Shown: positions 1-64,000 of the stretch, in pieces
Numbering within the stretch: position 1 is the first letter of the stretch
Layout of the letters: each line of letters opens with the position of its first letter
NCBI GenBank assembly: GCA_041661385.1
Contig: JBAZUP010000001.1
Coordinates: 418,560 to 482,559, forward strand
Source: Patescibacteria group bacterium
GTDB lineage: Bacteria > Patescibacteriota > Patescibacteriia > Magasanikbacterales > GWA2-37-8
Length of the DNA stretch: 64,000 nucleotides
Direction: 5' to 3'
Made by a program: the position numbers and the translations under genes
The notes under the pieces: model-generated
The model's database searches: none
The model's input: the letters and a program-made list of their open reading frames with translations, nothing else
Told to the model about the DNA's origin: nothing

Positions 1-384
1 TTTTTTTAACGAGCTGATTAATTTTTCAACATTATTTTTAATGACATTGTAAGTGATGACGAGCTCCGCGTTTAAATCTGAAAGGTGTGCTTTTTCAGGA
101 AGTAGATCAAAAAAAACAGCACCACCACCTACGAATGGTTCAAAATAGTTACTCTTTTCCGAATCAAAACCTTCTGGCGGATATAGATTCATCCTTCGGA
201 ACTGTTCAAGGAGTTGTCTTTTGCCACCAACCCATTTTACGAACGGTCTTGGTTTCTCTGCGATTAATCGCTCTACATCGTCAAAAAGATTTGATTTGTT
301 TGCCTGTCGAAAAACCCGATGAGCGTAAATCTCATTTATATCGTACTTTTTTTGGATGATTTTTACTGCTTCCTTAGTAGTCAT
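1..384 (-). CDS. DNA adenine methyltransferase (Dam/D12 class), N-terminal part; gene runs off window start
   Basis: Minus-strand translation from ATG at 384 gives MTTKEAVKIIQKKYDINEIYAHRVF...FVKWVGGKRQLL...YFEPFVGGGAVFFDL, matching the Dam family N-terminal motifs (KWxGGK, EPFxGGGAV). Not in the ORF track because it is truncated by the window edge. Confidence 0.7.
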   Translation of the reverse strand, partial: MTTKEAVKIIQKKYDINEIYAHRVFRQANKSNLFDDVERLIAEKPRPFVKWVGGKRQLLEQFRRMNLYPPEGFDSEKSNYFEPFVGGGAVFFDLLPEKAHLSDLNAELVITYNVIKNNVEKLISSLKK

Positions 385-570
385 AATTTTATACCAAAAA
401 AATATCGAACAAAAAGCTAAATATATTTTTGATATAAAATGCTTATCTTAGCCCTATAGGAATACCTGTATTTTACCATAACTTAAGCGTAAATCCAATA
501 CTAATTAAATAGATCTATCAACCTTGACTAAAACCAATTTTTTCACTATAATTCACCGCATTGCAAACCT

Positions 571-662
571 GGAGAGGTGGCCGAGTTGGTCGAAGGCACC
601 ACACTGCTAACGTGGCAGGGCCTCAAAAACCCTCGAGAGTTCGAATCTCTCCCTCTCCGCCA
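571..662 (+). tRNA. tRNA-Ser (anticodon GCU), class II with long variable arm, CCA encoded
   Basis: GGAGAGG acceptor pairs with CCTCTCC, then discriminator G and CCA. D-arm GCCGAGTTGGTCGAAGGC. Anticodon loop CTGCTAA (GCT). Long extra arm. T-arm GAGAG-TTCGAAT-CTCTC. Confidence 0.8.
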
Positions 663-670
663 AAAATATG

Positions 671-700
671 AACCCACTAGTGTGGGTTTTTATTTTTGTC
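671..700 (+). terminator. Rho-independent terminator after tRNA-Ser
   Basis: Hairpin aacccactagtgtgggtt followed by a T-run. Confidence 0.5.
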
Positions 701-932
701 TGAAAGCGAAAGGAGAGATGAGAACGCCGGAGCCTTGTCCGAGGAGTTATGCCGACGACGAGAACGGCGAGGCGGTGGCCAGCCCGAGGAGGCGGAAGCC
801 GACGAGAGGCGCGGCCGAATCGCTTTATTATTCACTTAAATACTTATCCACAACCCCTTTCTTGACATATTAGTTAGAAATATATAACATTAAGTTAGAA
901 ATAACTAACTTTATTATTAACCCCTCATATAT

Positions 933-1364
933 ATGATTGGCAAAGCAGCTTGGTTCCAAAGACGTAAATACAGCGGTTGGGGCATTACCCCTAAAACCTG
1001 GCAAGGTTGGGCATATGCATTTTTTATTGCTGCGCCGGTTGCCATTTTCCAGGCCCTACCCTATTGGTCGAACGAAGTGCGAGTCGCCGCGACCGGAGTA
1101 TGGGTCGCTGTAGTCGCACTCGACGTTATCCATATCATGGCGAACATGAACCACGACGAACGAGAATATAAAATTGACGCGATTTCGGAAAGAAACTCCG
1201 CCTGGGTTATGGTTGTAGTAATAGCGATGGGTGTCGCCTATCAGGCCTATGGCAATACCAACGGCAAAGGCGCTGAGATTGATCCGTTTCTTTTGATTAC
1301 CCTTGGAGCTGGTGTTGTCGCCAAAGCAATCTCAAATATTTATTATTCCCGGAAATCTTTATAA
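933..1364 (+). CDS. Small integral membrane protein (hypothetical), paired with the downstream XRE regulator
   Basis: 143-aa ORF with 3-4 hydrophobic segments, followed immediately by an HTH regulator gene. Confidence 0.5.
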
Positions 1365-1369
1365 ACGAT

Positions 1370-1561
1370 ATGCCTAACCGAATAAAAGAACTGCGGGGCA
1401 AACTAAACCTGACGCAAGAAGAACTGGCTGATAAAGTTGGTGTACGTCGCGAGACAATTGTGTTTCTGGAAAAAGAGAAATATAATCCTTCGCTTGAGCT
1501 GGCGCATAAAGTAGCGGAAATTCTTGGCACATCAATTGATGATTTGTTTTATAAAAAATAA
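1370..1561 (+). CDS. XRE/Cro-C1 family helix-turn-helix transcriptional regulator
   Basis: 63-aa protein. [49 protein letters not shown] is a textbook HTH_3 motif. Confidence 0.85.
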
Positions 1562-1580
1562 AAAACATTTATAATTTTAT

Positions 1581-1608
1581 AGCGCGGCCGCAGCCGCGCT
1601 ATTTTTTA
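1581..1608 (+). terminator. Rho-independent terminator
   Basis: GC hairpin agcgcggccgcagccgcgct followed by TTTTTT. Confidence 0.6.
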
Positions 1609-1640
1609 TCAAAAAAAGCGCTCACATATCACTGGCATAT

Positions 1641-2078
1641 ATTCTCGCTATCGCTCAAACACCACGCCTGCGCGGGATACATCTCGCTGTCGCTCAATCA
1701 ATTCATTCTTTTTCCTAAACTTCTATTTCCTTAGCCCTGCCGGCGGCATCACTTTTCATAACTGAAAAGTAATCAAAAGGTTTTGAGGGGCCGGCAGAAC
1801 TCGCGCCGCGAGGCGCTCAAACAGCTGGCGGCCCCCAAACCCCCATTGGGAAATTGTTTGGCCAACAATTCGGAGTCCGAGCCTATATGTAGTGAGTTGC
1901 AAACTGCCCGGCGAAATTAGATTTTTTCAATGTTGTATTGCTGATTTGAAAAAATCGTTTTGATTTCGCCGAGGCATTTGCCGAACGAAGTGTCAGCTCG
2001 GCAGTTTTTGACACCTTTTTGCTGCCAAAAAGGTGTGCCAGTCCGGCGAGGACTGTCTTTGAGCGATAGCGAGAAAAT
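1641..2078. repeat. GC-rich, highly palindromic element bounded by ~20-bp terminal inverted repeats (MITE-like or structured ncRNA)
   Basis: attctcgctatcgctcaaac at 1641-1660 is the reverse complement of tttgagcgatagcgagaaaat at 2058-2078. A degenerate direct copy sits at 1681-1700. The interior holds several nested perfect hairpins, e.g. acacctttttg/caaaaaggtgt and cagtcc/ggactg. Local GC is clearly above the window average. Confidence 0.4.
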
Positions 2079-2206
2079 AGGCCGCGCCAAGCAATATTAT
2101 GCGTTACCAATAACGACCTGACGGGTAGTATGTAGTAGTGATGCACCCAAGTTAGCTTTACTCACGTATTATTAACATCAGGTTAACGTATTTAATACTA
2201 AAACTT

Positions 2207-2947
2207 ATGAAAATACAGATAAAAAAAGTAAACAAAATCTTATACTTCGCGATTATAACGGCCGCGAGTACTTCGCTTATCGCTATTACTGCCGCTAGCG
2301 CTCAAACCGGCAATGGCGGAATGATGGGCGGACGAGGATTTAGAGGCAATTTCCAAAATACTACCAACGTTAATGTTGGAACTCAAGGTGGCTGGTCACC
2401 AAGTTCTACCATGATGCGCGGCGGCTTTAAACGTCAGCCCGGTGTGTTTGGCACAATTACCGCCATTAACGGTACCAATATTACCATTTCAGATAACCGC
2501 AGCGGCCCAACCGGAACGATTGCAACCTTTAATATCGATTCCTCCGCCGCAACTTTCGTGAAAATTGTCGCACCGACTTCTTCAACTCCCCCAACCCAAA
2601 CTTCCATCACTATTTCTGACCTTGCCGTCGGCAATACTATTTCGGTAAAAGGAACCGTGAATGGCGCAACTGTGACTGCGACTGAAATCTATTTACGCGA
2701 AGGAAACTTCCCCGGTATTGGAATGATGCGCGGAAGATTTGAAGACAATGATACAGTTTCTTCCACCGCTGGAAAACTACGCTGGGAAAATCAAAATGGA
2801 AATTCTACCTCTACTTTTAGAAGACACCAATTTGACACTAGCACGCCACCTTTCATGAATTTTAATTCGAATTCCGAGTTTCACATTAATATGTGGGGAA
2901 GAATGATGAACGCGATGGGAAATTTTTTCGGAAGATTTTTTAGATAA
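2207..2947 (+). CDS. Secreted Gly/Thr/Asn-rich protein (signal peptide), hypothetical
   Basis: N-terminal signal peptide with an AQT cleavage-site-like motif. Low-complexity sequence with repeated MMRG/GGMMGG motifs. Confidence 0.5.
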   Translation: MKIQIKKVNKILYFAIITAASTSLIAITAASAQTGNGGMMGGRGFRGNFQNTTNVNVGTQGGWSPSSTMMRGGFKRQPGVFGTITAINGTNITISDNRSGPTGTIATFNIDSSAATFVKIVAPTSSTPPTQTSITISDLAVGNTISVKGTVNGATVTATEIYLREGNFPGIGMMRGRFEDNDTVSSTAGKLRWENQNGNSTSTFRRHQFDTSTPPFMNFNSNSEFHINMWGRMMNAMGNFFGRFFR

Positions 2948-3070
2948 TTTATTTTGTCTCTTCGACATCGGAACATGGTAGCAGGGCTGAACACGACACT
3001 TCTATACAAACTGTCGCCTCAACTTCTTCCAATTCCCTGTCGAAGAGCAATTAAATTAAAAACAAAAAAA

Positions 3071-3107
3071 CCATCCTGGATTGCCCTCCTCTGGATGGTC
3101 TTTTTTA
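3071..3107. terminator. Bidirectional rho-independent terminator between convergent genes
   Basis: Hairpin ccatcc...ggatgg flanked by an A-run and a T-run. Confidence 0.5.
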
Positions 3108-3111
3108 TTTA

Positions 3112-3714
3112 TTATTCTTTTACTTCTGCTTTAGCCGGCTCGACAAAAGCTTTTTCATCATTAAACTTTTCTTTCCATTCTTCAGGATTTCCATAATCGG
3201 CAAAATCTTTATACCAGTTATGACTTTGCGGCGGCCGGCGCGCGGCTTTAATTGGGCACCAATACCGTTCAGTGCGTGCGGCGATTTCGGATCCGTACGA
3301 AAATAAACCGTTCCCATAGCTGCAATACAAACAATTTACTTTCTGGATTAAGTTTAAATAATCCAAAAACTTCCGGTCAAAAACAAAGTGGTCTTTTCTT
3401 TTTACCCGGGGAATGCGGTACAGCGGCAAAGCAACCAAATTATAAATAGTTAAAAAGAAATCCAGGATTAATAGCGGAAAAATCATTACATAAATAAACG
3501 GCAGCGATAAAAGATGGCGGATGTCCTGCGGAATCGCGTAACGCCAGGTGGGAATTTTGAAAGATTTGTTCCGAAGTTTGAATTGTTCAATAAAGACAAC
3601 CCGCTTTTTGTTGAACGAAAAACCATACTGCTCCGCGAGACGCGCGTATTCTTTTTTAAGCGCCTCATTCATCTCTTCAATTTTTGCCAGTATTTTTTTA
3701 ATTTCCGATTCCAT
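3112..3714 (-). CDS. Hypothetical membrane protein with N-terminal coiled-coil and conserved Cys-rich C-terminal module
   Basis: 200 aa with a central double hydrophobic segment and a C-terminal CLYCSYGNG...ERYWCPIK motif. Family not recognised. Confidence 0.45.
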   Translation of the reverse strand: MESEIKKILAKIEEMNEALKKEYARLAEQYGFSFNKKRVVFIEQFKLRNKSFKIPTWRYAIPQDIRHLLSLPFIYVMIFPLLILDFFLTIYNLVALPLYRIPRVKRKDHFVFDRKFLDYLNLIQKVNCLYCSYGNGLFSYGSEIAARTERYWCPIKAARRPPQSHNWYKDFADYGNPEEWKEKFNDEKAFVEPAKAEVKE

Positions 3715-3766
3715 ATTCTTTCATAATTAACGAGCGCCTTTGAGAAGGTGCCCGAAAAAAGTTTTT

Positions 3767-4318
3767 TTAGATGGCGTGAATCTCTTTTTCTTTTGCTTCA
3801 CCAATCTTCTTCACTTCTTCATTATATTCTTTTACCATTTTATCAAGCTCCTCTTGAAAGCTATATTTATCATCTTCGGTAATCGACTTTGCCTTTTCTT
3901 CTTCGGCAATAAGCGCCCGAACCTCTTCACGAATTTTTCGGATCGAGATCCTAGCCGATTCTAATTTCTGATGCAAAATTTTGGCAAGTTCAGTACGACG
4001 CTCGGAAGTAAGCTCGGGAAGACAAAGTCGAACCATTTTGCCGTCATTTACCGGATTAATACCAAGGCCTGAATCACGCACGCCTTTTTCAATGGCGCCC
4101 AGCATGCTCTTGTCCCAAGGTTCAATAGTGATGGTCTTTGGGTCGGCTACCATAATTGTACCAACCGCTTTGAGCGGCTGATAACTGCCATAAGCCTCGA
4201 CAGTGATGCTGTCTACCATGGCAGCGGTCGCCCGACCAGTGCGCAGTTGTGAAATGTCGGTCTTTAAGAATTCAATCGCCTGTTTAAAATCCTCCTTAGA
4301 ATTATTTATGTTCATCAT
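3767..4318 (-). CDS. frr: Ribosome recycling factor
   Basis: 183 aa. RRF-family sequence (TGRATAAMVDSITVEAYGS...LPELTSERRTELAK) along the full length. Confidence 0.9.
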   Translation of the reverse strand: MMNINNSKEDFKQAIEFLKTDISQLRTGRATAAMVDSITVEAYGSYQPLKAVGTIMVADPKTITIEPWDKSMLGAIEKGVRDSGLGINPVNDGKMVRLCLPELTSERRTELAKILHQKLESARISIRKIREEVRALIAEEEKAKSITEDDKYSFQEELDKMVKEYNEEVKKIGEAKEKEIHAI

Positions 4319-4319
4319 A

Positions 4320-5420
4320 TTATTGTGCTGATGTAAAAGCTATATATAAAAGATTTACCAAATCTGGATGCACAAAGAGCGAGACCGGAATTGCCGCGCT
4401 CGGCAATTTGCGGTTAAACCATGTACTACCACCATCTAGTGATTTATAAAGCTTGGAACTGGCCACCTGAGTTGAAACGCCCGTAATTGAATTGGCGCCG
4501 GTACTGGTAAAGGTTGTACCCGTATAGAATAATTCTTTTGGATTCTTGGGGTTCACCGCCAAATTATAAATATTTACAGTTCCTGGAGAAGTAACTAATT
4601 TAATTTCGCTCCAAGAATCGCCGGCATTTGTAGAGTGAAAAATGCCGTATTTAGAAAGCCAATACAAACTGTCTTTGGTGCTAGGGTCTAGGACCAAGCG
4701 GAAAAAAGTCACGCCCTCGGTAAATTTAGTAAGGTCACTTGTAACATCCACCCAATTTTCACCATTATCATCGGACCGTGAAATACCGCGATTGGCGCTA
4801 GCGACAAATACTCGGCCCGGCACTTTTGGATCCGTAACCAAATCGCGCAAGGTCAAATTAAAATTCTTTATCGCTCTCCAACTAGTACCGCCGTTTAAAC
4901 TTTGTAAAATAGTTCCATTTTCAATGGCGGTAAAAACAACATTGCGATTACCATAATCAACAGCAACAGAAACGAGCTTCGATCCGCTCTGAGAATAATT
5001 TACCTGCGTCCAAGTTCGTGAGCAATCATTGGTGCGATAGGTAGCGACACCATCGATCGCAAAAATTGTGCATTTGTCCGTCGGATCAACAGCCACTCCA
5101 TAAACAAATTTTCCCTGAAAGAACGGTACTGTTTGCCAACTGTCACCCTTATCATAACTGTAATACAACCCTTGTCCACGAGTCGCCATATACAGCGCGT
5201 TTACATCATTTGGATCAGAAAAAATCCGGTAGACTTTTACTGTAGCAAGACTTTTCATTCCTTGCGCAGTAGGAAAAATATTTATTTCGGTCCAATTTTC
5301 TCCCTTATCAGGGGAACGAAAAATACCAAGGTTGACAGGGGCCGTACTGCTCACGCTTAGACACCCCGCGCCAACAAGAAATAACGAGGCGATAGCCGAC
5401 AAGATTATTTTTCTTTTCAT
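4320..5420 (-). CDS. BNR/Asp-box repeat lipoprotein (Ycf48/sialidase-like beta-propeller)
   Basis: Lipobox LVGAGC after a signal peptide. Seven S-x-D-x-G-x-x-W Asp-box motifs (SPDKGENW, SYDKGDSW, LNGGTSW, SDDNGENW, TNAGDSW, SLDGGSTW and others). Confidence 0.7.
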   Translation of the reverse strand: MKRKIILSAIASLFLVGAGCLSVSSTAPVNLGIFRSPDKGENWTEINIFPTAQGMKSLATVKVYRIFSDPNDVNALYMATRGQGLYYSYDKGDSWQTVPFFQGKFVYGVAVDPTDKCTIFAIDGVATYRTNDCSRTWTQVNYSQSGSKLVSVAVDYGNRNVVFTAIENGTILQSLNGGTSWRAIKNFNLTLRDLVTDPKVPGRVFVASANRGISRSDDNGENWVDVTSDLTKFTEGVTFFRLVLDPSTKDSLYWLSKYGIFHSTNAGDSWSEIKLVTSPGTVNIYNLAVNPKNPKELFYTGTTFTSTGANSITGVSTQVASSKLYKSLDGGSTWFNRKLPSAAIPVSLFVHPDLVNLLYIAFTSAQ

Positions 5421-5441
5421 AATGTTACTTTTTAAAAAAAC

Positions 5442-6386
5442 TTATTTAATTTTTAGTAAAGCTTCTTCAATCGCAAGTCGAGGGTGAGCATTTTCTTTCA
5501 ATAATTTTTTTACTCGCGACCAACCGTCGATTATTTTTACAAGTTCAGTACCGGTGAAACTAACTGGGGAAAAAATTCCCGGCTCCGAAGCGTATTCTGT
5601 CGCGCCATGTTTTTTGAGAAGCCAATCGCGGCTCCAGCCGATCCACTGATCAAGAATACCCTGCCAGGCTTCGCGGCCGCGTTCGCCATCATCTTTGTCG
5701 CCGTACAATTCTTCAACTAACTTAATTTTTTTATAAAACGGTGCGCCGGAAAGCTGTTGAAAAATGCTAAATAAATTTTCGTAGGCGATTTTATTTTCCT
5801 CATTTAAAAAATTTATCGCTTTGCCGGGCTTGCCGGATGCGCGCCTCGAAAAAATTTCCGCTTCTTCGCTTTTTACTCCGCGTGCGCGCAAACCATTTTC
5901 AATCTCCCTAGTGCTAACCAGTGAAAAATAAAACAACTGTAACCGCGAACGAATGGTAGCAAGTAAATTTGCTTCATTCTTAATAATCAAAAAGAAAAAA
6001 GTGTTTTGCGGCGGTTCTTCCAAAATTTTTAAAAGAGCATTTCCTGATTCGTCATTAAAAAGCTCTGCACCATCAATAATAACAACTCGCTTTCCCCCAC
6101 CCCAAGTAGAATTTTGCAATCTTCCTTTCAGATCTCGCGACTGTTCAATCGTAATAACTTTTTTTAATTTGCCGGTTTTCTCATCTTCTCCCCGTTCGAG
6201 GTAAATATAGTCGGGCTGCATTGATAATTTTTCGACTGTTGTGCCAAGAAGTTTCGCGGCAACGACACTCGCCAAAGCTTTTTTACCAACCTGTGCCGGC
6301 CCAATAAAACCATAGGCATGACTAAGACGGCCTTCCTTTAAGGCATTCTCAAAAAAACGAAGTATTTGCTCATGTCCAATAATCAC
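5442..6386 (-). CDS. holB: DNA polymerase III delta-prime subunit (AAA+ clamp loader)
   Basis: 314 aa with Walker A-like GPAQVGKK and a DExx-like region. Overall HolB/DnaX N-domain architecture. Confidence 0.7.
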   Translation of the reverse strand: MIIGHEQILRFFENALKEGRLSHAYGFIGPAQVGKKALASVVAAKLLGTTVEKLSMQPDYIYLERGEDEKTGKLKKVITIEQSRDLKGRLQNSTWGGGKRVVIIDGAELFNDESGNALLKILEEPPQNTFFFLIIKNEANLLATIRSRLQLFYFSLVSTREIENGLRARGVKSEEAEIFSRRASGKPGKAINFLNEENKIAYENLFSIFQQLSGAPFYKKIKLVEELYGDKDDGERGREAWQGILDQWIGWSRDWLLKKHGATEYASEPGIFSPVSFTGTELVKIIDGWSRVKKLLKENAHPRLAIEEALLKIK

Positions 6387-6421
6387 AGCAAGGTCTAAAA
6401 GCTGTGCTTAGTGTAACAAAA

Positions 6422-7519
6422 TCAATGAAGATTGGCAATCGCGCTCCAAGTTTCTTTAGCGGTCTTTTCCCAGCTAAAAAAAGCCGCACGTTCTTTGCCT
6501 TCTTGGCTATATTTTATCTGTTCGCCGGTGTTATTAATTATTTTTATAACCGCCTCAGCTAGAGAGTTGTTATCTAACGGATCGACATAACAAGCGGCGC
6601 CATGCCCGATTTCCTTTAAGGCTTCAATGTTCGAAGAAACGGTCGGTACCCCAAGTGAAAATGCCTCTAAAAGCGGCAGGCCAAAACCTTCGTAAAGAGA
6701 TGGAAAAACAAAAACACCCGCATTTTTCATTAGACCGGCGAGTTTTTCTTTTTCAAGAAAATTAAAAGTAATAATATCTTCTTTGTAGGGGCACTGCTTG
6801 ATCGCTTTTTTAATATGATGATAACCAACCCCCGGATTCCCAACCAACACAAGCTGCAAGTCGACGCTCTTTTTTATTATAGTAAAAGCTTCAATAATCT
6901 GCCGGGTGTTTTTTTTGGTCTCCAGGCGCCCGACACTGATAATATATTTTTTTGTAACACCGAGTTCTTTTTCGTTAAAATTGGCAGGTACAACTAACGG
7001 TTGAAAAGCAATCGGAATAACTGCTACTCTTTTTGCCACGTTTAATCCGTACAATCTGCCCAGTTCATTTTTATTAAATTCAGTAGAAGTAATAAGCAGC
7101 GTGGATTTTTTTATAATTTGCTTATTCATCCATTTAAGATAGGTTCGGCTCAGCATTCCGTACGCTCCCGGATAAACTAAAAAAGCGCTATCGTGAATCA
7201 TGGTCACCGTAACTTTCGGACAGATGAGTGGAACAATTTGTCCGGGCGAGAAGAAAACATCCGGATTTTTATGAAATAAAAAATGTATTGATAAACGAAT
7301 TTGGTTCCAAAATTTTCCAAATGGCCAGTGTAATATTTTTACTTTCCAGTTTGGAGGCAGATCTTTCAGCTCATCAATAAGCGGTTTGTTAGAATACAAA
7401 ATAACCGTTTCTGTTGCCGGAATCGTTTTCTTTAATGCCTGTATTAAAAAGAAGCAATAACCCTCCACTCCGGTCCTCTCCTTTTTATTGGCATGGGCGG
7501 CTTCGATGCCGATAACCAT
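6422..7519 (-). CDS. Glycosyltransferase family 4 (GT-B, group 1)
   Basis: C-terminal EGFGLPLLEAFSLGVPTV is the GT4 E-x7-E region. Length 365 aa. Confidence 0.75.
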   Translation of the reverse strand: MVIGIEAAHANKKERTGVEGYCFFLIQALKKTIPATETVILYSNKPLIDELKDLPPNWKVKILHWPFGKFWNQIRLSIHFLFHKNPDVFFSPGQIVPLICPKVTVTMIHDSAFLVYPGAYGMLSRTYLKWMNKQIIKKSTLLITSTEFNKNELGRLYGLNVAKRVAVIPIAFQPLVVPANFNEKELGVTKKYIISVGRLETKKNTRQIIEAFTIIKKSVDLQLVLVGNPGVGYHHIKKAIKQCPYKEDIITFNFLEKEKLAGLMKNAGVFVFPSLYEGFGLPLLEAFSLGVPTVSSNIEALKEIGHGAACYVDPLDNNSLAEAVIKIINNTGEQIKYSQEGKERAAFFSWEKTAKETWSAIANLH

Positions 7520-7536
7520 AGTGAATATTTTTAATC

Positions 7537-8544
7537 CTATTTTGTTGCTAGAATACTTCGCTTGTAACTGTCTAAATTTTCAAGAGCAATACCGGTGCCT
7601 TTGGCAACACAAAGTAACGGTTCGTCAGCTACATAAGTTGGCACACCGGTCGCCTCGGCAATAAGCGCATCAAGATTTCGTAGCAAAGCAGATCCACCGG
7701 AAAGAATAATACCTTTATCCATAATGTCAGACGAAAGTTCAGGCGGAGTTTTGTGCAAAACATCTTTCACAGCATTTACCAAAAGCTCCAGATCGTGTTG
7801 CAACGCCTCGGTCGTATCATCAGAATTTACCGTGACAACACGCGGCAAGCCTGTGACCATATCGCGTCCTTTTATTTCCATGGTCAGCGGCTTATCCATA
7901 TACATCGCCGAACCCACCGTCAATTTTATATCTTCGGCGCTACGCTCACCAATTGCCAAATTGTACTTGTGACGTATATATTCTACCACAGATTGATCAA
8001 ATTTGTTGCCTCCGATACGAACCGAACCGGAAGAAACTATACCGCCAAGTGAAATAACAGCGATTTCGGCAGTGCCACCACCAATATCAATAATCATGTG
8101 ACCCGAAGCCGCACCAATTGGAATATCGGCGCCAATTGCGGCGACAATCGGTTCTTTAATAATATAAGCGGCCCTTGCGCCTGCCGCGATAGTCGCATCA
8201 ATAACCGCGCGGCGTTCGGTGGAAGTAATACCACCCGGCACCGCGACCATTACTTCCGGACGAAACAAACGTACACCACCCATAGCTTTATTAATAAAAT
8301 ATCGAAGCATTGCTTCGGTGGTGTTGTAGTTGGCGATAACTCCATCTTTGAGCGGTCGCTCGGCAATAATAGTATCAGGAGTGCGGCCAAGCATATCTTT
8401 TGCTTCGAGACCAACCGCAAGAACTTTTCCATCCGCTTTAGAAATTGCAACAACACTCGGCTCATTTACAACAATCCCCTTCTTCGGAATATATACTAAG
8501 ACATTTGTTGTCCCCAAATCAATTCCAATTTTCTTGATGAACAT
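7537..8544 (-). CDS. mreB: Rod shape-determining actin homolog MreB
   Basis: 335 aa. GIDLGTTNVLVY phosphate-1 motif and MreB-like sequence throughout. Confidence 0.9.
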   Translation of the reverse strand: MFIKKIGIDLGTTNVLVYIPKKGIVVNEPSVVAISKADGKVLAVGLEAKDMLGRTPDTIIAERPLKDGVIANYNTTEAMLRYFINKAMGGVRLFRPEVMVAVPGGITSTERRAVIDATIAAGARAAYIIKEPIVAAIGADIPIGAASGHMIIDIGGGTAEIAVISLGGIVSSGSVRIGGNKFDQSVVEYIRHKYNLAIGERSAEDIKLTVGSAMYMDKPLTMEIKGRDMVTGLPRVVTVNSDDTTEALQHDLELLVNAVKDVLHKTPPELSSDIMDKGIILSGGSALLRNLDALIAEATGVPTYVADEPLLCVAKGTGIALENLDSYKRSILATK

Positions 8545-8550
8545 ATCAAT

Positions 8551-9984
8551 TTATTTTATTATTCCGATTTCAAAATACCTGTCTTCGCGTAAGTCCGACA
8601 CCTGGTCATAATTTGAATCGCCAAACTTTTCTGACGATTCTGGAGGAAGTGCGGTAGTAAGTTTTTTACCAAAATTTAGGCCTAATGTCAATCTGGTATT
8701 TATCGTACCGGATTGTTTTTGCACCAATAAAGAATAGCTTCCATCATCCACATTTTTTTTAATATTATCCGGTAAAATATAGGTAAAAGATAATGCTGCT
8801 TGTTTGCCGGGCTCAACCGCGAGATACGTTCCAAACCAATGTTTGCCGTTTTCATCTCCCTCCGCCGGTTTTGCATTTTTAACTCCGTTAACTGTTAACT
8901 CCGTTGAACCGGTTACACTAATTATTTTACTGCCTGCCGGAACAAAAATTCTTACATAATCTCGATAGCGGGTAGTGCGCCAGGTAAACCCTCCGGTATG
9001 GTGATAGTGCATCGTAGCTGAAGCAACGAGCTTGCCTGAAGTAGTCGGACTAATATCGTAAGAAAGAGTGCGTTGAATAGCGACATCGGTCTTTAAAGCG
9101 CCAAGATTGGCATCCGTCCAGAGTAAAAAATCACCGGTACTTGTCCGCACTGACCCATCCCAACGTTCTGAAATAATATGTTCTTGCTCATCGGGATAAA
9201 TCGAATACAGCATGATCTGTTTTTCATTAAGCATTTTTGCGATCAACCTTAAATAATCATTCCAATGCGTAAAACTAGTCGTAACCAAACGCGGCAAAAG
9301 AGCTTTACTTAAATCGCCTAGTAATTTTTTCCGATCACTAAAATCTTGCCCGCGCGCTTTGTATCCGTATTCAACTTCGTATTCCAATTTCTCGGTAAAA
9401 TTCTCACTGGTAAATTCTACTCCGTCTGCTTTTACCGGACCGGTAATTTTCAAAATTTCTTCAAACAAAGTCGGAGTAACAGCTATAACGCCGTCAATAT
9501 GTTCCGCTTCCGCTCCCCGTTCACTTTTGTACAATTCGAGCGCGAGCCTCGCGTCAGTCGGAAAATCCGGTGACCAATTACTATCGCGTAACTGCATTTT
9601 TTTTATTCCTAAATATTTAGCAAGCGCCGGCGGCGGATCAATACCAACTTCCGCGGCGGCATTATCTAAATTTTCCGTACCTTCAACTTTAATAATATCT
9701 GGTTTGCCGCGATTTACATTGAACAAAGCATATGAACCAATAAAACCGCCGCCCGGACGAATTTCCGTATTATTTAGAAAAAGTACCAGATAAGTGCGCG
9801 GCGCTTCCATGCCAAAAGCCTTTTGAACCATGAGAGTCGTTGAAGCGCTTTGTCCGGCCGGCATTGCTTTTTGAATTATTGTTTCCTGCAAATTACCTTG
9901 TTTATAAGAACTGCGTAACAAAACTCCGCCGCCTATGGTAATGGTGAGAAAACCCAAAATTAAAATAAGGGCGGTCATTCTCAT
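8551..9984 (-). CDS. DUF4012-family membrane-anchored protein (envelope polysaccharide loci)
   Basis: N-terminal TM anchor. The LNNTEIRPGGGFIGSY motif is characteristic of DUF4012. The gene sits between GT genes. Confidence 0.55.
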   Translation of the reverse strand: MRMTALILILGFLTITIGGGVLLRSSYKQGNLQETIIQKAMPAGQSASTTLMVQKAFGMEAPRTYLVLFLNNTEIRPGGGFIGSYALFNVNRGKPDIIKVEGTENLDNAAAEVGIDPPPALAKYLGIKKMQLRDSNWSPDFPTDARLALELYKSERGAEAEHIDGVIAVTPTLFEEILKITGPVKADGVEFTSENFTEKLEYEVEYGYKARGQDFSDRKKLLGDLSKALLPRLVTTSFTHWNDYLRLIAKMLNEKQIMLYSIYPDEQEHIISERWDGSVRTSTGDFLLWTDANLGALKTDVAIQRTLSYDISPTTSGKLVASATMHYHHTGGFTWRTTRYRDYVRIFVPAGSKIISVTGSTELTVNGVKNAKPAEGDENGKHWFGTYLAVEPGKQAALSFTYILPDNIKKNVDDGSYSLLVQKQSGTINTRLTLGLNFGKKLTTALPPESSEKFGDSNYDQVSDLREDRYFEIGIIK

Positions 9985-11468
9985 ATGGCGCGTTTTTTTA
10001 CCGAGACATTAAAACCCAAATAGCGGCCAAACATTAAGTGCGTGACAGCGTCAAGACAGGGCAAAGAAGAAAACAACACCAGTGATACCGGAGTAAGTGC
10101 CCACTGCAAAATCATAAACAAATATTGATACCGACGATGCTGTTCGGGGCGAGGCGGAAGAAGCAACATGCCGATAATCATGGAGACAAATAAACCCGCC
10201 ATAGCAAGTGTCATGAGAGTTTCGAGCACATGTGGAGTGTTAAAAAAAAGCGCGCTTTGCCGAACCTGATCTTCAGCCACCCAAAGCGGCAACCTGCCGA
10301 GCACAGTAATAATAATCGCGACCACTCCCCAGCTCCATTTGCCTTCCCACTCATGAAACAACATGACAAATTTTTTGAAGCGGCTTATTTCTTTATGTTT
10401 TTCAAATTCCCAAAGCAAATAAGAAATATTTTCAGTGCCCCAGGCCCAGCGCCGTTGTTGAAAATACAAATTTTTTAAACTTTTTAAAATACTTTCATCA
10501 CGCACTGTATCCATTGAAACCGGTAAATACAAAGGCGTTACTTCGTAATCTCCGCCATAGGCAAGCCAACATTGATAAAAAATACGCGAATCCTCACTGA
10601 TGATATTTTTGGCATGGCCGCCCGCATCAATTGCCGCCTTAAAACTCATGCTATGTGAAGAAAAAGTGACAAGGTTATCAAGGCGAGCCAGGCTGAACAA
10701 CATCCAAAAAGTGGTACCAAAAGCCATGATTCGGAGTATCGCCGGCGAATCCCAAAGATTGTTATTGTACAAAGTGATAGGCTGAAACGAGCTGTGAGTC
10801 GGATTCGGATGTGAAAGATACATGTAAGTCAGATGAGCAAAATATTCCGGATGCGCCACGGTATCAATATCAAAAACCGACATTATTATATTTTCATATT
10901 GCCAATTTTTTGCATCCGCGTATTTTTTAAATTCCCATTCCGCATAATGAATGTTTGATCCTTTCCCGGCGATTTCGCCGGGCAAATTATCGGGATGGGT
11001 AAAAAATATCAGGTCCGCAAATTTGCCGGAAAAATGTTTTTTTATTTCCGCTTGCACTCCCTGCCAGTGTTCCAGCTTGCGCGCCTCACCGGAAATAACT
11101 ATATATAATTTCTCGGCTGGATATGCAGATTTGAGCAGCGCTCCAAGCGTCGCTTCTACTACGTCAAAATCTTCATTATACAAAGGTAAAAAAACAACAT
11201 TGATTTTTTCACTCCAGGCCGGAAATTCTTTTTTTAATTTATCGAACCAACTTACTTTTATCGCCAAACGAAATCGGTTCCAAGATAGAACCGTATAAAA
11301 AGAAAAATAAGCGACTCGAAGCACCCAATAAACATCAAAAATTATTATCAGGTAAATCATCCAAAGCGGACGAACAAAACTGAGCACCAAACCAACAAAA
11401 AGCGTGAGCCAAATGCTAAGGCCGGGTAAAATTTCGTATAATCGATATTTATGAAATGGTGTTAGCAT
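9981..11468 (-). CDS. Processive family-2 glycosyltransferase (cellulose/chitin/hyaluronan-synthase-like, membrane-embedded)
   Basis: GT-A domain with DxD-like FDIDTV, an ED motif (ISEDSRIF) and QQRRWAWG (the QxxRW processivity motif). Multiple TM helices at both ends. Confidence 0.65.
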   Translation of the reverse strand: MLTPFHKYRLYEILPGLSIWLTLFVGLVLSFVRPLWMIYLIIIFDVYWVLRVAYFSFYTVLSWNRFRLAIKVSWFDKLKKEFPAWSEKINVVFLPLYNEDFDVVEATLGALLKSAYPAEKLYIVISGEARKLEHWQGVQAEIKKHFSGKFADLIFFTHPDNLPGEIAGKGSNIHYAEWEFKKYADAKNWQYENIIMSVFDIDTVAHPEYFAHLTYMYLSHPNPTHSSFQPITLYNNNLWDSPAILRIMAFGTTFWMLFSLARLDNLVTFSSHSMSFKAAIDAGGHAKNIISEDSRIFYQCWLAYGGDYEVTPLYLPVSMDTVRDESILKSLKNLYFQQRRWAWGTENISYLLWEFEKHKEISRFKKFVMLFHEWEGKWSWGVVAIIITVLGRLPLWVAEDQVRQSALFFNTPHVLETLMTLAMAGLFVSMIIGMLLLPPRPEQHRRYQYLFMILQWALTPVSLVLFSSLPCLDAVTHLMFGRYLGFNVSVKKRAI

Positions 11469-11470
11469 AA

Positions 11471-11857
11471 TTACTTGTCATTTATCCCCCCAATACGCGG
11501 TTCAGCACTATAAACAGCGCTAATATATTGCCCAATCTGAGTATTTTTTAACTTTTTTACAATTTCCCCAAGATCATCGCCTTCGACAGCTATGACCGGA
11601 ATCTGAAGCGAATATGCAAGAACATTCGCGAAGGTACAAGCGAGGCGGGTAGCCGTAAATCTGCCGACCCCGACCCGAACTGCCATACCCTCGACATCGC
11701 CTAATTTAATTTTTTCAATTTGTAAAACTTTCTCAAAAGATTTTTCAAGATCTCCTTCATTTTCAGAATCAAAATTATGTTCGCGCCAATCCTTACCATC
11801 CTCAGAAACAAAAAAAACGATTTTATCCGTCGTTGTATTATTTACAAAAAAAAACAT
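11471..11857 (-). CDS. tsaB: TsaB/YeaZ-like protein, short (N-terminal ASKHA half only)
   Basis: VGVGRFTATRLACTFANVLAYSLQIPVIAV resembles the TsaB GPGSFTGLRIG...IPLIGV region. Only 128 aa. Confidence 0.45.
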   Translation of the reverse strand: MFFFVNNTTTDKIVFFVSEDGKDWREHNFDSENEGDLEKSFEKVLQIEKIKLGDVEGMAVRVGVGRFTATRLACTFANVLAYSLQIPVIAVEGDDLGEIVKKLKNTQIGQYISAVYSAEPRIGGINDK

Positions 11858-11859
11858 AT

Positions 11860-12486
11860 TTAACTGACCTCTAGTTCATTTACCACAAAAACATGTTTTG
11901 CTTCCAAAATTGCAAATAAAAATCTGTCACCAATATGACGACGGTCTTTAAACTCCTCTTCGGTCATAAAAGTATAACGAATTGTTTTTCCAAGATCGTC
12001 TTCGTAACGACGAATAATTTTAGAAACAATAAGCGGTTTTAGTTTACCAACAATCATAATGTCTGTGGTCGCATCTTTTTCACCGGTGAAAACTCCCGTC
12101 AAAAGAAAGAGTTTGATTTTACCACCCTTATGTTTAATTTCCTCAACCAACTCCTGCTCTTCCAATACTTCCGACTTGGTGAGAAGGGCCCTTAGCTCGG
12201 CAAAAAGCGGCGACAACTCATCAACTTGATAATATTTCGAACGTTCGGTTCCGGCTTCTTCACCCTGACTGTCTCCCGCGATTGAAGTGCGAATAATTCG
12301 CAGCTTCTGAAGGTTGGAAATTTCACGTCGTACGGCATTGAGCTGGGTCTTTATAAGCCGAGCGAGTTCTCGCACATAAAACGAGCGATCGGGCGACCTA
12401 AAAAAAACCTTTAATAACTTCAGACGAGTTTTTGAACCAAAAAAGTGTTCAAGCATAATTTTAATAAAATTCACCAATTTCGCCAC
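11860..12486 (-). CDS. Winged-helix (ArsR-like) DNA-binding domain fused to a minimal nucleotidyltransferase-like domain; putative regulator
   Basis: N-terminal TRLKLLKVF...YVRELARLI...LNAVRREISNL wHTH. C-terminal GVFTGEKDATTDIDIMIV resembles the NTase G[SG]...D.D motif. Confidence 0.4.
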   Translation of the reverse strand: MAKLVNFIKIMLEHFFGSKTRLKLLKVFFRSPDRSFYVRELARLIKTQLNAVRREISNLQKLRIIRTSIAGDSQGEEAGTERSKYYQVDELSPLFAELRALLTKSEVLEEQELVEEIKHKGGKIKLFLLTGVFTGEKDATTDIMIVGKLKPLIVSKIIRRYEDDLGKTIRYTFMTEEEFKDRRHIGDRFLFAILEAKHVFVVNELEVS

Positions 12487-12519
12487 GGATAAAATATGTG
12501 GCCAAATAGCGTCATTTTG

Positions 12520-12548
12520 TAGACTTACAAAATCGTTTATAGTATACT
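12520..12548 (+). promoter_or_regulatory. Sigma-70-type promoter for the 765-aa gene
   Basis: TAGACT, 17-nt spacer, TATACT. The -10 abuts the annotated ATG at 12549. Confidence 0.4.
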
Positions 12549-14846
12549 ATGTGCAGTATATCTCGTCAAAAACCTATGGACCAGATTCTTCGCCTCAATG
12601 AATTTTTTGTTGAAGGTGGAAAGCAAGATATCTCTCACGTTTTGCTGCATATCAATGAACCGTCTAGCCCTGAAGAAGCAAAAAAGGGCTACTTTTTTGC
12701 GTTATCGGAGACAAATAACGCCAGTGTTTCGTTTATCGCAAAGTTTCAGGATATAATTGACCGTGCCCAAACTGAATATTATGAGATTGCCGATGAATCC
12801 GGACGCGATGCTTTTGAATTAGTTCTTGAAAAAATGAATGGCGAGGCTTTTGTCCTTGAACATGAACAGGGTGAATTAAACAGCATTGTTGGCGCGATCA
12901 GGCAAAAAGAAATAATCTTCAGTTATTATGGCAATCCTCAGCTCCTACTTTTTTATCGCAACAAACAAGGCGGCTACGATAAAATGGATTTAGTAAAAGA
13001 CAGCGACAAAGATGAAAGTTCTGGTCAAATGTTTTCCCAGGTCATTCAAGGCAAACTAACACCGAACGATTATCTGTTCGTTGGCACTCCGCATATTGTG
13101 GATTTTTTTAGTCATGATCGGCTTGAAAAAATTATCACCAACCGCTCTGCCGAAGAAAGCGCCGCTCATATTGAAAAAGTTCTAAGCGAACTAAAAAACG
13201 GCTTTTCGTTTGGCGGACTCATTATTCATCTTTTTAGACAAGAACAACCGGAAGCCGCCAAAAAACTGCGCCCCGCCGCCGGATCAAGCAGCCAGTCACT
13301 CCAAAATTTGTTTACCCGCGAAAAAAATACCGCCAATACTCTTTCTCCTTCTATTTTACCAAAATTAGATCGTTTACGTGGTATTTTAAACAACAACGAT
13401 GCCCCTCCTCTGCCGGCCCAAAAATCTAATAATGATTTCCGAGGAACAGAAATTAAATCCGCGCACCTGAATACTCATCGGCCAAAAATGCGCGCCCCCT
13501 CCCCGAGTTTTGGCGATTACCTTATTTCAGCAGCAAAAATTATTTGGTCAGGCTTAAAAATCGTCGGCCGATTTCTTTTTCAAATTTTGTACCTTATTTA
13601 CGCCATTTTTTATAACATTTTCCGCACCATTATTTTGCTATTCATGGTAATAATAAATTATAAGAAACGCCGAAATACCATAATCGAAAACTGGAAAATG
13701 GCCTGGCGCGGCAGACGTGAAGATTTCCGGCACTTGCCACCGCTCACCAAATTTATGTTGCTTGGATCAATTTTAATTGCTTTATTCTTTGCAATCAGCC
13801 TCCTCTTTATTCAACACAATCGTAATGTTGCCGCGGAAAATGCCGCTTTTGAAAATTCGATCCGAGATATTCGAACCAAAATTGCCTCTGTAGAAAGCGC
13901 GGTAATATATAAAAATGACGAGCTGGCTTACGCTGAGTTTCAAAAAGCGACTGAAGCCATGTCAGCTGCGGTCTGCAAATCGGCAAATCAAAAAACAATT
14001 TGCAACGGCATCAGAAGTGAATTATCTGTACTTAGTACCAAGCTCCGAAAAATTACGATTGCGAATGTTTCGGAATTAACATCTTTCTCCGATTTGCCAA
14101 AAACTGGAGCAGAAAGAATAATACGAGCAAAAAACAAATTAATCGCTTACTCGCCTGCCACTTCCACTTTATTTACCTATGATCTTTCAACCGGTGAAGT
14201 AAAACTACTTCCGACCTACCCTTCAATCGCCGGTTTTAGCGAAGCCGCTGTACCAAAGGAAAATGATTATGTTCTTTTCTTATATAATAAAAAACAATTG
14301 ATGCGGCTTGATACAACGGACTGGTCCGTACAACTTGCCGAAATCTCGTTTGCTTCTGACAAATCGGAAATTACCGGCTTTGCAGTTTACAACCGCCGCC
14401 TTTATGCGCTCGACGCTATCAACAATACAATTTTACGCCACGATTCAATTAAGACCGGATTCGGCCAAGGACGAGAATGGCTTAAAGACAAAAGTGTTTC
14501 TCTGACAAATGGAACCGATCTTACTATCGATGGTGATGTTTTTATAACCAAAACCGACGGCAGTATCGTCAAATTTACATCCGGAGTTCCGCAGCCTTTT
14601 TCTTTAACCGGTTTAGATCCGGCATTATCCTCCGCTTCGCAAGCCTTCACCTATCTTGATATTCCAAATTTATATATTTTAGAACAGGCCCAAAAACGTT
14701 TAATTATTTTTGAAAAAAATGGCCATTTTATCGGCCAGTACACTAGCCCAACTTTCGTTTCACCGTCCGGATTTTCTGTTGACTATACCGCCAAAAATGT
14801 TTACTTGCTCGACTCGGGAAAACTTCTTAAATTTCCATTGCAATAA
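12549..14846 (+). CDS. Large hypothetical membrane protein (cytoplasmic N-domain, central TM segments, C-terminal extracytoplasmic beta-rich domain); true start probably ATG at 12576
   Basis: 765-aa ORF. TM helices around residues 330-420. No recognised catalytic motifs. The predicted -10 sits directly at the first ATG, so the in-frame ATG at 12576 is more plausible. Confidence 0.5.
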   Translation: MCSISRQKPMDQILRLNEFFVEGGKQDISHVLLHINEPSSPEEAKKGYFFALSETNNASVSFIAKFQDIIDRAQTEYYEIADESGRDAFELVLEKMNGEAFVLEHEQGELNSIVGAIRQKEIIFSYYGNPQLLLFYRNKQGGYDKMDLVKDSDKDESSGQMFSQVIQGKLTPNDYLFVGTPHIVDFFSHDRLEKIITNRSAEESAAHIEKVLSELKNGFSFGGLIIHLFRQEQPEAAKKLRPAAGSSSQSLQNLFTREKNTANTLSPSILPKLDRLRGILNNNDAPPLPAQKSNNDFRGTEIKSAHLNTHRPKMRAPSPSFGDYLISAAKIIWSGLKIVGRFLFQILYLIYAIFYNIFRTIILLFMVIINYKKRRNTIIENWKMAWRGRREDFRHLPPLTKFMLLGSILIALFFAISLLFIQHNRNVAAENAAFENSIRDIRTKIASVESAVIYKNDELAYAEFQKATEAMSAAVCKSANQKTICNGIRSELSVLSTKLRKITIANVSELTSFSDLPKTGAERIIRAKNKLIAYSPATSTLFTYDLSTGEVKLLPTYPSIAGFSEAAVPKENDYVLFLYNKKQLMRLDTTDWSVQLAEISFASDKSEITGFAVYNRRLYALDAINNTILRHDSIKTGFGQGREWLKDKSVSLTNGTDLTIDGDVFITKTDGSIVKFTSGVPQPFSLTGLDPALSSASQAFTYLDIPNLYILEQAQKRLIIFEKNGHFIGQYTSPTFVSPSGFSVDYTAKNVYLLDSGKLLKFPLQ

Positions 14847-14862
14847 TTTGCAAACAAAAAAA

Positions 14863-14889
14863 CCTTCCGATTGAGTCGGAAGGTTTTTT
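14863..14889. terminator. Bidirectional terminator between convergent genes
   Basis: ccttccga-ttgag-tcggaagg hairpin with flanking A-run and T-run. Confidence 0.6.
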
Positions 14890-14905
14890 AATTTCTTGCG
14901 AAAAA

Positions 14906-15280
14906 TTATTTCAAAGTGACTTTGCCGCCAGCTTCTTCAAGCTTTTTCTTCATGGCTTCAGCGTCATCTTTCTTTACGCCTTCTTTGATGGCTTTTGGAG
15001 CGGCATCAACGAGAGCTTTAGCATCAGCGAGACCAAGACCAGTAATTTCTTTTACAGCCTTAATAACGTTGATTTTGTTTGGACCTGCTTCGGTAAGTTC
15101 AACATTGAACTCGGATTTTTCTTCGGCAGCGGCTCCGGCAGCGGCTGGGGCAGCCATCATCATGGCTGGGGCGGCGGCGGAAACTCCAAACTTCTCTTCC
15201 ATCGCCTTAACAAGTTCGGCGAGTTCGAGTACTGTAAGTTTTTCAACTTCGGAAATGATTGTTTCTAATTTTGCACTCAT
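14906..15280 (-). CDS. rplL: 50S ribosomal protein L7/L12
   Basis: 124 aa. Ala-rich hinge and the conserved C-terminal domain ([24 protein letters not shown]). Confidence 0.9.
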
Positions 15281-15291
15281 AATATTATTAA

Positions 15292-15822
15292 TTAAGCTTT
15301 TTTAGTTTTATAGGCGTTAAGCACATTCATAAGACTGCGTAATACTCCGGCATTTACATTTACAAAACCAGAAATTGGCGCGTTCATTGTATGTACTAAC
15401 ATGGAAAGTAATTCTTGCTTGTTTGGAAGAGCGGACAAGCTCTTTACCATAGCAGCATCAATAAATTTTCCTTCCAAAATTCCTCCAAAGATTGAGACTA
15501 CATCATTTTTCTTGGCAAAAGCTGCTACCACTTTAGCAGGGGTGACTTCGTCAGACCCGATAAAGGTTGCAATACCACCTTGAAAAGAAGCAGTGTCGGT
15601 ATCCGAAAGACCCACGGCTTCGAGCGCGCGCTTTACCAAGGTTTTCTTGGCGGCAAGCACTGTAACGCCGACTTGGCGGGCATTCTTACGGAGTTCTTCG
15701 GTTTGAGCAACGGTAAGACCCTGAAAATTGGCAAAAACAACGCCTTTGGCGCCTTTTAAACCACTTGAGAGTGTCTCTACTGTTACTTGTTTTTGTTGTT
15801 TTGATTTGGGCATAAGATTCAT
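15292..15822 (-). CDS. rplJ: 50S ribosomal protein L10
   Basis: 176 aa. L10 family. Located immediately upstream of rplL. Confidence 0.9.
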
Positions 15823-15990
15823 ATCCGCTTGAAGCGGATTGTTAACTGACGCTCCGATAAACGGAGGCTAGTAACAAAAAAATCTGTGTTTCCACAGACT
15901 AACGTAATACAGTCGACCTTAACAAAAAGTTTCTGATTACCTCGGTAGGACATTAAGCCTTGCGGCACCTACTGTCTATGGTTAAAAAGA
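15823..15990 (-). promoter_or_regulatory. Putative L10 (rplJ) leader / autoregulatory 5'UTR
   Basis: ~170-nt untranslated region upstream of rplJ with hairpins (atccgcttgaagcggat; tctgtgtttccacagact). Position is typical of the L10-L12 autoregulatory leader. Confidence 0.35.
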
Positions 15991-16041
15991 GTATATCAAA
16001 CAAAAACCTGATTGTCAATAGTTCGATTTAAGGATAATTCC

Positions 16042-16728
16042 TTATTCAATAATTGTGCCGGTAATCGCCTTTCCTTCAATCGCCTTTTCAACCTCGGCAA
16101 GGTCAGTACCCATCGCAAACAACACCTTAAGATGCATTTTTTGGCCTTCCTTACACGCCACCGGATCAAACGGAGCGTTTGCTCCCGGCACCCAAATATC
16201 TCCGACAATTTCACGCATTTGACTCCAAGTAACTCGATCAAGCCGTTTAGCTTTTGGATTCATTTTTGGGTCTGAATCATAAATATGGCTGATATTAGAA
16301 AGATTTATCAAAGTATCTGATTCATATAACTCAGCAAATTTAACGGCATCAAAATCTGTGGAACATCCCGGCTTCCAACCGCTTACTACCAAGACCGGCT
16401 CAACCCACGGCAATTTTTCGTTAAAATCACGGGCTACTACCGGATGAGCGTATTCACGAAATATAGTCCTGATAAAATGCGCGTTCAGGCGCGTGGCATG
16501 AATACCAATCCAATCTATATCTTCTGGCATAAGATGACTAATCGCGAGCGCCGCCCGTTGGTAAGAACGCGCCGTGCTGCCACCGCCACAAACAATAATA
16601 AAACGATAGCCGTCTTTAATTTTCTTTACAATTAACTCCCTAAAACCAATTAAAAAATCGGTATTGAAACCGGTTTGAGGAATAATAAGCGACCCGCCGA
16701 GCGACAAAACTATAATCTTGTGATTCAT
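16042..16728 (-). CDS. pyrH: Amino-acid-kinase-fold enzyme, most like archaeal-type UMP kinase
   Basis: IVLSLGGSLI and IIVCGGGSTARSY glycine-rich motifs of the AAK/UMP kinase fold. 228 aa. Confidence 0.5.
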   Translation of the reverse strand: MNHKIIVLSLGGSLIIPQTGFNTDFLIGFRELIVKKIKDGYRFIIVCGGGSTARSYQRAALAISHLMPEDIDWIGIHATRLNAHFIRTIFREYAHPVVARDFNEKLPWVEPVLVVSGWKPGCSTDFDAVKFAELYESDTLINLSNISHIYDSDPKMNPKAKRLDRVTWSQMREIVGDIWVPGANAPFDPVACKEGQKMHLKVLFAMGTDLAEVEKAIEGKAITGTIIE

Positions 16729-16729
16729 A

Positions 16730-17206
16730 TTATAAAGCTTTTTTCATTAAAATTGTTTCAAACTTTGGCCCATTATTTTTATGAATTATTAATTTTCTAA
16801 TTTTTTTATAACCAAAGTGCTTATAAAAAAGAACCGCAAAAAGCGAAGAATGTACCTGCAAATATTTCAGCTTCAATTTTTTCGCTTCTTTTTCAATGAA
16901 ATTTATCAGCTCTCTCCCAACACCCTTACCCTGATGGAGGGGGTCAACGAAAAACTGTCTTATACGATTTTCATTTTCAGTAAGACAAATAACGCCAACA
17001 ATTTTATTTCCTAAAACTGCTACTTTATAATTTCGTTCCTTAGATTTTTTCAAAATTTTTACAGCACTGGCCCCGGAACATAAAAACTTAATCACGGCCG
17101 GAGAATAATATTTTTTATTAGTAACTTGTATGGCCCGACGAATAATTCTGGCAACATCATACTCATCTCCCTTTTTAAATTTCCGAACCTTAATTTTTTT
17201 AGCCAT
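16730..17206 (-). CDS. GNAT family N-acetyltransferase
   Basis: QGKGVGRELI acetyl-CoA binding motif (Q/RxxGxG/A). 158 aa. Confidence 0.7.
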   Translation of the reverse strand: MAKKIKVRKFKKGDEYDVARIIRRAIQVTNKKYYSPAVIKFLCSGASAVKILKKSKERNYKVAVLGNKIVGVICLTENENRIRQFFVDPLHQGKGVGRELINFIEKEAKKLKLKYLQVHSSLFAVLFYKHFGYKKIRKLIIHKNNGPKFETILMKKAL

Positions 17207-17372
17207 AGTTAAAAAGGCTTTTTGAAAAAACTTTTATTCTTACGGCTGAGTTTGGTGTGAGCAGAATTTTGTTTGAACAATTCCGGTCGACTAGAAAGCC
17301 AACGACTAGGCGTGCGATAACCGGTCTTTCCTTTTTGCGCTCGATTGGATGAATAATTTTTCATGTTACACG

Positions 17373-17720
17373 CTATTTACGACTCCCAAAAAATAGCTGT
17401 ATTAACCAACTTGCGATTGAAAGGCAAAGCGCTCCCCAAAAAGCGGCAGCAAAATCCGCCACTCCAAAACCTTTTACCACTGTAGAAACGAACCAGAACA
17501 GCAAAGCATTAATAACAAAAGTAAAAAGACCCAGGGTGATAATGTTTACCGGCAAAGTTAAAATAAGAATAATTGGCCGAATAAGAGCATTTACAAGCCC
17601 CAGCACCAGAGCAGCAACTAACGCCGCATAAAAATCGGCAATCTTGATTCCCGGCACAATGTAATAACCAATCGCCATGAGAGCGAGCGCGTTGAGTAGC
17701 CAACGAATTATAAATCGCAT
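17373..17720 (-). CDS. DUF360 / phage-holin-4-like four-TM membrane protein
   Basis: 115 aa with four hydrophobic helices. The layout (LLNALALMAIGYY...; IRPIILILTLPVNIITLGLF) is typical of Phage_holin_4_2 family. Confidence 0.5.
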   Translation of the reverse strand: MRFIIRWLLNALALMAIGYYIVPGIKIADFYAALVAALVLGLVNALIRPIILILTLPVNIITLGLFTFVINALLFWFVSTVVKGFGVADFAAAFWGALCLSIASWLIQLFFGSRK

Positions 17721-17723
17721 AAA

Positions 17724-18326
17724 TTAACGGACAATTAAATTAAATATGGTATCGATAATCGGCGAGATAAGTTGAAACATGAAAAAAATGAAAAACATCA
17801 AAATCATGAAGCCGTACCGGTCCAAAAAGTTTTTTATTTTATAGGCGCTGTCCGGCAAAATCGCATATAAAATTTTAGAGCCATCAAGCGGCGGAATCGG
17901 CACCAAATTAAATACCATCAGCATTATATTGATATAAATAATTATTACCAAATATTCGGAAATATAGCTGCCGGGAATGAAACGCAAAACCGCCCCAACG
18001 CTTACCGCGAGGAGCAAGTTGGCGAGCGGACCGGCAATACCAACTAAAGCCGGACCCCAACGTTGATTTTTTAAATTGTAAGGGTTATATGGCACGGGCT
18101 TTGCATAAGCAAACATAAACCGTCCACTCGTAAATATAAATAGCGTTATCGGTAAAATAATCGTACCCCATAAATCAATATGACTGCGCGGATCAAGGGT
18201 AAGACGGCCGGCATACCTCGCGGTTGGGTCGCCCAGTCGTTCCGCCATCCAACCGTGGGCATATTCATGCAAAATTGACGAGGGAATGACGATAATGAAG
18301 TAAAAAACGAGGCTGAGGAAGTCCAT
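17724..18326 (-). CDS. M50 family site-2 protease-like zinc metalloprotease
   Basis: HEYAHG (HExxH) inside the first TM helix plus a downstream LDG motif. Multi-pass membrane protein, 200 aa. Confidence 0.6.
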   Translation of the reverse strand: MDFLSLVFYFIIVIPSSILHEYAHGWMAERLGDPTARYAGRLTLDPRSHIDLWGTIILPITLFIFTSGRFMFAYAKPVPYNPYNLKNQRWGPALVGIAGPLANLLLAVSVGAVLRFIPGSYISEYLVIIIYINIMLMVFNLVPIPPLDGSKILYAILPDSAYKIKNFLDRYGFMILMFFIFFMFQLISPIIDTIFNLIVR

Positions 18327-18413
18327 GTTGACAAATCTTTAAAAATAGGCTAATATAATGGGGTTCTGTTTTTTAATTATATTCTAAACACCTAAAATAA
18401 GCAACCATTTTAT

Positions 18414-18590
18414 ATGTCGATGACCTGTTCAATTTGTACAAAAAAGGCCCAGCGCGCCAACTATGTGAGCCACTCCAATGTGAAAGCAGTCCGCCGCCAA
18501 AAACCAAATCTTCAACGCATGAATATCGACGGCAAAAGCGTGAAAATTTGCTCCAGCTGCCGACGCACTTTGGTAAAAGAATTGGCCTAA
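18414..18590 (+). CDS. rpmB: 50S ribosomal protein L28 (58 aa; below the ORF-track length cutoff)
   Basis: Manual translation gives MSMTCSICTKKAQRANYVSHSNVKAVRRQKPNLQRMNIDGKSVKICSSCRRTL, i.e. the L28 signature (C-x-x-C...SHSN...R...PNLQ...C-x-x-C). The overlapping track ORF 18434..18622 is in another frame. Confidence 0.75.
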   Translation: MSMTCSICTKKAQRANYVSHSNVKAVRRQKPNLQRMNIDGKSVKICSSCRRTLVKELA

Positions 18591-18600
18591 ATATACAAAA

Positions 18601-18640
18601 ATTAAAAAATCTCCTTAATTAAGGAGATTTTTTTGTGGCT
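18601..18640. terminator. Bidirectional rho-independent terminator
   Basis: aatctccttaattaaggagatt hairpin flanked by an A6 run and a T7 run. Confidence 0.65.
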
Positions 18641-18768
18641 CGACAATCGGCCTTAAAACCTATCCTTGAAAGGTAGGTGGTAAACCTCACGCAAAACCCA
18701 CGGGCTTTGCAAATTCGGTAAACCTATAAGAACGATTATAGAATAGTATCATGCCTAACTGCCGGGCC
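18606..18768 (-). ncRNA. Candidate small RNA (unknown family) in the rpmB/ndk convergent gap
   Basis: Minus-strand promoter (TTGACA at 18802..18797, 16-nt spacer, TATACT at 18780..18775) and the bidirectional terminator delimit a ~160-nt untranslated, hairpin-rich transcript. The sequence GUUUACC occurs twice. Confidence 0.3.
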
Positions 18769-18869
18769 ACAGGTAGTATATATCAGCAGCAAAACCTGTC
18801 AAACCTTTATTTTTACACAAAAAAATCACTCCTGTGGATAAGAAGTGATTTTTGAAATTATTTGAATTA

Positions 18870-19469
18870 TTATTCCAAAATTCCGTCAAGATTTACATCG
18901 TATAAAACTTCCTCTTGAATCTGTCGGTATTTAACGATTTCAGCGGGTTTAAACCAGATTGCAATCTCTCGCTCGGCTTCAGCTGGTTGATCTGAACAAT
19001 GAATCAGATTTCTAACCGCTCTTTCACTGCCGCTCGCTAAATCATAAGAATCCAAAGTAAAATCGCCGCGAATTGTACCGACGTCTGAGGTAAGAGGCTC
19101 TGTAGCACCGACAATTTTTTTAACGATACCAACTGCCGAAGCGCCTTCCCAAACCATTGCTACAACCGGACCACAAGACATAAAATTAACCAATTGGCGA
19201 ATTATATCCTTGCCGTATTCAAGCGCTGGTTTGTCTACCGGGAGACCGGCGAGCTTGCGACCACTAATAGTTTTAGTTCCTTTCGCTTCAAACCAAACAT
19301 CATCTTTATTATAATGAACCCAGAGTCTTTCCTCGTCGGCAACAAAAAATTTCATGGCGACCAGCTTAAGACCGGTGCGTTCAAATCTTTTTATTACCTC
19401 ACCGACTAGCGAACGCTGTACGCCATCGGGTTTGATTATTACGAATGTTCGTTCTTTTTTTGGATGCAT
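18870..19469 (-). CDS. ndk: Nucleoside diphosphate kinase with C-terminal extension
   Basis: FVIIKPDGVQR and NLIHCSD (NxxHxSD) motifs. 199 aa against a typical ~140. Confidence 0.9.
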   Translation of the reverse strand: MHPKKERTFVIIKPDGVQRSLVGEVIKRFERTGLKLVAMKFFVADEERLWVHYNKDDVWFEAKGTKTISGRKLAGLPVDKPALEYGKDIIRQLVNFMSCGPVVAMVWEGASAVGIVKKIVGATEPLTSDVGTIRGDFTLDSYDLASGSERAVRNLIHCSDQPAEAEREIAIWFKPAEIVKYRQIQEEVLYDVNLDGILE

Positions 19470-19516
19470 AAATATATATTAAAGTAGGCCTAGTATAGCA
19501 AAACCACCCCTCCCCG

Positions 19517-19873
19517 TCAATACAAAACCGAGAATCGAAAATTTAGTTTTTTATCCTTTCGGTTTACAACCACCATCAAACTAACCGGAATAAGTCCGAC
19601 ATTTCGAAGCCCTCGGCGTGAACAATAATGTAAAATTGTTTTATGAATTTTACGGCGTTTTTCACGGGTGACCGAAAGGTCATTTGCCATTGGGCCGGCC
19701 GAACGGGTTTTAACTTCAACAAAATAAAAATCGCTGTCTTTTTTGGCAACGATATCTATTTCTCCAACCGAAGCATTATAATTATTTTCAATAACCTGAA
19801 ATCCTTGTCGAACCAGAAATTTTGCGGCTTGTTCTTCGCCCCATTTACCGATCCCAGCGACTACCCTCCCCAT
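19517..19873 (-). CDS. yraN: YraN family (UPF0102) endonuclease
   Basis: GEEQAAKFLVRQGFQVIENNY...GEIDIVA...FVEVKTR matches the YraN signature. Confidence 0.75.
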   Translation of the reverse strand: MGRVVAGIGKWGEEQAAKFLVRQGFQVIENNYNASVGEIDIVAKKDSDFYFVEVKTRSAGPMANDLSVTREKRRKIHKTILHYCSRRGLRNVGLIPVSLMVVVNRKDKKLNFRFSVLY

Positions 19874-19887
19874 AGCAAAATATTTTT

Positions 19888-20283
19888 TTACGGAAGATAT
19901 TTTTCAATACGGGCTTTTTCGGCCTGTTCTGCCTTTACTTTCGGCACGCGCAAAATAACATATTTTAAAATAACACCAAGCCAAATGACAAATACCACAC
20001 CCCAAGCAAGAAACCAAACTCTATAACCCAACAGAGGCACGCTTTGCTGGCGGAAGAAAAATAAAACTAAACCGGCAATTCCCATTGAGGAAAATAAATC
20101 ACCAAATTTATCCAAGATTTTTTTATTCACACCATTTTTTACAAATTTTTCAGCAATCAAACAACCAAGGCCCACTCCTGCCAAAACTATAAGGCTAACT
20201 AACCAAAAATAATAAACATTTCGGACAGCGATTACCGGTTGTTTGAACCAATATGTTGAATAAAACAAATTCGAGAATTTCAT
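19888..20283 (-). CDS. Hypothetical membrane protein
   Basis: 131 aa with 3-4 TM helices. No recognised motif. Confidence 0.4.
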   Translation of the reverse strand: MKFSNLFYSTYWFKQPVIAVRNVYYFWLVSLIVLAGVGLGCLIAEKFVKNGVNKKILDKFGDLFSSMGIAGLVLFFFRQQSVPLLGYRVWFLAWGVVFVIWLGVILKYVILRVPKVKAEQAEKARIEKYLP

Positions 20284-20298
20284 ACTGACATTAAATAA

Positions 20299-20850
20299 TT
20301 AATACATTTTCTTAAAAATAGCGCAAAAATGATAATCTCCGACAACCACATTTTCTTGAAATGCGAGACCGGCCTTGCCGGCCGCCTCGTGTAAATCGGT
20401 CTCAGAAACCATTTGATCGGGAGTTGGACCAAGTGGTCCAAGTTTTTTTGACCAATCAACTACCACCGCATAACCATCTTTTTGAAGCAGGCGGGCCGCT
20501 TCTTTTAAAACTAACGTTTTATCTTTTACCAAAAACAGGATATTCACCATAAAACATGCATCCAAGCATTTTTCTGGAATTGGAGTTTTACCAATTGATT
20601 CAACATCAGACCAAATTGCCTGAACATTTCCGTATCCTTCGGCGCGACAGCGGCTTTTAATACTTTCTAAAATATCTTTTATAATTTCAACCGCATAGAC
20701 CACGCCTTGATCCCCGACAACTTTTGAAGCAGAAAAAACAAAATGACCAGTGCGACCACAACCTAAATCGGCTACCCGCATTCCGGGAGCTAAGTGAATT
20801 TTTTCGAATATGACTTCGGGGTTGATAAGCGCCCCACCAGAATGTGCCAT
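20299..20850 (-). CDS. Class I SAM-dependent methyltransferase
   Basis: Motif I VADLGCGRTG and an acidic motif II. Confidence 0.65.
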   Translation of the reverse strand: MAHSGGALINPEVIFEKIHLAPGMRVADLGCGRTGHFVFSASKVVGDQGVVYAVEIIKDILESIKSRCRAEGYGNVQAIWSDVESIGKTPIPEKCLDACFMVNILFLVKDKTLVLKEAARLLQKDGYAVVVDWSKKLGPLGPTPDQMVSETDLHEAAGKAGLAFQENVVVGDYHFCAIFKKMY

Positions 20851-20863
20851 GCAGTTTGTTAAA

Positions 20864-21106
20864 TTATTTAATTATCAATCTGCCGACTGTTGCTTGCATC
20901 AAGCCATCTTCCATATTAAAGATAAGCAAGAAAGCTATAAATATTCCAGCCAAACCCATAAGTTTATACATGAGCCTGCTGCCGCCTTCGGTGCCAAGGT
21001 GTGTTTCTGCCCAATCGTTGGTGCCAAAATTTTGTATTAGCCATTCGGTCTTTATGACCATGGCAAAACCAACCGCCAAGAGTAAAAAACCTATAGTATA
21101 TCGCAT
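20864..21106 (-). CDS. Small two-TM membrane protein (hypothetical)
   Basis: 80 aa with two hydrophobic helices. Preceded by a long structured 5' region. Confidence 0.4.
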   Translation of the reverse strand: MRYTIGFLLLAVGFAMVIKTEWLIQNFGTNDWAETHLGTEGGSRLMYKLMGLAGIFIAFLLIFNMEDGLMQATVGRLIIK

Positions 21107-21169
21107 AAATTTCTAAATAAAACTGCTAGAAATATACCATGATTACCCGAATGTGACAAGATATATTAT

Positions 21170-21290
21170 CTATTACAGATTCGAACTCGTCGCTGCGCTC
21201 CTCTCACGAAAACCTTCGGGTTTTCGTGGGCTTTCCTCAGCAAGAGAAAACTCCCGTTTTCTCCCTTTCCCGTTCAAATCTTCCTGCTAC
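21170..21290 (-). promoter_or_regulatory. Structured 5' leader / possible riboswitch-like element upstream of the small membrane protein gene
   Basis: Two perfect stem-loops with GNRA-like loops: GAGAAAAC-GGGA-GUUUUCUC and CACGAAAACC-CGAA-GGUUUUCGUG. A TTCGAAT T-loop-like element is also present but there is no tRNA fold. Confidence 0.3.
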
Positions 21291-21330
21291 AACACAAAAC
21301 AAATACAGACCGTAAGGTCTGTATTTGTTT
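21291..21330. terminator. Perfect 17-bp hairpin terminator downstream of tRNA-Leu
   Basis: caaaacaaatacagacc-gtaa-ggtctgtatttgttttg. Confidence 0.6.
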
Positions 21331-21331
21331 T

Positions 21332-21415
21332 GTGCCCAGGAGAAGATTCGAACTTCCATTCCCTTACGGGAGCTACCACCTCAAGGTAGTGCGTCTACCA
21401 ATTTCGCCACCTGGG
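21332..21415 (-). tRNA. tRNA-Leu (anticodon GAG), class II long variable arm
   Basis: Reverse complement reads GCCCAGG-TG-GCGAAATTGGTAGACGC-A-CTACC-TTGAGGT-GGTAG-(long arm)-GGAAG-TTCGAAT-CTTCC-CCTGGGC-A. The anticodon loop UUGAGGU gives GAG. Confidence 0.8.
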
Positions 21416-21507
21416 CATTATCTAAATTTACTTCAGCTTATGAACCAATTTCGCCCCGCCTGCAATGACTTGCGTCATAGCATGTCGGGCAGGCACCTGG
21501 GCATGAT

Positions 21508-22272
21508 TTAAAATTTACGATCCCGTCCGACTATCATATCAATCTTGCCTTGCGCCAATCTGATCTTCACTTTAATTTCTTTAGTTTTTTTACCATCAGC
21601 CTCCACCACAAACGGTTCTTCACCGGTAATTTCCATTTCTTCGAATGGAAAAATACTTGGATCCTCATAGTTATAGCCGAAGAAGCGGGCTTTTGTCAAG
21701 GGCCGAAGGAACGCTTCTAGCTTACCATCTTGAGGGTGAACGACTTCTAAATCCTTATCTTTTTTGTTTCGTTTCCAAAAAAACGGCTGAAGATTGCATA
21801 CTATGATTTCCATCTTGTCGGACGCGGTAACCTTAAAACGTTCATCATAAGCGACACTAACCTCGGCCGGGTGAACATGCAACTGAGAGATAAAATAACG
21901 GTTGTTTACCCAACCCACGTCTAATCGCTCCTTACGGCGGCGGGACAAAACATCACAAGCCTCCACCCCAACTGGAATACCAAGAACTCCGGCGATGGTG
22001 TTGTTTCCGCCAACCGGCAAGAACCCAAAAGTACACGGAACAGTCGCCGCACGCGATAAAACCTGCCCTAAAGTGGCATCATTCCCTACCACAACAATAG
22101 TTTTTGCTCCTCTTTTTACCTCGTCCTCAATGACAGTTTTCGCATCGGTATAATTATTGATACGCAAAATTTTTCCGGCGATGCCGAAATCGGTTAAACT
22201 AATCTCCATCGCCCTAACTAGCGATGTAAATTTTTTATGACGAAGAAAATTATCGTAGATGTAGACATACAT
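21508..22272 (-). CDS. Diacylglycerol-kinase-catalytic-domain family lipid kinase (YegS/BmrU-like)
   Basis: IVVVGNDATLGQVL corresponds to the GGDGT loop. C-terminal beta-sandwich region. 254 aa. Confidence 0.6.
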   Translation of the reverse strand: MYVYIYDNFLRHKKFTSLVRAMEISLTDFGIAGKILRINNYTDAKTVIEDEVKRGAKTIVVVGNDATLGQVLSRAATVPCTFGFLPVGGNNTIAGVLGIPVGVEACDVLSRRRKERLDVGWVNNRYFISQLHVHPAEVSVAYDERFKVTASDKMEIIVCNLQPFFWKRNKKDKDLEVVHPQDGKLEAFLRPLTKARFFGYNYEDPSIFPFEEMEITGEEPFVVEADGKKTKEIKVKIRLAQGKIDMIVGRDRKF

Positions 22273-22292
22273 AACCGGAAACTGAAAAGTGA

Positions 22293-22775
22293 CTAAGCGA
22301 GCGGAACAACCATTGTTTCATCGGATTTTTTAATTGGCATTCTTGCATTGCGCGCCGCTTTTACCTCCGCTTCTAACCCAGCCATCCAAACCTTGCCGCA
22401 AATAAGCGCGCCAGCTTCTATAATTAAAGTTTTTACTTCGATATCACCAAGCACCTTCGCGGTACCAGTGAGCTCCAAAACTTCTTTTACTTTCATGTTA
22501 CCTTTTACTTCTCCGGCAATTTTGGCACTGCCGGCACGGACGTTGGCCAAAATCTTTGCTCCCTGCTCAACCGAAAGGTGCCGACTGGTATGAACGCTTC
22601 CTGCAACCGAACCTTTTACAATGATATTTCCTTCGGAAGCAAAATCACCTTCAACATTTACCGACGGACCAACTACTGTTTCTACTTCATCATGAGCAGC
22701 AGCAGAAGCTTCGGCGGCGGCGCGATTTAACTCCAAATCGTTATTGGATCTAGTCGGGGTTTTTTGGAAAATCAT
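22293..22775 (-). CDS. Bactofilin (polymer-forming cytoskeletal protein)
   Basis: Repetitive beta-helix segments (VNVEGDFASEGNIIVKGSVAGSV..., GEVKGNMKV..., VLGDIEVKTLIIEAGA) typical of the bactofilin/DUF583 domain. Confidence 0.8.
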   Translation of the reverse strand: MIFQKTPTRSNNDLELNRAAAEASAAAHDEVETVVGPSVNVEGDFASEGNIIVKGSVAGSVHTSRHLSVEQGAKILANVRAGSAKIAGEVKGNMKVKEVLELTGTAKVLGDIEVKTLIIEAGALICGKVWMAGLEAEVKAARNARMPIKKSDETMVVPLA

Positions 22776-22856
22776 ATGTAAAATTAATATTTCTTTATTT
22801 ACTAATTATAACACACCCTTTAAAAAATTAAAAACCTATCTGAGTCAAAAATGTGT

Positions 22857-24482
22857 TCATACTTGGTGAACCGGAATCCAAAAACCAAATTCACTCCCCT
22901 TGCCGAGACCCGGGCTGTGCGCCCAAACTCGGCCGTGATGCGATTCAATAAATTTGGCACAAACGAACAAACCCAAACCAGTTCCATTTACATTCACTCC
23001 TTTTACATTGTTTCCACGGTAAAATTTTTGGAAGAAATTTGCTTCATCGATCTTTTCAAAACCCAAACCTCCATCTTTAACTCTAATCGAAACCCCATCG
23101 CCTTCGCTAATCGCTTCAACTTTTATAACTCCTACATCACAATATTTAATTGCATTGTCTATAAAATTAAATACTACGTGACGAATCTTTTCTTCATCAA
23201 ATATTACTTTGGCCAACTCCGGCGCTCGGTTCCAAACCAAAGTTAAATTCTTTTGTTTGGCTTTAACATCCAGTTCCTTCACAGCGCTATCAATTACATC
23301 ATTTATATCATGCGGGGCAAAATCATATTTTGTCCTACCTTGTTCAAGACGAGTAATATCAAGGAAACTATCTACCAATTTAACTAAGTGACCGTTACTT
23401 TCGTCAATATTTTTATATACTTCAGCCGCTTCTTTGGTAACTCCGCCATAAGCGCCATCTTTCAAAAGCTCAATATAGCCATTGGTAATGGATAATGGGG
23501 TGCGAAGCTGATGCGCGGCAATGGATAAAAAGTCGGTTTTTTGACGGTCTAACTCTTTAAGCTGGATGTTAGCAGTCTGGAGCTGACTGGTAAGTGCCTG
23601 CAGACGCTCACGTTGTTCTACCTCTTTTCGGACGCTTCTTATCAATAATAGCCCCGAGCTTAAAATTAATAAAAATACAAAAAATTTATAAATTCTTATT
23701 ATTAATGTTTCTGCACTAACTACTTCAACTAATACTGGAAATGCTAAAATAAAAACCAAAACTTCCGTTGAAATAATTTTTATATCTAAAAGATGGTATT
23801 TGATAATAGCAAAGGAAGTGAGGAGAATAAATGGAAAATAAAAAACTGATCCATATACTATAAAGTGCGAATTTGAAAAAAGTGCTGGCAACAAAAAATT
23901 AAAGAATATCACTAAAATAAAGGTTATAATAGTTCCAATTAATACGAGAAACAACGCCACACGTTTGCGTTTTTCTTTGGTGGTAATTATTTTTCTTATA
24001 AAAACAATTATACTTGCCAACACAAAACCTGCAGAAAACAAACCAAATAATAAAATTGCCGGTCCGTTTTCAATTTTCGTTATAATACCGTTAGAAGAAA
24101 CTGCTATTGCTCTCTTAAAAACAGCGGGCGTTAAGGTAAGAAGGGAGACCACGACGGTAATTGGAAATAGTAATAATTTATACAATCGAGAAAATTCATA
24201 ATTTGTTTCAGGAAAAACTAAAAAAAACTGGAATAAAAAGTAGACTTGCCATAAAGCAAAAAATATTACAAGTCGCAATACCCACAAACCAATTTCCGGT
24301 ATAAAAACATGATAGCTTAGATAATTGAGCGCACCCCAGATGCTAACCATTATAATAAAAAAGAAAAACGATTTACTGGTAATACTTTTCCGATCGCTCA
24401 AAAAAACAATCGCACCTAAAAGAAGCGATACTAAGACCGTCAAACCTACAGATAACAAATCAAGATTACCTAATATATCCAT
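22857..24482 (-). CDS. Sensor histidine kinase with N-terminal 7TM (7TMR-DISM-like) sensor and C-terminal HisKA+HATPase_c
   Basis: About eight hydrophobic helices, a coiled-coil, H-box LSIAAHQLRTPL, N/G boxes (VFNFIDNAIKY; DGGLGF; GTGLGL). Confidence 0.8.
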   Translation of the reverse strand: MDILGNLDLLSVGLTVLVSLLLGAIVFLSDRKSITSKSFFFFIIMVSIWGALNYLSYHVFIPEIGLWVLRLVIFFALWQVYFLFQFFLVFPETNYEFSRLYKLLLFPITVVVSLLTLTPAVFKRAIAVSSNGIITKIENGPAILLFGLFSAGFVLASIIVFIRKIITTKEKRKRVALFLVLIGTIITFILVIFFNFLLPALFSNSHFIVYGSVFYFPFILLTSFAIIKYHLLDIKIISTEVLVFILAFPVLVEVVSAETLIIRIYKFFVFLLILSSGLLLIRSVRKEVEQRERLQALTSQLQTANIQLKELDRQKTDFLSIAAHQLRTPLSITNGYIELLKDGAYGGVTKEAAEVYKNIDESNGHLVKLVDSFLDITRLEQGRTKYDFAPHDINDVIDSAVKELDVKAKQKNLTLVWNRAPELAKVIFDEEKIRHVVFNFIDNAIKYCDVGVIKVEAISEGDGVSIRVKDGGLGFEKIDEANFFQKFYRGNNVKGVNVNGTGLGLFVCAKFIESHHGRVWAHSPGLGKGSEFGFWIPVHQV

Positions 24483-24488
24483 AATATA

Positions 24489-25559
24489 TTATATGGCTGA
24501 TTCATAAGAAACAGACGGCGCAAGCCGTGAAGACGTAGCGGAGGGCGGACTAGCTTTTCCAACTCTAAGAATAAACAACGTATTTTTTTTACCGGCATCG
24601 CATTGAAAACAAATATCTTGATATGAATCTTTAATCATCTGTTGCTGGCTTACACTAATTTCTTCCGTTGCTTGCCCTTTTACCCGTTGGTATAAAAATA
24701 ACACGCCAGTTATAGGATGTGCAGAAACACCTTCTGCAGTACAGGCAAGCCAGACTCGTTGTAACGACCTACCAAGGGCAATAAAATCCTCTGGAGTGTC
24801 TCTTTCGGACAAAAATGCAACAAATGACGGGCTGGCTTGAAATAATTTGGCATTATCCTCGGCAATTTTTTTGGTAATTCCCAATTTATTAATAATTTTC
24901 ATTATCGGCCAAAAACTGGCAATCCGAAAAGCTATTTCCTGAGGTTTGGGCATTTCTAATGTCTTCACATAGAGTCCACTCTTCTTTTGTTTTTCGTCTT
25001 CTTCCGACCAAATAATATGTTTAAAAAAGAAACTGTGAATTACTTTAGTAGTTAGAACCGTCATTTCATTAGTAACCGAAGCAAGGCTTATTTTTTTTAT
25101 TTTTTTCTCATCGTCTATAAATTTTACTTCAATTCCAAGCTCACTATTGGCACTTAAAATTCTATCTTTTGTTTCGGGAGGAATTGATTCATTCCTATAT
25201 GGAAGCCTGTTGGTCACCCGTTTATCGACATATTTTGCGAAAACATCAGCATTAACCCCAGGATTTGTGACAAAAGTAACAATAGCAATCAACTCATTAT
25301 GACTGCCTTTTGGAAAAAGTTTAATTTGACACTCGTAGCCATTCTCACTAGCTATAATGCAAATATTTTCAAGCAACGCCCCATGCGCAACATGAGAACC
25401 GCATTGCTTGTAATTGTAAAATGGTAAATCTTTTTCTGGGTAATTATAAACAAAAAGGTCATCATTGCTAACCGAAAAATGCCAAGGCTGCGAATTGTCC
25501 CCCGAGGGAGCATAAACAGCTTTTGCTAAAATTTTTTCAATTACCTCCCTACTAATCAT
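24489..25559 (-). CDS. Nitroreductase-superfamily flavoenzyme, two-lobed (SagB/McbC-like dehydrogenase candidate)
   Basis: N-terminal APSGDNSQPWHF (nitroreductase SxxNxQPW motif). 356 aa, about twice a canonical nitroreductase, with a second NTR-like half (SPSFVAFL...LACTAEGVSAHPI). Overlaps the ThiF-like gene by 4 nt. Confidence 0.6.
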   Translation of the reverse strand: MISREVIEKILAKAVYAPSGDNSQPWHFSVSNDDLFVYNYPEKDLPFYNYKQCGSHVAHGALLENICIIASENGYECQIKLFPKGSHNELIAIVTFVTNPGVNADVFAKYVDKRVTNRLPYRNESIPPETKDRILSANSELGIEVKFIDDEKKIKKISLASVTNEMTVLTTKVIHSFFFKHIIWSEEDEKQKKSGLYVKTLEMPKPQEIAFRIASFWPIMKIINKLGITKKIAEDNAKLFQASPSFVAFLSERDTPEDFIALGRSLQRVWLACTAEGVSAHPITGVLFLYQRVKGQATEEISVSQQQMIKDSYQDICFQCDAGKKNTLFILRVGKASPPSATSSRLAPSVSYESAI

Positions 25560-26698
25560 ATACCTATGATTTGAAGAAACTTTTTAGTGTCTTTTAACCG
25601 TCGATTTTTATTTTTAGCATAATCCGCATCCAAAACTGCCTCCAAATTTATTTCGTACCGACCAGATTTGTAATTTTTATAACCATTTACTATATTCCGT
25701 GCCAAAAAAGCCAATGCGGTACCACACAAGTTGGCGGCGGTTCCCAGCTGAGGCCAAGAATATAAAGTTTTACCGACTTCCAAAACTGACTGCTGCATGC
25801 GGGTCGTGGCTATTTCTGCGCCGGCAATCCTAGCGGCAATACGCGGCAACTCACGCGGATCGATCGTTTTTAAATCATTTGATGTAATATTCATAGCTTT
25901 ACCGTTAAAAAGCGCAAGATTTGGTTGCAGGTCATACCGCTCAATGTCGATAAAGATATTGTCACCGTTGTCGGTTGCCATAATTACTGGAATTTTTTTA
26001 ATCTTTGCAATCTCTCGAATTTTAAATTTATAAAAAGGATTGTCCATTTCTTCAATCAATAAGTCTGCTCCTTTTAAGAAACTTTCAATATTTTTTTCGC
26101 TGATACCCTCATCATACAATTCCAACTTAATATATGGGTTTAATTCATATAATTGACGGGCGACCAGATGAGACTTGTCTTCCCCGATATTTTGCACTCC
26201 GGTTCGGACGCGATTAAGATTTGAACCGGACAACACGTCTAAATCAGCAATTTTAAATCTACGAGCACCACCGTTCATGACAATCGTTGAAGCAGCGTGA
26301 CTTCCTACACTCAAGCCAGCCAAAGCAATGGTTGCCTCATAAAATGCCTTCTGCTCTTTCTTGGTTATAAGATTACAATTTCGGCCGGTACGCATTTCAA
26401 AAAAATCTACTTCTTCTAAAACATGAAAAACAACGCTTAGCCATGGGAAGAAAAACCAATTTCCGCATTGCGACAAATCAGTTTGGTTTTTTTTATAATC
26501 ACTCACGAATTTTTCAAAATCTTTTTTATATTCTTTAATAAATCTGAACTTCGGATTTCGCAATAAAAACAAATCCTCAAGCTGAGTCATATATTCGTCC
26601 TTTACAACCAGACCCGGATACTCTTTCTTTATCTCCACTAATTCCTTCTTAAGTGTCTTTTTGTCGAGCTGCCGAGGTTTAATAAAAATATTTTTCAT
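25556..26698 (-). CDS. ThiF/MoeB/E1-like (HesA/MccB/PaaA-type) adenylyltransferase-fold enzyme
   Basis: Rossmann-type nucleotide-binding region ALAGLSVGSHAASTIVMNGGARRFKIADLDVLSGSNLNRV (E1 GxGxxG...D.D...NL.RQ pattern). 380 aa with an N-terminal extension. Confidence 0.7.
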   Translation of the reverse strand: MKNIFIKPRQLDKKTLKKELVEIKKEYPGLVVKDEYMTQLEDLFLLRNPKFRFIKEYKKDFEKFVSDYKKNQTDLSQCGNWFFFPWLSVVFHVLEEVDFFEMRTGRNCNLITKKEQKAFYEATIALAGLSVGSHAASTIVMNGGARRFKIADLDVLSGSNLNRVRTGVQNIGEDKSHLVARQLYELNPYIKLELYDEGISEKNIESFLKGADLLIEEMDNPFYKFKIREIAKIKKIPVIMATDNGDNIFIDIERYDLQPNLALFNGKAMNITSNDLKTIDPRELPRIAARIAGAEIATTRMQQSVLEVGKTLYSWPQLGTAANLCGTALAFLARNIVNGYKNYKSGRYEINLEAVLDADYAKNKNRRLKDTKKFLQIIGI

Positions 26699-26705
26699 AT
26701 ATTAA

Positions 26706-28256
26706 TTATGTCTTTTTTACCCATCGTTGTTTTGTGGCGGCGGCAAAATACGCAGTGTCCCCCTTCAGTCGCAAGTCCAGCTCCGGATGCGCTTTCATCT
26801 TGATGGTTTGGAAAAGGTGGTTATATTCAGAATTCTTTTTTCTAAGCGTCTCAATGATAATTTTTTGAATAAATCCTTCCATTGCTTTGTCGGGCTTGAT
26901 ATTTGTCTGTAATTCAATATGAATTAATAAACGTTGCTGTTGATCTTTTTTTAAATTTACAGTTTCCATTACAAATTTACCCGTACACAATTTACTTAAT
27001 TCCTTTGTTTCTAGTGCCATTTTTATATTTTCAGGATAAATATTCAAACCGTATAGTGTAACAGTAAAATCGGAACGGCCATATAAATACACAAAGGGTA
27101 AATGCCACATGAGTTGTCCGCCAACTAACTCACGTACTTTTTTAATATCATAACCGCCTGCTTTGAGTAATTCAATCATTTTTTCATAACTCAAAATATT
27201 TCCCCGGTCATGAATATTATACTTCAACAGCGGTATTTCTGTATTAAAAGAAGAAAAAATTAGTTCGTCATTTTCAATCTGAATATATTTAAAGAATGGA
27301 TAATACTGATTAAGTGACGGCGCATAACCTTCGCCAAATATTTTTTTACAAAGTTCCGCATTGTTTCCTACAGCTTTTCTTAATAAAATACTAAGCGGTA
27401 CCTCATGCCCCATCAGCGCTGCGTCAGCGGTACCATAAAGATTTACCGACGAGGTATAATAATTTGATTTTTTAATGCCAACTTTTTCATAAATATACGA
27501 TCTGAGGGTCTCACTTAATGATTCAGAAGCAAAAACAAACTTAATAACCTTGCTTTTCCAGTCTATTCCCCGCCTCTCCCCTTCATCCACGATATCTCTA
27601 ACAAAAGGCGGATATCCGCCTATTATTATTTGTTCAAACTCGCCGCCCATTTTTTCAACTATTCTTAAAATTTCTTCCTGGTTAATTCCTGGGGTAATAA
27701 TGGTTAGCGGCAAACCCTTTTGTGCTAAACGCATGCAACAATTTAGTGTAAAGGTGCCACCGATATAAATACCCATCGAAAAACCATTTATAAATAATGT
27801 TTTTCTTTTATTCGCACCAAGTATGTGTTTAATGAAAAACTCATAAAGATACGATGTTTCAGCTTCAACATTAAATGACCTCGGCCAGAAAAATGGTTGC
27901 CCTGATGAGCCTGAACTCGCCGAAATAATCGGCGCTTTCATTTTTCCGTCCCAGCAAAGATCAGATAATTTGTACTTTTTTAAATAATTTTCTTTATCTA
28001 CCCAGGGAACATGTTTAAGATCATCGATTTTTTTTATTTTATGATGATTTATTTTATTCTTCTTTAAGAAATCACGATATGCCGGAACCCTTTCCGCCAT
28101 TTGGTGAAATTGTTTTAAGGCCTTTTCAGCTCCGATTTTTTCATACATCGCCGGGTTATTTTCGGCAAAACCCTCAACTAAAAAATCTGAGTTCGTACTA
28201 AAAAAATCATTTAGACTTAAGCTACTATCGGAAAATAATTTTTTCTGATTAACCAT
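26706..28256 (-). CDS. PaaK / coenzyme F390 synthetase / CapK-like adenylate-forming enzyme
   Basis: ISASSGSSGQPFFWPRS corresponds to the PaaK-family SSGTTG P-loop. 516 aa with an overall ANL-like two-domain layout. Confidence 0.65.
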   Translation of the reverse strand: MVNQKKLFSDSSLSLNDFFSTNSDFLVEGFAENNPAMYEKIGAEKALKQFHQMAERVPAYRDFLKKNKINHHKIKKIDDLKHVPWVDKENYLKKYKLSDLCWDGKMKAPIISASSGSSGQPFFWPRSFNVEAETSYLYEFFIKHILGANKRKTLFINGFSMGIYIGGTFTLNCCMRLAQKGLPLTIITPGINQEEILRIVEKMGGEFEQIIIGGYPPFVRDIVDEGERRGIDWKSKVIKFVFASESLSETLRSYIYEKVGIKKSNYYTSSVNLYGTADAALMGHEVPLSILLRKAVGNNAELCKKIFGEGYAPSLNQYYPFFKYIQIENDELIFSSFNTEIPLLKYNIHDRGNILSYEKMIELLKAGGYDIKKVRELVGGQLMWHLPFVYLYGRSDFTVTLYGLNIYPENIKMALETKELSKLCTGKFVMETVNLKKDQQQRLLIHIELQTNIKPDKAMEGFIQKIIIETLRKKNSEYNHLFQTIKMKAHPELDLRLKGDTAYFAAATKQRWVKKT

Positions 28257-28264
28257 AAAATAAT

Positions 28265-29077
28265 TTACTTTGTGGCAACAGTAATTAACTGTGGCGAATT
28301 ATCATTATACGGACTTCCGTCCCAATCCCCGTAACATGCAACCTCCTTAAAACCAACTCCTTTGCATAAATCTGTAAATTCTTTATCAGTATATAACCTT
28401 ACTGAATATGGTGTAAGTTCTTCTCTTTTACCGTCTTTTGTTATAAGAGTCCATTCACCGTCTTCTCTTTTTGTGGTCGTATTATAGCGGCGTTTTAGCT
28501 CTAATTCTTTACCGGATAAAAGTTTTCGAACCTGAAAATTCAATAGTTCACCACTAACTAACCGCGGTACGGTTACATGCGTATGCATCAAAAATTTACC
28601 ACCCGGCTTCAGAGCCTCAAAAAATTTTCTGGCAACTTCTTCGTTTTCCTTGTCCGAATCAAAAAAACCAAATGAATAAAACATATTAATCACGGCATCG
28701 AATTCATTTCTGAATTTCAGGTGTCGCATGTCATTTTTTATGAAACGACAATTCTCAATCTTTTTCTCAGATCTTTTATCTTCATCTAATTTTAAAAATC
28801 TTTCATTAATATCTGCACCGGTAACATTAAAACCTGCCTCTGCAAGTGCTAGCGAGTGTCTACCGTAACCACAGGGACAATCTAAAATTTTTGCACCCTT
28901 ATTTAACCCACATAATTTTGCCACACCGGAAATTTCATGGGTGGTCCTTAGCTGCAGGTTCAATGGTGAATTAAGATGTCCTTCGACGGAATCATCAGCT
29001 TCCTTATACAAATCTCCAAAAAAACCTCCATCGCTTTCCCACCACTCTGTTTGTTCTGTTTGCATAACTTGACCCAT
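28265..29077 (-). CDS. Class I SAM-dependent methyltransferase
   Basis: ILDCPCGYGRHSLALAEAGFNVTGADI (motif I), FDAVINMF (motif II) and LKPGGKFLM (motif III). Confidence 0.7.
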   Translation of the reverse strand: MGQVMQTEQTEWWESDGGFFGDLYKEADDSVEGHLNSPLNLQLRTTHEISGVAKLCGLNKGAKILDCPCGYGRHSLALAEAGFNVTGADINERFLKLDEDKRSEKKIENCRFIKNDMRHLKFRNEFDAVINMFYSFGFFDSDKENEEVARKFFEALKPGGKFLMHTHVTVPRLVSGELLNFQVRKLLSGKELELKRRYNTTTKREDGEWTLITKDGKREELTPYSVRLYTDKEFTDLCKGVGFKEVACYGDWDGSPYNDNSPQLITVATK

Positions 29078-29128
29078 ATATCTCTTTTTATTAATAAATA
29101 TTTTTAAAAATTATAAACTAAACAAGAT

Positions 29129-30214
29129 TTATTTACTGGTGACTTTTTCATATTCGACATTTCTGTTTAAAAAAGCATTAGCAATAATAAGAGCTTCTTT
29201 TTCAAGTGTACTTCCCGAACTTTTACTTTTTTTCAAAATTAGATCTAGACTTTTGGGAATTTTTTTAAGATCATTCAAAATCCTTTCTTCGTTTGGATTT
29301 TCATTTATATACTGATCTACCACACTCACGATACCACCCGAATTGGCCAAATAGTCCGGAACATACAAAATACCCAATTGATTTAATTTTTCTGCGATTT
29401 CCGGACTTGCTAATTGGTTATTTGCTGACCCGACCACTGCTCGACATTTTAATTCACTAACAGATTTTTCATTTAAAACACCACTAAGTGCCGAAGGGGA
29501 AAAAATATCAACTTCTTGTTTGTGAATCTCCTCTGCCCCAACCACCTTAAGAAATGGAAACTCGGCTAAAATTTTCTTTATTTTTACATCATCAATATCG
29601 GAAATAATTATATTTTTTACATTACTCTTTATTAAAAGCCTTAGTAATTCAGAACCTGTTTTACCAATTCCTTGAATTGCAAAACTGCGTTCCTTTACCT
29701 CACTTGTTCCAAATATTGATGATAATACCGACTCAATACAATATTTAACACCGATTGCCGTGTAGTAACCCGAGTTTACACCCATTCCAATAATAAATTG
29801 ACTTGCTTTACGTAAAATATCTAAATCATCATTACTCACACCTACATCCGTACCAGTGACAAATTTACCATTTAATTCATTTACCTGTTTGGCGTATGTG
29901 GTAAAGAATTTGTTCCGGTCTTTAATTCCGTCTTTTGGTAATACCAGAGCGGCCTTCGCACCGCCGAAGGGCATGCCGGCCAAGGCTGATTTATATGACA
30001 TTAATTTTGACAAACGCAACGCATCGCGCAAGGCTTCTTCATCGGTAGCGTATCTCCACAACCGGGTTGCACCAAGTGAAGGAAAACCATTATTGAGACG
30101 GTGGATTGCAATATATCCCTTCAAGCCAACGGACTCATCTTCAACTAAATAGACACCATAGTTCTCGTCGTACTCTTCAAATTTTTCCAAATACGATTTA
30201 TCTAAAATTTTCAT
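29129..30214 (-). CDS. Glu/Leu/Phe/Val dehydrogenase family amino-acid dehydrogenase (leucine-dehydrogenase-like)
   Basis: PFGGAKAALVL (catalytic Lys region) and a C-terminal NAD Rossmann fold (GIGKTGSEL...). 361 aa. Confidence 0.75.
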   Translation of the reverse strand: MKILDKSYLEKFEEYDENYGVYLVEDESVGLKGYIAIHRLNNGFPSLGATRLWRYATDEEALRDALRLSKLMSYKSALAGMPFGGAKAALVLPKDGIKDRNKFFTTYAKQVNELNGKFVTGTDVGVSNDDLDILRKASQFIIGMGVNSGYYTAIGVKYCIESVLSSIFGTSEVKERSFAIQGIGKTGSELLRLLIKSNVKNIIISDIDDVKIKKILAEFPFLKVVGAEEIHKQEVDIFSPSALSGVLNEKSVSELKCRAVVGSANNQLASPEIAEKLNQLGILYVPDYLANSGGIVSVVDQYINENPNEERILNDLKKIPKSLDLILKKSKSSGSTLEKEALIIANAFLNRNVEYEKVTSK

Positions 30215-30217
30215 ACT

Positions 30218-31927
30218 TTACATTTCTTCGACAGTTTCAATAGTTAAAATTGCTAACATGTTTTTCAAAACCTGGCGCACCGCCTGAGAAAGAACCAAGC
30301 GCGCCGAAGATAATTCTTTTGATTCCGCGCCGACAACTTTGTGCTTATTATAGAAGTTATTATAGGCCTGCGCAAGTTCAAAGACATAGCGCGCGATGGC
30401 TGAAGGATTATAATTTTCCAGTGCTTTTTCAATCACGGTCTCAACCTCCCCCATCATCAAAACCAAAGCCTTTTCTTCGGGGGCAACCAAAGCGCCAAAT
30501 TCCTTTCCGGCGGATATTTTTTCTTTTTTAGCTTTCGCTTCCAAACTATTGATACGGGCGATGGTATATAAAATATACGGCCCGCTAAAACCTTCAAACG
30601 AAGTTGCTTCTTTTAGATCAAAAACTGTATTCTTTACCGCTTCATGTTTTTGCATATCGAATTTCAGCGCTGCCTGAGTTAATATATTTGATGTCGCAAT
30701 GATTTTTTTCTTGGCCCAATCGGCATGGCGCTGTTTTGTTTCTTCAACTATTAGATCAAAAATTTGATCTCGTAAACTTTCATATAAAATCACATTGCCG
30801 CTACGTGAGGACATTTTGCCCTCCGGCAAATTTACGAGCCCATAGCTGAGGTGGGTTAACTTTTGCTTAAACCCAATCAATTCCAAGATTTTATAAAGTT
30901 GTTTGAAATAAAACTTTTGCTCTTCACCGGTGATAACAATACTCTCGTCTACCGGATATTTACTAAATTTTTGTTCGGCCAAAGGAATATCACTGGTTAA
31001 ATAAAGACCGACGCCGTTTGATTTGCGTAAAAGCGCTATATCCAAATTATATTCCGACAAATCCACGATAATCGCACCGCCCTCACCAACTTTCGCTATT
31101 CCTTTTTTTAAAAGCTCATCTACTCTAGCCTGTCCCATTGCTTTAATATCTTTTTCATAAAAAACCGCCATGTGCTTTACCCCGAGCTCTTCAAATAATT
31201 CATCAAACTTGTCGATACTCCATTTTCTGGTCTTGATAAACAGCGGCCAGATTTTTTTATCATTTGCTTCCAATTGTTTTTGTATTTCTTGAACTTCAAC
31301 TTCGCATTCCTGATGATCTTTTAAATAATGGCTCGCTTCGGCGTAAATTTCGCCCAGCCATTTCTGCTTATTGGCAGGGGCTTTTTCATCACCGTGAAAT
31401 TTTTTGAGTCCCCAAAGACATTTGGCGACATGCGAACCAAAATCATTTAAATAATTCACCGGATAAACCTTAACACCAGTTTTTTCATATAACTTAACCA
31501 ATGTATTGCCGATACAGACATTCCGAAAATGACCAATATGAAACTCTTTGTGAGTATTATTGGATGGGTACTCGATCATCACTTTTTTACCTTTGCCAAT
31601 TTCGGTTGAACCAAAATCATCGGTATTTTTTATTACTGATTTGATAACAAAGTTTGCAACCTGTGAAGAATTTAAGAAAAAATTTACATAAGGACCAAAG
31701 GCGGCAACTTTTTCAACTGTTGAATCAGGTTTTAATACACTGGAAATTTTGCTTGCGAGTTCAGTTGCTACCTCGTTTGGTTTTTTACCGGCTACTTTGG
31801 CAATATTAAAACAAGCAAACGCTACGTCACCCATTTCTGGTTTTGGCGGTACTGAAAAAGCCGCAGGATTATCCACCCCGGCTTGTTTTAACAGCTTCTC
31901 AATTTCCTCCTGAATCCCTCGTAGCAT
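30218..31927 (-). CDS. argS: Arginine--tRNA ligase
   Basis: Class I HIGH motif (FHIGHFRN). ArgRS N-terminal Add-1 and C-terminal DALR anticodon-binding regions. 569 aa. Confidence 0.9.
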   Translation of the reverse strand: MLRGIQEEIEKLLKQAGVDNPAAFSVPPKPEMGDVAFACFNIAKVAGKKPNEVATELASKISSVLKPDSTVEKVAAFGPYVNFFLNSSQVANFVIKSVIKNTDDFGSTEIGKGKKVMIEYPSNNTHKEFHIGHFRNVCIGNTLVKLYEKTGVKVYPVNYLNDFGSHVAKCLWGLKKFHGDEKAPANKQKWLGEIYAEASHYLKDHQECEVEVQEIQKQLEANDKKIWPLFIKTRKWSIDKFDELFEELGVKHMAVFYEKDIKAMGQARVDELLKKGIAKVGEGGAIIVDLSEYNLDIALLRKSNGVGLYLTSDIPLAEQKFSKYPVDESIVITGEEQKFYFKQLYKILELIGFKQKLTHLSYGLVNLPEGKMSSRSGNVILYESLRDQIFDLIVEETKQRHADWAKKKIIATSNILTQAALKFDMQKHEAVKNTVFDLKEATSFEGFSGPYILYTIARINSLEAKAKKEKISAGKEFGALVAPEEKALVLMMGEVETVIEKALENYNPSAIARYVFELAQAYNNFYNKHKVVGAESKELSSARLVLSQAVRQVLKNMLAILTIETVEEM

Positions 31928-31975
31928 AGCTTAAAATGTATCTAAATTATAACATTTTCACTGGGGATTGTCACT

Positions 31976-32004
31976 CTTGACTCCCGTCTTGGGGTTTGAT
32001 ATGC
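31976..32004 (+). promoter_or_regulatory. Sigma-70-type promoter of a plus-strand sRNA
   Basis: TTGACT (31976-31981), 17-nt spacer, TATGCT (31999-32004). Confidence 0.45.
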
Positions 32005-32010
32005 TTTTGA

Positions 32011-32232
32011 GGCAATACCCCCTACCAAAAGAAGTCAGCACGGCCGGAATAAGGTTGTGCCCATTAGATCGTTGAGGATACTCACCCCCCGCAGGGCAGC
32101 TTTGATTGCCCTATCTTCACCTCCTATTTGGGACCCAATCAACCTAATTCATTTCATGAAAGCCGACTTCTCCTTGGTAGGGGGCAGTCTAACTATAAAC
32201 CCCCACGACTAATAATCGTGGGGGATTTTTTT
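32011..32232 (+). ncRNA. Candidate ~220-nt structured sRNA (family not identified; 6S-like closing-stem architecture)
   Basis: Begins just after the promoter. A long-range helix pairs ccccctaccaaaagaagtc (32017-32035) with gacttctccttggtaggggg (32164-32183), enclosing internal hairpins. Ends in terminator aaacccccacgactaataatcgtgggggattttttt (32197-32232). No ORF. Both flanking genes are on the opposite strand. Confidence 0.35.
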
Positions 32233-32263
32233 ATAAAAAATTAAAAAAAATGGGAAAAAAATA

Positions 32264-32295
32264 ACCCGGACGATTGTCCGGATTCTTTTTCCTTC
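32264..32295 (-). terminator. tyrS terminator
   Basis: Minus-strand hairpin ccggacaatcgtccgg followed by a U-run. Confidence 0.5.
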
Positions 32296-32355
32296 CTTGC
32301 TAATATTATAGCACATTATGCTTTTATCATTTAGCTGCGGGTGTGGATAAGTATC

Positions 32356-33549
32356 CTATTTAACTTTTACAAAAAATCTTTTTCCTTTTTGTATCACATT
32401 ACCTTTTTTTACTTTTGCATCAATCGATTCAACTTTTACATCATCAATTTTTACGCCGCCTTGTTCAACCGCACGGCGCGCGTCGGATTTACTAAGCGAA
32501 AGACCGCTTTCAACCAATACCGTGAGCAAATCGTAAGCAGTCGGTTTTATTTCTAGAATATCGGCAGGTTTTTCTTTGTCTTGAATAACGCTGGAAAAAT
32601 GATCCTGTCCTTTTTTAGCCGCCACCTCACCCAAAAATGTTTTGGTAATCTCAAAGGCCAATCGCAATTTTAAATCACGCGGATTTACGCCTTTCTTAAG
32701 CTCTGTTTTCAATTCTTTTATTTCTTCGGTCGGCACTTTGGTGCAAAGTTCGAAACCGTTCATTATAATTCCATCACCCCAACGCATTACCCGGCCAAAC
32801 ATATCTTCCGGAGTATCGGCGAACGCAATCATATTACCTTCGCTCTTGCCCATTTTTTTACCGCTTTCATCAGCAAGAAGTTTTGTCGTCAAAACAAATT
32901 TTTCTTTTTTCTTTAAATCTTTCATGAGGTCGCGGCCGGCGAGCATATTAAATGTTTGATCATTGCCGCCAATTTCACCATCTACATCCATGGCGACACT
33001 GTCGTAACCCTGAACCAAGGGGTACATAAATTCATGCAAATATATTGGCTTTTGTTCCGTCATTCTTTTTTCAAACATGTCGCGTTCGAGCATGCGTTGA
33101 ACGGTAAAATGCGAGGAAAGCTCGAGGACATCTTCAAAAGAAAGCTTGTTGTTCCAGGTGCTATTATATTTTATTTCCGCCGGATTTTCACCGCCAAAAT
33201 CTAAAATTGTCGATGCTTGAGCCTTATAATTCCGACTATTTTCTTTTACCTGTTCCGTAGTTAATTTTTGTCTCACTGCTGTTTTATCGGTTGGGTCGCC
33301 AATCATGCCGGTAAAATCACCGATTAAAAATATTACTTTATGGCCTAATTCCTGGAATTGGCTTAGTTTTAACATTTGGATTCCATTTCCAATGTGGAGG
33401 GTCGGAGCGGTTGGGTCAAAACCACAATACAAAGTAAGCTGCTTGCCGGATTTAAGCGCTTTTTCTAGAAACTCGCGGGTCGGGTAAACCGCTTCCACTC
33501 CCCGAGTCAGCAACTCCTCAATTTTTTTTGCATCAGTATTTACCTTCAT
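32356..33549 (-). CDS. tyrS: Tyrosine--tRNA ligase
   Basis: HIGH-like (TLHIGN) and KMSKS-like (KMGKS) motifs. C-terminal S4 domain. 397 aa. Confidence 0.85.
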   Translation of the reverse strand: MKVNTDAKKIEELLTRGVEAVYPTREFLEKALKSGKQLTLYCGFDPTAPTLHIGNGIQMLKLSQFQELGHKVIFLIGDFTGMIGDPTDKTAVRQKLTTEQVKENSRNYKAQASTILDFGGENPAEIKYNSTWNNKLSFEDVLELSSHFTVQRMLERDMFEKRMTEQKPIYLHEFMYPLVQGYDSVAMDVDGEIGGNDQTFNMLAGRDLMKDLKKKEKFVLTTKLLADESGKKMGKSEGNMIAFADTPEDMFGRVMRWGDGIIMNGFELCTKVPTEEIKELKTELKKGVNPRDLKLRLAFEITKTFLGEVAAKKGQDHFSSVIQDKEKPADILEIKPTAYDLLTVLVESGLSLSKSDARRAVEQGGVKIDDVKVESIDAKVKKGNVIQKGKRFFVKVK

Positions 33550-33572
33550 ATTCTTACAATTAAATAAATTGC

Positions 33573-34488
33573 TTATTCAACTACTAAATTTATGTATCTT
33601 GCATGTCTCCTCAAATCTCTAAAGACCTCTTGCTCAATTTGTCTAATACGTTCTTTATTAAGATTCAAAATATCCCCAATCTCACTTAAGATATGCTCGT
33701 GTTTAAAATCTTCCTCTTTTATATCGCTTAGCTTTTTATATTTGTCTCTAAAAAATTTGATATTTATTATTATCTGTATTAAATTCAAAAAAATCATAAC
33801 CTAAACCAAGCCTTAAAGTAATCACTAAAACTTTTTCTACTGACAAACTTTTTAAATATGGAGTTAAATATTTCTCAACAATTTCCTTATTATACAACAC
33901 TTCAATTAAATCTTTCTCATGGTCAACCGTTGATTCATCAATAATATCTAATTGCTTCTTATAATTAGTGCTTGTTTTTTGATTATCGAGTGGACTTTCT
34001 TCCTCTGGAGCATTACGACCGGAAGGACCAAATTCACCGTTATAACTCATGCTTATAACTTTGCCCCGTCTGGATTGAGTTAAAAATTTTGTTAAAACTC
34101 TTTGAAAATCCTGCTCAAGATGCAAACCTAAATATGAGCTAAATTTTGCCCCTCGATCTTTTTCCCATTTTGAATATATTTTGAGCAGCCGAATATTTCC
34201 TTCAGAAATTAGATCTTGTCGTAATTGTTCTTTGTCTATTCCTTGTTCATTTAAAACTTTTGATGCTAAATTTGAACCTAAACATTTATCGGCTATAAAT
34301 GCAATAAAATAATGCATCCTGAGCACAAGCTTGCTTTCTAGCTCCTCCTTTTGCTTTCCGCTTACAGTTATTAATTTCTCAATAATATTTTCAGCTTCAC
34401 TTTCACTAAGCTCAATCGACCCTTCATCAAGGTTGTCTTTCGCTACTTTACTGATTAGGTTTGGGTTATGCTGCCTAAATTCTCCCAT
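33573..34488 (-). pseudogene. Sigma-70 family RNA polymerase sigma factor interrupted by a 1-nt frameshift in an A6/T6 homopolymer (two ORFs 33748..34488 and 33573..33797)
   Basis: The upstream ORF carries region 2 (LISEGNIRLLKIYSKWEKDRGAKFSSYLGLHLEQDFQRVL) and region 3/4.1 (VLVITLRLGLGYD). The downstream ORF carries region 4.2 (EHILSEIGDILNLNKERIRQIEQEVFRDLRR). Removing one A from the run at 33749-33754 joins them in frame (..KYQIF-RDKYKKLSDIKEEDFKHEHILSEIG..). Confidence 0.6.
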
Positions 34489-34491
34489 AAA

Positions 34492-37224
34492 TTAATTTAA
34501 AGATTTTAATTGTGCTTCAAATTTTAACAATTTATCTTTTACTTCCAGTAACTTAGCTTTTTCTTTTTCTACTACGACCGCAGGCGCGCGGGAAACAAAA
34601 TCAGCGTTGCTAAGCTTCGCTTCAAGGCCGGTGATATATTTTGTAACCGAATCAATTTCATCTTTCAAGCGCTTTGTTTCTTTCCCCTTATCAACCACAC
34701 CTTCAAAATCAACCGCAATCTCCATACCACCGGCCAAAAAGACTTTTTTACCATTATGATTTTCCATTTTTTCAGTTATGACTAGTTTTTCTAAACGCGC
34801 TAATTTCTCAATGATTCCGGCATTTTCAATGACCAATTTCTGATTTTTTTCCGGAACAATGACTGCCGATAGTAATTTAACAGCATCAATTTTATTTTCA
34901 CTGCGCCAAGACCGGATCGCGGTAACAACATTTTTTATTATTTCAAATTGAACCGCAGAATCAAATTTTTTCCTGCCAACTTTTGGCCATTTTTCAACCA
35001 TTAACAGCGCGTCACTTTCATATACTTCTTCCCAAATAGTTTCGGTAACAAATGGCATGAACGGATGCCAAAGTTTTAAAACAGTATTCAATAAATAATT
35101 TAAAACTAAAGACTTGCCGCCTTCAATTTTCGCAATTTCCAAATACCAATCGGCGAGCTCGCCCCAAGTAAAGTCACGCAAAATTTCACCGGCCATTGAA
35201 TAATTATAATTTTCAATTTGCGCCGTAACATCTTTGATTACATTTTGCATTTTTTCTAGAATCCAGGCATCGGCATCTGTTTTTGGCGCCGGCATCTTGA
35301 TGTCCTCGGACGGTTTTTCAATATTAATTAGCATGAAGCGAGAAATATTCCAAAGCTTGTTGGTAAAATTTCTGAAACCGGCAATTTTTTCTTCGGACAA
35401 CTTGAGATCAATACCTGGCGTACTGCCCAGCACCAAAGAAAGTCGGGTCGCATCGGTACCAAACTTCTCAATCATATCAAGCGGGTTGATTACATTTCCG
35501 AGACTTTTACTCATTTTTCTGCCTTGCTCATCACGCACTAAACCATGCAAATAAACCGTCTCAAATGGAATACAACCAAGCGTATAGGTAGTCATGAGAA
35601 TCATTCTCGCCACCCAGAAAAACAAAATATCATGACCGGTTTCCAAAACAGAAGTCGGATGAAAATTTTCTAAATCCCCATTTTCATCTGGCCAGCCTAA
35701 AGTTGAAAAAGTCCAAAGCCCGGAAGAAAACCAAGTATCGAGCGTATCTTTATCTTGCACCCAACCCTCGCCTTCCGGCGCATTTATTCCACAATATATT
35801 TCTTCTTTGCGATACCAAACCGGCACCTGATGACCATACCAAATTTGCCGGCTGATGTTCCAGGGTCGTAAATTATCAATCCAATGGAAATATGTTTTTT
35901 CGAATTGATTCGGGATAATCGTGATCTGTTTACTATTAACCACCTTTTGCATCAATTCTTTTAAAGTTACAGATGCTCCAGATTTTACACCTTTAATTTT
36001 TGATTCCTTTAGCTTAAACTTTTTATTTACATCAATAAACCATTGTAATTTTGGCAATGGTTCTACAATGTCGTTAAATCGATCGGAAGTACCAATATTT
36101 TGAATAATATCTTCTTCTTTTTCGAGCAATTTATGAACGCGGAGATTTTCTAAAATAACGGCCCGAGCTTTCTCAACTTCTAAATCGGAATAGGCCCCGG
36201 CCCGATGAGTCATTTTTCCATCTTCACCGATAACTTGAATCAAATCAATCGGGTTGCCGGCGGCTTTTTGTTTTTCATACATGGCAAAGTCAACGGCGCT
36301 GTGAGCCGGCGTTACGCCAAGCGCGCCAGTACCATAATTCATGTCGATACCGTCGTCGGCAATAATTTTTACCTTAATTTTTTCTCCGACAAATTCCAAA
36401 TCATAGGTTTTTCCAATAAATTGTTTGTAGCGCTTATCATCGGGGTGAACTGCAACCGCGGTATCGCCAAGCTTAGTTTCGGGCCGAGTGGTCGCAATCG
36501 TAATTGGAAAATCCTTAGAATATTTAAAATAATATAATTTTCCCGGGCGTTCGACATAAACCAATTCATCGTCGCTACAGGTAGATTGCCCTTTTACCGA
36601 CCAATTTATAACTCTAAACCCCCGGTAAATAAGCCCATCATCAAACATTTTTTTAAATACCGCTCGGACGGCGCGATTTCGCTGATCATCTAAAGTAAAG
36701 GCTTCTCGGCTCCAATCTAAACTCGCGCCCATTTTTTTACATTGATTTACAATTGTATCATGCGACTCTTTGGCAAATTTTCTCACTTCATTAAGAAATG
36801 CTTCTCTTCCCATTTCTTGTTTCGGTTTTGCCATTTTCTTTTCTTTAATCAAAATGCTTTCAACTTTTGATTCCGTAGCTATCGCGGCATGATCGGTTCC
36901 GGGTATCCAAAGCGTGCGATCACCCTTCATGCGATGATAGCGCACCATAATATCTTCAATCGCGAGCATGGCAGCATGACCCATGTGCAGGGTTCCGGTA
37001 ACATTTGGCGGAGGTAAGACAATTGAAAAATATGACGCATCTTTTTCGGTTACGCCAGCCTTAACACAAACATCCGGATTAAAAAAACCGCTTTCTTCCC
37101 AGCGTTTCCCGATTTTTTCTTCGTAATTCTTGGCTTCAAAAGCCTTTGGCAGATCCTTCATATTACTCTTTATATATACCGGTCTAATAGGTAATAGTGT
37201 ACTGAAAAATGGCCAAAATGGCAA
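34492..37224 (-). CDS. valS: Valine--tRNA ligase
   Basis: HIGH (TLHMGHA), KMSKS (KMSKSLGN), an editing domain and a C-terminal coiled-coil. 910 aa. Confidence 0.9.
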   Translation of the reverse strand: MPFWPFFSTLLPIRPVYIKSNMKDLPKAFEAKNYEEKIGKRWEESGFFNPDVCVKAGVTEKDASYFSIVLPPPNVTGTLHMGHAAMLAIEDIMVRYHRMKGDRTLWIPGTDHAAIATESKVESILIKEKKMAKPKQEMGREAFLNEVRKFAKESHDTIVNQCKKMGASLDWSREAFTLDDQRNRAVRAVFKKMFDDGLIYRGFRVINWSVKGQSTCSDDELVYVERPGKLYYFKYSKDFPITIATTRPETKLGDTAVAVHPDDKRYKQFIGKTYDLEFVGEKIKVKIIADDGIDMNYGTGALGVTPAHSAVDFAMYEKQKAAGNPIDLIQVIGEDGKMTHRAGAYSDLEVEKARAVILENLRVHKLLEKEEDIIQNIGTSDRFNDIVEPLPKLQWFIDVNKKFKLKESKIKGVKSGASVTLKELMQKVVNSKQITIIPNQFEKTYFHWIDNLRPWNISRQIWYGHQVPVWYRKEEIYCGINAPEGEGWVQDKDTLDTWFSSGLWTFSTLGWPDENGDLENFHPTSVLETGHDILFFWVARMILMTTYTLGCIPFETVYLHGLVRDEQGRKMSKSLGNVINPLDMIEKFGTDATRLSLVLGSTPGIDLKLSEEKIAGFRNFTNKLWNISRFMLINIEKPSEDIKMPAPKTDADAWILEKMQNVIKDVTAQIENYNYSMAGEILRDFTWGELADWYLEIAKIEGGKSLVLNYLLNTVLKLWHPFMPFVTETIWEEVYESDALLMVEKWPKVGRKKFDSAVQFEIIKNVVTAIRSWRSENKIDAVKLLSAVIVPEKNQKLVIENAGIIEKLARLEKLVITEKMENHNGKKVFLAGGMEIAVDFEGVVDKGKETKRLKDEIDSVTKYITGLEAKLSNADFVSRAPAVVVEKEKAKLLEVKDKLLKFEAQLKSLN

Positions 37225-37269
37225 GTTTTACTCATATTTAAAGGATTATTACATACACAATTAATAGCA

Positions 37270-37298
37270 TTGACAAAATGTGGCGATTCTGGTAATAT
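37270..37298 (+). promoter_or_regulatory. Near-consensus sigma-70 promoter for the DHH phosphoesterase gene
   Basis: TTGACA (37270-37275), 17-nt spacer, TAATAT (37293-37298). Confidence 0.5.
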
Positions 37299-37389
37299 TA
37301 CCAGCTGTCTAAACGGGTGCAAACGCACTAATTATCAATGAACAATCAACAAAATGTTGCTGATTGCTCATTGCTAATTTTAGAAATAC

Positions 37390-38532
37390 ATGGCATTAAA
37401 CGATATTGAACAATTGAAAAAATTAATTGAGCCAAGCAAACACATTTTGCTGATTTTTAGCTCCAAAGATAATGGCGATGCCGTAGCAGCCGCCCTCGCC
37501 CTAAAAAATCTTTTTGAAAAACAGCACCGTTTGGCAGATATTGCCTGCAGTGAATTTGTCGCAAAAAAGCAATTTAGCTTTTTGCCGGAAATAAATTCCA
37601 TCCGAAGCTCGCTTACCAATTTACAAAAATTCATCATTAAGGTCGATGTTTCAAAAAACCCGATCGAGTCACTAAGTTATGATATAAAAGATTCGACCCT
37701 AAATATTTATCTTACTCCAAAAAATGGTCTAATAACTAAAAACGAGCTTCGTACCGCCCAGTCCACCTTTAAATATGATTTAATTATTACTCTAAATACT
37801 CCGGATTTGGAATCGCTCGGAAATATTTTCTTTAATAATACGGATTTATTCTACCGCACTCCGGTAGTAGCAATTGACCACGGCGCCAGCAACGAACGCT
37901 ATGGACAGGTAAATATTATTGATTTGTCCGCCACCTCAACCTCGGAAATCGTTTACAAAATTGTAAAAGATGCCGGTGAAAATTACTTTGATGAAAAAAT
38001 TTCTACCGCTATTCTTACCGGTATGACCATTGCCACCGGCAGTTTTAAACAACCGAACCTCTCACCTACCACCCTACAAATCGCAAGCAGCCTCATGGCA
38101 CGCGGCGCCGACCGAGAAAAAATTATTCAAAATCTTTACCACACCCGTTCAATTGCGACTTTAAAACTTTGGGGTGAAGCCTTGACCCATCTTCAAATTA
38201 ATCCGCGCCTTGGCTTCGTCTCGACCACTCTTACCCGAGATAATTTTATTCGCTCTGGCGGTTCACCAGACGATTTGCATGGTATTATTGAGGAATTAAT
38301 AAGTAATTCGCCGGAAGCAAAAGTTTTTGCCTTGCTTTATGAAATTGATAATGGTGAGAAAAAAATCGGCGTGCTAGTCGCAGCCGAAAAAAACTTCGAT
38401 GCTATGCATTTGGCGAGACCGCTTCAACCTGAAGGCAATCGTCATTTGGCAAAAATACTTATTAGAGGAAAAACTTTGGCCGAAGCCGAAACACTGGTGC
38501 TTAAGACAATTTCGGACGCAATGCCAAATTAA
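37390..38532 (+). CDS. DHH/DHHA1 family phosphoesterase (NrnA-like nanoRNase / pAp phosphatase)
   Basis: D-x-D-like LLIFSSKDNGDAV near the N-terminus. The AIDHGAS motif has a DHG variant of the DHH motif. C-terminal DHHA1-like GGSPDDLHG. Confidence 0.65.
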   Translation: MALNDIEQLKKLIEPSKHILLIFSSKDNGDAVAAALALKNLFEKQHRLADIACSEFVAKKQFSFLPEINSIRSSLTNLQKFIIKVDVSKNPIESLSYDIKDSTLNIYLTPKNGLITKNELRTAQSTFKYDLIITLNTPDLESLGNIFFNNTDLFYRTPVVAIDHGASNERYGQVNIIDLSATSTSEIVYKIVKDAGENYFDEKISTAILTGMTIATGSFKQPNLSPTTLQIASSLMARGADREKIIQNLYHTRSIATLKLWGEALTHLQINPRLGFVSTTLTRDNFIRSGGSPDDLHGIIEELISNSPEAKVFALLYEIDNGEKKIGVLVAAEKNFDAMHLARPLQPEGNRHLAKILIRGKTLAEAETLVLKTISDAMPN

Positions 38533-38535
38533 AAA

Positions 38536-38560
38536 ATCTCCCGAAGCAGGAGATTTTTTT
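38536..38560 (+). terminator. Rho-independent terminator
   Basis: tctcc-cgaagc-aggaga hairpin followed by T7. Confidence 0.6.
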
Positions 38561-38621
38561 GTTATCTTAAATTTATTTCAGAATCTATACGAATCAAACT
38601 CCGCATGACAACCTTTATAAA

Positions 38622-40208
38622 CTAAATTAGCGGTACGCCCGTCATTTCTGGTGGTTGTTCAATATCTAGTAATTTTAATACTGTTGGAGCGATATCAGCA
38701 AGCACACCAACCGGCGCGAGCAAGCTTAAATCTCCTTCTGGCGGATCTCCGCCCGGACCAGCTTGACCCCTAAAATCATCGCCGATAATAACACATGGTA
38801 CCGGATTTACCGAATGCTCCTTATCCATTTCAGTAGTTTGTAAATTTAATAATTCTTCGGCATTGCCATGATCAGCGGTAAAAATAACGACCCCTTCATG
38901 AGCGAGAGTGTGTTTTACTACTTCGCCTAACCCAATATCGGCCGCTTCGCACGCCGCGATGGTTGCCGGAAGATTGCCAGTATGACCAACCATATCGGCG
39001 TTCGCAAAATTTATTACCACAAAATCATAATTGCCGCTGTCGATTGCTTTAATCGCTTCTTTTGTTACTCCGGGTGCGGACATTTCCGGCAACTCCGCGT
39101 AGCTGCCAATTCTCGGCGAAGGAACTAAAACTCGATCTTCACCAGGAAATTGCTCTTCAACCGTACCGTTTAGAAAAAATGTAACGTGGCCATATTTTTC
39201 GGTTTCCGCGATATGTATCTGTTTTAAATTATTTTTACTTATTACTTCGGCAAGACAATTGTGAACAACAATAGGTTCATAAGCAACCACGACCGGAATA
39301 TTTTTTTCATATTCCATCATGGTTACAAAAAATAAATTCTCGATTCGATCTCTTTCAAAACCGGTAAAAGCCGGCAACACAAAAGCTTTGGTAAGTTCAC
39401 GCGCCCGATCCGGCCGAAAATTAAAAAATATCGCGGCATCGTTTTTTTCAATTGAACCAACTGGGGCGCCTTTCATATCGGTAATCACCGTCGGAACAAA
39501 TTCTTCATCGTAAACTTTTTCATTATAAGAATCCATTACTGCCTGTTCGGGGTCAGCCGATTTCTTTTCCGACTGGCCGAGCGCCATGGCGTGATAAGCT
39601 CTTTCTACACGCTGCCAGCGGTTGTCGCGATCGAGCGCGTAAAACCGGCCCGAAATAGTCGCGATTTGCCCCACTTGCAAGGTGGCCAATTTTTGCCTTA
39701 GATCTTTTATTAAACTCACTCCAAGATTAAAACCACAATCGCGACCGTCCAAAATGGCGTGCACATAAACTTGCTTATTTAATCCGTTACGTTTGCATAG
39801 TTCAAGCAAGGCATAAAGATGATCCATGCTAGAGTGAACATTTCCCGAGCTAAGCATGCCAATAAGATGCAAAGAAGAATGATTTGTTTTCGCATGTTCA
39901 ATCGCCCGAAGGAAGGCCTGATTTTCAAAAAAACTTCCATCAGCAATAGATTGGTTGATACGCGGACAAGATTGATAATAGACGCGGCCAGCGCCAATAT
40001 TCAAGTGGCCGACTTCAGAATTGCCGATTTCTCCAAACAAAAGACCCACTTCATTTCCGGAAGCGTAAAGTGTCATTGCCGGATAATTTTTGAGGTATTC
40101 CGAAAAATTCGGGGTCTTGGCCTTGGTAATAGCATTTCCTTCGCTCGGTGGAGCTACTCCCCAACCGTCAAAAATTGTCAGCACTACCGGCCGGTAATGT
40201 TTCGCCAT
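38622..40208 (-). CDS. gpmI: 2,3-bisphosphoglycerate-independent phosphoglycerate mutase (copy 1)
   Basis: TIFDGWG and GNSEVGHLNIGAGR (catalytic Ser) near the N-terminus. C-terminal metal-binding DHGN. 528 aa. Confidence 0.85.
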   Translation of the reverse strand: MAKHYRPVVLTIFDGWGVAPPSEGNAITKAKTPNFSEYLKNYPAMTLYASGNEVGLLFGEIGNSEVGHLNIGAGRVYYQSCPRINQSIADGSFFENQAFLRAIEHAKTNHSSLHLIGMLSSGNVHSSMDHLYALLELCKRNGLNKQVYVHAILDGRDCGFNLGVSLIKDLRQKLATLQVGQIATISGRFYALDRDNRWQRVERAYHAMALGQSEKKSADPEQAVMDSYNEKVYDEEFVPTVITDMKGAPVGSIEKNDAAIFFNFRPDRARELTKAFVLPAFTGFERDRIENLFFVTMMEYEKNIPVVVAYEPIVVHNCLAEVISKNNLKQIHIAETEKYGHVTFFLNGTVEEQFPGEDRVLVPSPRIGSYAELPEMSAPGVTKEAIKAIDSGNYDFVVINFANADMVGHTGNLPATIAACEAADIGLGEVVKHTLAHEGVVIFTADHGNAEELLNLQTTEMDKEHSVNPVPCVIIGDDFRGQAGPGGDPPEGDLSLLAPVGVLADIAPTVLKLLDIEQPPEMTGVPLI

Positions 40209-40290
40209 ATTCGAAATAAGTGAGGAAATATTTAAATGTATTAAATTATTTCCGAACTACAAAGAATTGAAGTTTAACTGGTTAATATTT

Positions 40291-41853
40291 TTAAAACAGT
40301 GGTTTTCCTGTCATTTCTCTAGGCGCTTTAATATCCATAAGTTTTAAGATTGTCGGCGCCACATCACACAGTCTACCCGCTCTAAGATTTTTTTTCAACT
40401 TTAGCCTCTTAAAATCTTTTGTATCAGACACAATGATAAACGGAACAGGATTTATTGAATGTTCCGAATCAGTTTCTCCGGTTTTGGAATTTATCATTTC
40501 TTCGGCATTACCATGATCGGCAGTAATGACACAAATTGCCCCCGCCTTAATAGTAGCACTAACGATTTTTCCTAAAACTTCATCAAGCGCCCTTACCGCT
40601 TTTTTCCCGGCTTCAAGATTTCCAGTATGACCAATCATATCGGCATTCGCAAAATTTACGGCAATAAACTCATATTCATTTTTTTCAATGGCTTTTATCA
40701 CGTGACTTCCAAGTTCTCGCGATTTCATTTCCGGTTTATTTACAAAATTCTTTAAATGATCTGATTCAATTTTTACCCATTGCTCATCACAAAAATGCTG
40801 GGCATAACCGCCATTCAAAAAATAGGTAACATGCGCGAATTTCTCTGATTCCGCAATATATAGCTGATGTTTTGGGCAAAGTACCGCCACCAAACTATTC
40901 TTCACGTCACGACTCGGAAATGCCGTAAAAATACCGGCCAGATCCGGACCAAAATCTGTCATCGCTACGAAGCGATTGTTTTTGGGAACATGAGCGCGGT
41001 GAAATGCTCCCGGATTAGATTTTTCAAAATCCTTTTGCACCAACGATTTTGTAAGTTGGCGGGCCCGGTCGCTGCGTAAATTAAAAAAGAAAAACACGTC
41101 ATTATCTTTGACCGTGGCAACCGGTTTATTATTTTCGGTAATAACCGTCGGTGAAATGAACTCATCGCTTTCTTCGGAATTATAAGCCATTGAGATTGCC
41201 TCTTCTGCTCCACTCGCCATTTTTCCTTTTCCGCACACAATAGCATTATAAGCGGCTTCAGTTCGCTCCCAAACTTTATTGCGGTCCATCGCGTAAAACC
41301 TACCCATCACGGTCGCAATTTTTTCATTACCGTGAAAATGAGCTTCCAATTTATTTAAGTGTGACAGAGCATCATGCTGACCGGAATCTCGTCCATCGGT
41401 AAATAGATGTAAAAATACTTTTTTTACACCTTCTTTATGGAATAAATCGAGTAACGCATAAACATGTTCCGGACAAGAATGAGCACTATTATGATTCGAC
41501 AAAAGACCCATCACATGCACGCTTGTTTGATATTTTTTTACGTGATGTATCGCCTGCTGAAAAGCATTATTTTTGAAAAAAGAATCATCTTTGATAGCAT
41601 CGGAAACATAAATCGCATCCTGTTTTACCACCCGACCGGCGCCGATATTCAAGTGCCCAGCTTCGCTATTTCCTTCCTGCCCTTTTCGAAGCCCGACCGC
41701 CTCACCGCTTGCTTCCAATTCTGAACTTGGATAATCCTTGAGCCATTTATAAAAATTCGGCGCGGTTTGCGGCGTTATGGCGCTGGCCTTACAATTTTTT
41801 GCCGGCATCCCCCAACCATCCAAAATAATAAGCAGAGTCGTTTGCTTTGGCAT
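40291..41853 (-). CDS. gpmI: 2,3-bisphosphoglycerate-independent phosphoglycerate mutase (divergent tandem paralog, copy 2)
   Basis: ILDGWG and GNSEAGHLNIGAGR. ADHGN near the C-terminus. 520 aa. Clearly diverged from copy 1 but has the same architecture. Confidence 0.8.
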   Translation of the reverse strand: MPKQTTLLIILDGWGMPAKNCKASAITPQTAPNFYKWLKDYPSSELEASGEAVGLRKGQEGNSEAGHLNIGAGRVVKQDAIYVSDAIKDDSFFKNNAFQQAIHHVKKYQTSVHVMGLLSNHNSAHSCPEHVYALLDLFHKEGVKKVFLHLFTDGRDSGQHDALSHLNKLEAHFHGNEKIATVMGRFYAMDRNKVWERTEAAYNAIVCGKGKMASGAEEAISMAYNSEESDEFISPTVITENNKPVATVKDNDVFFFFNLRSDRARQLTKSLVQKDFEKSNPGAFHRAHVPKNNRFVAMTDFGPDLAGIFTAFPSRDVKNSLVAVLCPKHQLYIAESEKFAHVTYFLNGGYAQHFCDEQWVKIESDHLKNFVNKPEMKSRELGSHVIKAIEKNEYEFIAVNFANADMIGHTGNLEAGKKAVRALDEVLGKIVSATIKAGAICVITADHGNAEEMINSKTGETDSEHSINPVPFIIVSDTKDFKRLKLKKNLRAGRLCDVAPTILKLMDIKAPREMTGKPLF

Positions 41854-41854
41854 A

Positions 41855-43102
41855 TTAAAATCCTAATTCTAGCTCAATCTCCATAAGACGATTGTATTTT
41901 TCAACTCGCTCCGAACGGGAAAGCGAGCCAGTTTTTATAAATTCCGCGTTTACCGCAACCGCCAAATCGGCAATAAAAGTATCTGATGTTTCTCCGCTAC
42001 GGTGTGAAATAATTACTTTATAACCATTTTGTTTTGCCAGTTTTATTGCCGCAATTGTCTCCGTCAAAGTTCCAATCTGATTTAATTTTATGAGTACCGC
42101 ATTACCAACTTTTTCTTTTATTCCTTTTTGAATTCTATCAACGTTCGTTACAAAAAGATCATCCCCAACCAAAGCCACTTTATTACCAAGTTCTTTGGTT
42201 AATTTTTTCCAATTCGTCCAATCATCTTCCGATAAACCATCTTCAATCAAAATCAAAGGATATTTTTTTAGCCAATCTTTATAATTCGCTACTAGTCGAT
42301 CCGCTTGCCAGCTCTGTTTTTTGCTGACGAAATAATAATTGCCTTTTTTATAAAATTCAGATGCCGCGACATCAAGACCCAAAAAAACATCCTTTCCGGC
42401 TTCCCAACCGGCTTCTTTTATTGCCTGAACCAAAAGCTGTAAAGCTCTTTCATTGTTTTGCAAAGTTGGAGCAAATCCGCCTTCATCGCCGACTGAGGTG
42501 GTAAATCCTTTTTGACTAAGAATTTGCGCGAGGGCATGAAAAATTTGCGAGCCCATTCTTACTCGTTCGCGAAATAATTTTGCCCTGGGGATTATCATGA
42601 ATTCCTGAATTGTTAATCCGTTATCGGCATGTCGACCGCCATTTAAAATATTCATGGTTGGAACCGGCAATCGAAATTCCTTTTCTTTCAAACGAAAAGT
42701 GGAACGAACATATTTATAAAGTGGAACTCCCCGGTTTGCGGCAGACGCTCTTGCCGCAGCTAGTGATACGGCCAAAATCGCATTGGCGCCAAGCCTTGAT
42801 TTGCTGGGTGTGCCATCGAGTAATATCATTTTTTCATCAATCTCTTCTTGGTTCTCTACGTCGATACCTTTTAGGGCTGGGCCGATTTTTGTGACAACAT
42901 TTTTTACCGCTCGCAAAACCCCTTTTCCGCCATAGCGTTTACCGCCGTCTCTTAGTTCAAGGGCCTCATGGCTGCCGGTAGAGGCGCCAGACGGAACCTT
43001 GGCACTACCGGTAACACCATTTACAAGCATGACTGTAGCTTCAACCGTCGGATTACCTCTTGAATCGAGGATTTCTCTTGCACTAATATTTTTTATTTTC
43101 AT
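41855..43102 (-). CDS. eno: Enolase
   Basis: ILDSRGNPTVE N-terminus and SHRSGETED-like (SHRSGETSD) active-site motif. 415 aa. Confidence 0.95.
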   Translation of the reverse strand: MKIKNISAREILDSRGNPTVEATVMLVNGVTGSAKVPSGASTGSHEALELRDGGKRYGGKGVLRAVKNVVTKIGPALKGIDVENQEEIDEKMILLDGTPSKSRLGANAILAVSLAAARASAANRGVPLYKYVRSTFRLKEKEFRLPVPTMNILNGGRHADNGLTIQEFMIIPRAKLFRERVRMGSQIFHALAQILSQKGFTTSVGDEGGFAPTLQNNERALQLLVQAIKEAGWEAGKDVFLGLDVAASEFYKKGNYYFVSKKQSWQADRLVANYKDWLKKYPLILIEDGLSEDDWTNWKKLTKELGNKVALVGDDLFVTNVDRIQKGIKEKVGNAVLIKLNQIGTLTETIAAIKLAKQNGYKVIISHRSGETSDTFIADLAVAVNAEFIKTGSLSRSERVEKYNRLMEIELELGF

Positions 43103-43201
43103 ATCAAATGATAGATAATGTCTGAATATTGATGCTCCAAGTATAACATAAAAAAATGTATTAAAAAAGGGGCTTTTAACCCCTTTTTAAACTATATTAT
43201 C

Positions 43202-44095
43202 TTACCAGCGCGGTGTCAAAATTTTGTAGGTAATACTGACATTCATGACAATATCCTGGCTTCCGGATGCTACTTCGGCCGGACCGCCATAACCACCGCC
43301 GCCGCCAATTCCATCGACTTTTGCATAGCTACTATAAATCGGCATTGGGGAATTTTCGTAGTCGGAATAAGAAATTACTTCTCCAAGCTGAACGCCGAGC
43401 ATTTGAGCTAATTGCACAGATTTTTTCTTGGCATCGAGCAAGGCTTTGGCGCGCGCTTCTGATTTTAGATTTTCTGTATCATCGATGGTAAAACTTAATC
43501 CACCGACTTGGTTCGCTCCATATTTGCCAGGTAAAGATAAAATATCACTAATCTTGTTCAAATCGCGAATTTTAACTGTGACATTATTGTTTACCCGATA
43601 ACCCTTAAAGGTTGTGCCTTTTTGAGTGTAGTCATATTCCGGATTGATGGAGTAATTACTTTGCATGTCTTTTGCGTCAATTCCTTGTTTTTTTAGATCG
43701 GCAACAACTTGATCCATTACTTTTTTATTTTCGGTTTGGGCTTTAGCAACGTCGGTATTCAAATTTGAAAAACCGATTGTCGTGACCGCGATATCATTAC
43801 TGCCGGTAATTTTGGCAGTTCCAACCACCGAAATCATACGCTCCATGGTGTCGGCGTGGCCAATGGTGTCATATTTTTTTATGTTGTTGCGCATTAAAGT
43901 GCCAACATAAAAAGTTAAATAAACAATCAGTACTCCAACTAGGGTCATTAGAATTTGTTTTCCAAAGTGCCCGTGACCGTGACAACATTTTCCAGCCTCA
44001 TGATGATTATTCATACCTGGAGTTGCCGAAGCATTATCGCCGGCAGATTCAATTTTTTTAAAACCGATAGGCATATTTTTTCCTCCTGAACCCAA
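43202..44095 (-). CDS. SIMPL-domain (DUF541) membrane-anchored protein
   Basis: N-terminal His/Cys-rich stretch and a TM anchor. The SIMPL-like core has conserved spacing of YSINPEYDY...GYRVNNNVTVKIRDLNK...VGGLSF. Confidence 0.6.
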   Translation of the reverse strand: MGSGGKNMPIGFKKIESAGDNASATPGMNNHHEAGKCCHGHGHFGKQILMTLVGVLIVYLTFYVGTLMRNNIKKYDTIGHADTMERMISVVGTAKITGSNDIAVTTIGFSNLNTDVAKAQTENKKVMDQVVADLKKQGIDAKDMQSNYSINPEYDYTQKGTTFKGYRVNNNVTVKIRDLNKISDILSLPGKYGANQVGGLSFTIDDTENLKSEARAKALLDAKKKSVQLAQMLGVQLGEVISYSDYENSPMPIYSSYAKVDGIGGGGGYGGPAEVASGSQDIVMNVSITYKILTPRW

Positions 44096-44148
44096 ACGGG
44101 TTCTTAAATATAATTAAAAATTTATTAAATAATATTCACTTCCGGAAT

Positions 44149-45321
44149 CTATTTTAACGCTTTTAAGCCCGGCAACTTATCTCCCGATAAAAATTCCAGC
44201 ATTGCGCCTCCACCGGTCGAAACCAAATCAATATCCGTCATCGCTCGAATTTTTTCCAAGATTTGCACAGTTTCTCCGCCGCCGCAAACCCCGAGCGCGT
44301 GACCTTTGGAGCGAGCTGCGAACAACCTCGCGAGTGAAAAAGTGCCATATTGGTAAGGATGCTGTTCAAACATACCAAGCGCGCCATTCCATACCAAAGT
44401 TTTCGCTTTTTTCAGATATTTCGCAAATAAATGCACAGATTCCGGACCAATATCATAAATCGCTTCATTTTTACCGACCGATAATTCCGAAACTTTTACT
44501 ACTCTAACTTTATTTCCTTTGGCATCACCCACAATTACATCCACCGGCAAAATTACTTTTCTATTTTCACAATATCGCTTAACTTCTTTTTCTAAACCTT
44601 TACTATAAATTGATTTTCCGATCGGTTTCTTTAGTGAAGCGAGATAGGTGTTAAAAATTCCTCCGCCCACCAAAATATAATCGGCAATCGGTAATAATTT
44701 TTTTAATACCGGAATTTTTGTTTCTGCTTTAGCGCCGCCAAGCATCACGAGGAGCGGCCGCTTTGGCCGGCGTAGCACATTAGATAAAACGGTAATTTCT
44801 TCAAAAAGTAACAAACCGGCATAAGATGGAACATATTTCGCAACCCCCGAAACCGAGGCAGCCCGACGATGAGCAACTGCAAAGCCATCGAGAACAAAGA
44901 TATCACAAAGGCTCGCGAGCACTTTTGATAAATGCTGGCCTTCCGTTTCTTCATCTTTTAAAAAACGAATATTTTCGAGCATCGCAACCGAACCATTTGG
45001 CATAGCAGAAACTGCCGCCTGGGTATTTCTCCAATCTTGCCCTTTGGTAATCGGCAATAATTTAACTTTTCTTTGTAATAAATCTTCGAGACGATGCACG
45101 ACCGGTTTTAAACTATGTTTTGAATCTATTCCGTTTGGCCGACCAAGATGACTAACAAGTACCACTCGAGCGCCCTGATTTAACAAATATTCAATGGTAG
45201 GTAAACTCCGAGATAATTTATAATCACTAACCACTTTTCCTTTGTGAATAGAAACGTTGAAATCCACTCGAACTAACACTTTTTTGCCGGTAAGGTTTTT
45301 TATTTGTCGCACCGATTTCAT
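44149..45321 (-). CDS. pgk: Phosphoglycerate kinase
   Basis: VLVRVDFNV N-terminal motif, hinge and C-terminal nucleotide-binding domain. 390 aa. Confidence 0.9.
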   Translation of the reverse strand: MKSVRQIKNLTGKKVLVRVDFNVSIHKGKVVSDYKLSRSLPTIEYLLNQGARVVLVSHLGRPNGIDSKHSLKPVVHRLEDLLQRKVKLLPITKGQDWRNTQAAVSAMPNGSVAMLENIRFLKDEETEGQHLSKVLASLCDIFVLDGFAVAHRRAASVSGVAKYVPSYAGLLLFEEITVLSNVLRRPKRPLLVMLGGAKAETKIPVLKKLLPIADYILVGGGIFNTYLASLKKPIGKSIYSKGLEKEVKRYCENRKVILPVDVIVGDAKGNKVRVVKVSELSVGKNEAIYDIGPESVHLFAKYLKKAKTLVWNGALGMFEQHPYQYGTFSLARLFAARSKGHALGVCGGGETVQILEKIRAMTDIDLVSTGGGAMLEFLSGDKLPGLKALK

Positions 45322-45470
45322 AAGCGAAATGAATGAGGGAAACGAAAGCTTGCTTCTGTTTCCGAGTGAATGAGCCTATATGGCGAAGCCTGATATAAAA
45401 AAATAATGATTACTTCTCTTGTAATCATTATACCACATTTTATCGCTGTCAAAAAATTTGCGAAGCCCAT

Positions 45471-46520
45471 TTATCTGCCGCTAATCTCTGCGTATCCTTC
45501 ATCATCCGGCCAAATATAATTTTCAAAAACCCACTCTGAAATATCTCTGGCTTCGGTAAATCTTTTTTCGTTTGAGGCGGCACCCAAAATCACAGTCCGA
45601 AGGACATGCGATTTTTCGCCGGGAATCCTAACCACAAAATTATAACCAGACTGATCGATGAAGCCGGTTTTTCCGGCAAGAACATCTTTATCAAAATTAT
45701 TTGGAATCCAATTAATTAAAAGCCAGTCCGTGCTCCAAACATGATGTTTAGTTTTATTATTTAGAGGTACGGCAAAGTATTCACCCATTTTCAAAGTTTC
45801 AGAAATTTTATCCACTTTTAATGCCGCCTTCAGCAAACGCAAAACATCTACCGCCTTACCCATATTTCTTTCGTCGAGTCCGGTTGATTCTACAAACTGT
45901 AGTGAATTAAGCCCCAGTGCTTCCGCTTTCTCGTTCATTTTTTTTACAAAATCTTCTTCGTTAAGGCCAGTCACTCGCGCCAGGGCGCGAATCGCGCTGT
46001 TGGACGAACCGATAAGCGCTACTTTCCATAAATCATCTAAAATATATTTTTCTCCTTCATTAAGATGATGGCTGGACGGATCGGTATCATTCTCCGATAT
46101 TATTGTCGAAGAATTCCAATCGAGATTAAGATCATTTAAAACCAAAGCTGACATGAGTTTGGTAATACTCGCAAGCGATCTGACTTCATCAATATTTTTT
46201 TTATACAAAATTGTATTACTTTTATCGTCTACAACAACTACTACTGCGGCGCTAAGATTGCCGGGGTAGACTGCCAGGCTGTTTTTTAATAATGGCGTTG
46301 CCGGTCGGCTAACCGGTAAAACCGGCAGCAGTTCGTCTCCGCCTTTTTTATATGGCTCAGCTTGGGCGACTTGTGTTTGGTCAACAATTTTTTCAACCGG
46401 TTTGGCGGTAATTGTAACGGATCCCAAAAATACCAGACCAACGCCTAGCACCATGACCCCAACTGATGAAAGATAATCCGATAATTTTTTTGATATCACA
46501 TTATTCTTTTTCGGACCCAA
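45471..46520 (-). CDS. Serine-type D-Ala-D-Ala carboxypeptidase (S11, PBP5/DacA-like)
   Basis: SxxK (SITK), SxN (SSNS) and KTG (GKTGF) motifs in the correct order. N-terminal TM/signal segment. Confidence 0.75.
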   Translation of the reverse strand: MGPKKNNVISKKLSDYLSSVGVMVLGVGLVFLGSVTITAKPVEKIVDQTQVAQAEPYKKGGDELLPVLPVSRPATPLLKNSLAVYPGNLSAAVVVVVDDKSNTILYKKNIDEVRSLASITKLMSALVLNDLNLDWNSSTIISENDTDPSSHHLNEGEKYILDDLWKVALIGSSNSAIRALARVTGLNEEDFVKKMNEKAEALGLNSLQFVESTGLDERNMGKAVDVLRLLKAALKVDKISETLKMGEYFAVPLNNKTKHHVWSTDWLLINWIPNNFDKDVLAGKTGFIDQSGYNFVVRIPGEKSHVLRTVILGAASNEKRFTEARDISEWVFENYIWPDDEGYAEISGR

Positions 46521-47061
46521 CCACGATTTGATTTAAAGTATTATTAATAAATTCATGATTGTGCAATGTTTCGTATTCGGGCAGTTCGGCCAAATTTGAA
46601 ACGCCAAGGTGCTGTAAATATTCCATGGTTACCTCGTAGGCCGGTAATAAATTATTTTCCGTTCCGGCTTCTTTGATTAAACCGCGAATTAATAAATTAC
46701 GTAAAATTAGACTGCAGTTCACACCGCGAATCTGCTCAATCTCCGGCTTCGTTAGCGGACCGCAATAAGAAATAACAGTAAGAGTCTCGAGTTGCGGCCG
46801 GGTAAGCTCACCGCTAATTTCTGTTTTAATAAAATGTTCGGCCACCGTGCGATTTTCCGGGTGCGCGACCAATTGAAATTCGCTATTGGTTTGAAACAAA
46901 ACTACTCCCGAAGAATTAGTGTCGTATTTTCCCTGCAATACTTTCAATTCCTTTTCAACCGCATCTTCATCAATCGCTAAAACTTTCGCAATTTTTTTTA
47001 TTGAAAGCGGTTTAGAGGCAACAAATAAAATTGATTCGATTTGAGAAATTAGAGCCGGCAT
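46501..47061 (-). CDS. scpB: Segregation and condensation protein B
   Basis: Tandem winged-helix ScpB family sequence. 186 aa. Directly downstream of scpA. Confidence 0.8.
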   Translation of the reverse strand: MPALISQIESILFVASKPLSIKKIAKVLAIDEDAVEKELKVLQGKYDTNSSGVVLFQTNSEFQLVAHPENRTVAEHFIKTEISGELTRPQLETLTVISYCGPLTKPEIEQIRGVNCSLILRNLLIRGLIKEAGTENNLLPAYEVTMEYLQHLGVSNLAELPEYETLHNHEFINNTLNQIVVGSEKE

Positions 47062-47062
47062 A

Positions 47063-47755
47063 CTAAACTTTATTTATCATCATATCGTTAAAAGAATTTT
47101 TTTGATTCACGGATATTTTTTCTTGCTTCAGTAATTCGAGAAGCGCGAGAAAACTGACGATAACTTCACTGCGGTTGGAATCTGAATTAAAAATATCTTT
47201 GAAACTGAGTTGGTTTAATTTTTTCAGACTTTCGTAAATTGATTTAATTTTTTGTTGTACCGATACGGTATGATCAATTCTAACTTCCGGCAACGGATTA
47301 ATCGGCTTTAATCTTTTTAAAAGCAATACAAAAGAATTTTTTAATTCTACGGCTGTGGCGTTCTGCGGAGCGGTAAACCCGGTTAAGACCGGCGCCGGCT
47401 CAACGCGTCCATATGCCATTTTTCCCTCGCCCCACAATTTTTCCACAAACTTACTGGCATCCGCGTAGCGCTTATAAAATTTCAGCTGCTCACTAAGGCT
47501 TAGCCCTTCTTCTTCGGGCGGGTACAGGTACGGCAAAAGCTGGCGCGATTTTATATAAACCAAACGCGTCGCTATTACCAAGAAATCTGCCAATTCATCG
47601 GACCGATTTTCATCCATTCCGGACAAAAATTGAAAAAACTGGTCCGTTACATCAGATAAAGAAACATCCGTAATGGCAAGTTTTTCATTCTCAATGAGCT
47701 GTAACAACAAATCCAACGGCCCTTCAAATTTTTCCAGCTTGAGTTCCTTGGGCAT
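47063..47755 (-). CDS. scpA: Segregation and condensation protein A (kleisin)
   Basis: LKLEKFEGPLDLLLQLIENEKL N-terminal ScpA signature. 230 aa. Confidence 0.8.
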   Translation of the reverse strand: MPKELKLEKFEGPLDLLLQLIENEKLAITDVSLSDVTDQFFQFLSGMDENRSDELADFLVIATRLVYIKSRQLLPYLYPPEEEGLSLSEQLKFYKRYADASKFVEKLWGEGKMAYGRVEPAPVLTGFTAPQNATAVELKNSFVLLLKRLKPINPLPEVRIDHTVSVQQKIKSIYESLKKLNQLSFKDIFNSDSNRSEVIVSFLALLELLKQEKISVNQKNSFNDMMINKV

Positions 47756-47763
47756 AAACCTCT

Positions 47764-49167
47764 TTATTTTTTCTTCACTTCAATATTTGCATCATCCAAT
47801 GCTTTTTTTGGTACTGCAGAAGGTGCGCCCATCATTAGGTCGCGGGCATCGCCGGTTTTTGGTACCGCGATAACTTCTCTGATATTCGGTTCATTTGCTA
47901 AAATTGCAATTACTCGGTCAATCCCGAGCGCAATACCGCCATGGGGAGGAGCGCCAAAATCAAATGCCTCGAGCATGTGACCAAACTGATCCTGAATCTG
48001 CTCATCCTTGAAACCCATAACCTCAAAAACTTTTTTCAAAGCTCCGGATTGGTGGTTGCGGATGCTTCCCCCGCCGGCCTCGAAACCATTTAAAGCAATA
48101 TCGTATTGGGTAGTTAAAATATCGCCGATATTTTCTTTTTTCATAAGCAACTCCATATGCTCCGGTTTTGGACTTGAAAATGGATTGTGGCTAAAGGTCC
48201 AGCCGCCTTCATCGGTTTTTTCAAAAAATGGAAAATCAACCACCCAACAAAAAGCGAGCAGATCCGGATCATTTTTATCTTTCCGAAGATCCGGTTTGTC
48301 GGATTTATATTTTTCCATCGCTTCCTGATAAGTCAAACGTGGAAAAGGCATTTCTTGAATTTTTTTATGCGGCGTTACTGTCTGAACAAGTTTAATCAGC
48401 ATTTCTTCAATTACCGCCATTACATCTTCGCGTTCAACAAACGACATTTCGAGGTCTAACTGAGTAAATTCCGGCTGCCGATCACCGCGCTGATCTTCAT
48501 CTCTAAAACATCTTGCTACTTGGAAATATCTTTCCATTCCCGCCACCATCATGAGCTGTTTAAACTGCTGAGGCGATTGCGGTAAGACATAAAACTGGCC
48601 TGGATAAGTGCGGGATGGCACCAAAAACTCCCGCGCCCCTTCAGGGGTACCCTTGGTCAAAATTGGCGTTTCAATTTCCAAAAAATTATCCGCCAATAAA
48701 TGCTGGCGCATAAATTGAGTTACTGCGTTGCGCAAAACAATATTTTTTTTCATTCTTTCTGAACGCAAATCTAGATATCGATATTTAAGACGCAGTTCTT
48801 CATTTATACCTTTAGTATCTTTATCTATTTCAAATGGCGGAGTTTGCGCAGTGTTCAAAACTGTTAAAGTCTTAATTAAAATTTCAACCGTGCCGGTTGG
48901 CATCTCGGTATTTTTTTGTTTTTCACCGCGCTCTTGCACCACACCCGTAATCGAAAGCACCCATTCCGGCCTCACCTCTTTTAGAGTTTCAACCGAAACG
49001 GGATCCATTTGACTTGGCACGCCGACGCACTGCAAAATTCCCCCGCGATCGCGCAGATCAAGAAAAACAATTTTACCCATATTTCGACGGGCGTTTATCC
49101 AACCTTTTATGGTTACTTCTGTACCTACCAATTTAGGTGTTTCCACCGACAAAGTTCGTTTTGACAT
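47764..49167 (-). CDS. aspS: Aspartate--tRNA ligase, short (archaeal/non-GAD) type
   Basis: N-terminal OB fold. Class II motifs 1-3, including FRDEDQRGDRQPEFTQLD and a C-terminal GGIALGIDR. 467 aa. Confidence 0.9.
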   Translation of the reverse strand: MSKRTLSVETPKLVGTEVTIKGWINARRNMGKIVFLDLRDRGGILQCVGVPSQMDPVSVETLKEVRPEWVLSITGVVQERGEKQKNTEMPTGTVEILIKTLTVLNTAQTPPFEIDKDTKGINEELRLKYRYLDLRSERMKKNIVLRNAVTQFMRQHLLADNFLEIETPILTKGTPEGAREFLVPSRTYPGQFYVLPQSPQQFKQLMMVAGMERYFQVARCFRDEDQRGDRQPEFTQLDLEMSFVEREDVMAVIEEMLIKLVQTVTPHKKIQEMPFPRLTYQEAMEKYKSDKPDLRKDKNDPDLLAFCWVVDFPFFEKTDEGGWTFSHNPFSSPKPEHMELLMKKENIGDILTTQYDIALNGFEAGGGSIRNHQSGALKKVFEVMGFKDEQIQDQFGHMLEAFDFGAPPHGGIALGIDRVIAILANEPNIREVIAVPKTGDARDLMMGAPSAVPKKALDDANIEVKKK

Positions 49168-49399
49168 ATATAAATAATCACATGAATTGCTGCCCTAGTT
49201 TAACAAACAAACCAAATCTTCGCAACCCCATAACCAAACAAAAAACCGCCCAAGCAACAGAGCGATTTTAATAGTAATTTTTTAGGGAAATGGAAATCAT
49301 TAGACACTATAAAAAAGCCGACTCATATTGTTATTTGATTGACTCGGGCGATATTTTCGCCTCCTCTTCGCTTTTGAAAATAGCGACCGGTATTTGGAA

Positions 49400-52333
49400 T
49401 TACTTACCTATTATTTCCTTCAAACCCCAAAAGGTTGAGCCGCCCTCGTGTATTAACGAATTAATTAAAGAATAAACACCCAACTTTGTTGATTTGTTTT
49501 TGTATAAAAAATCAAGTGTTTTAAACCACTCAGTATCAACATGAAATGGTTTTTTGTTTTTTCTAACCCCACCAATTAATAAGTGGAGGTTGGCGATTAC
49601 TAAGGTGTCATCAGGAGATACTTCTGCCAGTTTATTTATCATCATCGTCAGGCCATAATCCCAATCGAACGTACCACCAATTTTTTCTAACGTTAACCTA
49701 ACGGTTCTTGCAAGCCAAGCAATATCAAAAATCTCTTTTTCGTTTTCCAGCCAATAACCGAACTGGTTCAAGCACTTATTCTTGTTATTTTTTAAAACCC
49801 ACTCCCATATTTCATTTAATCGTTTTACGGCGAATGAATTTTTTTTAAGATGTTCTGTTGCTTGTGTATTCCTACCCGTAATAAACATTCTCCCAATAAA
49901 ACTGATAAAATTAGATTGCTTGTCAGTATTGTCTGCCCAAAATAATTTAAACAAGCGGTGATTAAAATCAAACTCCTCATAATGCATAAAGGCTAAAGCC
50001 ATATGCGTCGAGATACTCTCATCCGGGTCCCTAAAATATCTCCTTCCTTCATCCTTAATATTTAAATTGAGACCCTTCTCATAAAGTTCTTGAAATTTGG
50101 TCTCGAAAAACATTTCCTTATAGAGGTTATTAGATAGATAACCTTCCCACGCAGCTAAATACATGATCTCTTTTCCTATGGCCGATGTAAATACGCTAGG
50201 GATAAGAGCTAGTGCCCAATCTCTTTCCTGATAATATATTGCTGGTAAATAATGACCGAACATGAACATTATCGCTCTCGTTTTTTCATTTATTAAAACA
50301 TTTTCGTAGAGATCCTTTACATCCTTAGAAAGATTACTCTTTTTAGATTTACCAAACTTAACATCCAGTATTACAAAATTTATAAAAGCTTGAAATGCCT
50401 TGCCTCGCACTGAATTAATCGCCGTTGTATAAGGATCACCTATTTCATAATCATTATTACCAGGTGATTTAGTTCTAATTTTTGCGGTTTCGATAATTTC
50501 ATCTTTTGGAGCAGGGTCATTTTGCGAAAGCAAAAATTGGATAATGTAAAAAAAAACATCTCTTAATGCAGAAAAATCGCCGACTAATTCAATATTTCCA
50601 TCCTGTAATAGTACTCTCATTAGATTGGCCGTCGCACTATAAACTGCATTCCAATTTGCAAGCCAACCCCTACGTTTTCTCTCGTCCACTTCAAGAATCT
50701 CTTCAACGGGTCTTTTTGAAATTGCAATGGATAAATTCAGTACATTTAATAGACTTCCTCTGACAAACTTTTTTTCATTAATTAAGGAAGTTATTTTCTG
50801 AATAAATGCGTAGGTATAATGGGGATCAATATATTTGTGGTCGAAAAATAACTGAGCACTGTGAAGAAACTCCTCAGTTCTAACTTCAAATTCCTTCTTT
50901 AAACGCTCAGCCACTCCGTCACCATCAATCGGATGAAGAAAATCACCCTGACCATACTTCTCTACCAGATTCGCCGGAGCCCAATCTGATCTTAATAATT
51001 GAATAATTTCAGGAACAGTCTTAGACCAGTCAGTTTCGTTCCCGGGGGCTTTCGGTACAAGGGTACCGGAAACAATTTCACCTATAGTTGGCTGGGGATT
51101 GTAATTTTCATTTAGTTTTCCGAAGACCTCCTGCGATTTTATTTTCTCGTCTTCGGTAAGAAATGGAAATGCGGACGATAAAATATCACTACCGTGAATA
51201 TTTAGATCTTCTTCAGCTTTAAACCTATCAATTACCTTTGAAACATAAAGACGCTGATCAGCCGAGCTCAAGAATGAAAAACATGCTTGTATAAGCCTTT
51301 CGTATTCTGCGCCAAAAATTAAATCGCCTGGATCTTCGTAATCAAAAATTCGAAATAGCTCATTTCTAATATTAACCTTAAATATTTCTGGACATAATGA
51401 GAAAACATATAATTTGAGTCGCCATACAGTCCTGCTATCTGGGAGAATGTTAATATATTTACCATACATACCCATTACATAATCCTTGTTTGAAATATTT
51501 TTTTCAAAAACTTTTTTTAACAAAATTGTAACTGTTGCGGCAAGTTCTCGAACATCGTCCCTAAAAGAAATATGTTTTTGCCGATGGGAAGTTATAGTAA
51601 AAAAATCGACGTCGTAAAAATGGAATGAATCTTCTATAGAAAAAATTTTTCCTTTCTGCTTACTACCCAACAAAACTATCCTTGCAAAAACGTTAATAAC
51701 AACCGCAAGAGCTTTCTCGAGATAAGATGAGTCAATATTATTTATATAGCCAAATATATCAATGTGAGACAGGTCATTAAGATAAAAAGGATTATCGGAA
51801 AATCCCGGACCCTTATTATTTAGGTCTTCCTTTGTCCGAATTGAAAATATCGCATCAATTAAAATCAACAGATTTTCATTATCACCGGCTTTTGAAAGCG
51901 TTTCAAGCATTTTCTGATATTCAATTCCCCACCTGCTATAATTACCCATTAGAGTAACCCACTTTTCACTATAAATTTTCGGAACTAGTCGCGCTAATTG
52001 GTCTGGTGGTAATTTTTCGGCAATCCAAAGAAATTGATCCACAACCTCAGGATTAAAAGTATCTGGTGATATTGGAATTTGTAAAACTAAATCTACTACT
52101 TTTTCTGGTACTTTTTGCGCCATACGAACCAGATAATTAAGTTCTGGCATTCTGTACGAATATACTGATAAATTTTCTGCCTTACTTTTAATAGGATCCA
52201 TGAACCCATTTTCCCACAGCCAATCAAGCCAGCGTTCATCGGCTTGAGAATAAAAATATTGGTGAGAATCAAAATTCAGATCTATAATATCCTTAACCTT
52301 TTTTAGATCTAAATTTGATGGGTTAGAAGTCAT
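49400..52333 (-). CDS. Large hypothetical protein (977 aa), predominantly alpha-helical, no recognised domain
   Basis: Long uninterrupted ORF with no Walker, HExxH, nuclease or other catalytic signature that I can see. Noticeably more AT-rich than the flanking housekeeping genes. Forms a pair with the upstream 187-aa gene, separated by a 5-nt gap. Confidence 0.5.
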   Translation of the reverse strand: MTSNPSNLDLKKVKDIIDLNFDSHQYFYSQADERWLDWLWENGFMDPIKSKAENLSVYSYRMPELNYLVRMAQKVPEKVVDLVLQIPISPDTFNPEVVDQFLWIAEKLPPDQLARLVPKIYSEKWVTLMGNYSRWGIEYQKMLETLSKAGDNENLLILIDAIFSIRTKEDLNNKGPGFSDNPFYLNDLSHIDIFGYINNIDSSYLEKALAVVINVFARIVLLGSKQKGKIFSIEDSFHFYDVDFFTITSHRQKHISFRDDVRELAATVTILLKKVFEKNISNKDYVMGMYGKYINILPDSRTVWRLKLYVFSLCPEIFKVNIRNELFRIFDYEDPGDLIFGAEYERLIQACFSFLSSADQRLYVSKVIDRFKAEEDLNIHGSDILSSAFPFLTEDEKIKSQEVFGKLNENYNPQPTIGEIVSGTLVPKAPGNETDWSKTVPEIIQLLRSDWAPANLVEKYGQGDFLHPIDGDGVAERLKKEFEVRTEEFLHSAQLFFDHKYIDPHYTYAFIQKITSLINEKKFVRGSLLNVLNLSIAISKRPVEEILEVDERKRRGWLANWNAVYSATANLMRVLLQDGNIELVGDFSALRDVFFYIIQFLLSQNDPAPKDEIIETAKIRTKSPGNNDYEIGDPYTTAINSVRGKAFQAFINFVILDVKFGKSKKSNLSKDVKDLYENVLINEKTRAIMFMFGHYLPAIYYQERDWALALIPSVFTSAIGKEIMYLAAWEGYLSNNLYKEMFFETKFQELYEKGLNLNIKDEGRRYFRDPDESISTHMALAFMHYEEFDFNHRLFKLFWADNTDKQSNFISFIGRMFITGRNTQATEHLKKNSFAVKRLNEIWEWVLKNNKNKCLNQFGYWLENEKEIFDIAWLARTVRLTLEKIGGTFDWDYGLTMMINKLAEVSPDDTLVIANLHLLIGGVRKNKKPFHVDTEWFKTLDFLYKNKSTKLGVYSLINSLIHEGGSTFWGLKEIIGK

Positions 52334-52338
52334 ATTTT

Positions 52339-52902
52339 TTAACTATTTGTTGAAGTATCAACTTTAGCAGTTTCGGGCACATTTTTTAAAATGCGATCAA
52401 TTTCTAGATGGATATCAATCTGATGCGTTAAAGCGCTAAGCATTACATTTTCAAAATCTGAAACTAAGTTTTCGAAGTCTTTCTCACTAAATGAAGCATA
52501 ATCAGTGTTGTTTTTTTCCACATTTCCATGATGTGCAAGACCGTTTAATTTCCCATATATAATACCCATATCCCGAATGGTTATGGGAGTCGCGTGAACT
52601 GATCCAAATTTCTTTAGAGCCTCTGCTTTATTTGTTGGGATATCCTCCACATTAGGACTATAAAATGGATACAGAATTTCACGAAGAGAGTTTGCGGCCT
52701 GTGCCATCCAATCCGGATTGGCTTTTAAATTTTTTTGTGACACAAAAAAAGCACCCCTGAGCATATCAGAAGGCTTTGTTTTCAACCTGTATAAATCATG
52801 GAGATCATCTAACCGTCTACACAGGTCTTCTTGCTTGGGACTTAAAGCTACAGGCGATAAATCAAATTCGCCTACAGCTTTCGGCAGCTCTGAATTAACC
52901 AT
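52339..52902 (-). CDS. Hypothetical protein (187 aa) co-oriented with and directly upstream of the 977-aa gene
   Basis: ORF with no recognised motif. Tight operonic spacing. Confidence 0.45.
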   Translation of the reverse strand: MVNSELPKAVGEFDLSPVALSPKQEDLCRRLDDLHDLYRLKTKPSDMLRGAFFVSQKNLKANPDWMAQAANSLREILYPFYSPNVEDIPTNKAEALKKFGSVHATPITIRDMGIIYGKLNGLAHHGNVEKNNTDYASFSEKDFENLVSDFENVMLSALTHQIDIHLEIDRILKNVPETAKVDTSTNS

Positions 52903-53117
52903 AAATTAACATTGTCATGAACCAAGCTTACACCTTTGTCTGCAATAAATAAAGACTTCCGATGTGCTCAGACTACATATGATCTGGCTAATTCAGACCT
53001 ATTAAATTTGCACTAAGACAGTGCACGCTATAGGTTTTGCGAAGCTTAGTTATCTACAGGTCCAAACATATAAAAAACAAACCACTTTTGAGAGGCCTGT
53101 TAAATTAATAATGTTTC

Positions 53118-53285
53118 TTAACCCACGATCTCATTAATTGATTGATCAACAATAATTTGCGGATTCTCTTTTATCAAATCGAATATGAATTGTTTTAAAG
53201 TTTCCTTTTTGAACGTCAACGCAATAATTTTTAGATAATTCGTCTTTCCATCATCTTCATATACAAGTATCAACGATTTATACAT
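53118..53285 (-). CDS. Possible small protein (55 aa) downstream of the 92-aa membrane protein gene
   Basis: Manual ORF MYKSLILVYEDDGKTNYLKIIALTFKKETLKQFIFDLIKENPQIIVDQSINEIVG. No homology known to me. Could be spurious. Confidence 0.2.
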   Translation of the reverse strand: MYKSLILVYEDDGKTNYLKIIALTFKKETLKQFIFDLIKENPQIIVDQSINEIVG

Positions 53286-53293
53286 TCCACCAA

Positions 53294-53572
53294 TTAAACC
53301 TTTTTGTATTTTACTATTTTTTTTATTTCCACGATTCTTCTTATTACAAACAAATGGACATATTTAACTCCATTATTTTCTATAATTAGATATGCCCCTT
53401 TTGTTAAAGCTAGGATATATGCAACTGCAAAACCAAACATCAGCAGAGAAAATCCTAGGGCATCTCTAACTCCATTTGTATTTGTGATTACCGAAATGTT
53501 AATCACCCAGAACAACAAAAGAACAATAATTGTTATTTTTATTTCATTAGTCAGACTCGACTTATATTTCAT
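53294..53572 (-). CDS. Small three-TM membrane protein (immunity-like cassette member)
   Basis: 92 aa, strongly hydrophobic. Located in the array downstream of the RHS toxin genes. Confidence 0.35.
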   Translation of the reverse strand: MKYKSSLTNEIKITIIVLLLFWVINISVITNTNGVRDALGFSLLMFGFAVAYILALTKGAYLIIENNGVKYVHLFVIRRIVEIKKIVKYKKV

Positions 53573-53589
53573 AATGGGTTTTGTACAGC

Positions 53590-54399
53590 TTATTGTTTCT
53601 GTACAGAATTTCTAGCAACTTCAACAAGATATGCTTTATAACCTAAGCTCCAATAAGCCAACAGCCAAATAAATCCTGTTAAACCAAACCAGCCGGCCAC
53701 AAACATTATCACAATTTTATCTAAGGTCAACAGAATGCCAGTTAGAATTATAAATATTTTATTTCCGCGATAAATTACTACTCCTAGAATAAAGTAAATA
53801 ATCAATGAAACCACTAAAAAAAGAGTTATGGGCGTTTTTAACAAAGCAACATAACCTACGGTTATAATAACGGACAAAAATATCACCATAGCACTTTGTT
53901 TTCGATATGATTTCCAAACAGACAAAGAATTGTAATTTTTTATTTGGAACTCCTTTTCTTCTTGTGACATTTTGAATGTCCCGGATTTAATCGGGCTTTG
54001 TTCACTTCCTACCTGGTTAAATCTGCCTTTAAGATGTTTATGGAAGAAAATCCAAACAATCAGAATAAGCATTAACTCGAATATATTAAAAGAAATATAT
54101 CCATTGTGACCAGCAAAAAAGTTCGCCAGGGTGTCAAAAACAATTACCAAAACAGAATAACCAAAAACAATATTTGTCCAAATTAATATCTTTTCAACCA
54201 TTTTTACCAGCTTATAAAGATAAAAACCTGATATAATTAAATCTATTGTATGCACGACCCCAGCAGCAACATTTGTAAGAACATTTCCATAGAAATCTGC
54301 ACCTCTCATCAAACCCGATATACCAAGAAGATCAATAAGAATATTCAAACCCAATAGAACTAAGATAAACCAGATAAATGTAGATTTTTTTTTATTCAT
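53590..54399 (-). CDS. Multi-pass membrane protein (269 aa), candidate immunity protein for the orphan RHS toxin
   Basis: About six TM helices. Immediately downstream of the orphan RHS-CT cassette and the 80-aa protein. Confidence 0.4.
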   Translation of the reverse strand: MNKKKSTFIWFILVLLGLNILIDLLGISGLMRGADFYGNVLTNVAAGVVHTIDLIISGFYLYKLVKMVEKILIWTNIVFGYSVLVIVFDTLANFFAGHNGYISFNIFELMLILIVWIFFHKHLKGRFNQVGSEQSPIKSGTFKMSQEEKEFQIKNYNSLSVWKSYRKQSAMVIFLSVIITVGYVALLKTPITLFLVVSLIIYFILGVVIYRGNKIFIILTGILLTLDKIVIMFVAGWFGLTGFIWLLAYWSLGYKAYLVEVARNSVQKQ

Positions 54400-54403
54400 A
54401 AAA

Positions 54404-54646
54404 TTAGCTTCTTGTTTGTATATAGGTTGCTATTAAAGTAAGCACAATGATGAACACTCCAATAAACATTATTATCCATTTGGTAATCCTGTCTTTATCC
54501 GAGCTGTCCAACCCACCCACGGAACCAGCGCCAAATGGGCCGAACCACCACGCTACTTTTTTAGCTACCTTAATTACACTTTCAAGCTGCGATGCGAAAA
54601 TGATTAAAACACCTAGTGCAAGGACTGAAAGATTTATAAGCTTCAT
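54404..54646 (-). CDS. Small two-TM membrane protein (80 aa), candidate immunity protein
   Basis: Overlaps the stop of the orphan RHS-CT ORF by 4 nt (translational coupling). Hydrophobic. Confidence 0.4.
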   Translation of the reverse strand: MKLINLSVLALGVLIIFASQLESVIKVAKKVAWWFGPFGAGSVGGLDSSDKDRITKWIIMFIGVFIIVLTLIATYIQTRS

Positions 54647-55683
54647 AATTTGGTCTTTTTTGGACTTACAATTTTTGACTCAACATGATCAATTATGCTT
54701 TTTCCAGTGGTAAGCTGACTAGCCTTATCCAGAGTATTATAAATTATCTTACCAGTTTTTTCAGTGAGATATTTAAGAGTTGATTGACCCACTCCAGCAG
54801 ATTTAGCGTTCCGATATATTTTATATGCAGGCGATACTTTGGAAACATACGTGGGAACGTCTTTTGCAGAGAAGAACAATAGATCCCCTCCTGTTGCAGC
54901 AGAATCAAACAACGTATTATCTTTCAAAATTGAATTCGAGAACTCGCGATATGGTCCCTGCGTGTTTGAACGAGATGGTTCCCGATCCATGAAGGAACCA
55001 ACAATGTTTTCAGCTGCATTTGATGAATCGGCAAATGCACTATCTAAGTTGCCTAAAGATCCTGCTGTTAGCAAGGCGGCTGCCTGAGGCTGTCCTACGG
55101 CTAATGCTCCCCCAGCGAAGATTGCTTGTGGTACGGCTGCAAGTCCGTCTAAGACGGTTTTTCCAACTTGAAGCGCTCCCACACCAAATGTTTTTGCAGC
55201 GAACTCACCCGCTTCATCAACGTAATTCAAGGGGTTGTTTAGAGCATAGGAATAGCTATTCATATGCTGGGGGTTAGAGAGATAACTTTGTAGATCCATT
55301 TTTGTATACCTTCTAATCTGATCAGAGTCTCCAACTGCCAGAAATGCTGGATCCTGGGATAGGAGCTGACATCTCGAACCATCCTGATATCGAGCTCCCA
55401 TATAGTTCAAACCGGTATCCATGTCGTACTCATGTCCAGTAAATTTCTTTGGTTCGTTTAACCCGTTTGTCTGTTCATCAATCCGTATACCACCATATGG
55501 ATAGTAATCTGTCAACTCCGCAATGGTCCCGGTCACTGTGGTCATAATATTTGACCCACCTAAGTGGTCAGTATGAACGTTATATACACTAGAACTAGCA
55601 TTAGACCCTTTTACCGTAGCGACAAGCGTATCACCAAGATAAAATTGCTTCATGGTTGTTGTGCCACTGACCGTGTATGCCAT
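54643..55683 (-). CDS. Orphan RHS repeat-associated core domain plus alternative C-terminal toxin domain (displaced rhs-CT cassette)
   Basis: HTDHLGGSNIMTTVTG...DYYPYGGIRIDE...NYMGARYQDGSRCQLLSQDP...NSYSYALNNPLNYVDEAGEF is the canonical RHS core (xxHxDHLGS...YYPFG...ARYYDP...R..S.DP...N.Y.Y..NNP...D). It is followed by a ~190-aa unrelated C-terminal region with a Gly/Ala-rich stretch (FGVGALQVGK...AIFAGGALAVG). Confidence 0.7.
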   Translation of the reverse strand: MAYTVSGTTTMKQFYLGDTLVATVKGSNASSSVYNVHTDHLGGSNIMTTVTGTIAELTDYYPYGGIRIDEQTNGLNEPKKFTGHEYDMDTGLNYMGARYQDGSRCQLLSQDPAFLAVGDSDQIRRYTKMDLQSYLSNPQHMNSYSYALNNPLNYVDEAGEFAAKTFGVGALQVGKTVLDGLAAVPQAIFAGGALAVGQPQAAALLTAGSLGNLDSAFADSSNAAENIVGSFMDREPSRSNTQGPYREFSNSILKDNTLFDSAATGGDLLFFSAKDVPTYVSKVSPAYKIYRNAKSAGVGQSTLKYLTEKTGKIIYNTLDKASQLTTGKSIIDHVESKIVSPKKTKL

Positions 55684-55696
55684 AGCTCGAATAATA

Positions 55697-56044
55697 CTAG
55701 TCGATCAACCACCCAAGATAATAAAACTGAACAAATATCATTATTACCTGCATTAAAAACAATAATGACCCGACTAATGCTGACTTAATTTTATTATATT
55801 GCCTAAGCTCATTTACGGTTAATATAATATTTACTCCAACTAAAATCAAAAGTGGATAATAAATTATGAAATTTTCTATTTGGCTACGCCAAGGCCCGTG
55901 ATTAATGCCATTTGCATACCAAACTGATTCGGGTGGTAGAAATATATAATACGATTCAAACCAATATATTATAAATGGTAAAAGCCATGCGACTAAAGTT
56001 AAGATATATAAAATTAAATCTTGCCGCTTAAATTTGGTTAGCAT
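55697..56044 (-). CDS. Membrane protein (115 aa), candidate cognate immunity protein of the main RHS toxin
   Basis: Starts 2 nt after the stop of the giant RHS gene. Three TM helices with periplasm-facing loops. Confidence 0.45.
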   Translation of the reverse strand: MLTKFKRQDLILYILTLVAWLLPFIIYWFESYYIFLPPESVWYANGINHGPWRSQIENFIIYYPLLILVGVNIILTVNELRQYNKIKSALVGSLLFLMQVIMIFVQFYYLGWLID

Positions 56045-56045
56045 A

Positions 56046-59000
56046 TTATTTCTTAGTTGCTTTTATAATAGATTTGATTATCGACACGGCATTCTTAATA
56101 TCCGTAACAATATTTCTGTTATAATTTGGGTTATTTAATTGTGCTTGTACCCTCTGCCCATAAGATGTGACGCCTTTGGCTGGGCTATAGTTATATCTAC
56201 TCGCAGTGAGTGCCGTACTATCGGACCGACCTTGCTCTTTTGCAATATTACGAACTCCGGCATCGATGTTTTTTGCTGGATCGCGAGCTAGCTCTGCTTT
56301 GTTATAACCATATTCTTTTCCGATCTTGCCACTTACCTGCATTACCCCAACACCGCCACTACCAACATTTGGAAATAACTGCTCACGACCAAGTACTTCA
56401 TCCGGCTGTAAGTGCGATTGCTCTTCGTACATAATCGCATTAGTAAGATTGGAACTAACTCCATATTTAGTACTTGCATCATTAACAGTTGTTTGATTTT
56501 GCTGAATTGCTTCCAACGCGCGCTCATGACCACCAAAAACTTCTCCAGTTTTCATCATAAACCCACTAACACCAGAATACCCGCTCCAGTCGTAAAATCC
56601 ATACCACCAAAATCTACCATCTGGATCTTTATTTACAACTGGATTATTACCGGCATATGCATACGCATTCATAGCTTGCGGATTTAATAGTGCATCTTTA
56701 CCATCCGAAGTTAGTCCGATTTCCCCAAATACTGGATCTTGTGACACAAACTGCCCGCGTGCTGAATCATAATATCTCGCATTAAGATATGACAAACTAT
56801 TATCATCTGTAAACTGACCGATAAATTTGCGCTTATCGCTAGCAGTACCGGCATTTATTCGCTCGGCACCGTATGGATAATAATCGACCGCCTGAATAAT
56901 ATTTGCACCTGAATCCGTAATAATATTTGTGCTTCCAAGTTGGTCGGAATGAACAAAATGTGTTGAAGATACACTACCGTTTTTCTCAACTGTTGCCAAG
57001 AGATCACTACCAACGAATATATATTTTGTGGATGTGTTTCCTACTATACTGTAGTATCTATTGGAATATGTTGTGGTTGTTCCACCCGTTCCAAGTTTAC
57101 GATACATCACCCTGTTACCGTCTTGGTCATACAGGTAGGTTGAAGTAACCCTGTTTGCAGTGGATGTTGCGAGTTGATTGCGATAGTCCCAAGTATACAG
57201 TATGCTCGCCGAAGACGATGTCATGTTGCCATTCTTGTCATAGCTAAATGTTGTTGTGCCGACAGCTGTTACCGCATCCGGATTGGCATAACTAGAACCC
57301 TGGTAACCCAAATAGCTATAATCCCCAACGTCACTGCGATTAGTGATATTTCCTAGTGCATCATAAGCATAGGTTTGAGTGTAATCACCACTTTTTACAG
57401 CATCGGTGACTTTAGCCGAGAGCAAACGGTTCAAATTATCATAGCTGTAGATATTAAGCTTGCTGGTACTGGTTGAAGAATTATCTAAAATTTGAGTAAT
57501 GTTACCAACCTTGTCGTAAGCGTAACTCAAGTTCTGTATAGCATTGCCTGGTGCATAGAAATAATCACGGCCATTGGTCCAAGCCCCCTCATTACCAAGG
57601 TTATCCCAGAATTTGATACGCCAGAAGTATTTCATGCCATTATTTGGAATTGCTGGGCCAGCATAGGCAATATTTGGTGTTCTTGCACCGACAGCAATGC
57701 TAGGAGAAAGTGTTTGTGAGCCAGAATCCCAGAGTGGCGCGGAGAAATCGGCCCCGCTTTGAGTAACTTGTATTCTATAATTAGTCGCTGAGGTGGAAGT
57801 GTTAGCTGATTCATACAGCGCGCTGAATTGTGGGGTAGAAGTAATCTTGGTCGCCTGCTTTGGCCAGAAATGAACATTATCAAACCAGATTGTATTCGTT
57901 GACGAACCTAAATAGAACATCAAACGAACATTTGAATCACCCTGTGATGGCGTAATTTCAAATTGGTAAGTCTTCCATGCTGGATTTAACAGGAATGTGT
58001 TATACGAAAGATCTGAATATGCATCATGGTTCTGGTTAATTGCGACCGCTTCAGTGGTACTAACGGTTCCTTTGGCATCAAAGGATAAAATATAGGTCGT
58101 TGAAGTCGCGACTGCAGTATTTTGCGCAAGTTGCACCTGCCAGGCTTGCCCACCATAATTAACTATTGTTTTATTTGAGCAGCCGCCATCGGTTGTACTG
58201 GTAGTACAATCAACTGAATTTGTTGACTGGCCTGTGCCACCGTTTGACCAAGCATACCAATTGTTCATGCTCGTTTCAAAACTTTGGTTCTTGATCATAT
58301 TCAAGCCGTCTGGAATAACTTCCACGTCATCAAACCAAATGGTACTGGTGCTAGCACCTAGATAATAGAATACCCGTGCCAGTTCATCTGTACCATTACT
58401 GGTGAATGAATATGTATATTGCTTCCAATTTGGTGTAATACTGACACCAGTTGCAAGGCCATAATCCGACCAGGGGCTATGGTCTTGATTAATACCAAAG
58501 GTAATCGTTGTAGTAGCGTTGGCTTTGGCCCTAAACTTCACAGTGTAATTCATTCCATTATCTACGCGTAAATCTTGCCAGAGCTGTGAATCCCAAACAT
58601 TGCCGCCAGTCGGTACAGTGACCTGTTGTGAACAATTACCAGTATATGAAGCAGTGCAATCAAGTGTGGCAGTGCCTGTTGCAGACCAATACTTCCAAAC
58701 GCTAAGCAATGCTCCCTCAAAACTATCATCATAAATTATGCTTTGAGTAATAGCCAGACCGTTTACAGTCATATTCCGTGGAGCAGTCGGACCACCAGCT
58801 ACACCCGAAGAAGAAGTATTGATTAGATAATATGCACCCGGCATTAGTCCCTCACCATAGTAACCAACGCTGCTGGTTGGCAACGACGTATTTTTGTTAA
58901 TGAGACGATAGAGCCGATTCGCATCATATGTAAATGTAGTTGTGACTCCAGATGGATATGTGATTTGTGCAGTCTGACCGAGGGGTGAATAAATAATATT

Positions 59001-62000
59001 GCTTACCAGTGTCTTGAAACTACCGTCACTGTTTTCCTTGTAATTCACTGCCTGCGGTCGGTTCGCTGAATTATACACATACTGCACTTGTGAGTTATCC
59101 GGGTAGGTGATGTTGGTGTTATTTCCTAGTCGATCATAACTGTATTGAGTTACATAATTAACATTATTTATCTTCTTCGTTTCTTGCTTCAAATGTCCAT
59201 TACCGTCATAAACATTATTAACAATCGCGCCAGTTGAAGTGACCGAACAGAATTTACCAACACCATAAGTGCACCTATCATAACCATAAGTAACTTCAGT
59301 ACCGCTCTTGCCGGTATAATCTTCTGTTAATACTCGATTTAACTTGTCGTAAGTATAATTAACGGTTTGCTTATTTGGATCAACTTTTTGAGTTAGGTTG
59401 CCATTATTATCATAAACAAAAGTTGAGGTACCAAAAGTAGTATCACCTGAAGAGTGTAGATCTTCCACACCAACACGTCTACCAAGACCATCATAAGCAA
59501 AACTACGGACATTACTCAATGAATCTGTGACGCTGATCAAATTTCCAAGTCCGTTGTATGTGTAATTTGTGGTATAGGTGCTACCGTTATTTATTTCCTC
59601 AACTTTAACTAAATTGTCGTAGGCATCTTTATATAGATTCTTACTATTTCCATTAGCATCAGTTGCGGTCAGTTTCCAACGGTCATAAGAGTTGGTGGAA
59701 GTTCCAACCGAATCAATTGTTACAACAAGACGTAGCAGAGGATCATATAAATATGTTTTATATAATGACTGAGTGGTTGTCGCAGTTGTTGAAGCTGAAC
59801 CAGATGAGAAATACGGTAGAGATTCTTTTTCAATCGGACCACGCGATCCATATACGAAATCGGTGACTGAGTAATTACCCGAATCATCAACTCTTTGTCG
59901 TTTCTGAATTGTTCGGTCTAATCCATCGGTATACGCATAACTATCGGTAGTGGTTGCGTTATTTAAATAATCAGTTTGCTTAATTTGCCAACCAATTGAT
60001 TGTGGCGTGTACAAATATTCTGTTGATGTAACCAAGGTTGATGTGGTAGTGAGATCTGGTTTTAAAATCGCAACTACCCTATCTAAACCGTCAAATACTG
60101 TCTGATACTTAAGGTTATTTTGGTCGATTACCTGTTTAGGTTTACCATTTGAATAGTCATAAGACTTTATAACCTTGTAAGACAACGCATCGGTTGTGGT
60201 TGTTGGGTAAAGGTTATAGCTGTCATAGTTGTAGGTCGTTGTATTGCCCAAAGCATCGATATCACTGGTTACAAGGCCATAAGAATTGTATATTTTTTGA
60301 TTATTTATATAAGTCGTGCTGGTTTGCCATGATTCCTGCTTGGTCATATTTCCTTTTAAAACTACGCCGATGGTCGAGGTGTCATAATAATATCTGTCCT
60401 GTTTTACTTTAAGAGTGTTATAGTCGGAAACTAAAACTGATGACGGTAAACCAAGAATGTATGAGCTGGTATTAATTGCAAAGGTGTAATCAGTCGTGTA
60501 CGAATCTGTTCCCGTATCACTAAATGTGCCATCGTCATTCCCACTTACCTCGCCCCAATCTATTTGTTGCAACAAATTTCCGGTGCTGGTCGTGTTATAT
60601 GTGAAACTTTGAGCTTTATCTTTATGGGAAGCATTACCATCATATGTATAATCGACACTTTGCGTTTCAAAAACAAATCGCGAACTAGTACTTAAAACAG
60701 CTTCATCCCATTTATTAATATTTTTTGTAAAAAGACTTCCGTTTATATCGTATGTTTCGACACGATATGGCTTGTTGATTTTATAATAGCTATCATTATA
60801 TTCCCCATGCGATGAGTCGCTTGTATCACCCTGGTGATAATAGGTGCTTACATAATTCCCAAAACTGTCCGTCTTGGTAACTTTGTTAAATCCAGCAAAT
60901 TTACGATCTAAAGTGTTACCATAATATAATTTTCCACCTTCATATTTGAACGAGGATGAGTTAGTTGTACCCAAACCATCAAGGTTCCGAATTTGTAAAA
61001 CCGTATTTAAAACCATTGGCAAATTTGGGTTAGCTAAGTTTGAGCCAGTTCTATAAAAAGTAGTGGCCTGATAATCGACCAGGGTTATCCCGCCTGAGCT
61101 ATGTTTTACAGAAATCAATAAATCAGATGCTCTTTTGGTATTATTTAAATAAACATAATTTTGAATATAATCCTGTCTATACGCATTCCAACCATTTTTT
61201 AAAATATCTGGCAATCCATCTCCATTAATATCCATTATTCTTACACCTAGATCGTAAGTAGAGTTTGCAAAATTTTGCGGAGAACTCCACGAATTATCTG
61301 ATTGAAAACCAGTTCCAGTGTTTATATAACCACCGTTTTCCGGATTATCACTAGTATTATAATTAATTAATCCCCGGACTATAATGTCGTCAAGTCCATC
61401 ACCATTAATATCAGAAATTCTCGCACCGTAATCGACAGATTGATCCCATGGACCCATTGGATTATATATTTTAACCGGCTGACTAATAGAACTATCGCAC
61501 ACCCAACCGTGGCCATTGTTTAAACAAATACTTTTTTGATAACCTCCAGATGTATTGGTGCCTTGAATAATATCAACCAAACCATCACCATTTACATCGC
61601 CAAAAACGGTACCGTTGTCAATTACTGGAAGTGACCACTGTGGATCTGGAGAAACAAACAAACTACCATTATTTATGGCTACATAAGCAACCCAATGAAT
61701 AGAATCCGAACGGTATATATCAAGCAGACCATCCCCGTTTAAATCTACAAATCTAGTACCCAGGTCCCAACTATTATTTACCATATCGACAACCGGAAAC
61801 GAACCAGGAGGAGAAAAATTACTATCTATTGGTCCAAAATTTGTACCAGTGTTTGAGAAAGCCCATGAAGTTGGGGTTTGCTGAGCAATCCAAGACCCTA
61901 TGATATCGCTTAGTCCGTCACCATTATAATCAGCCACTCTTGATCCCATGTCGAAATTTGAAACACCAGAAGCATCATAAAATGCTCTAAACGAACCAAA

Positions 62001-63398
62001 AGTAGTGCTAGTAGTCCAAGTCCCATCACCATTATTAAAATAGACTAAACTTGTTGATGCTGCACCACCTGAAGATTGCCAAGAAGAAAGCACATCCTGA
62101 AGACCATCTCCGTTCGCATCTCCGAATTGATTACATACATTAATTCCTGCCTTAGTTAACCAGTTTCCATCTTGCGTCCAACCTGGAGTCGAAGTTGAAT
62201 AACTAAAAGTGGTAGTAGGTATCCTGGTTACAACCCCTAGATCATCCTGACCCTGCTCAGAAATCGTTGATAATAATGACCTATAGCCATTAGCCCCCGT
62301 TATATATTGCAAAAAATATTTTCTCAACCAACTCCCACTAATATTTACATCAATTTCATAAATTCTATAATTTGAAACTACCTTAAACCCCGTTTTATAT
62401 TGTTGCAGAGCATCACTGCGACTTTCTCTTAAGAAATTGACGGTGAATATCCCCTGCGTTGTGCTATTGACGGTATAGGTAATAGCCGAGGGATAAATTT
62501 GACCGCCATCTTTAAAATATTCGTATTTAATAAAATTATCATTCGTATCTCGTACTTCCTGTAGCATCCATTTATAAATATGACTTGTACTACTGGCGTC
62601 AAACTGCTGTGTTGACGTGTCCACTCCAAACTTATATATTGTTCCTTTTTTATCAGTTACAACCCAAGTACTTGAAGAATATGTGTATTTTAGAAAATCG
62701 CCATTTTCAACTTTTGCTTGATAAGTGGTGGTATTTATCTGAACTAGTTCATCACTTAAACTTGAAAAAAATGTCGAGGTTGCCGAATATAACCGGTCTA
62801 CCCCATATCGATTAATTAATTGAATATACGGAATATTTACACTCCAACCATAGCCAAAAACACTGGAATTGTCCGTGTCTTGACTGTTATAACGAAGTTT
62901 TATATCCGGTTGGAAACCGTTTCTTCCTGGCGGTATAATTATTGGATATTCATTAATAAAGGCACCCGAGCTTAAATCTACCCCTGGTAAATGAAATGTA
63001 TTTACCGGCTCAAGAAAACTCGCTGACACTGCCGAACCAGAAGTAAGCGTATTTTGTGTTATTGATTTTTTACTTACAGTGTTATCCTTAGCCGGCAAAC
63101 TATCTAAAGTTGATGGTTCGGTCGCCACATTATCAGGCACAATTGTCGTGGAATCAACGGGAGCTGTTGGTGTAATTTCCACAACTGGATCAGGATTAAT
63201 AATAGTAGTTTCAATTGGCTGGGGAGTTAGATCAGGCAAAGACACCAACGTATCTACACTTACTGTGAGTGAATCAGGTGTCGTTATTACAGGCTCATCA
63301 ACAGCCAAGACATTGGGTGCTGATAAAATAAAAAACGAAGTTAGCGCAACTGCGAATAACTTCGTCGTAATAAAACGATATCGTTTGTTTCCCTCCAT
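56046..63398 (-). CDS. Giant secreted RHS/YD-repeat polymorphic toxin, Tc-toxin (TcB-TcC)/teneurin-like: signal peptide, SpvB domain, FG-GAP-type propeller repeats, tandem CBM-like modules, YD repeats, RHS core, C-terminal lytic-transglycosylase-like toxin domain
   Basis: The track ORF is 56046..63506 with a TTG start inside a terminator hairpin, so the in-frame ATG near 63398 (MEGNKRYRF... signal peptide ...SAPNVLA) is the more likely start. SpvB motif IIIPPGRNGFQPDIKLRYNSQDTDNSSVFGYGWSVNIPYI. Six or more D-x-N-G-D-G-L-x-D repeats. YD repeats (YTYNGLGN, YAYDGLGR, YDNNGN, YSYDRLGN, YAYDKVGN, YLYDQDGN and others). RHS core ...VHSDQLGSTNIITD...YYPYGAE...ARYYDSARGQFVSQDP...AYAGNNPVVNKDPDGRF. C-terminal ~190 aa carry EEQS ... 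GVMQV ... RYNYSP, resembling SLT motifs I-III. Confidence 0.85.
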   Translation of the reverse strand: MEGNKRYRFITTKLFAVALTSFFILSAPNVLAVDEPVITTPDSLTVSVDTLVSLPDLTPQPIETTIINPDPVVEITPTAPVDSTTIVPDNVATEPSTLDSLPAKDNTVSKKSITQNTLTSGSAVSASFLEPVNTFHLPGVDLSSGAFINEYPIIIPPGRNGFQPDIKLRYNSQDTDNSSVFGYGWSVNIPYIQLINRYGVDRLYSATSTFFSSLSDELVQINTTTYQAKVENGDFLKYTYSSSTWVVTDKKGTIYKFGVDTSTQQFDASSTSHIYKWMLQEVRDTNDNFIKYEYFKDGGQIYPSAITYTVNSTTQGIFTVNFLRESRSDALQQYKTGFKVVSNYRIYEIDVNISGSWLRKYFLQYITGANGYRSLLSTISEQGQDDLGVVTRIPTTTFSYSTSTPGWTQDGNWLTKAGINVCNQFGDANGDGLQDVLSSWQSSGGAASTSLVYFNNGDGTWTTSTTFGSFRAFYDASGVSNFDMGSRVADYNGDGLSDIIGSWIAQQTPTSWAFSNTGTNFGPIDSNFSPPGSFPVVDMVNNSWDLGTRFVDLNGDGLLDIYRSDSIHWVAYVAINNGSLFVSPDPQWSLPVIDNGTVFGDVNGDGLVDIIQGTNTSGGYQKSICLNNGHGWVCDSSISQPVKIYNPMGPWDQSVDYGARISDINGDGLDDIIVRGLINYNTSDNPENGGYINTGTGFQSDNSWSSPQNFANSTYDLGVRIMDINGDGLPDILKNGWNAYRQDYIQNYVYLNNTKRASDLLISVKHSSGGITLVDYQATTFYRTGSNLANPNLPMVLNTVLQIRNLDGLGTTNSSSFKYEGGKLYYGNTLDRKFAGFNKVTKTDSFGNYVSTYYHQGDTSDSSHGEYNDSYYKINKPYRVETYDINGSLFTKNINKWDEAVLSTSSRFVFETQSVDYTYDGNASHKDKAQSFTYNTTSTGNLLQQIDWGEVSGNDDGTFSDTGTDSYTTDYTFAINTSSYILGLPSSVLVSDYNTLKVKQDRYYYDTSTIGVVLKGNMTKQESWQTSTTYINNQKIYNSYGLVTSDIDALGNTTTYNYDSYNLYPTTTTDALSYKVIKSYDYSNGKPKQVIDQNNLKYQTVFDGLDRVVAILKPDLTTTSTLVTSTEYLYTPQSIGWQIKQTDYLNNATTTDSYAYTDGLDRTIQKRQRVDDSGNYSVTDFVYGSRGPIEKESLPYFSSGSASTTATTTQSLYKTYLYDPLLRLVVTIDSVGTSTNSYDRWKLTATDANGNSKNLYKDAYDNLVKVEEINNGSTYTTNYTYNGLGNLISVTDSLSNVRSFAYDGLGRRVGVEDLHSSGDTTFGTSTFVYDNNGNLTQKVDPNKQTVNYTYDKLNRVLTEDYTGKSGTEVTYGYDRCTYGVGKFCSVTSTGAIVNNVYDGNGHLKQETKKINNVNYVTQYSYDRLGNNTNITYPDNSQVQYVYNSANRPQAVNYKENSDGSFKTLVSNIIYSPLGQTAQITYPSGVTTTFTYDANRLYRLINKNTSLPTSSVGYYGEGLMPGAYYLINTSSSGVAGGPTAPRNMTVNGLAITQSIIYDDSFEGALLSVWKYWSATGTATLDCTASYTGNCSQQVTVPTGGNVWDSQLWQDLRVDNGMNYTVKFRAKANATTTITFGINQDHSPWSDYGLATGVSITPNWKQYTYSFTSNGTDELARVFYYLGASTSTIWFDDVEVIPDGLNMIKNQSFETSMNNWYAWSNGGTGQSTNSVDCTTSTTDGGCSNKTIVNYGGQAWQVQLAQNTAVATSTTYILSFDAKGTVSTTEAVAINQNHDAYSDLSYNTFLLNPAWKTYQFEITPSQGDSNVRLMFYLGSSTNTIWFDNVHFWPKQATKITSTPQFSALYESANTSTSATNYRIQVTQSGADFSAPLWDSGSQTLSPSIAVGARTPNIAYAGPAIPNNGMKYFWRIKFWDNLGNEGAWTNGRDYFYAPGNAIQNLSYAYDKVGNITQILDNSSTSTSKLNIYSYDNLNRLLSAKVTDAVKSGDYTQTYAYDALGNITNRSDVGDYSYLGYQGSSYANPDAVTAVGTTTFSYDKNGNMTSSSASILYTWDYRNQLATSTANRVTSTYLYDQDGNRVMYRKLGTGGTTTTYSNRYYSIVGNTSTKYIFVGSDLLATVEKNGSVSSTHFVHSDQLGSTNIITDSGANIIQAVDYYPYGAERINAGTASDKRKFIGQFTDDNSLSYLNARYYDSARGQFVSQDPVFGEIGLTSDGKDALLNPQAMNAYAYAGNNPVVNKDPDGRFWWYGFYDWSGYSGVSGFMMKTGEVFGGHERALEAIQQNQTTVNDASTKYGVSSNLTNAIMYEEQSHLQPDEVLGREQLFPNVGSGGVGVMQVSGKIGKEYGYNKAELARDPAKNIDAGVRNIAKEQGRSDSTALTASRYNYSPAKGVTSYGQRVQAQLNNPNYNRNIVTDIKNAVSIIKSIIKATKK

Positions 63399-63492
63399 AT
63401 ATTTAATAAATTTTCTTGTTCTAGATGAACAAATAACTGACCATAATATATACCCTTTTAAAACAACCTTGCAACTTAGGCTGTGGATAACA

Positions 63493-63517
63493 AAAAACCG
63501 CCCCAAAAGGCGGTTTT
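63493..63517 (-). terminator. Terminator of the upstream 145-aa gene
   Basis: Minus-strand hairpin aaccgcc-tttt-ggggcggtt followed by a U-run. Confidence 0.55.
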
Positions 63518-63527
63518 AGGCTTAATT

Positions 63528-63965
63528 TTATTTCATGAGTTTAGTAGTCGCCACAATCTGGAAAAGCGCATCCGCCCTAACGACAGTTTTCATATCGTCT
63601 ATCTTTTGCCTTTTTGCCAAATTTAGACCGGTTTTTTCAATCAGTTCACGATTTTTTGCATTCATTTGGAAAGGTATTCCATATTCAAGTCCGCCCGTCG
63701 CCGGATCAACAAACATAATGCGCGTATTATTTATGAAAGCGATATATTTTGTTTGGTACTGCTGACGTTCGAGATTATAATCCACCACCACCACATAGGT
63801 GATACCGTTTAAAGTCATTCGATTTCCGCCAAACGCATAATAACCGTCAAAATTATTTTGCGACATGGCGCGATTGTATAAAATTAAATCTTCTTCCCAT
63901 TTATCACAGCCGGGTTTAGTATAATTATCACAAACTAAATCTTTGGGAGCATTCTTTTTTTCCAA
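63528..63965 (-). CDS. Hypothetical protein (145 aa; annotated start is TTG)
   Basis: ORF with no recognised motifs. Located upstream of the RHS toxin gene and separated from it by a terminator. Confidence 0.35.
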   Translation of the reverse strand: MEKKNAPKDLVCDNYTKPGCDKWEEDLILYNRAMSQNNFDGYYAFGGNRMTLNGITYVVVVDYNLERQQYQTKYIAFINNTRIMFVDPATGGLEYGIPFQMNAKNRELIEKTGLNLAKRQKIDDMKTVVRADALFQIVATTKLMK

Positions 63966-64000
63966 TAAATATGCATCCTTTGTTTTTGCTGAAAAATACA

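What the first reader, a model, noticed from the sequence alone, without database searches (positions are those of the whole stretch)
49400..52902. AT-rich two-gene module (187 aa + 977 aa) of unknown function wedged between aspS and the RHS locus
Both proteins lack any motif I can recognise (no P-loop, nuclease, protease, methyltransferase or HEPN-type signatures). They are tightly coupled, and the block is visibly more AT-rich than the adjacent housekeeping genes, suggesting horizontal acquisition. The location next to a toxin/immunity island makes a defence, anti-toxin or effector-chaperone role plausible. It may be a genuinely undescribed system.
Basis: seen in the sequence. Interest (0 to 1): 0.65.

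Follow-up and report, generated by a model that had tools for sequence, protein, structure and literature searches.

The report
Split effector plus HEAT-solenoid defence-island module
The two genes are the split form of one widespread but uncharacterised protein, a small helical "predicted nuclease-like" domain plus a 1,000-residue HEAT-like solenoid. It moves between bacteria, sits at the ends of restriction-modification operons and prophages, and is most likely an undescribed anti-phage module in CPR bacteria, which rarely have CRISPR.

Summary
Two tightly coupled minus-strand genes (52902-52339, 187 aa; 52333-49400, 977 aa) hit no Pfam, NCBIfam, PADLOC, PHROGs or PDB entry.

- **One functional unit.** About a quarter of homologues fuse the small protein to the N-terminus of the large one.
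- **Folds.** The large protein is an all-helical HEAT/ARM-like solenoid. The small one is a helical bundle with an invariant polar constellation, remotely related to Pfam pP_pnuc_1 ("predicted pPIWI-associating nuclease").
- **Distribution.** The family has at least 2,651 clusters at 50% identity. It is patchy across Patescibacteria, Nitrospirales, Caldilineaceae, Omnitrophota and others, and absent from 80 aspS-syntenic relatives.
- **Context.** In 33 of 67 loci it lies next to restriction-modification genes (Type IIG with an HKD-Snf2 helicase, Type III, or DpnII-type Type II), often as the last genes of that operon. It also recurs at prophage ends.
- **Swappable partner.** On solenoids 81-86% identical, the upstream partner can instead be a CHAT protease or a membrane-anchored protein.

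Best reading: a constant sensor/scaffold plus a swappable effector, DSR2-like in logic. No other locus has an RHS gene among the genes adjacent to the pair, so a link to the neighbouring RHS locus is unsupported. The function is inferred, not shown.

The parts
52339..52902 (-). Small gene (187 aa): helical-bundle partner or effector-like domain. Conserved motifs are NPDW-AQAANSLREILYPF (res 62-80), LAHHG (res 122-126) and QIDIH-EID (res 161-169).
   Evidence: ORF. 60 homologues, with invariant C28 D32 S45 G50 N62 D64 Q68 A70 S72 R74 Y78 G100 H124 H125 F150 D163 H165. AF2 model pLDDT 85, 8 helices. Aligns to the N-terminus of fused homologues, E=7e-32. Family-level weak link to PF18165 pP_pnuc_1.
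49400..52333 (-). Large gene (977 aa): all-alpha HEAT/ARM-like solenoid, the constant component of the module.
   Evidence: ORF. AF2 pLDDT 86.6, 56 helices and no strands. Foldseek PDB top hits are CAND1, SF3B1 and karyopherins, E~1e-5, prob 1.0. 2,651 clusters at 50% identity. Conservation is uniform, highest at residues 31-120 and 631-780.
52334..52338 (-). 5-nt spacer between the stop codon of the small gene and the ATG of the large gene, with a frame change. This marks the natural split point of the fused architecture.
   Evidence: Sequence read. In 48 split loci the gap is mostly -4 to +6 nt.
49242..49269 (-). Terminator-like hairpin plus T-run, 131 nt downstream of the large gene and before aspS.
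   Evidence: Consensus scan only. Four such sites were found in the region against 3.3 expected, so this is weak evidence.
52903..53293 (-). 391-nt AT-rich intergenic region upstream of the small gene. Presumed promoter region of the two-gene unit; it may hold a 55-aa ORF.
   Evidence: Sequence. Only weak promoter-like matches, at chance level. No Rfam family. No flanking direct repeats suggestive of att sites.

Best explanation
The two genes encode the split form of a single modular conflict (anti-phage or anti-mobile-element) protein.

The 977-aa product is a HEAT-like alpha-solenoid that serves as the constant sensor/scaffold. The 187-aa product is a small helical domain with an invariant N/D/Q/S/R/Y...HH...D-H polar constellation. 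It is distantly related to the Pfam 'predicted pPIWI-associating nuclease' domain, and it is the effector or effector-adaptor that docks on the solenoid.

Proposed mechanism (inferred):
1. The solenoid holds the partner inactive.
2. It binds a conserved invader-derived ligand, or senses a perturbation of the co-encoded restriction-modification machinery.
3. The effector is released and attacks nucleic acid. In variants where the partner is replaced, the attack is proteolysis (CHAT) or membrane damage (TM partner).

Shown here: gene unity, fold classes, mobility, restriction-modification and prophage linkage, and partner swapping. Inferred: the defence role, nuclease chemistry, trigger and outcome.

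In this window the module is a stand-alone copy inserted upstream of aspS, with its own terminator-like signal downstream. It is unrelated to the neighbouring RHS locus.
For: 1. **Gene fusion ties the two genes together.** The small protein aligns to residues 1-~190 of 1,150-1,216-aa homologues of the large one (E=2e-18 and 7e-32). 16 of 67 non-redundant loci are fused and 48 are split, with gaps mostly of -4 to +6 nt.
2. **Folds.** The large protein is an all-alpha solenoid, with Foldseek prob 1.0 to CAND1, SF3B1 and importins. The small protein is a confident helical bundle with 17 invariant residues, mostly polar.
3. **Remote link to a predicted nuclease domain.** Homologue P0317, which has the small domain duplicated in tandem, hits PF18165 pP_pnuc_1 at 26.6 bits (gathering threshold 26.3, E=5e-6) on the NPD..AQAA.S.REIL motif. 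10 of 52 small-protein homologues hit the same family weakly; no other family exceeds 3.
4. **The partner is swapped on a near-constant solenoid.**
   - CHAT protease partner (PF12770, 31.4 bits) in L037, against a helical type-B partner in L040: the large proteins are 86% identical.
   - TM-anchored partner in L011, against type A in L002: 81% identical.
   - The two CHAT-linked solenoids are only 43% identical to each other.
   - An FRG domain is fused to the small domain in L047.
   - The type-B partner is homologous to type A (hhalign 97.5%, E=8e-12).
5. **Context.** The module lies immediately downstream, on the same strand and often overlapping, of one of these:
   - Type IIG MmeI-like enzymes (13-14 loci; PADLOC REase_MTase_IIG E=2.6e-268), six of them with an HKD-Snf2 helicase;
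   - Type III Mod+Res (5 loci);
   - N6_N4 methyltransferase plus DpnII (4 loci);
   - a Type ISP-like methyltransferase (1 locus).
   RM-like genes lie within -6/+5 kb in 33/67 loci against 1/79 aspS-anchored control loci (Fisher p=6e-13).
6. **Mobility.**
   - Serine recombinases lie within about 10 kb in 14/67 loci.
   - Several loci carry a recurring integrase, terminase and methyltransferase prophage-end block.
   - There are 4 IMG/VR loci.
   - Distribution across at least 8 phyla is patchy.
   - The pair is absent from all 80 aspS relatives despite conserved aspS-scpA-scpB-dac synteny.
   - In L057 and L035 the module sits near the same housekeeping cluster but at different insertion points.
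7. **Precedent for the architecture.** DSR2 is an N-terminal Sir2 effector plus a C-terminal HEAT-repeat sensor that binds the phage tail-tube protein (PMC11263360).
Against: - There is no experimental evidence for any family member.
- The window's own small protein does not hit PF18165 even at E<=10. PF18165 is itself only a predicted nuclease.
- The small domain has no significant structural neighbour in the PDB or BFVD (best E 0.5 and 0.13). Recurring HEPN-toxin hits have TM<=0.32, and the Rx4-6H motif is absent.
- The large protein is uniformly and strongly conserved (40-49% identity across phyla, no hypervariable region). That is atypical of sensors that bind fast-evolving phage proteins.
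- The window copy has no restriction-modification gene, integrase or att-like repeat next to it.
- The GC deviation is modest.
- The restriction-modification enrichment used profiles built from the pair loci themselves, plus naive ORF calling, so the numerator is partly circular.
- The type-C (TM) partner shows no significant homology to the small protein. 'Effector swapping' could therefore partly be adaptor swapping.
Confidence: 0.55

Rival explanations
1. A dependent accessory subunit of restriction-modification systems rather than an autonomous defence. The solenoid (with its small partner) would bind the Type IIG, Type III or Type II enzyme, or DNA, and modulate targeting, processivity or regulation. 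Stand-alone copies such as the window's would work with enzymes encoded elsewhere, or be remnants.
For: The module has terminal-gene, same-strand, overlapping arrangements with four different restriction-modification classes. Uniform strong conservation of the solenoid fits a conserved cellular or DNA ligand. HEAT-like repeats can bind DNA (established for AlkD and condensin HEAT subunits; own knowledge).
Against: 34 of 67 loci, including the window, have no RM-like gene within -6/+5 kb. One accessory serving four mechanistically different restriction-modification classes is unusual. Replacing the partner with a CHAT protease or a TM protein looks like effector logic, not regulation of restriction-modification.
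Confidence: 0.17
2. Cargo that serves the mobile element or prophage rather than the host: an addiction (toxin-antitoxin-like) module, a superinfection-exclusion function, or a counter-defence.
For: The module recurs next to serine recombinases, integrases and a terminase and methyltransferase prophage-end block, and occurs in IMG/VR contigs. A small, potentially toxic partner plus a large neutralising partner resembles fused or split toxin-antitoxin systems such as CapRel (own knowledge).
Against: It is absent from 50,697 sequenced phages and 72,556 plasmids and from PHROGs. Many copies are chromosomal with no mobile-element genes nearby, including the window. Prophage-borne exclusion genes are in practice defence genes, so this overlaps with the best explanation.
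Confidence: 0.12
3. Functionally tied to the neighbouring RHS polymorphic-toxin locus, as an immunity protein, an effector chaperone or an anti-toxin.
For: Only physical proximity in this window, about 3.1 kb from the 2,486-aa RHS gene.
Against: None of the 66 other non-redundant loci has an RHS or YD-repeat gene among the genes adjacent to the pair. The pair is separated from the RHS gene by separate small membrane ORFs that are better immunity candidates. A 977-aa solenoid is far larger than known RHS immunity proteins (own knowledge).
Confidence: 0.02
4. A housekeeping or structural scaffold protein of CPR cells that merely lacks annotation.
For: High sequence conservation. A HEAT-like fold is common in scaffolds.
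Against: It is found in only 73 loci among 185,579 species-representative genomes by the pattern scan (a lower bound). It is absent from all 80 aspS-syntenic relatives. Its neighbourhoods are variable. One metagenome-assembled genome has two copies with different partners.
Confidence: 0.03

Closest known systems
DSR2 (defence-associated sirtuin 2)
   Same: About 1,000 residues. An N-terminal effector domain is followed by a long helical, HEAT-repeat region that acts as the sensor: it binds a phage protein and releases effector activity (PMC11263360). The fused homologues here have the same layout, an effector-like N-domain plus about 1,000 aa of solenoid.
   Different: The effector here is not Sir2. 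It is a roughly 180-aa helical domain of unknown chemistry. There is no sequence similarity: a profile search against all PDB sequences found nothing, and DSR2 was not among the top 50 Foldseek hits. Here the effector is usually a separate gene and can be exchanged. The solenoid is not hypervariable.
Pfam PF18165 pP_pnuc_1 (predicted pPIWI-associating nuclease)
   Same: It shares the N-terminal helical motif (…NPD..AQAA.S.REIL…). One homologue passes the Pfam gathering threshold, and 10 of 52 give weak hits.
   Different: The window protein itself does not match. No PIWI or Argonaute gene appeared among the Pfam families found for the immediate flanking genes. Nuclease activity of PF18165 is itself only predicted.
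PrrC-EcoprrI (a latent anticodon nuclease embedded in a restriction-modification operon) - from own knowledge
   Same: An effector gene is embedded in or appended to a restriction-modification operon, suggesting a back-up or guard layer that fires when restriction is countered. Half of the loci here have that linkage.
   Different: PrrC has an ABC-ATPase N-domain and a HEPN-type nuclease, and is tied to Type Ic systems. Here there is no NTPase, the linkage is to Type IIG, III and II systems, and the window copy has no adjacent restriction-modification genes.
HKD-Snf2 helicase plus N6-methyltransferase systems (PADLOC candidate C3a139 'HKD+Snf2'; DISARM DrmD/DrmMI; 'Type-2 BR' systems of PMC12839542)
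   Same: In six loci the pair or fusion is the 3' end of an operon made of an HKD-Snf2 helicase and an MmeI-like methyltransferase. These two components resemble the helicase-nuclease and methyltransferase of those systems.
   Different: Those systems have a DUF499 or BrxC ATPase, or DrmA/DrmB, as the third component. Here that position is taken by the small-plus-solenoid pair. The window lacks the helicase and methyltransferase altogether.

Membership tests
Pfam PF18165 pP_pnuc_1 | HMM match at or above the gathering score (26.3 bits) | tested here: not met
   The window small protein has no hit at E<=10. Homologue P0317 scores 26.6 bits, P0209 16.5 bits, and 10 of 52 family members hit weakly (best E 0.0019). 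This makes it a remote relative, not a member by Pfam's criterion.
Pfam PF18165 pP_pnuc_1 | Genomic association with prokaryotic PIWI/Argonaute genes | tested here: not met
   The top 25 Pfam families hitting the 124 immediate flanking genes include no Piwi or PAZ family. None of the recurrent neighbour clusters that were annotated is an Argonaute. Only immediate flanks were scanned with Pfam.
HEPN superfamily | Rx4-6H catalytic motif at the start of the last core helix | tested here: not met
   The invariant Arg (R74) and His (H124, H125) are 50 residues apart on different helices. The 'LNxLAHHG' motif has Leu where the HEPN Arg would be.
HEPN superfamily | Four-helix up-down HEPN fold with significant structural similarity | tested here: inconclusive
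HEAT/ARM-type alpha-solenoid fold | Stacked antiparallel helical hairpins forming a superhelix, with structural similarity to known HEAT proteins | tested here: met
   The AF2 model is all-alpha with 56 helices. 109 PDB matches have E<=1e-3; the top ones are CAND1, SF3B1, Kap121, RanBP5 and transportin, with prob 1.0. TM-scores are low (0.15-0.27), as expected for flexible solenoids. No Pfam HEAT model hits.
DSR2 | N-terminal Sir2 NADase domain | tested here: not met
   No Sir2 or any other Pfam or PADLOC hit in either protein.
Any system in PADLOC-DB v2.0.0 (known and candidate defence systems) | HMM match of either protein | tested here: not met
   0 families at E<=1 for both proteins.
Defence-island gene (operational criterion) | Homologues preferentially located next to known defence genes, in variable contexts | tested here: met
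   RM-like genes lie within -6/+5 kb in 33/67 loci against 1/79 controls. Among the immediate flanks, 11 are Type IIG, 5 ResIII, 4 N6_N4 methyltransferase, 3 Mrr, 2 DpnII and 2 Vsr. Caveat: the profiles were derived from these same loci, and no genome-wide background was computed.
RHS/polymorphic-toxin immunity or chaperone | Conserved adjacency to RHS or other toxin genes across genomes | tested here: not met
   No recurrent RHS neighbour in the other 66 loci.
Type II toxin-antitoxin pair | Toxicity of one component, neutralised by the other | not testable with these tools
   This needs expression experiments. The existence of fused forms is compatible with CapRel-like fused toxin-antitoxin systems but proves nothing.

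The most novel reading that the evidence does not exclude
The module is a 'guard' layer for restriction-modification systems. The highly conserved solenoid would monitor a conserved feature shared by Type IIG, III and II enzymes, or the anti-restriction factors that attack them. When restriction is neutralised it would unleash an exchangeable effector: a helical nuclease-like domain, a CHAT protease or a membrane protein. This would be a PrrC-like strategy, generalised and modular, serving as a major second line of immunity in CRISPR-poor CPR bacteria and their prophages.
Probability: 0.15. Interest if true: 0.8.

Novelty: new variant of a known kind. Interest (0 to 1): 0.62.

Why it matters

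This family is large: at least 2,651 clusters at 50% identity, 578 of them at E<=1e-30. It is unannotated everywhere and absent from Pfam and PADLOC. Yet it shows the classic signatures of an immune module: horizontal mobility, linkage to restriction-modification operons and prophage ends, gene fusion and fission, and effector swapping on a constant scaffold.

If validated, it would add three things:
- a new effector domain, with possibly testable chemistry for the orphan pP_pnuc_1 fold;
- an NTPase-free HEAT-solenoid sensor;
- a possible mechanistic link between restriction-modification systems and a back-up effector layer.

Tried and rejected
- **Direct family scans** of both proteins (Pfam, NCBIfam, PADLOC, PHROGs) found nothing.
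- **PDB sequence searches**, single and profile, found nothing.
- **Foldseek on the small model** against the PDB and BFVD gave no significant match.
- **HEPN assignment** was considered because of 'LNxLAHHG' and the weak HEPN fold hits. It was rejected as a membership claim because there is no Rx4-6H motif and the scores are insignificant.
- **HD-domain and DinB-like metal-site ideas** were considered from the HH/DxH motifs. They were dropped because no structural or profile support emerged.
- **Annotated phage and plasmid collections** gave no match.
- **att-like direct repeats or tRNA targets** flanking the pair in the window: none convincing.
- **Rfam** in 48.8-54 kb: nothing.
- **The 2014 review that defined pP_pnuc_1** could not be retrieved, so the family's original description is cited only through the Pfam name.
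- **Type-C (TM) partner homology to the small protein:** hhalign is not significant (25%).
- **The RHS connection** was rejected on comparative context.
Full report
**Observation.** The window carries two minus-strand ORFs exactly as described: 52902-52339 (187 aa) and 52333-49400 (977 aa). The stop of the first and the ATG of the second are 5 nt apart, in different frames. A terminator-like hairpin follows the large gene, before aspS.

GC is 0.376 for the small gene and 0.348 for the large one, against 0.39-0.43 in aspS, scpA, scpB and dac. Measured against 44 window genes (mean 0.399, sd 0.035), this is only z = -0.7 and -1.5. The AT-richness is real but a weak argument for horizontal transfer. 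The still more AT-rich stretch at 53.0-54.5 kb belongs to small membrane ORFs next to the RHS locus.

Neither protein matches Pfam, NCBIfam, PADLOC or PHROGs. Neither matches any PDB sequence, even as a profile.

**The two genes are one unit.** The large protein has hundreds of full-length homologues at 39-49% identity, all 'hypothetical'. An exhaustive profile search finds 2,651 clusters at 50% identity with E<=1e-3, and 578 with E<=1e-30. Many homologues are about 190 residues longer.

The small protein aligns to that N-terminal extension (E=2e-18 and 7e-32). In 67 non-redundant loci gathered from genomes and metagenomes, the census is:
- 16 carry the fusion.
- 32 carry a split canonical (type A) partner.
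- 7 carry a divergent but homologous 'type B' partner (hhalign 97.5%, E=8e-12).
- 7 carry a partner with an N-terminal transmembrane helix.
- 2 carry a CHAT protease.
- 3 are unresolved.

Gaps between partner and solenoid gene are mostly -4 to +6 nt.

**What the proteins look like.**
- *Large protein.* AlphaFold2 on a 50-sequence alignment gives a confident all-helical model: pLDDT 86.6, 56 helices, no sheets. Its PDB neighbours are CAND1, SF3B1, karyopherins, ATR and FANCI (E~1e-5, probability 1.0). It is therefore a HEAT/ARM-like solenoid with no recognisable catalytic domain.
- *Conservation of the large protein.* It is high and even along the chain, with peaks at residues 31-120 and 631-780 and no hypervariable segment.
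- *Small protein.* It folds as a helical bundle (pLDDT 85). Seventeen residues are invariant, mostly polar: N62, D64, Q68, S72, R74, Y78, H124, H125, D163, H165 and others. That looks like an active or ligand site.
- *Structural neighbours of the small protein.* There is no significant one. Weak HEPN-toxin hits recur, but at E>=0.5 and TM<=0.32, and the HEPN Rx4-6H motif is absent.
- *Sequence lead for the small protein.* The only one is Pfam PF18165 pP_pnuc_1, 'predicted pPIWI-associating nuclease'. A homologue with a tandem-duplicated small domain passes the gathering threshold (26.6 against 26.3 bits). Ten of 52 family members give weak hits, and no other family exceeds three. The window protein itself does not hit.

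**Partner swapping.** The upstream or N-terminal module is exchangeable while the solenoid stays nearly constant.
- L037 (CHAT partner, PF12770, 31.4 bits) and L040 (type-B helical partner) come from the same metagenome-assembled genome. Their solenoids are 86% identical.
- L011 (TM partner) and L002 (type A) are 81% identical.
- The two CHAT-linked solenoids share only 43% identity, so CHAT was recruited twice.
- In Caldilineaceae an FRG domain is fused in front of the small domain.

This pattern of a constant repeat scaffold plus variable effector-type modules is typical of prokaryotic conflict systems.

**Genomic context.** The neighbourhood differs in almost every locus, but one theme recurs. 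The module is the last gene, or last genes, on the same strand and often overlapping, of a restriction-modification operon. The operon types are:
- MmeI-like Type IIG enzymes (13-14 loci; PADLOC REase_MTase_IIG, E=2.6e-268). Six of these are preceded by an HKD(PLD)-Snf2 helicase, whose best PADLOC hits are candidate 'HKD+Snf2' at 4.5e-43 and DrmD at 1.7e-34.
- Type III Mod+Res (5 loci).
- N6_N4 methyltransferase plus DpnII (4 loci).
- A Type ISP-like methyltransferase (1 locus).

Using profiles of these neighbour families, RM-like genes lie within -6/+5 kb in 33 of 67 loci. The figure is 1 of 79 for control loci anchored on aspS in related CPR metagenomes (Fisher p=6e-13). The numerator is partly circular because the profiles came from these same loci.

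Large serine recombinases occur within 10 kb in 14 of 67 loci. In several loci and in IMG/VR contigs, the island abuts a conserved block of integrase, terminase and methyltransferase, which is a prophage end. Sequenced phages and plasmids have no homologue.

**Distribution.** Hits span many Patescibacteria classes plus Auribacterota, Omnitrophota, Acidobacteriota (Angelobacter), Nitrospirales, Caldilineaceae, Poribacteria and Aminicenantia. That is 73 loci in 185,579 species genomes by a pattern scan, a lower bound.

None of 80 metagenomic loci carrying aspS relatives (54-73% identity) has the pair, although many conserve aspS-scpA-scpB-dac synteny. Two other CPR genomes (L057, L035) carry a version of the module near the same housekeeping cluster. 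They do so at different insertion points and with different partner types.

In the window itself there is no restriction-modification gene, recombinase, tRNA target or att-like repeat beside the pair. No other locus pairs the module with RHS genes, so a link to the adjacent RHS island is not supported.

**Mechanism.** Most likely (about 0.55), this is a modular defence or conflict element. The solenoid acts as sensor/scaffold and the small domain as a latent effector, presumably nucleolytic. In design it parallels DSR2, where an N-terminal Sir2 effector is controlled by a C-terminal HEAT-repeat sensor that binds a phage tail-tube protein (PMC11263360).

Two features differ from that paradigm and shape the alternatives. 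The solenoid is not hypervariable, and the module is appended to four classes of restriction-modification system. Both fit recognition of a conserved ligand. They also fit a PrrC-like 'guard' of restriction, or a dependent accessory role for restriction-modification (rival, about 0.17). An element-serving addiction or exclusion role (about 0.12) overlaps with defence. RHS-related and housekeeping roles are essentially excluded.

**Status of the claims.**
- Shown here: gene reality and unity, fold classes, family size, mobility, restriction-modification and prophage linkage, and partner exchange.
- Inferred: the defence function, nuclease chemistry, the trigger and the outcome.

**Novelty.** The family is unannotated, absent from Pfam and from PADLOC 2.0.0, and I found no description of it in the searchable literature. 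The design principle (effector plus repeat sensor) is known. I therefore rate it a new variant of a known kind, of above-average interest because CPR bacteria rarely encode CRISPR-Cas and how they resist phage is an open question (PMC6509639).

Noticed in passing
window 53294-54646 (-), 55697-56044 (-), 54643-55683 (-): Between the pair and the 2,486-aa RHS gene lie three small predicted membrane ORFs (92, 269 and 80 aa; GC about 0.30). There is also an orphan RHS C-terminal module (346 aa) and a 115-aa membrane ORF directly after the RHS gene. None has a Pfam hit. Together they look like an RHS toxin/immunity array with an orphan toxin-tip cassette.
   Followed up: partly
window 56046-63506 (-): The C-terminus of the 2,486-aa RHS protein, after the DPxG…RHS core end, contains an SLT/lysozyme-like 'GVGVMQVSG' stretch. 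This suggests a peptidoglycan-degrading toxin tip in a CPR bacterium. It was read from the translation only.
   Followed up: no
L083 717-5997 and 17442-21476; L086 18780-22403; L072 237-2869; also L018, L043, L050, L051, L077: A recurring block is shared at 45-80% identity between different Patescibacteria metagenome-assembled genomes. It consists of a large serine recombinase, a terminase large subunit (Terminase_6C), an HTH small-terminase-like protein and an N6_N4 methyltransferase. It appears to be a widespread CPR prophage end that carries defence cargo.
   Followed up: partly
L037 and L040 (same MAG, DATDXL01 Paceibacterota SMAG_U8138): One genome carries two copies of the solenoid gene, 86% identical. 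One copy has a CHAT-protease partner. The other has a helical type-B partner downstream of an MmeI-like enzyme.
   Followed up: partly
L047 8849-9973; L056 8849-9955; L044 5594-8800: In Caldilineaceae an FRG domain (PF08867) is fused N-terminally to the small domain in L047. L056 has a similarly extended 368-aa partner that was not scanned against Pfam. In L044 a 1,069-aa FRG plus 22-TPR protein lies beside the pair.
   Followed up: partly
L034 3075-4118: Here the ORF directly upstream of the solenoid gene encodes a 348-aa protein with no Pfam hit. Its N-terminus (…DDSGGDKGNDGY…LFQIYCPRK…) resembles a PD-(D/E)xK nuclease motif by eye. It may be a further partner type.
   Followed up: partly
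window ~53120-53287 (-): A possible 55-aa ORF (MYKSLILVYEDDGKTNYLKIIALTFKKE…) lies in the 391-nt intergenic region upstream of the small gene.
   Followed up: no
L057 42-17251 versus window 45471-49167: In Parcubacteria GW2011_GWC1_36_108 a whole island is inserted between scpA and scpB of the otherwise conserved aspS-scpA-scpB-dac cluster. The island holds Fic, a methyltransferase, DpnII and the fused module. This housekeeping cluster seems to be a recurrent integration neighbourhood in CPR genomes.
   Followed up: partly

Follow-up and report, generated by a model that had tools for sequence, protein, structure and literature searches.

The locus described here lies in a 64,000-nt stretch of DNA (the window) from a metagenome-assembled genome of Candidatus Magasanikbacteria whose longest contig is 778,751 bp. 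All of its genes are on the minus strand: a giant gene for an RHS polymorphic toxin, followed by the genes for a 115-aa protein, an orphan module with a C-terminal toxin domain (CT) of its own, and proteins of 80, 269 and 92 aa. The features are as follows, with the evidence in brackets.

63494-63517, minus: intrinsic terminator of the upstream gene, containing the mechanically called TTG (10-bp stem, then a T-run)
56046-63398, minus: giant RHS polymorphic-toxin gene, 2450 aa plus stop, ATG start (Pfam and NCBIfam domains; protein identical to P0010)
63303-63398, minus: Sec-type signal peptide or signal anchor, aa 1-32, ending ...APNVLA (sole hydrophobic segment of the protein)
62979-63302, minus: Pro/Thr-rich linker, aa 33 to ~140 (read from sequence)
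62706-62966, minus: SpvB/TcB-N-terminal-like domain, best stretch aa 145-231 (Pfam PF03534, 1.1e-14)
61197-62120, minus: FG-GAP/VCBS beta-propeller repeats, ~aa 427-734 (Pfam FG-GAP_3, 8.9e-16, four stretches; FG-GAP, 1.5e-8)
58902-61031, minus: RHS/YD repeat shell, first part, ~aa 790-1499 (Pfam RHS_repeat, TIGR01643)
57531-58901, minus: variable shell insertion, two CBM_4_9 and one Ig_Rha78A_N domain, aa 1500-1956 (Pfam; model)
56883-57530, minus: last repeats of the RHS shell, aa 1957-2172, with a recombination breakpoint at ~aa 2118 (window ~57047)
56616-56882, minus: Rhs-associated core, aa 2173-2261 (TIGR03696, Rhs_assc_core, 1.4e-14)
56049-56615, minus: CT of 189 aa, aa 2262-2450, SLT/GH23-like lytic transglycosylase (Pfam SLT; MltC profile match)
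55697-56044, minus: 115-aa protein with three transmembrane (TM) segments, candidate cognate immunity protein for the SLT CT (TM scan; neighbours of SLT CTs in other loci)
55684-57047, minus: putative incoming cassette of last repeat, core, SLT CT and 115-aa gene (identity drop at the breakpoint)
54643-55683, minus: orphan module, 346 aa, own ATG (TIGR03696, 2.3e-15)
55204-55683, minus: orphan aa 1-160, putative ancestral last repeat and Rhs core (similarity to the P0011 core)
54646-55203, minus: orphan aa 161-346, a CT unlike that of the giant, from an uncharacterised family that is all-helical and rich in Gly and Ala
54404-54646, minus: 80-aa, 2-TM protein, candidate immunity protein for the orphan CT (TM scan; similar ORF after P0144)
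53590-54399, minus: 269-aa protein, ~7 TM, possibly an orphan immunity gene or unrelated (TM scan)
53294-53572, minus: 92-aa protein, 2 TM (TM scan)

The mechanical call of the giant ORF begins at a TTG at 63506 (56046-63506). Since this codon lies inside the terminator hairpin of the upstream gene, the true start is taken to be the ATG at 63398, which gives a protein of 2450 aa; the giant gene is thus present where the first-pass annotation had placed it, but it begins at 63398 and not near 63517. That annotation had named a split of the ORF by real frameshifts as grounds for rejecting its reading, and no sign of a frameshift was found either in a separate Logan assembly of run SRR6484324, which is 100% identical over 12,905 nt (window 48655-61559), or in the copies of the identical 2450-aa protein (P0010) in NCBI, JGI and ENA. 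The CPR-like source that had been proposed agrees with the names given by NCBI to neighbouring proteins, MAG Candidatus Magasanikbacteria and Patescibacteria group bacterium.

The giant protein reads, from its N-terminus, as Sec signal, SpvB domain, FG-GAP propeller, RHS shell with insert, Rhs core and SLT/MltC-like CT, and every profile that had been predicted to match it (RHS repeats, Rhs core, SpvB, FG-GAP, CBM_4_9 and SLT) was found in Pfam or NCBIfam. These matches, which include RHS_repeat at 3e-29, CBM_4_9 at 7e-26 and Ig_Rha78A_N at 7e-7, are specific and not the low-complexity artefacts that had been allowed for; TcdB_toxin_midN was absent from the giant in the domain search and was found only in its relatives. 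The N-terminal signal would presumably be cleaved. The shell insert is 456 aa long, and homologues carry 14 to 1141 aa at the same site. It is modelled as separate domains with fold matches to tandem CBM22, and its CBM matches the laminarinase CBM4 in the PDB at 2.9e-13.

In the AlphaFold2 model, the RHS part has a pLDDT of 65-94, and the stretch from aa 1262 to ~1506 forms a beta-spiral with a pLDDT of 80-94; the core and the CT are modelled at a pLDDT below 50. Foldseek matches the RHS part to Rhs effectors (8uxt, 4e-23), teneurins (1e-20 to 1e-18) and TcC chains, of which 5kis_B and 4igl_B give the best TM-scores (0.55). The likeness to Tc BC cocoons and teneurins that had been proposed from the architecture is therefore borne out for the C-terminal half of the protein, whose fold matches Rhs, teneurin and TcC shells.

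Both conserved aspartates of the Rhs core are kept in the giant, in the aligned motifs ..SQDP.. and ..KDPDGRF. Because both residues, whose role is known from D651 and D674 of TccC3 (PMC7861908), are present, the core is the presumed site of autoproteolysis. The similarity of the giant to its nearest relatives, P0011 (60%) and P0012 (44%), stops precisely with the last residue of the core, aa 2261, beyond which its CT is unrelated to theirs. The Pfam SLT match of the giant CT is, as a single-sequence score, just above the cut-off (1.2e-5, 25.3 bits vs 21.3). The profile of the SLT-CT family matches MltC with an E-value of 5.5e-8; in this alignment the catalytic Glu residues coincide, and within the family this Glu is invariant, as are the motifs EEQ.H and GGVG.MQV. 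These matches suggest that the cargo is a cell-wall-cutting enzyme of the SLT/MltC type.

The survey of related loci that had been suggested revealed that CT/immunity pairs have been exchanged at the same junction. A further CT is common to P0011 and P0012, and the genes downstream of it, of 146 and 139 aa, are homologous. The CTs of 112 close homologues range from 126 to 231 aa and form 63 clusters, and relatives carry many nuclease-type CT Pfam families. The giant has at least 605 homologues; among the best matches with a source name, most are from Patescibacteria and have the same architecture. The first-pass annotation had called the investment striking for a tiny genome, a view that does not hold, since members of the family are common among Patescibacteria and since Starr et al. 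(2018, PMC6031116) had already noted, in a genome of Saccharibacteria, a 2487-aa RHS/YD “possible secreted toxin” next to an immunity gene. That protein resembles the giant as an RHS toxin of similar size in CPR, with an immunity gene and carbohydrate-binding accessory domains, but it belongs to another CPR lineage, its accessory domains differ (PA14, galactose-binding), and it was given one sentence, without analysis of orphan, displacement or CT identity (PMC6031116). As its relatives are common among Patescibacteria and already carry the RHS annotation, the locus belongs to a known kind of bacterial weapon, of which an intact cocoon toxin gene in a tiny genome is a good example.

The gene for the 115-aa protein begins 1 nt past the stop codon of the giant, and its pairing with the SLT CT recurs in five other loci as homologues or remnants. 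A homologue lies directly 3' of an SLT CT in L008 and L012, as in the window, and the contig of P0140 has a gene of 115 aa immediately downstream; the pairing is also seen in L006/L007/L010, an SLT remnant preceding a homologue of the 115-aa gene in L006, and in L005, where what remains of the gene comes after an SLT CT. Against the pairing, the intact SLT orphan of L006 is followed by a different gene of 161 aa. Other SLT subclades have different membrane-anchored proteins directly after the CT. The 115-aa protein has a conserved loop, LPxPxxW..NHGPWR, that by prediction faces outward. Inhibition of a peptidoglycan hydrolase by a polytopic 3-TM protein would be unusual, the pattern being more typical of immunity to membrane-active toxins. 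On the recurrence of the pairing, the 115-aa protein is likely to be the immunity protein of the SLT CT.

The second RHS-core ORF with a different toxin that had been described is confirmed in the 346-aa orphan, which contains a core (2.3e-15) and an unrelated CT. Its aa 3-166 are 40% identical to the last repeat and core of the giant (E 7e-30) and divergent thereafter. The giant and P0011, its closest relative, show an identity of 69.6% before and 42.4% after the boundary between aa 2117 and 2118 (Fisher p = 2e-6), and the orphan starts exactly at this drop. Since the orphan core is 62% identical to that of P0011, while the giant core is 42% identical to it (~70% just upstream), the orphan would be the ancestral 3' end of the gene, displaced by an incoming cassette; this recombination footprint between giant, P0011 and orphan core backs the displaced-CT reading that had been put forward. 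At the DNA level, no significant identity to the resident gene was found in the core-coding 5' part of the orphan, although the proteins are 40% identical, which makes reactivation by homologous recombination unlikely. The orphan is either a relic or a module expressed on its own, and not a cassette ready to be swapped in. Its CT is modelled at a pLDDT of 42, and a search against the PDB gave no match; homologues cap the full-length RHS proteins P0145 and P0147, on two different scaffolds.

The start of the 80-aa gene overlaps the stop codon of the orphan by 4 nt (ATGA), and P0144, a homologue of the orphan CT, is followed by a 79-aa, 2-TM ORF with the same KDRI motif (alignment z = 7.4); no clear 80-aa-like gene was seen downstream of the full-length carrier P0145. 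The small membrane proteins that had been counted as part of the array are present, but only those of 115 and 80 aa are tied to a toxin, the ORFs of 269, 92 and 55 aa having no detectable link to one. The 269-aa protein has no match in Pfam, NCBIfam or PADLOC and no homologue in any fetched locus.

These genes probably make up an RHS/YD polymorphic-toxin locus in a monoderm member of the Patescibacteria with a small genome, comprising a cocoon, an SLT cargo, a 115-aa immunity protein and a displaced tip; the toxin, immunity and displaced-CT array proposed earlier is confirmed as an observation and supported, with the qualifications given here, as an interpretation. The 2450-aa protein would be exported by Sec. 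The SpvB domain, the FG-GAP propeller and the RHS repeats would together close into a cocoon like that of TcB-TcC (“BC”), and the 189-aa CT would lie inside it after the Rhs core has freed it by aspartyl autoproteolysis. The two CBM_4_9 domains and the Ig domain would be displayed outside the cocoon, where they would most likely dock to the wall glycans of a neighbouring cell, the putative target. It counts against this reading that no way of release is known for BC-type cocoons that lack a TcA partner; once released, the SLT/MltC-like cargo would cut the glycan strands of peptidoglycan at the outer face of the target membrane. Since MreB and a D-Ala-D-Ala carboxypeptidase are encoded in the window, the organism has a peptidoglycan wall and the producer needs protection, which the co-transcribed 3-TM protein would provide. 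The orphan would represent the former 3' end of the gene, with last repeat, core, an older unrelated helical CT and its own 80-aa, 2-TM immunity gene, moved downstream when a foreign core/SLT/immunity cassette recombined in at ~aa 2118.

The same parts could make up a device that a CPR cell living as an epibiont or parasite turns on its host, in which the CBMs bind polysaccharide of the host wall and the cargo opens the host peptidoglycan for attachment, pilus insertion or nutrient uptake, the immunity gene acting only against self-damage. Such a device would suit a member of the Patescibacteria, which include obligate epibionts (PMC13622651), with a contig of ~0.78 Mb, a cargo that targets the wall and not the cytoplasm, and glycan-binding modules built into the shell and variable among relatives; because the producer has peptidoglycan, an immunity gene is required either way. 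It is nevertheless unlikely, since 63 CT clusters in 112 proteins are the signature of kin and competitor antagonism, as are the nuclease-type CTs of relatives and the orphan CT/immunity arrays, and since the lineage has no known host and no pili or attachment genes are linked to the locus within the window. That the giant is a non-toxic surface protein, either a teneurin-like adhesin or an enzyme that remodels the cell's own wall, for example to make room for pili or secretion machines, with unrelated membrane proteins downstream, is very improbable: SLT domains often occur as housekeeping autolysins, YD shells of the teneurin type, to which the fold matches point, function in adhesion, and three of the small ORFs have no link to a toxin, but the SLT domain occupies precisely the place of the cargo, behind a core with both catalytic Asp residues, is swapped for unrelated domains in the closest relatives, and moves as a cassette with the 115-aa gene, core+SLT orphans also occurring in other RHS arrays. 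Least probable of all is the reading in which the giant joins TcB and TcC into one subunit of a genuine ABC (Tc) toxin and, docked on a TcA translocator encoded elsewhere in the genome, delivers cargo into eukaryotic cells, for although the domain order is that of TcB-TcC, the top TM-scores are to TcC chains and natural B-C fusions exist (PMC7861908), the 64-kb window has no TcA-sized candidate (its other large ORFs being only ValRS and an unannotated, non-secreted 977-aa protein), immunity genes are absent from Tc loci (PMC7861908) while a conserved CT/immunity pair is present here, a peptidoglycan-cleaving cargo has no eukaryotic target, and the giant has its own Sec signal.

Among known systems, the polymorphic-toxin locus favoured here is closely matched by the Rhs/CdiA loci with orphan CT/immunity arrays of E. 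coli, Dickeya and Salmonella (Poole et al. 2011, PMC3150448), which share RHS repeats, an Rhs core with a DPxG-type end, a variable CT, an immunity gene directly 3' of the toxin gene, orphans whose start lies in the core or in the last repeat and whose CT and immunity gene are different ones, and evidence of an old tip displaced by an incoming cassette. The window locus differs from these in having no PAAR, VgrG or T6SS context, a Sec signal in a monoderm, a TcB-like N-terminal half (SpvB and FG-GAP), and an orphan with its own ATG whose core-coding part does not significantly resemble the resident gene at the DNA level. For the delivery route, the best functional analogue, compared by description, appears to be WapA/WapI of Bacillus subtilis, reportedly a Sec-dependent YD-repeat contact-dependent inhibition toxin of a Gram-positive: both are Sec-exported wall or surface RHS/YD proteins of monoderms with a polymorphic CT and an adjacent immunity gene, but WapA lacks the SpvB/FG-GAP half and the CBM insert, and its known CTs are cytoplasmic tRNases, not wall hydrolases. 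Tse3/Tsi3, a T6SS peptidoglycan glycoside-hydrolase effector with periplasmic immunity, is similar as an antibacterial toxin that cleaves glycan strands and is countered outside the cytoplasm; effectors of this type are not RHS-encapsulated, and their immunity proteins are soluble or lipoproteins, not 3-TM.

The Tc BC sub-complex (YenB/YenC2, 4IGL and 5KIS; TcdB2-TccC3, 4O9X) shares SpvB, beta-propeller, RHS shell, core with two conserved catalytic aspartates and hypervariable cargo, and the modelled half of the giant scores best against its TcC chains; the giant is instead a single polypeptide with a signal peptide, CBM and Ig domains inserted in its shell and a presumably antibacterial cargo target (peptidoglycan), in a locus with immunity genes, which Tc loci lack (PMC7861908), and in a window without a TcA. 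Teneurins and bacterial teneurin-like proteins (6FB3, 9IFO) share the YD shell fold and are extracellular, tethered or exported via an N-terminal hydrophobic segment. None of the NHL propeller, EGF, FN-plug and Tox-GHH domains of teneurins was detected in the giant with Pfam, and the giant differs from them by its polymorphic CT, which has an immunity gene as its partner.

The locus is a real and well-preserved member of a known toxin class, in which every feature of an RHS/YD polymorphic toxin that can be tested from sequence is present, and what is noteworthy about it is the SLT cargo with a partner containing three transmembrane (TM) segments, a new family of C-terminal toxin domain (CT) and a clean footprint of CT displacement. 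It leaves the general picture of RHS systems unchanged, and automated pipelines have already annotated it as RHS; they label its principal product, a protein of 2450 amino acids (the giant), as “RHS repeat-associated protein” or “carbohydrate binding domain-containing protein”. All of the genes in the finding lie on the minus strand.

56046–63398, minus strand: gene of the giant, read from the ATG at 63398
55697–56044, minus strand: ORF of 115 amino acids, a candidate immunity gene
54643–55683, minus strand: orphan module of 346 amino acids, an Rhs core followed by a CT
63494–63517: terminator of the upstream gene, a T-tailed hairpin with a 10-bp stem

The mechanical ORF call (56046–63506) begins at a TTG at 63506, a start that is ruled out, since it lies inside the hairpin of the upstream gene and the database entries start at 63398, the first ATG, which yields the 2450-residue protein (P0010) found in identical copy at NCBI, JGI and ENA. 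A Logan contig (run SRR6484324), which was assembled separately, matches the window DNA at 100% across 12,905 nt. This second assembly and the database copies give no indication of a frameshift in the giant gene, so that an assembly artefact or a pseudogene is ruled out; the splitting of the ORF by frameshifts, which the first-pass annotation had named as grounds for rejecting its interpretation, is not seen.

The RHS, SpvB, FG-GAP, CBM_4_9, Rhs core and SLT matches which that annotation had predicted were all found in searches with Pfam and NCBIfam models.

Domain anatomy of the giant (residues counted from the ATG, i.e. Pfam-search numbering minus 36)
1–32: basic stretch and the sole hydrophobic segment of the protein, ending in APNVLA
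33 to ~140: Pro/Thr-rich linker, from a reading of the sequence
145–231: SpvB (Pfam, 1e-14)
~427–734: FG-GAP_3, in four stretches (Pfam, 9e-16)
~790–1499 and 1957–2172: RHS repeats (PF05593, 3.3e-29; TIGR01643, 1.3e-15)
1500–1956: two CBM_4_9 domains at 1564–1846 (Pfam, 7e-26; PDB laminarinase CBM4, 3e-13) and Ig_Rha78A_N
2173–2261: Rhs_assc_core (TIGR03696, 1.4e-14)
2262–2450: SLT (PF01464, 25.3 bits against a cut-off of 21.3)

In an AlphaFold (AF2) model which covers residues 1262–2450, with 31 homologues in the alignment, the RHS parts form a beta-spiral (pLDDT 65–94) and the two CBMs and the Ig domain are separate globular domains, while the core and CT are modelled at low confidence (pLDDT <50). 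The Foldseek matches of this modelled half in the PDB include the T6SS Rhs effectors 8uxt (4e-23) and 7q97, a teneurin-like protein and teneurins, and the TcC chains of YenBC (5kis_B, 4igl_B), which have the top TM-scores (0.55); TcdB2-TccC3 is matched as well, and the CBM-bearing insert in the shell matches tandem CBM22. The earlier description of the architecture as a BC cocoon or teneurin-like is therefore correct at the level of the fold for the modelled half. The site of the CBM/Ig insert is variable: between the same two anchor motifs relatives have from 14–17 residues (insert absent) up to 1141, and their Pfam lists place CBM, Ig and LamG-type domains there. In the core, the alignment identifies the motifs “..SQDP..” and “KDPDGRF” in the giant and “VDEAGEF” in the orphan, and the giant retains both of the aspartates equivalent to D651/D674 of TccC3, which are used as the reference for Rhs core autoproteolysis (PMC7861908). 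The core of the giant is thus a putative autoproteolysis site with a DPxG-type end.

The known systems closest to the giant are the Sec-dependent WapA/WapI of Bacillus in how it works and the fused TcB-TcC in how it looks. It has the SpvB domain, beta-propeller, RHS shell and core of a Tc B–C component; TcdB_toxin_midN (PF12256) is found only in its relatives P0011 and P0012 and is not detected in the giant itself at E < 0.01. Tc loci, however, are without immunity genes (PMC7861908) and have cargo with eukaryotic targets, whereas here a conserved pair of CT and candidate immunity gene is present and the predicted cargo is directed at peptidoglycan, i.e. antibacterial. There is also no TcA-like ORF in the 64-kb window, whose ORFs of more than 900 residues are the giant, ValRS and one of 977 residues that matches no family and lacks a signal peptide; on these points the locus does not pass as a Tc toxin. 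A T6SS Rhs effector has a PAAR/prePAAR/VgrG region, but the giant has no PAAR or DUF4150 match, its N-terminus is a predicted signal peptide followed by SpvB, and no T6SS genes occur among the scanned ORFs of the window. Besides the YD shell, a teneurin has an NHL propeller, FN-plug and ABD/Tox-GHH C-terminus; the giant has only the YD-shell fold in common with it, and Pfam gives no NHL, EGF or Tox-GHH match.

The polymorphism of the cargo is seen in the relatives of the giant. P0011, the closest (60% identity), and P0012 (44%) align with it end to end until residue 2261, the KDPDGRF end of the core, and are unrelated to it thereafter; the homology of P0013 likewise ends at residue 2261. P0011 and P0012 share a second type of CT, and the genes of 146 and 139 amino acids downstream of them are homologous to each other, so that the swapped pairs of CT and immunity gene for which a survey had been proposed do occur. 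The end of the core is recognisable in 112 of the 120 best homologues (out of at least 605 found), and the CTs which follow it, of 126–231 residues, fall into 63 BLAST clusters; the precomputed Pfam lists of homologues include nuclease, peptidase and other toxin families. Exchange of the CT after a conserved core, as read from these alignments, is what defines a toxin as polymorphic. The CT of the giant itself carries an SLT domain, and a profile built from it and six homologues matches the lytic transglycosylase MltC (9vi7) with an E of 5.5e-8. In the invariant “YEEQSH” it is the second Glu that lines up with the Glu of the MltC E-S motif and is the predicted catalytic residue; E63/E64, “GGVG.MQV” and “YN” are invariant in the SLT CT family, which supplies the G-x-M-Q and Y-N motifs. 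We take the cargo to be a GH23-type enzyme, predicted to cleave glycan strands.

The 115-aa ORF begins one base past the stop codon of the giant and has three predicted TM segments. A word-indexed search returned no homologue besides the protein itself, and homologues were found through the neighbours of SLT CTs and a local HMM. One (34% identity, E 4e-18) overlaps the end of an orphan consisting of core and SLT in the metagenomic locus L008, and another lies directly downstream of an SLT CT in L012 (E 3e-26 to a three-member HMM); on the P0140 contig, known from its annotation only and not as DNA, a 115-aa gene also directly follows an SLT CT. In three loci of Candidatus Vogelbacteria (L006, L007 and L010) a decayed C-terminal remnant of SLT lies ahead of the homologue, and in L005 the SLT CT is followed by a 27-aa remnant ending in AWTID, the C-terminus of the 115-aa family. 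The family thus occurs downstream of the SLT CT and, judged by genomic co-occurrence, co-varies with it, and the 115-aa protein is a candidate for the cognate immunity protein. A conserved loop, LPxPxxW[YF]..NHGPWR, is predicted by the positive-inside rule to lie outside the cell, and an extracytoplasmic protector of this kind would fit a wall-acting toxin. Other SLT subclades are followed by different small proteins, all of them membrane-anchored. In L006 and L014 these belong to one single-TM family of 161 amino acids, with 39% identity between the two members, and in L013 and L021 they are single-TM proteins of 114 and 105 amino acids. The 115-aa type provides a testable example of a conserved small membrane protein as candidate immunity to SLT cargo in an RHS shell.

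The orphan has an Rhs core (TIGR03696, 2.3e-15), and residues 3–159 of the orphan share 62% identity with the matching part of P0011, against only 40% with the core of the giant. Between the giant and P0011 identity is 69.6% (112/161) over residues 1957–2117 of the giant and 42.4% (61/144) over residues 2118–2261 (Fisher p = 2e-6), and the first residues of the orphan align exactly at this breakpoint (2117/2118). The reading of the orphan as a displaced CT, which had been proposed from its position, is supported by this recombination footprint, in which the orphan core is close to that of P0011, its ortholog, and the giant changes at about residue 2118. The simplest reading would be that the ancestral gene ended in the core and CT of the orphan and that a foreign cassette pushed this old end downstream; the incoming cassette, recombined at about residue 2118, would have comprised the last repeat, the core, the SLT CT and the 115-aa gene (window ~55684–57047). 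The array has the form of an orphan module, a core and CT downstream of the toxin, followed by an overlapping ORF of 80 amino acids (p80) as candidate immunity gene, and similar arrays occur in L003 (the locus of P0011), L006 and the P0144 contig. A return of the orphan into the gene by recombination was considered and dropped, because its 5' part has no significant DNA similarity to the resident core region.

The orphan CT (residues 161–346) has 11 relatives among 1.84 billion representative proteins, which were searched exhaustively. Two of them form the C-terminal ends of full-length RHS proteins whose scaffolds differ, SpvB, FG-GAP and RHS in P0145 and CARDB, CarboxypepD_reg, DUF6531 and RHS in P0147; the rest are short orphans of core and CT. 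The orphan CT therefore represents a genuine toxin-tip family, one that has no Pfam model. Its AF2 model is all-helical but too poor to define a fold (pLDDT 42), its profile matches nothing in the PDB, and a trimmed alignment gave 138 pattern matches in metagenomes, none of them confirmed. The ORF of p80, which has two TM segments, overlaps the stop codon of the orphan by 4 nt. In the array of the homologue P0144 the order is RHS, Imm26, orphan, a 110-aa ORF, P0144 and a 79-aa ORF, and this last, also with two TM segments, shares a KDRI motif with p80 and aligns with it at a score of 58, against 15.6 ± 5.8 for shuffles (0 of 1000 reach 58). No p80-like gene is recognisable downstream of the full-length carrier P0145. 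With moderate confidence, p80 is the probable cognate immunity protein of the orphan CT; the Gly/Ala-rich helices of this CT and its two-TM partner tentatively suggest a membrane-active toxin. The 269-, 92- and 55-aa ORFs are left unassigned; they have no relatives in any fetched locus, and neither they nor p80 and the 187- and 977-aa ORFs match any family in Pfam, NCBIfam or PADLOC.

The proposed action begins with export of the giant by Sec, after which the cocoon would close round the CT following autoproteolysis at the core, where both TccC3-like aspartates are available. The outward CBM and Ig modules would bind the wall glycans of another cell, the lytic transglycosylase would be released and would cut peptidoglycan, and the 115-aa protein would block the enzyme at the producer's own membrane surface. 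The hyper-diversity of the CTs and the orphan arrays favour a competitor as the victim, and the wall-directed cargo and built-in glycan binders leave the breaching of a host open. A far broader reading, which we regard as unlikely, is that Patescibacteria possess a self-sufficient, TcA-independent BC-type cocoon whose glycan-binding modules are exchangeable at a single hot-spot of its shell, and which releases a wall-cutting enzyme at another cell's surface and serves, with no secretion machine other than Sec, as a contact weapon or host-entry tool and a major means by which ultra-small epibionts choose and breach their partners, with the three-TM “HGPWR” protein representing a novel type of lytic-transglycosylase inhibitor embedded in the membrane.

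To our knowledge, the interactions of CPR bacteria (Patescibacteria) with their neighbours are largely unknown. The family of Sec-exported, BC-cocoon-like RHS toxins to which the locus belongs is very large and has hardly been studied. The locus offers clean examples of an RHS shell with an SLT cargo directed at the wall, of an uncharacterised helical CT family with a two-TM partner, and of the clear trace left where an inserted cassette displaced a CT. Most of the top-scoring homologues for which a source is named are from Patescibacteria. A scan with the giant of a collection of species-representative genomes, in which the genome of the window is not included, returned one locus, a decayed core/SLT remnant on a Candidatus Taylorbacteria contig. 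Our literature search found passing mentions only and no systematic study of RHS toxins in CPR bacteria; a 2487-aa toxin with an immunity gene was mentioned in a Saccharibacteria genome in 2018 (PMC6031116).

Several minor observations concern the fetched loci. The orphan of L003 (17771–19034) joins part of an Rhs core to an HNH nuclease and is followed by a DUF4265 protein, and NERD-domain genes lie on both sides of the RHS gene in that locus. Several unrelated CTs (orphan residues 161–230, the HNH orphan of L003, and L008 1–492) open alike directly after the core, in a hydrophobic stretch rich in Gly and Ala, for example ...GGALAVG... and ...AGTGGLATP...AAGAAITSHGIGVAG..., which may be a shared linker or translocation segment and not part of each toxin. 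The core and SLT orphan of L008 (1013–1993) seems to start with its own signal peptide (MHKILLVLLFLPNLVFA...), so that some modules without a shell may be secreted independently. Downstream of this orphan is a type IV pilin-like gene. The truncated core and SLT module of L005 (10001–10946) has 46% GC in a contig of 55–62% GC that also carries methylmalonyl-CoA mutase and other genes that are not CPR-like, which points either to horizontal transfer from CPR bacteria or to chimerism of the assembly. In L020 (87–1610) the RHS gene of P0063, with an SLT-like CT, adjoins a large serine recombinase (Resolvase and Recombinase domains), a hint that some such loci are on mobile elements.

The assignment of the window to a reduced, CPR-like genome holds, NCBI naming the neighbouring proteins Candidatus Magasanikbacteria or Patescibacteria group bacterium; the longest contig with these proteins has 778,751 bp. 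The rest of the window is housekeeping (RRF, MreB, four aminoacyl-tRNA synthetases, glycolysis genes, ScpAB, D-Ala-D-Ala carboxypeptidase), and to judge from MreB and the carboxypeptidase the organism evidently builds peptidoglycan. The 187- and 977-aa proteins, encoded just downstream of the toxin array (49400–52902, minus strand, GC 0.35–0.38), have no signal peptide and are each the sole member of their 90%-identity cluster. At 24489–29077 (minus strand, low GC of 0.35–0.37) the tandem genes encode a member of the nitroreductase family, a ThiF/E1-like protein, a protein of 516 residues without a family match and a SAM methyltransferase, a set reminiscent of a peptide-modification (TOMM/RiPP-like) cluster. 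Cofactor-independent phosphoglycerate mutase is encoded by two tandem paralogues (528 and 520 aa; 38622–41853, minus strand) beside enolase and PGK, a duplication that is unexpected in a reduced genome. The rplJ region is preceded, at 15868–15999 (minus strand), by an ordinary ribosomal protein L10 leader (Rfam RF00557, 66 bits).

Follow-up and report, generated by a model that had tools for sequence, protein, structure and literature searches.

A probable stranded orphan rhs toxin-immunity cassette with a putatively membrane-acting C-terminal domain in a Candidatus Magasanikbacteria rhs locus

Gene order at the rhs locus

The DNA examined here is a stretch of 64 kb (the window) out of a contig of about 779 kb, and its rhs locus consists of a row of minus-strand genes (Table 1). 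The product of the main rhs gene combines, according to Pfam, SpvB, FG-GAP, an RHS/YD shell, an RHS core and, as its C-terminal domain (CT), an SLT lytic transglycosylase, with two CBM_4_9 domains and an Ig domain inserted in the shell; the match to TIGR03696 lies at aa 2209-2297. The true start of this gene is probably internal, at MEGNKRY..., with a signal-peptide-like segment, and a hydrophobic segment is found near the N-terminus of the protein at aa 45-69. Over approximately 1590 aa, the main RHS protein is 36% identical to P0004, a full-length RHS protein that carries the CT family of the orphan described below.

Table 1. Positions in the window of the main rhs gene, the orphan cassette and the small membrane protein genes beside them.
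Feature	Position	Strand	Remarks
Main rhs gene	56046..63506	(-)	2486 aa as listed
115-aa three-TM protein	55697..56044	(-)	start overlaps rhs stop (TAATATG)
Orphan ORF, 346 aa	55683-54643	(-)	RHS core fragment and CT
Orphan RHS core fragment, aa 1-160	55204..55683	(-)	TIGR03696, identity to main RHS
Orphan CT, aa 161-346 and stop	54643..55203	(-)	small unannotated family
80-aa two-TM protein	54404..54646	(-)	start/stop overlap ATGA with toxin ORF
269-aa polytopic membrane protein	53590..54399	(-)	4-nt gap after 80-aa gene; operon-like row
92-aa two-TM protein	53294..53572	(-)	next in row after 269-aa gene

By its position, the 115-aa protein, which forms a singleton cluster, is a candidate immunity protein for the main SLT-type CT. 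The orphan ORF starts 13 nt past the 115-aa gene, in the same orientation as the main rhs gene, and is devoid of the N-terminal shell and of secretion parts; no further RHS piece occurs within the 64-kb window. A sequence-only reading of this DNA had placed three ORFs here (346, 80 and 269 aa), and all three are present where it had them, on the minus strand. Further down the row, the 92-aa protein may, by position only, be another stand-alone immunity-type gene; it too is a singleton cluster, and the two-TM immunity HMM gives no match to it. Searches of Pfam, NCBIfam, PADLOC and the PDB sequences returned nothing for the orphan CT or for the 80-, 115-, 269-, 92-, 187- and 977-aa proteins. Scans for promoters (24 found vs 19.5+/-3.6 expected) and terminators (4 vs 3.1+/-1.7) remained at chance level.

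The orphan core fragment and the main rhs gene

The 346-aa ORF had been described as starting inside an RHS core and then switching to unrelated sequence, and the profile and protein comparisons bear this out. Its core matches TIGR03696 (Rhs_assc_core) with an E-value of 2.3e-15 and 56.8 bits, the cut-off being 32.5, and BLASTP aligns it with the adjacent RHS protein at E 7e-30, with 40% identity over 164 aa (main aa 2152-2304). The ORF begins at the equivalent of residue 2152 in the main core, with an in-frame stop 8 codons upstream, and its core ends in NNPLNYVD157-E-A-G160-E-F; beyond G160, the orphan bears no relation to the main SLT-type CT. At the tip, the orphan core is 55% identical to L001, 51% to P0003 and 43% to the main rhs gene, its own neighbour.

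In RHS cores, the CT boundary is marked by a DPxGL aspartyl-protease motif, with the catalytic Asp located in the second motif (PMC8636562). The orphan border, DEAG, retains the Asp and Gly of the canonical DPxG, while Pro and Leu are replaced. The DPxG form is found in P0004, P0005, P0007, P0008 and P0011, and the orphan's form, D-[EV]-x-G-[EK]-F, occurs also in P0003, L001 and P0006. Because four independent cassettes share this border, we regard it as a trait of a clade and not as the product of random decay. The orphan core is also substituted at conserved positions (ARYQDGSRCQL vs ARYYDxxxGRF), and given these substitutions and the DEAG border, its processing competence appears uncertain.

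The sequence-only reading had further cast the orphan as a reservoir for toxin switching by recombination with the main rhs gene, a role that the DNA comparison of the two cores does not support. No homology block was found: with a word size of 7, blastn gave nothing significant (best E 0.67), and no identical stretch exceeds 11 nt, the one of this length falling at a non-homologous position. The same method readily detected the shared DNA of control orphans, 300 bp at 94% for L009 and 164 bp at 91% for L001. The sequence-only reading was to fall if the orphan lacked DNA homology with the main core and had no conserved counterparts in relatives; the former applies, but relatives do keep the CT, and the cassette is therefore best seen as real but stranded. 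On the nucleotide comparison, homologous recombination cannot at present move the orphan CT onto the adjacent rhs gene. A match for its DNA could still exist in an rhs gene elsewhere in the genome, beyond the 64-kb window. Related loci carry arrays of such cassettes.

In base composition, the orphan has a GC content of 0.43 vs 0.39 for the window, and the GC3 of its core is 0.41 vs 0.26 for the main core tip. These differences are weak evidence for a recent foreign origin of the orphan.

The C-terminal domain family and the adjacent membrane proteins

Sequence comparison identifies the orphan CT as a member of a rare family without database annotation, with 8 relatives below an E-value of 1e-10 among 1.84 billion representative proteins. 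Two full-length proteins, P0004 (2032 aa; SpvB, FG-GAP and RHS) and P0005 (2003 aa), end in this family right after their DPxG border, and the family is therefore a real RHS payload. Counted from DxxG, the CT is 187 residues long in the window and 185-187 in its closest relatives, and the 216 residues of P0005 result from a C-terminal extension. All motifs of the family are kept in the window CT, which is 35-50% identical to its relatives. The N-terminal half is Gly/Ala-rich and predicted to form a helical hairpin about a GQPQ turn, with the motifs GNLD...N..NIVG and QGPYR after it, and the C-terminal half is polar, with the motifs P.YVSK, A.KIY.NAKSAGVG and ILDHVE, in which the K of YVSK, the E of HVE and the N of NAK are invariant. 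There is no conserved Cys or His in the family, and its net charge is not conserved (pI 4.3-9.2).

The Gly/Ala-rich stretch (aa ~163-210) had been likened to a glycine zipper, a description that is only partly apt. The stretch is real and conserved among the relatives, where it is the most conserved part of the CT. Its G+A content is 38%, and the window CT has 12 small-xxx-small motifs ([GAS]xxx[GAS]), 6 of them triple. However, the window CT contains no canonical GxxxG (0-3 in the relatives), and the hairpin is only moderately hydrophobic, with a maximum Kyte-Doolittle 19-residue mean of 1.48 that falls below the usual TM threshold of 1.6.

Attempts to relate the family to known proteins or to extend it gave little. 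No member matched Pfam at E<=1, and the CT profile found no RHS-toxin chain at E<=1 among the PDB sequences, in which the presence of the Tse5 CT is not assured. The AF2 model of the CT is all-helical but poor (mean pLDDT 45.6), and Foldseek against the PDB returned generic helical bundles only, at E>0.8. Querying a word index with a profile of the CT alignment, for which the candidate list was saturated, gave three proteins, all of them already known. Of two CT alignments used to look for related loci, one had no conserved stretch, and the other gave 47 pattern matches in genome contigs and 600 in metagenome contigs, 0 of which were confirmed; a degenerate DNA pattern for IYxNAxSAGVG hit five loci in metagenome contigs, all chance matches by tblastn.

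The translational coupling that had been suggested between the orphan ORF and the 80-aa gene agrees with the overlap of their stop and start codons. Two hydrophobic segments stand out clearly in the 80-aa protein, with a conserved run of basic residues following TM1 and an S..DKDRI motif ahead of TM2. Homologues of 80-89 aa, likewise with two TM segments, overlap or abut the CT in six independent loci whose GC content ranges from 0.34 to 0.58, and they stand immediately after the CT in L001, L002/L003, L004, L007 and L009-L013; the held-out fragment of L004 matched the family HMM with an E-value of 1.3e-7. Given this conserved synteny across six independent loci, the 80-aa protein is a well-supported candidate for the cognate immunity protein. 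No two-TM homologue lies near the CT of the full-length carriers L005 and L006, so that an obligatory immunity partner is not universal. The two-TM gene is intact in L001, where the toxin is frameshifted, and in L009-13, where the 5' half of the toxin is lost, which is the pattern expected for immunity retention beside a broken toxin. Proteins of the Imm17 immunity family have two TM helices, a WxW motif and a conserved Arg between the helices. The window protein resembles them as a two-TM immunity candidate, but it has WW instead of WxW, this WW is not conserved in its family, and none of the five family members tried matched Pfam, Imm17 included, at E<=10.

Two membrane immunity candidates had been proposed for the cassette, and synteny in six loci favours the 80-aa protein only. 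In the 269-aa protein, some six to seven hydrophobic segments are divided by a polar loop (aa 122-166); a word-indexed search of a 5.8-billion-cluster collection found only the protein itself, and every related locus lacks a counterpart. Nothing supports it as an immunity protein, because it is a singleton and absent from the related loci, and it would be no more than an unrelated membrane or immunity-type gene standing by itself. In L001 and L009, the immunity gene is succeeded by 126-aa membrane proteins, of which the 269-aa protein might have been a duplicated or fused relative; this kinship was rejected, its sole support being one weak match (29% over 58 aa, E 2.6e-4, without composition correction), and L001 gives nothing.

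Interpretation and known systems

With moderate confidence, we read this part of the Candidatus Magasanikbacteria rhs locus as a stranded orphan rhs toxin-immunity cassette with a membrane-acting CT and the 80-aa protein as its immunity. In a full RHS carrier, the core aspartyl protease would cut the CT off after the DxxG border, and the freed CT would act on the cytoplasmic membrane of the target, where its conserved hairpin of Gly/Ala-rich helices would enter the membrane and collapse the potential across it, in the way of Tse5-CT with its two-TM immunity Tsi5, unless blocked within the membrane by the 80-aa protein. A membrane target is suggested by the membrane-embedded two-TM candidate, the lack of conserved Cys or His and of a conserved net charge, the Gly/Ala hairpin and the all-helical model. 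Depolarisation of the Tse5/Tsi5 kind is a plausible analogy whose main basis is the membrane location of the immunity candidate; the sub-threshold hydrophobicity of the hairpin and the poor model speak against it. What selection acts on in this genome would most likely be the immunity gene, as protection from neighbours deploying the orphan's toxin, with the toxin part of the cassette left as a silent reserve. Its own diverged core tip probably came with the cassette when this arrived or was displaced.

The CT may instead comprise two modules, its Gly/Ala-rich N-terminal half (aa ~161-250) serving in membrane translocation or entry and its polar C-terminal half (aa ~250-346) being a cytoplasmic toxin, either an enzyme or a binder, a division that we think possible, if unlikely. 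The protein P0011 shares CT query positions 13-104 only, continues into an unrelated C-terminal half and has no two-TM gene downstream, which hints at a two-module toxin whose Gly/Ala part is perhaps not the lethal one; this protein, however, is known from a single short contig. The remnant at L009, with the C-terminal half alone, still keeps its two-TM gene, and the invariant polar residues of that half would suit such a role. There are precedents in the glycine zipper that the DNase Tde1 needs for its translocation (PMC10240207) and in the entry-plus-toxin layout of CdiA-CTs (PMC11630599). Against this division stand the absence of any enzyme family match in Pfam, NCBIfam or PDB, the lack of conserved Cys or His, and the two-TM nature of the 80-aa protein, where immunity to cytoplasmic enzymes is normally soluble.

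The toxin ORF might also be a decaying relic, non-functional or untranslated, with selection acting on the downstream immunity gene only or on nothing at all. No recognisable Shine-Dalgarno sequence precedes the orphan ATG, NCBI and other callers place the start differently (300 vs 346 aa), conserved core positions are substituted (RYQDGSRCQL; DEAG), the DNA homology needed for redeployment is missing, and relatives show decayed toxins beside intact immunity genes. We nevertheless consider this improbable for an unbroken ORF of full family length that keeps all CT motifs at 35-50% identity to its relatives and has a border common to four independent cassettes. More doubtful still is an active reservoir in which tips are switched by homologous recombination in the shared core and both membrane proteins confer immunity. 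Gene order and orientation fit such a reservoir, rhs orphan arrays generally behave in this way (Zhang et al. 2012, PMC3482391), and the L001 orphan, of the same CT family, has its 164 bp in common with the upstream rhs tip; yet the two cores in the window are 40% identical in protein without detectable DNA similarity, the longest shared word being 11 nt, and the 269-aa protein is linked to the CT family nowhere.

Neither RHS orphan cassettes nor membrane-targeting RHS toxins are new as concepts, so that the architecture itself is ordinary. Three details are new: the toxin/immunity family pair, which is rare and unannotated (only about eight relatives in 1.84 billion representative proteins), its occurrence in Patescibacteria, and a clear case of an orphan unable to recombine with the neighbouring rhs gene. 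The last shows that a cassette does not become a usable reservoir through its position alone. To our knowledge, the weaponry of Patescibacteria against hosts and competitors is almost unexplored, and should the toxin be a pore-former of an ultrasmall episymbiont, it would open a concrete route to understanding how such cells harm other bacteria or compete with them. A bolder proposal, which we put forward only tentatively and think unlikely to hold in full, is that the CT and the 80-aa protein represent an undescribed RHS-delivered depolarising toxin/intramembrane immunity pair, carried by Sec-exported SpvB/FG-GAP/RHS cocoons of Patescibacteria. In this proposal, the toxin as deployed might target non-kin cells (for example the episymbiont's host or competitors), since the two full-length carriers lack any immunity gene; immunity would then be kept mainly in orphan cassettes as a defence.

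Among known systems, the rhs-CT/rhsI orphans (Zhang et al. 2012, PMC3482391) are like the window cassette in their 5'-truncated core fragment, variable CT and adjacent immunity gene, and in their place, behind and co-oriented with a complete rhs gene that has an immunity gene of its own. The window cassette differs from them in having no nucleotide homology block, in its DEAG border in place of DPxG, in its Patescibacteria host and in its association with a Sec-type, SpvB/FG-GAP-fused RHS protein instead of a T6SS PAAR-Rhs. Among the CTs of RHS toxins catalogued by Zhang et al. 2012 (PMC3482391), Tox-WTIP alone is pore-forming; it spans the membrane with two helices and bears RxxR and Wx[ST]IP motifs. 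The window CT has no Pfam match and no Trp, so that the latter motif is impossible in it. EsxX/ExiCD, a glycine-zipper depolarising toxin with membrane immunity (PMC12744356), and the CDI ionophores with membrane CdiI (PMC11630599) have different carriers (LXG/T7SS and CdiA/T5SS, respectively) and no sequence similarity to the window CT, which lacks GxxxGxxxG. They resemble it as small helical, small-residue-rich domains at the C-terminus of polymorphic toxins, with small or polytopic membrane immunity proteins able to persist as orphan immunity genes. The best functional analogy for the window pair is Tse5 (RhsP1)/Tsi5 of Pseudomonas aeruginosa, in which Tsi5 has two predicted TM regions (PMC9637101, PMC10684867). 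Tse5 is T6SS-delivered and without detected sequence relationship to our CT, and depolarisation, demonstrated for Tse5, is an analogy only here; both pairs, however, would combine an RHS-encapsulated CT of no predicted enzymatic function, with helical, moderately hydrophobic segments, and a two-TM immunity protein.

The orphan CT and its RHS core tip

The 346-aa orphan ORF, an RHS core fragment followed by a C-terminal domain (CT), sits in an unbroken row of minus-strand genes that includes those from the main rhs gene to a 55-aa gene (see Table). By exact sequence, the locus occurs in two MAG assemblies, labelled 'Patescibacteria group bacterium' and 'Candidatus Magasanikbacteria bacterium'. 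Residues 1-160 of the orphan ORF match the RHS core model TIGR03696 (56.8 bits, cut-off 32.5) and are 40% identical to residues 2152-2304 of the main RHS protein (E 7e-30), while past NNPLNYVD157-E-A-G160 there is no similarity to the main CT, which confirms the sequence-only reading that an RHS core switches here to unrelated sequence.

Table. Genes and sequence features around the orphan RHS cassette (window positions)
Feature	Position	Strand	Basis or remark
Main rhs gene, 2486 aa	63506-56046	-	ORF listing
115-aa gene	56044-55697	-	ATG overlapping rhs stop
346-aa orphan ORF	55683-54643	-	starts 13 nt after 115-aa gene
Palindrome, 26 nt	55243-55268		near-perfect (24/26)
Core/CT border of orphan	55204-55230	-	D-E-A-G, not DPxG
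80-aa gene	54646-54404	-	ATGA overlap with 346-aa ORF
269-aa gene	54399-53590	-	4 nt after 80-aa gene
92-aa gene, then 55-aa gene	after 269-aa gene	-	ORF listing
187-aa gene	52339-52902	-	no Pfam, NCBIfam or PADLOC match
977-aa gene	49400-52333	-	no Pfam, NCBIfam or PADLOC match
Aspartate-tRNA ligase gene	47764-49167	-	467 aa

The orphan CT is an RHS payload. Searches of Pfam, NCBIfam, PADLOC and PDB sequences gave no match for it, and eight relatives at E < 1e-10 came out of an exhaustive HMMER search through 1.84 billion representative proteins. In two of them, the full-length RHS proteins P0004 (2032 aa) and P0005 (2003 aa), the domain forms the very C-terminus, right after a canonical DPxG, and P0004 shares the architecture of the main RHS protein (36% identity over ~1590 residues). 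P0003, P0006, P0007, P0002 (locus L001) and P0009 are orphan-like and 5'-truncated, and several occur in typical arrays: that of P0003 runs main RHS, Imm26, orphan, 110-aa gene, P0003, 79-aa gene, and that of locus L009 holds further orphans besides a main RHS and an immunity gene. Conserved in the family alignment are TFGxGLLQxGK, a small-residue-rich segment terminating in GQPQ, GNLDxAFxDxxNxxxNIVG, QGPYR, PxYVxK, AxKIYxNAKSAGVG and ILDHVE. With 187 residues after DxxG, the full length for the family, and every one of these motifs, the window CT is intact. The CT and its candidate immunity gene form a small, previously undescribed family in an ordinary orphan arrangement. At L002:1343-3763 the P0007 orphan and its 88-aa immunity gene directly follow an IS3-type transposase pair (HTH_Tnp_2, rve), which suggests one route for moving such cassettes.

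The core tip of the window orphan is closer to tips carrying the same CT elsewhere (55% identity to L001, 51% to P0003, 47% to P0004) than to its own neighbour, the main rhs (43%), and shares with those tips an insertion of ~20 residues (FLAVGD...YLSNPQHMNSYSYA). Core tip, CT and immunity gene therefore travel as a single module. The border variant D-[EV]-x-G-[EK]-F occurs in four independent cassettes (the window, P0003, P0006 and L001:2020-2060), whereas full-length carriers and the other relatives have DPxG; being common to all four, it probably characterises a clade and does not reflect decay. The window orphan retains the border Asp, the catalytic residue of other Rhs proteins (PMC8636562). 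The palindrome, detected as a self reverse-complement blastn match (E 1e-4), sits in the stretch encoding the conserved NSYSYA core motif and may be a mere consequence of AGCTAT/TCCTAT codon choice.

The adjacent rhs gene

The main RHS protein is secreted, and consists of an SpvB/FG-GAP/RHS fusion, the RHS core and a terminal SLT lytic-transglycosylase domain (aa 2341-2443, 25.3 bits, cut-off 21.3), with two CBM_4_9 and one Ig (Rha78A-like) domain inserted between shell repeats and core (aa ~1590-1980). It apparently carries a peptidoglycan-cleaving payload of its own, with the overlapping 115-aa protein, which has three transmembrane (TM) segments by hydropathy and for which no homologues were found, as membrane immunity candidate.

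The displaced cassette had been proposed to serve toxin switching by recombination with this gene, a proposal that its own alignment test does not support. Only codon-level drift similarity appeared in a MAFFT alignment of the two genes, blastn at word size 7 gave nothing significant (best E 0.67), and the longest exact word in common, of 11 nt, falls at a position that is not homologous. In positive controls put through the same procedure, 300 bp at 94% link a 145-aa orphan in L009 to its main rhs, and 164 bp at 91% link the L001 orphan, of the same CT family, to the upstream rhs tip. The L009 145-aa orphan is a textbook case of recombination competence and a useful contrast to that of the window, where the module is stranded relative to the adjacent rhs gene. 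What sets the cassette apart is chiefly its Patescibacteria host and the absence of a recombination handle.

Immunity candidates

By hydropathy, the 80-aa protein has two TM segments and the 269-aa protein about six to seven, as described before. In the window, L001, L002/L003, L004, L007 and L009-L013, the next gene after the CT, with an overlap or a gap of up to 10 nt, encodes a two-TM protein of 80-89 aa, and on one further contig a 79-aa gene, known by position, has this place. These proteins are homologous (pairwise E 1e-19 to 1e-3), and a family HMM built without the L004 fragment recovers it at E 1.3e-7, with no other match in about 170 kb searched. Because the loci range in GC from 0.34 to 0.58, the pair travels together across very different genomes. 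In L001 the toxin is frameshifted, and in L009-L013 the 5' half of the CT is missing; in both cases the small gene is intact. An intact small gene beside a damaged toxin is the hallmark of immunity genes, and the 80-aa protein accordingly retains its proposed standing as a putative immunity protein. At L009:8575-11486 (and in L010-L013) the CT remnant adjoins a 266-aa gene whose Mutator-transposase match is sub-threshold, and the locus also holds the intact 82-aa homologue, a 126-aa membrane protein and the 145-aa orphan. As a caveat, no two-TM gene of this kind lies near the full-length carriers L005 and L006 or the half-homologue P0011 (L008). Downstream of the full-length gene in L005 (at 6295-6565) there is only a 52-aa non-membrane ORF, and beside that in L006 is an overlapping 883-aa secreted RCC1-repeat protein (16009-18660).

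The 269-aa protein had been named as a second candidate, a role that does not stand: a search of a 5.8-billion-cluster collection finds just itself, and homologues are missing from the corresponding position in every related locus. Zhang et al. 2012 (PMC3482391) describe immunity genes that stand alone in tight rows on one strand, but position in the row is the sole argument for an immunity role here, with no tie to the orphan's toxin. Directly downstream of the membrane-protein row, the 977-aa and 187-aa genes lie in the window's lowest-GC part (0.34-0.35 vs 0.39-0.40). The aspartate-tRNA ligase matches a 590-aa bacterial profile in two stretches and appears to be without its customary insertion domain, as would fit a reduced Patescibacteria genome.

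Target of the orphan CT

The partner of the orphan CT is the two-TM protein, and we infer a membrane target because this candidate immunity partner is an integral membrane protein, because the CT has no enzymatic signature, conserved Cys/His or conserved net charge (family pI 4.3-9.2), and because its best-conserved part is the Gly/Ala-rich segment (aa ~163-210), modelled by AF2 as a helical hairpin around GQPQ. The description of this segment as glycine-zipper-like holds in a loose sense (12 small-xxx-small motifs) but not in the strict one (no canonical GxxxG). Weak points of the membrane reading are hydrophobicity below the usual TM threshold (Kyte-Doolittle mean peak 1.48), a mean pLDDT of only 45.6 for the CT model, with which a fold search was uninformative, and P0011, which shares only the N-half of the CT. 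P0011 would also fit a less likely alternative, a two-module toxin whose Gly/Ala part would serve for entry, with Tde1 as a precedent (PMC10240207), and whose polar C-half would be the toxic part.

For a membrane target, there are precedents in EsxX, a glycine-zipper toxin with the membrane immunity pair ExiCD (PMC12744356), and in CDI ionophores paired with membrane CdiI (PMC11630599). Tse5-CT, a pore former encapsulated by RHS, is likewise a precedent: two TM regions are predicted in its immunity protein, Tsi5 (PMC9637101), as they are in the 80-aa immunity candidate of the orphan cassette.
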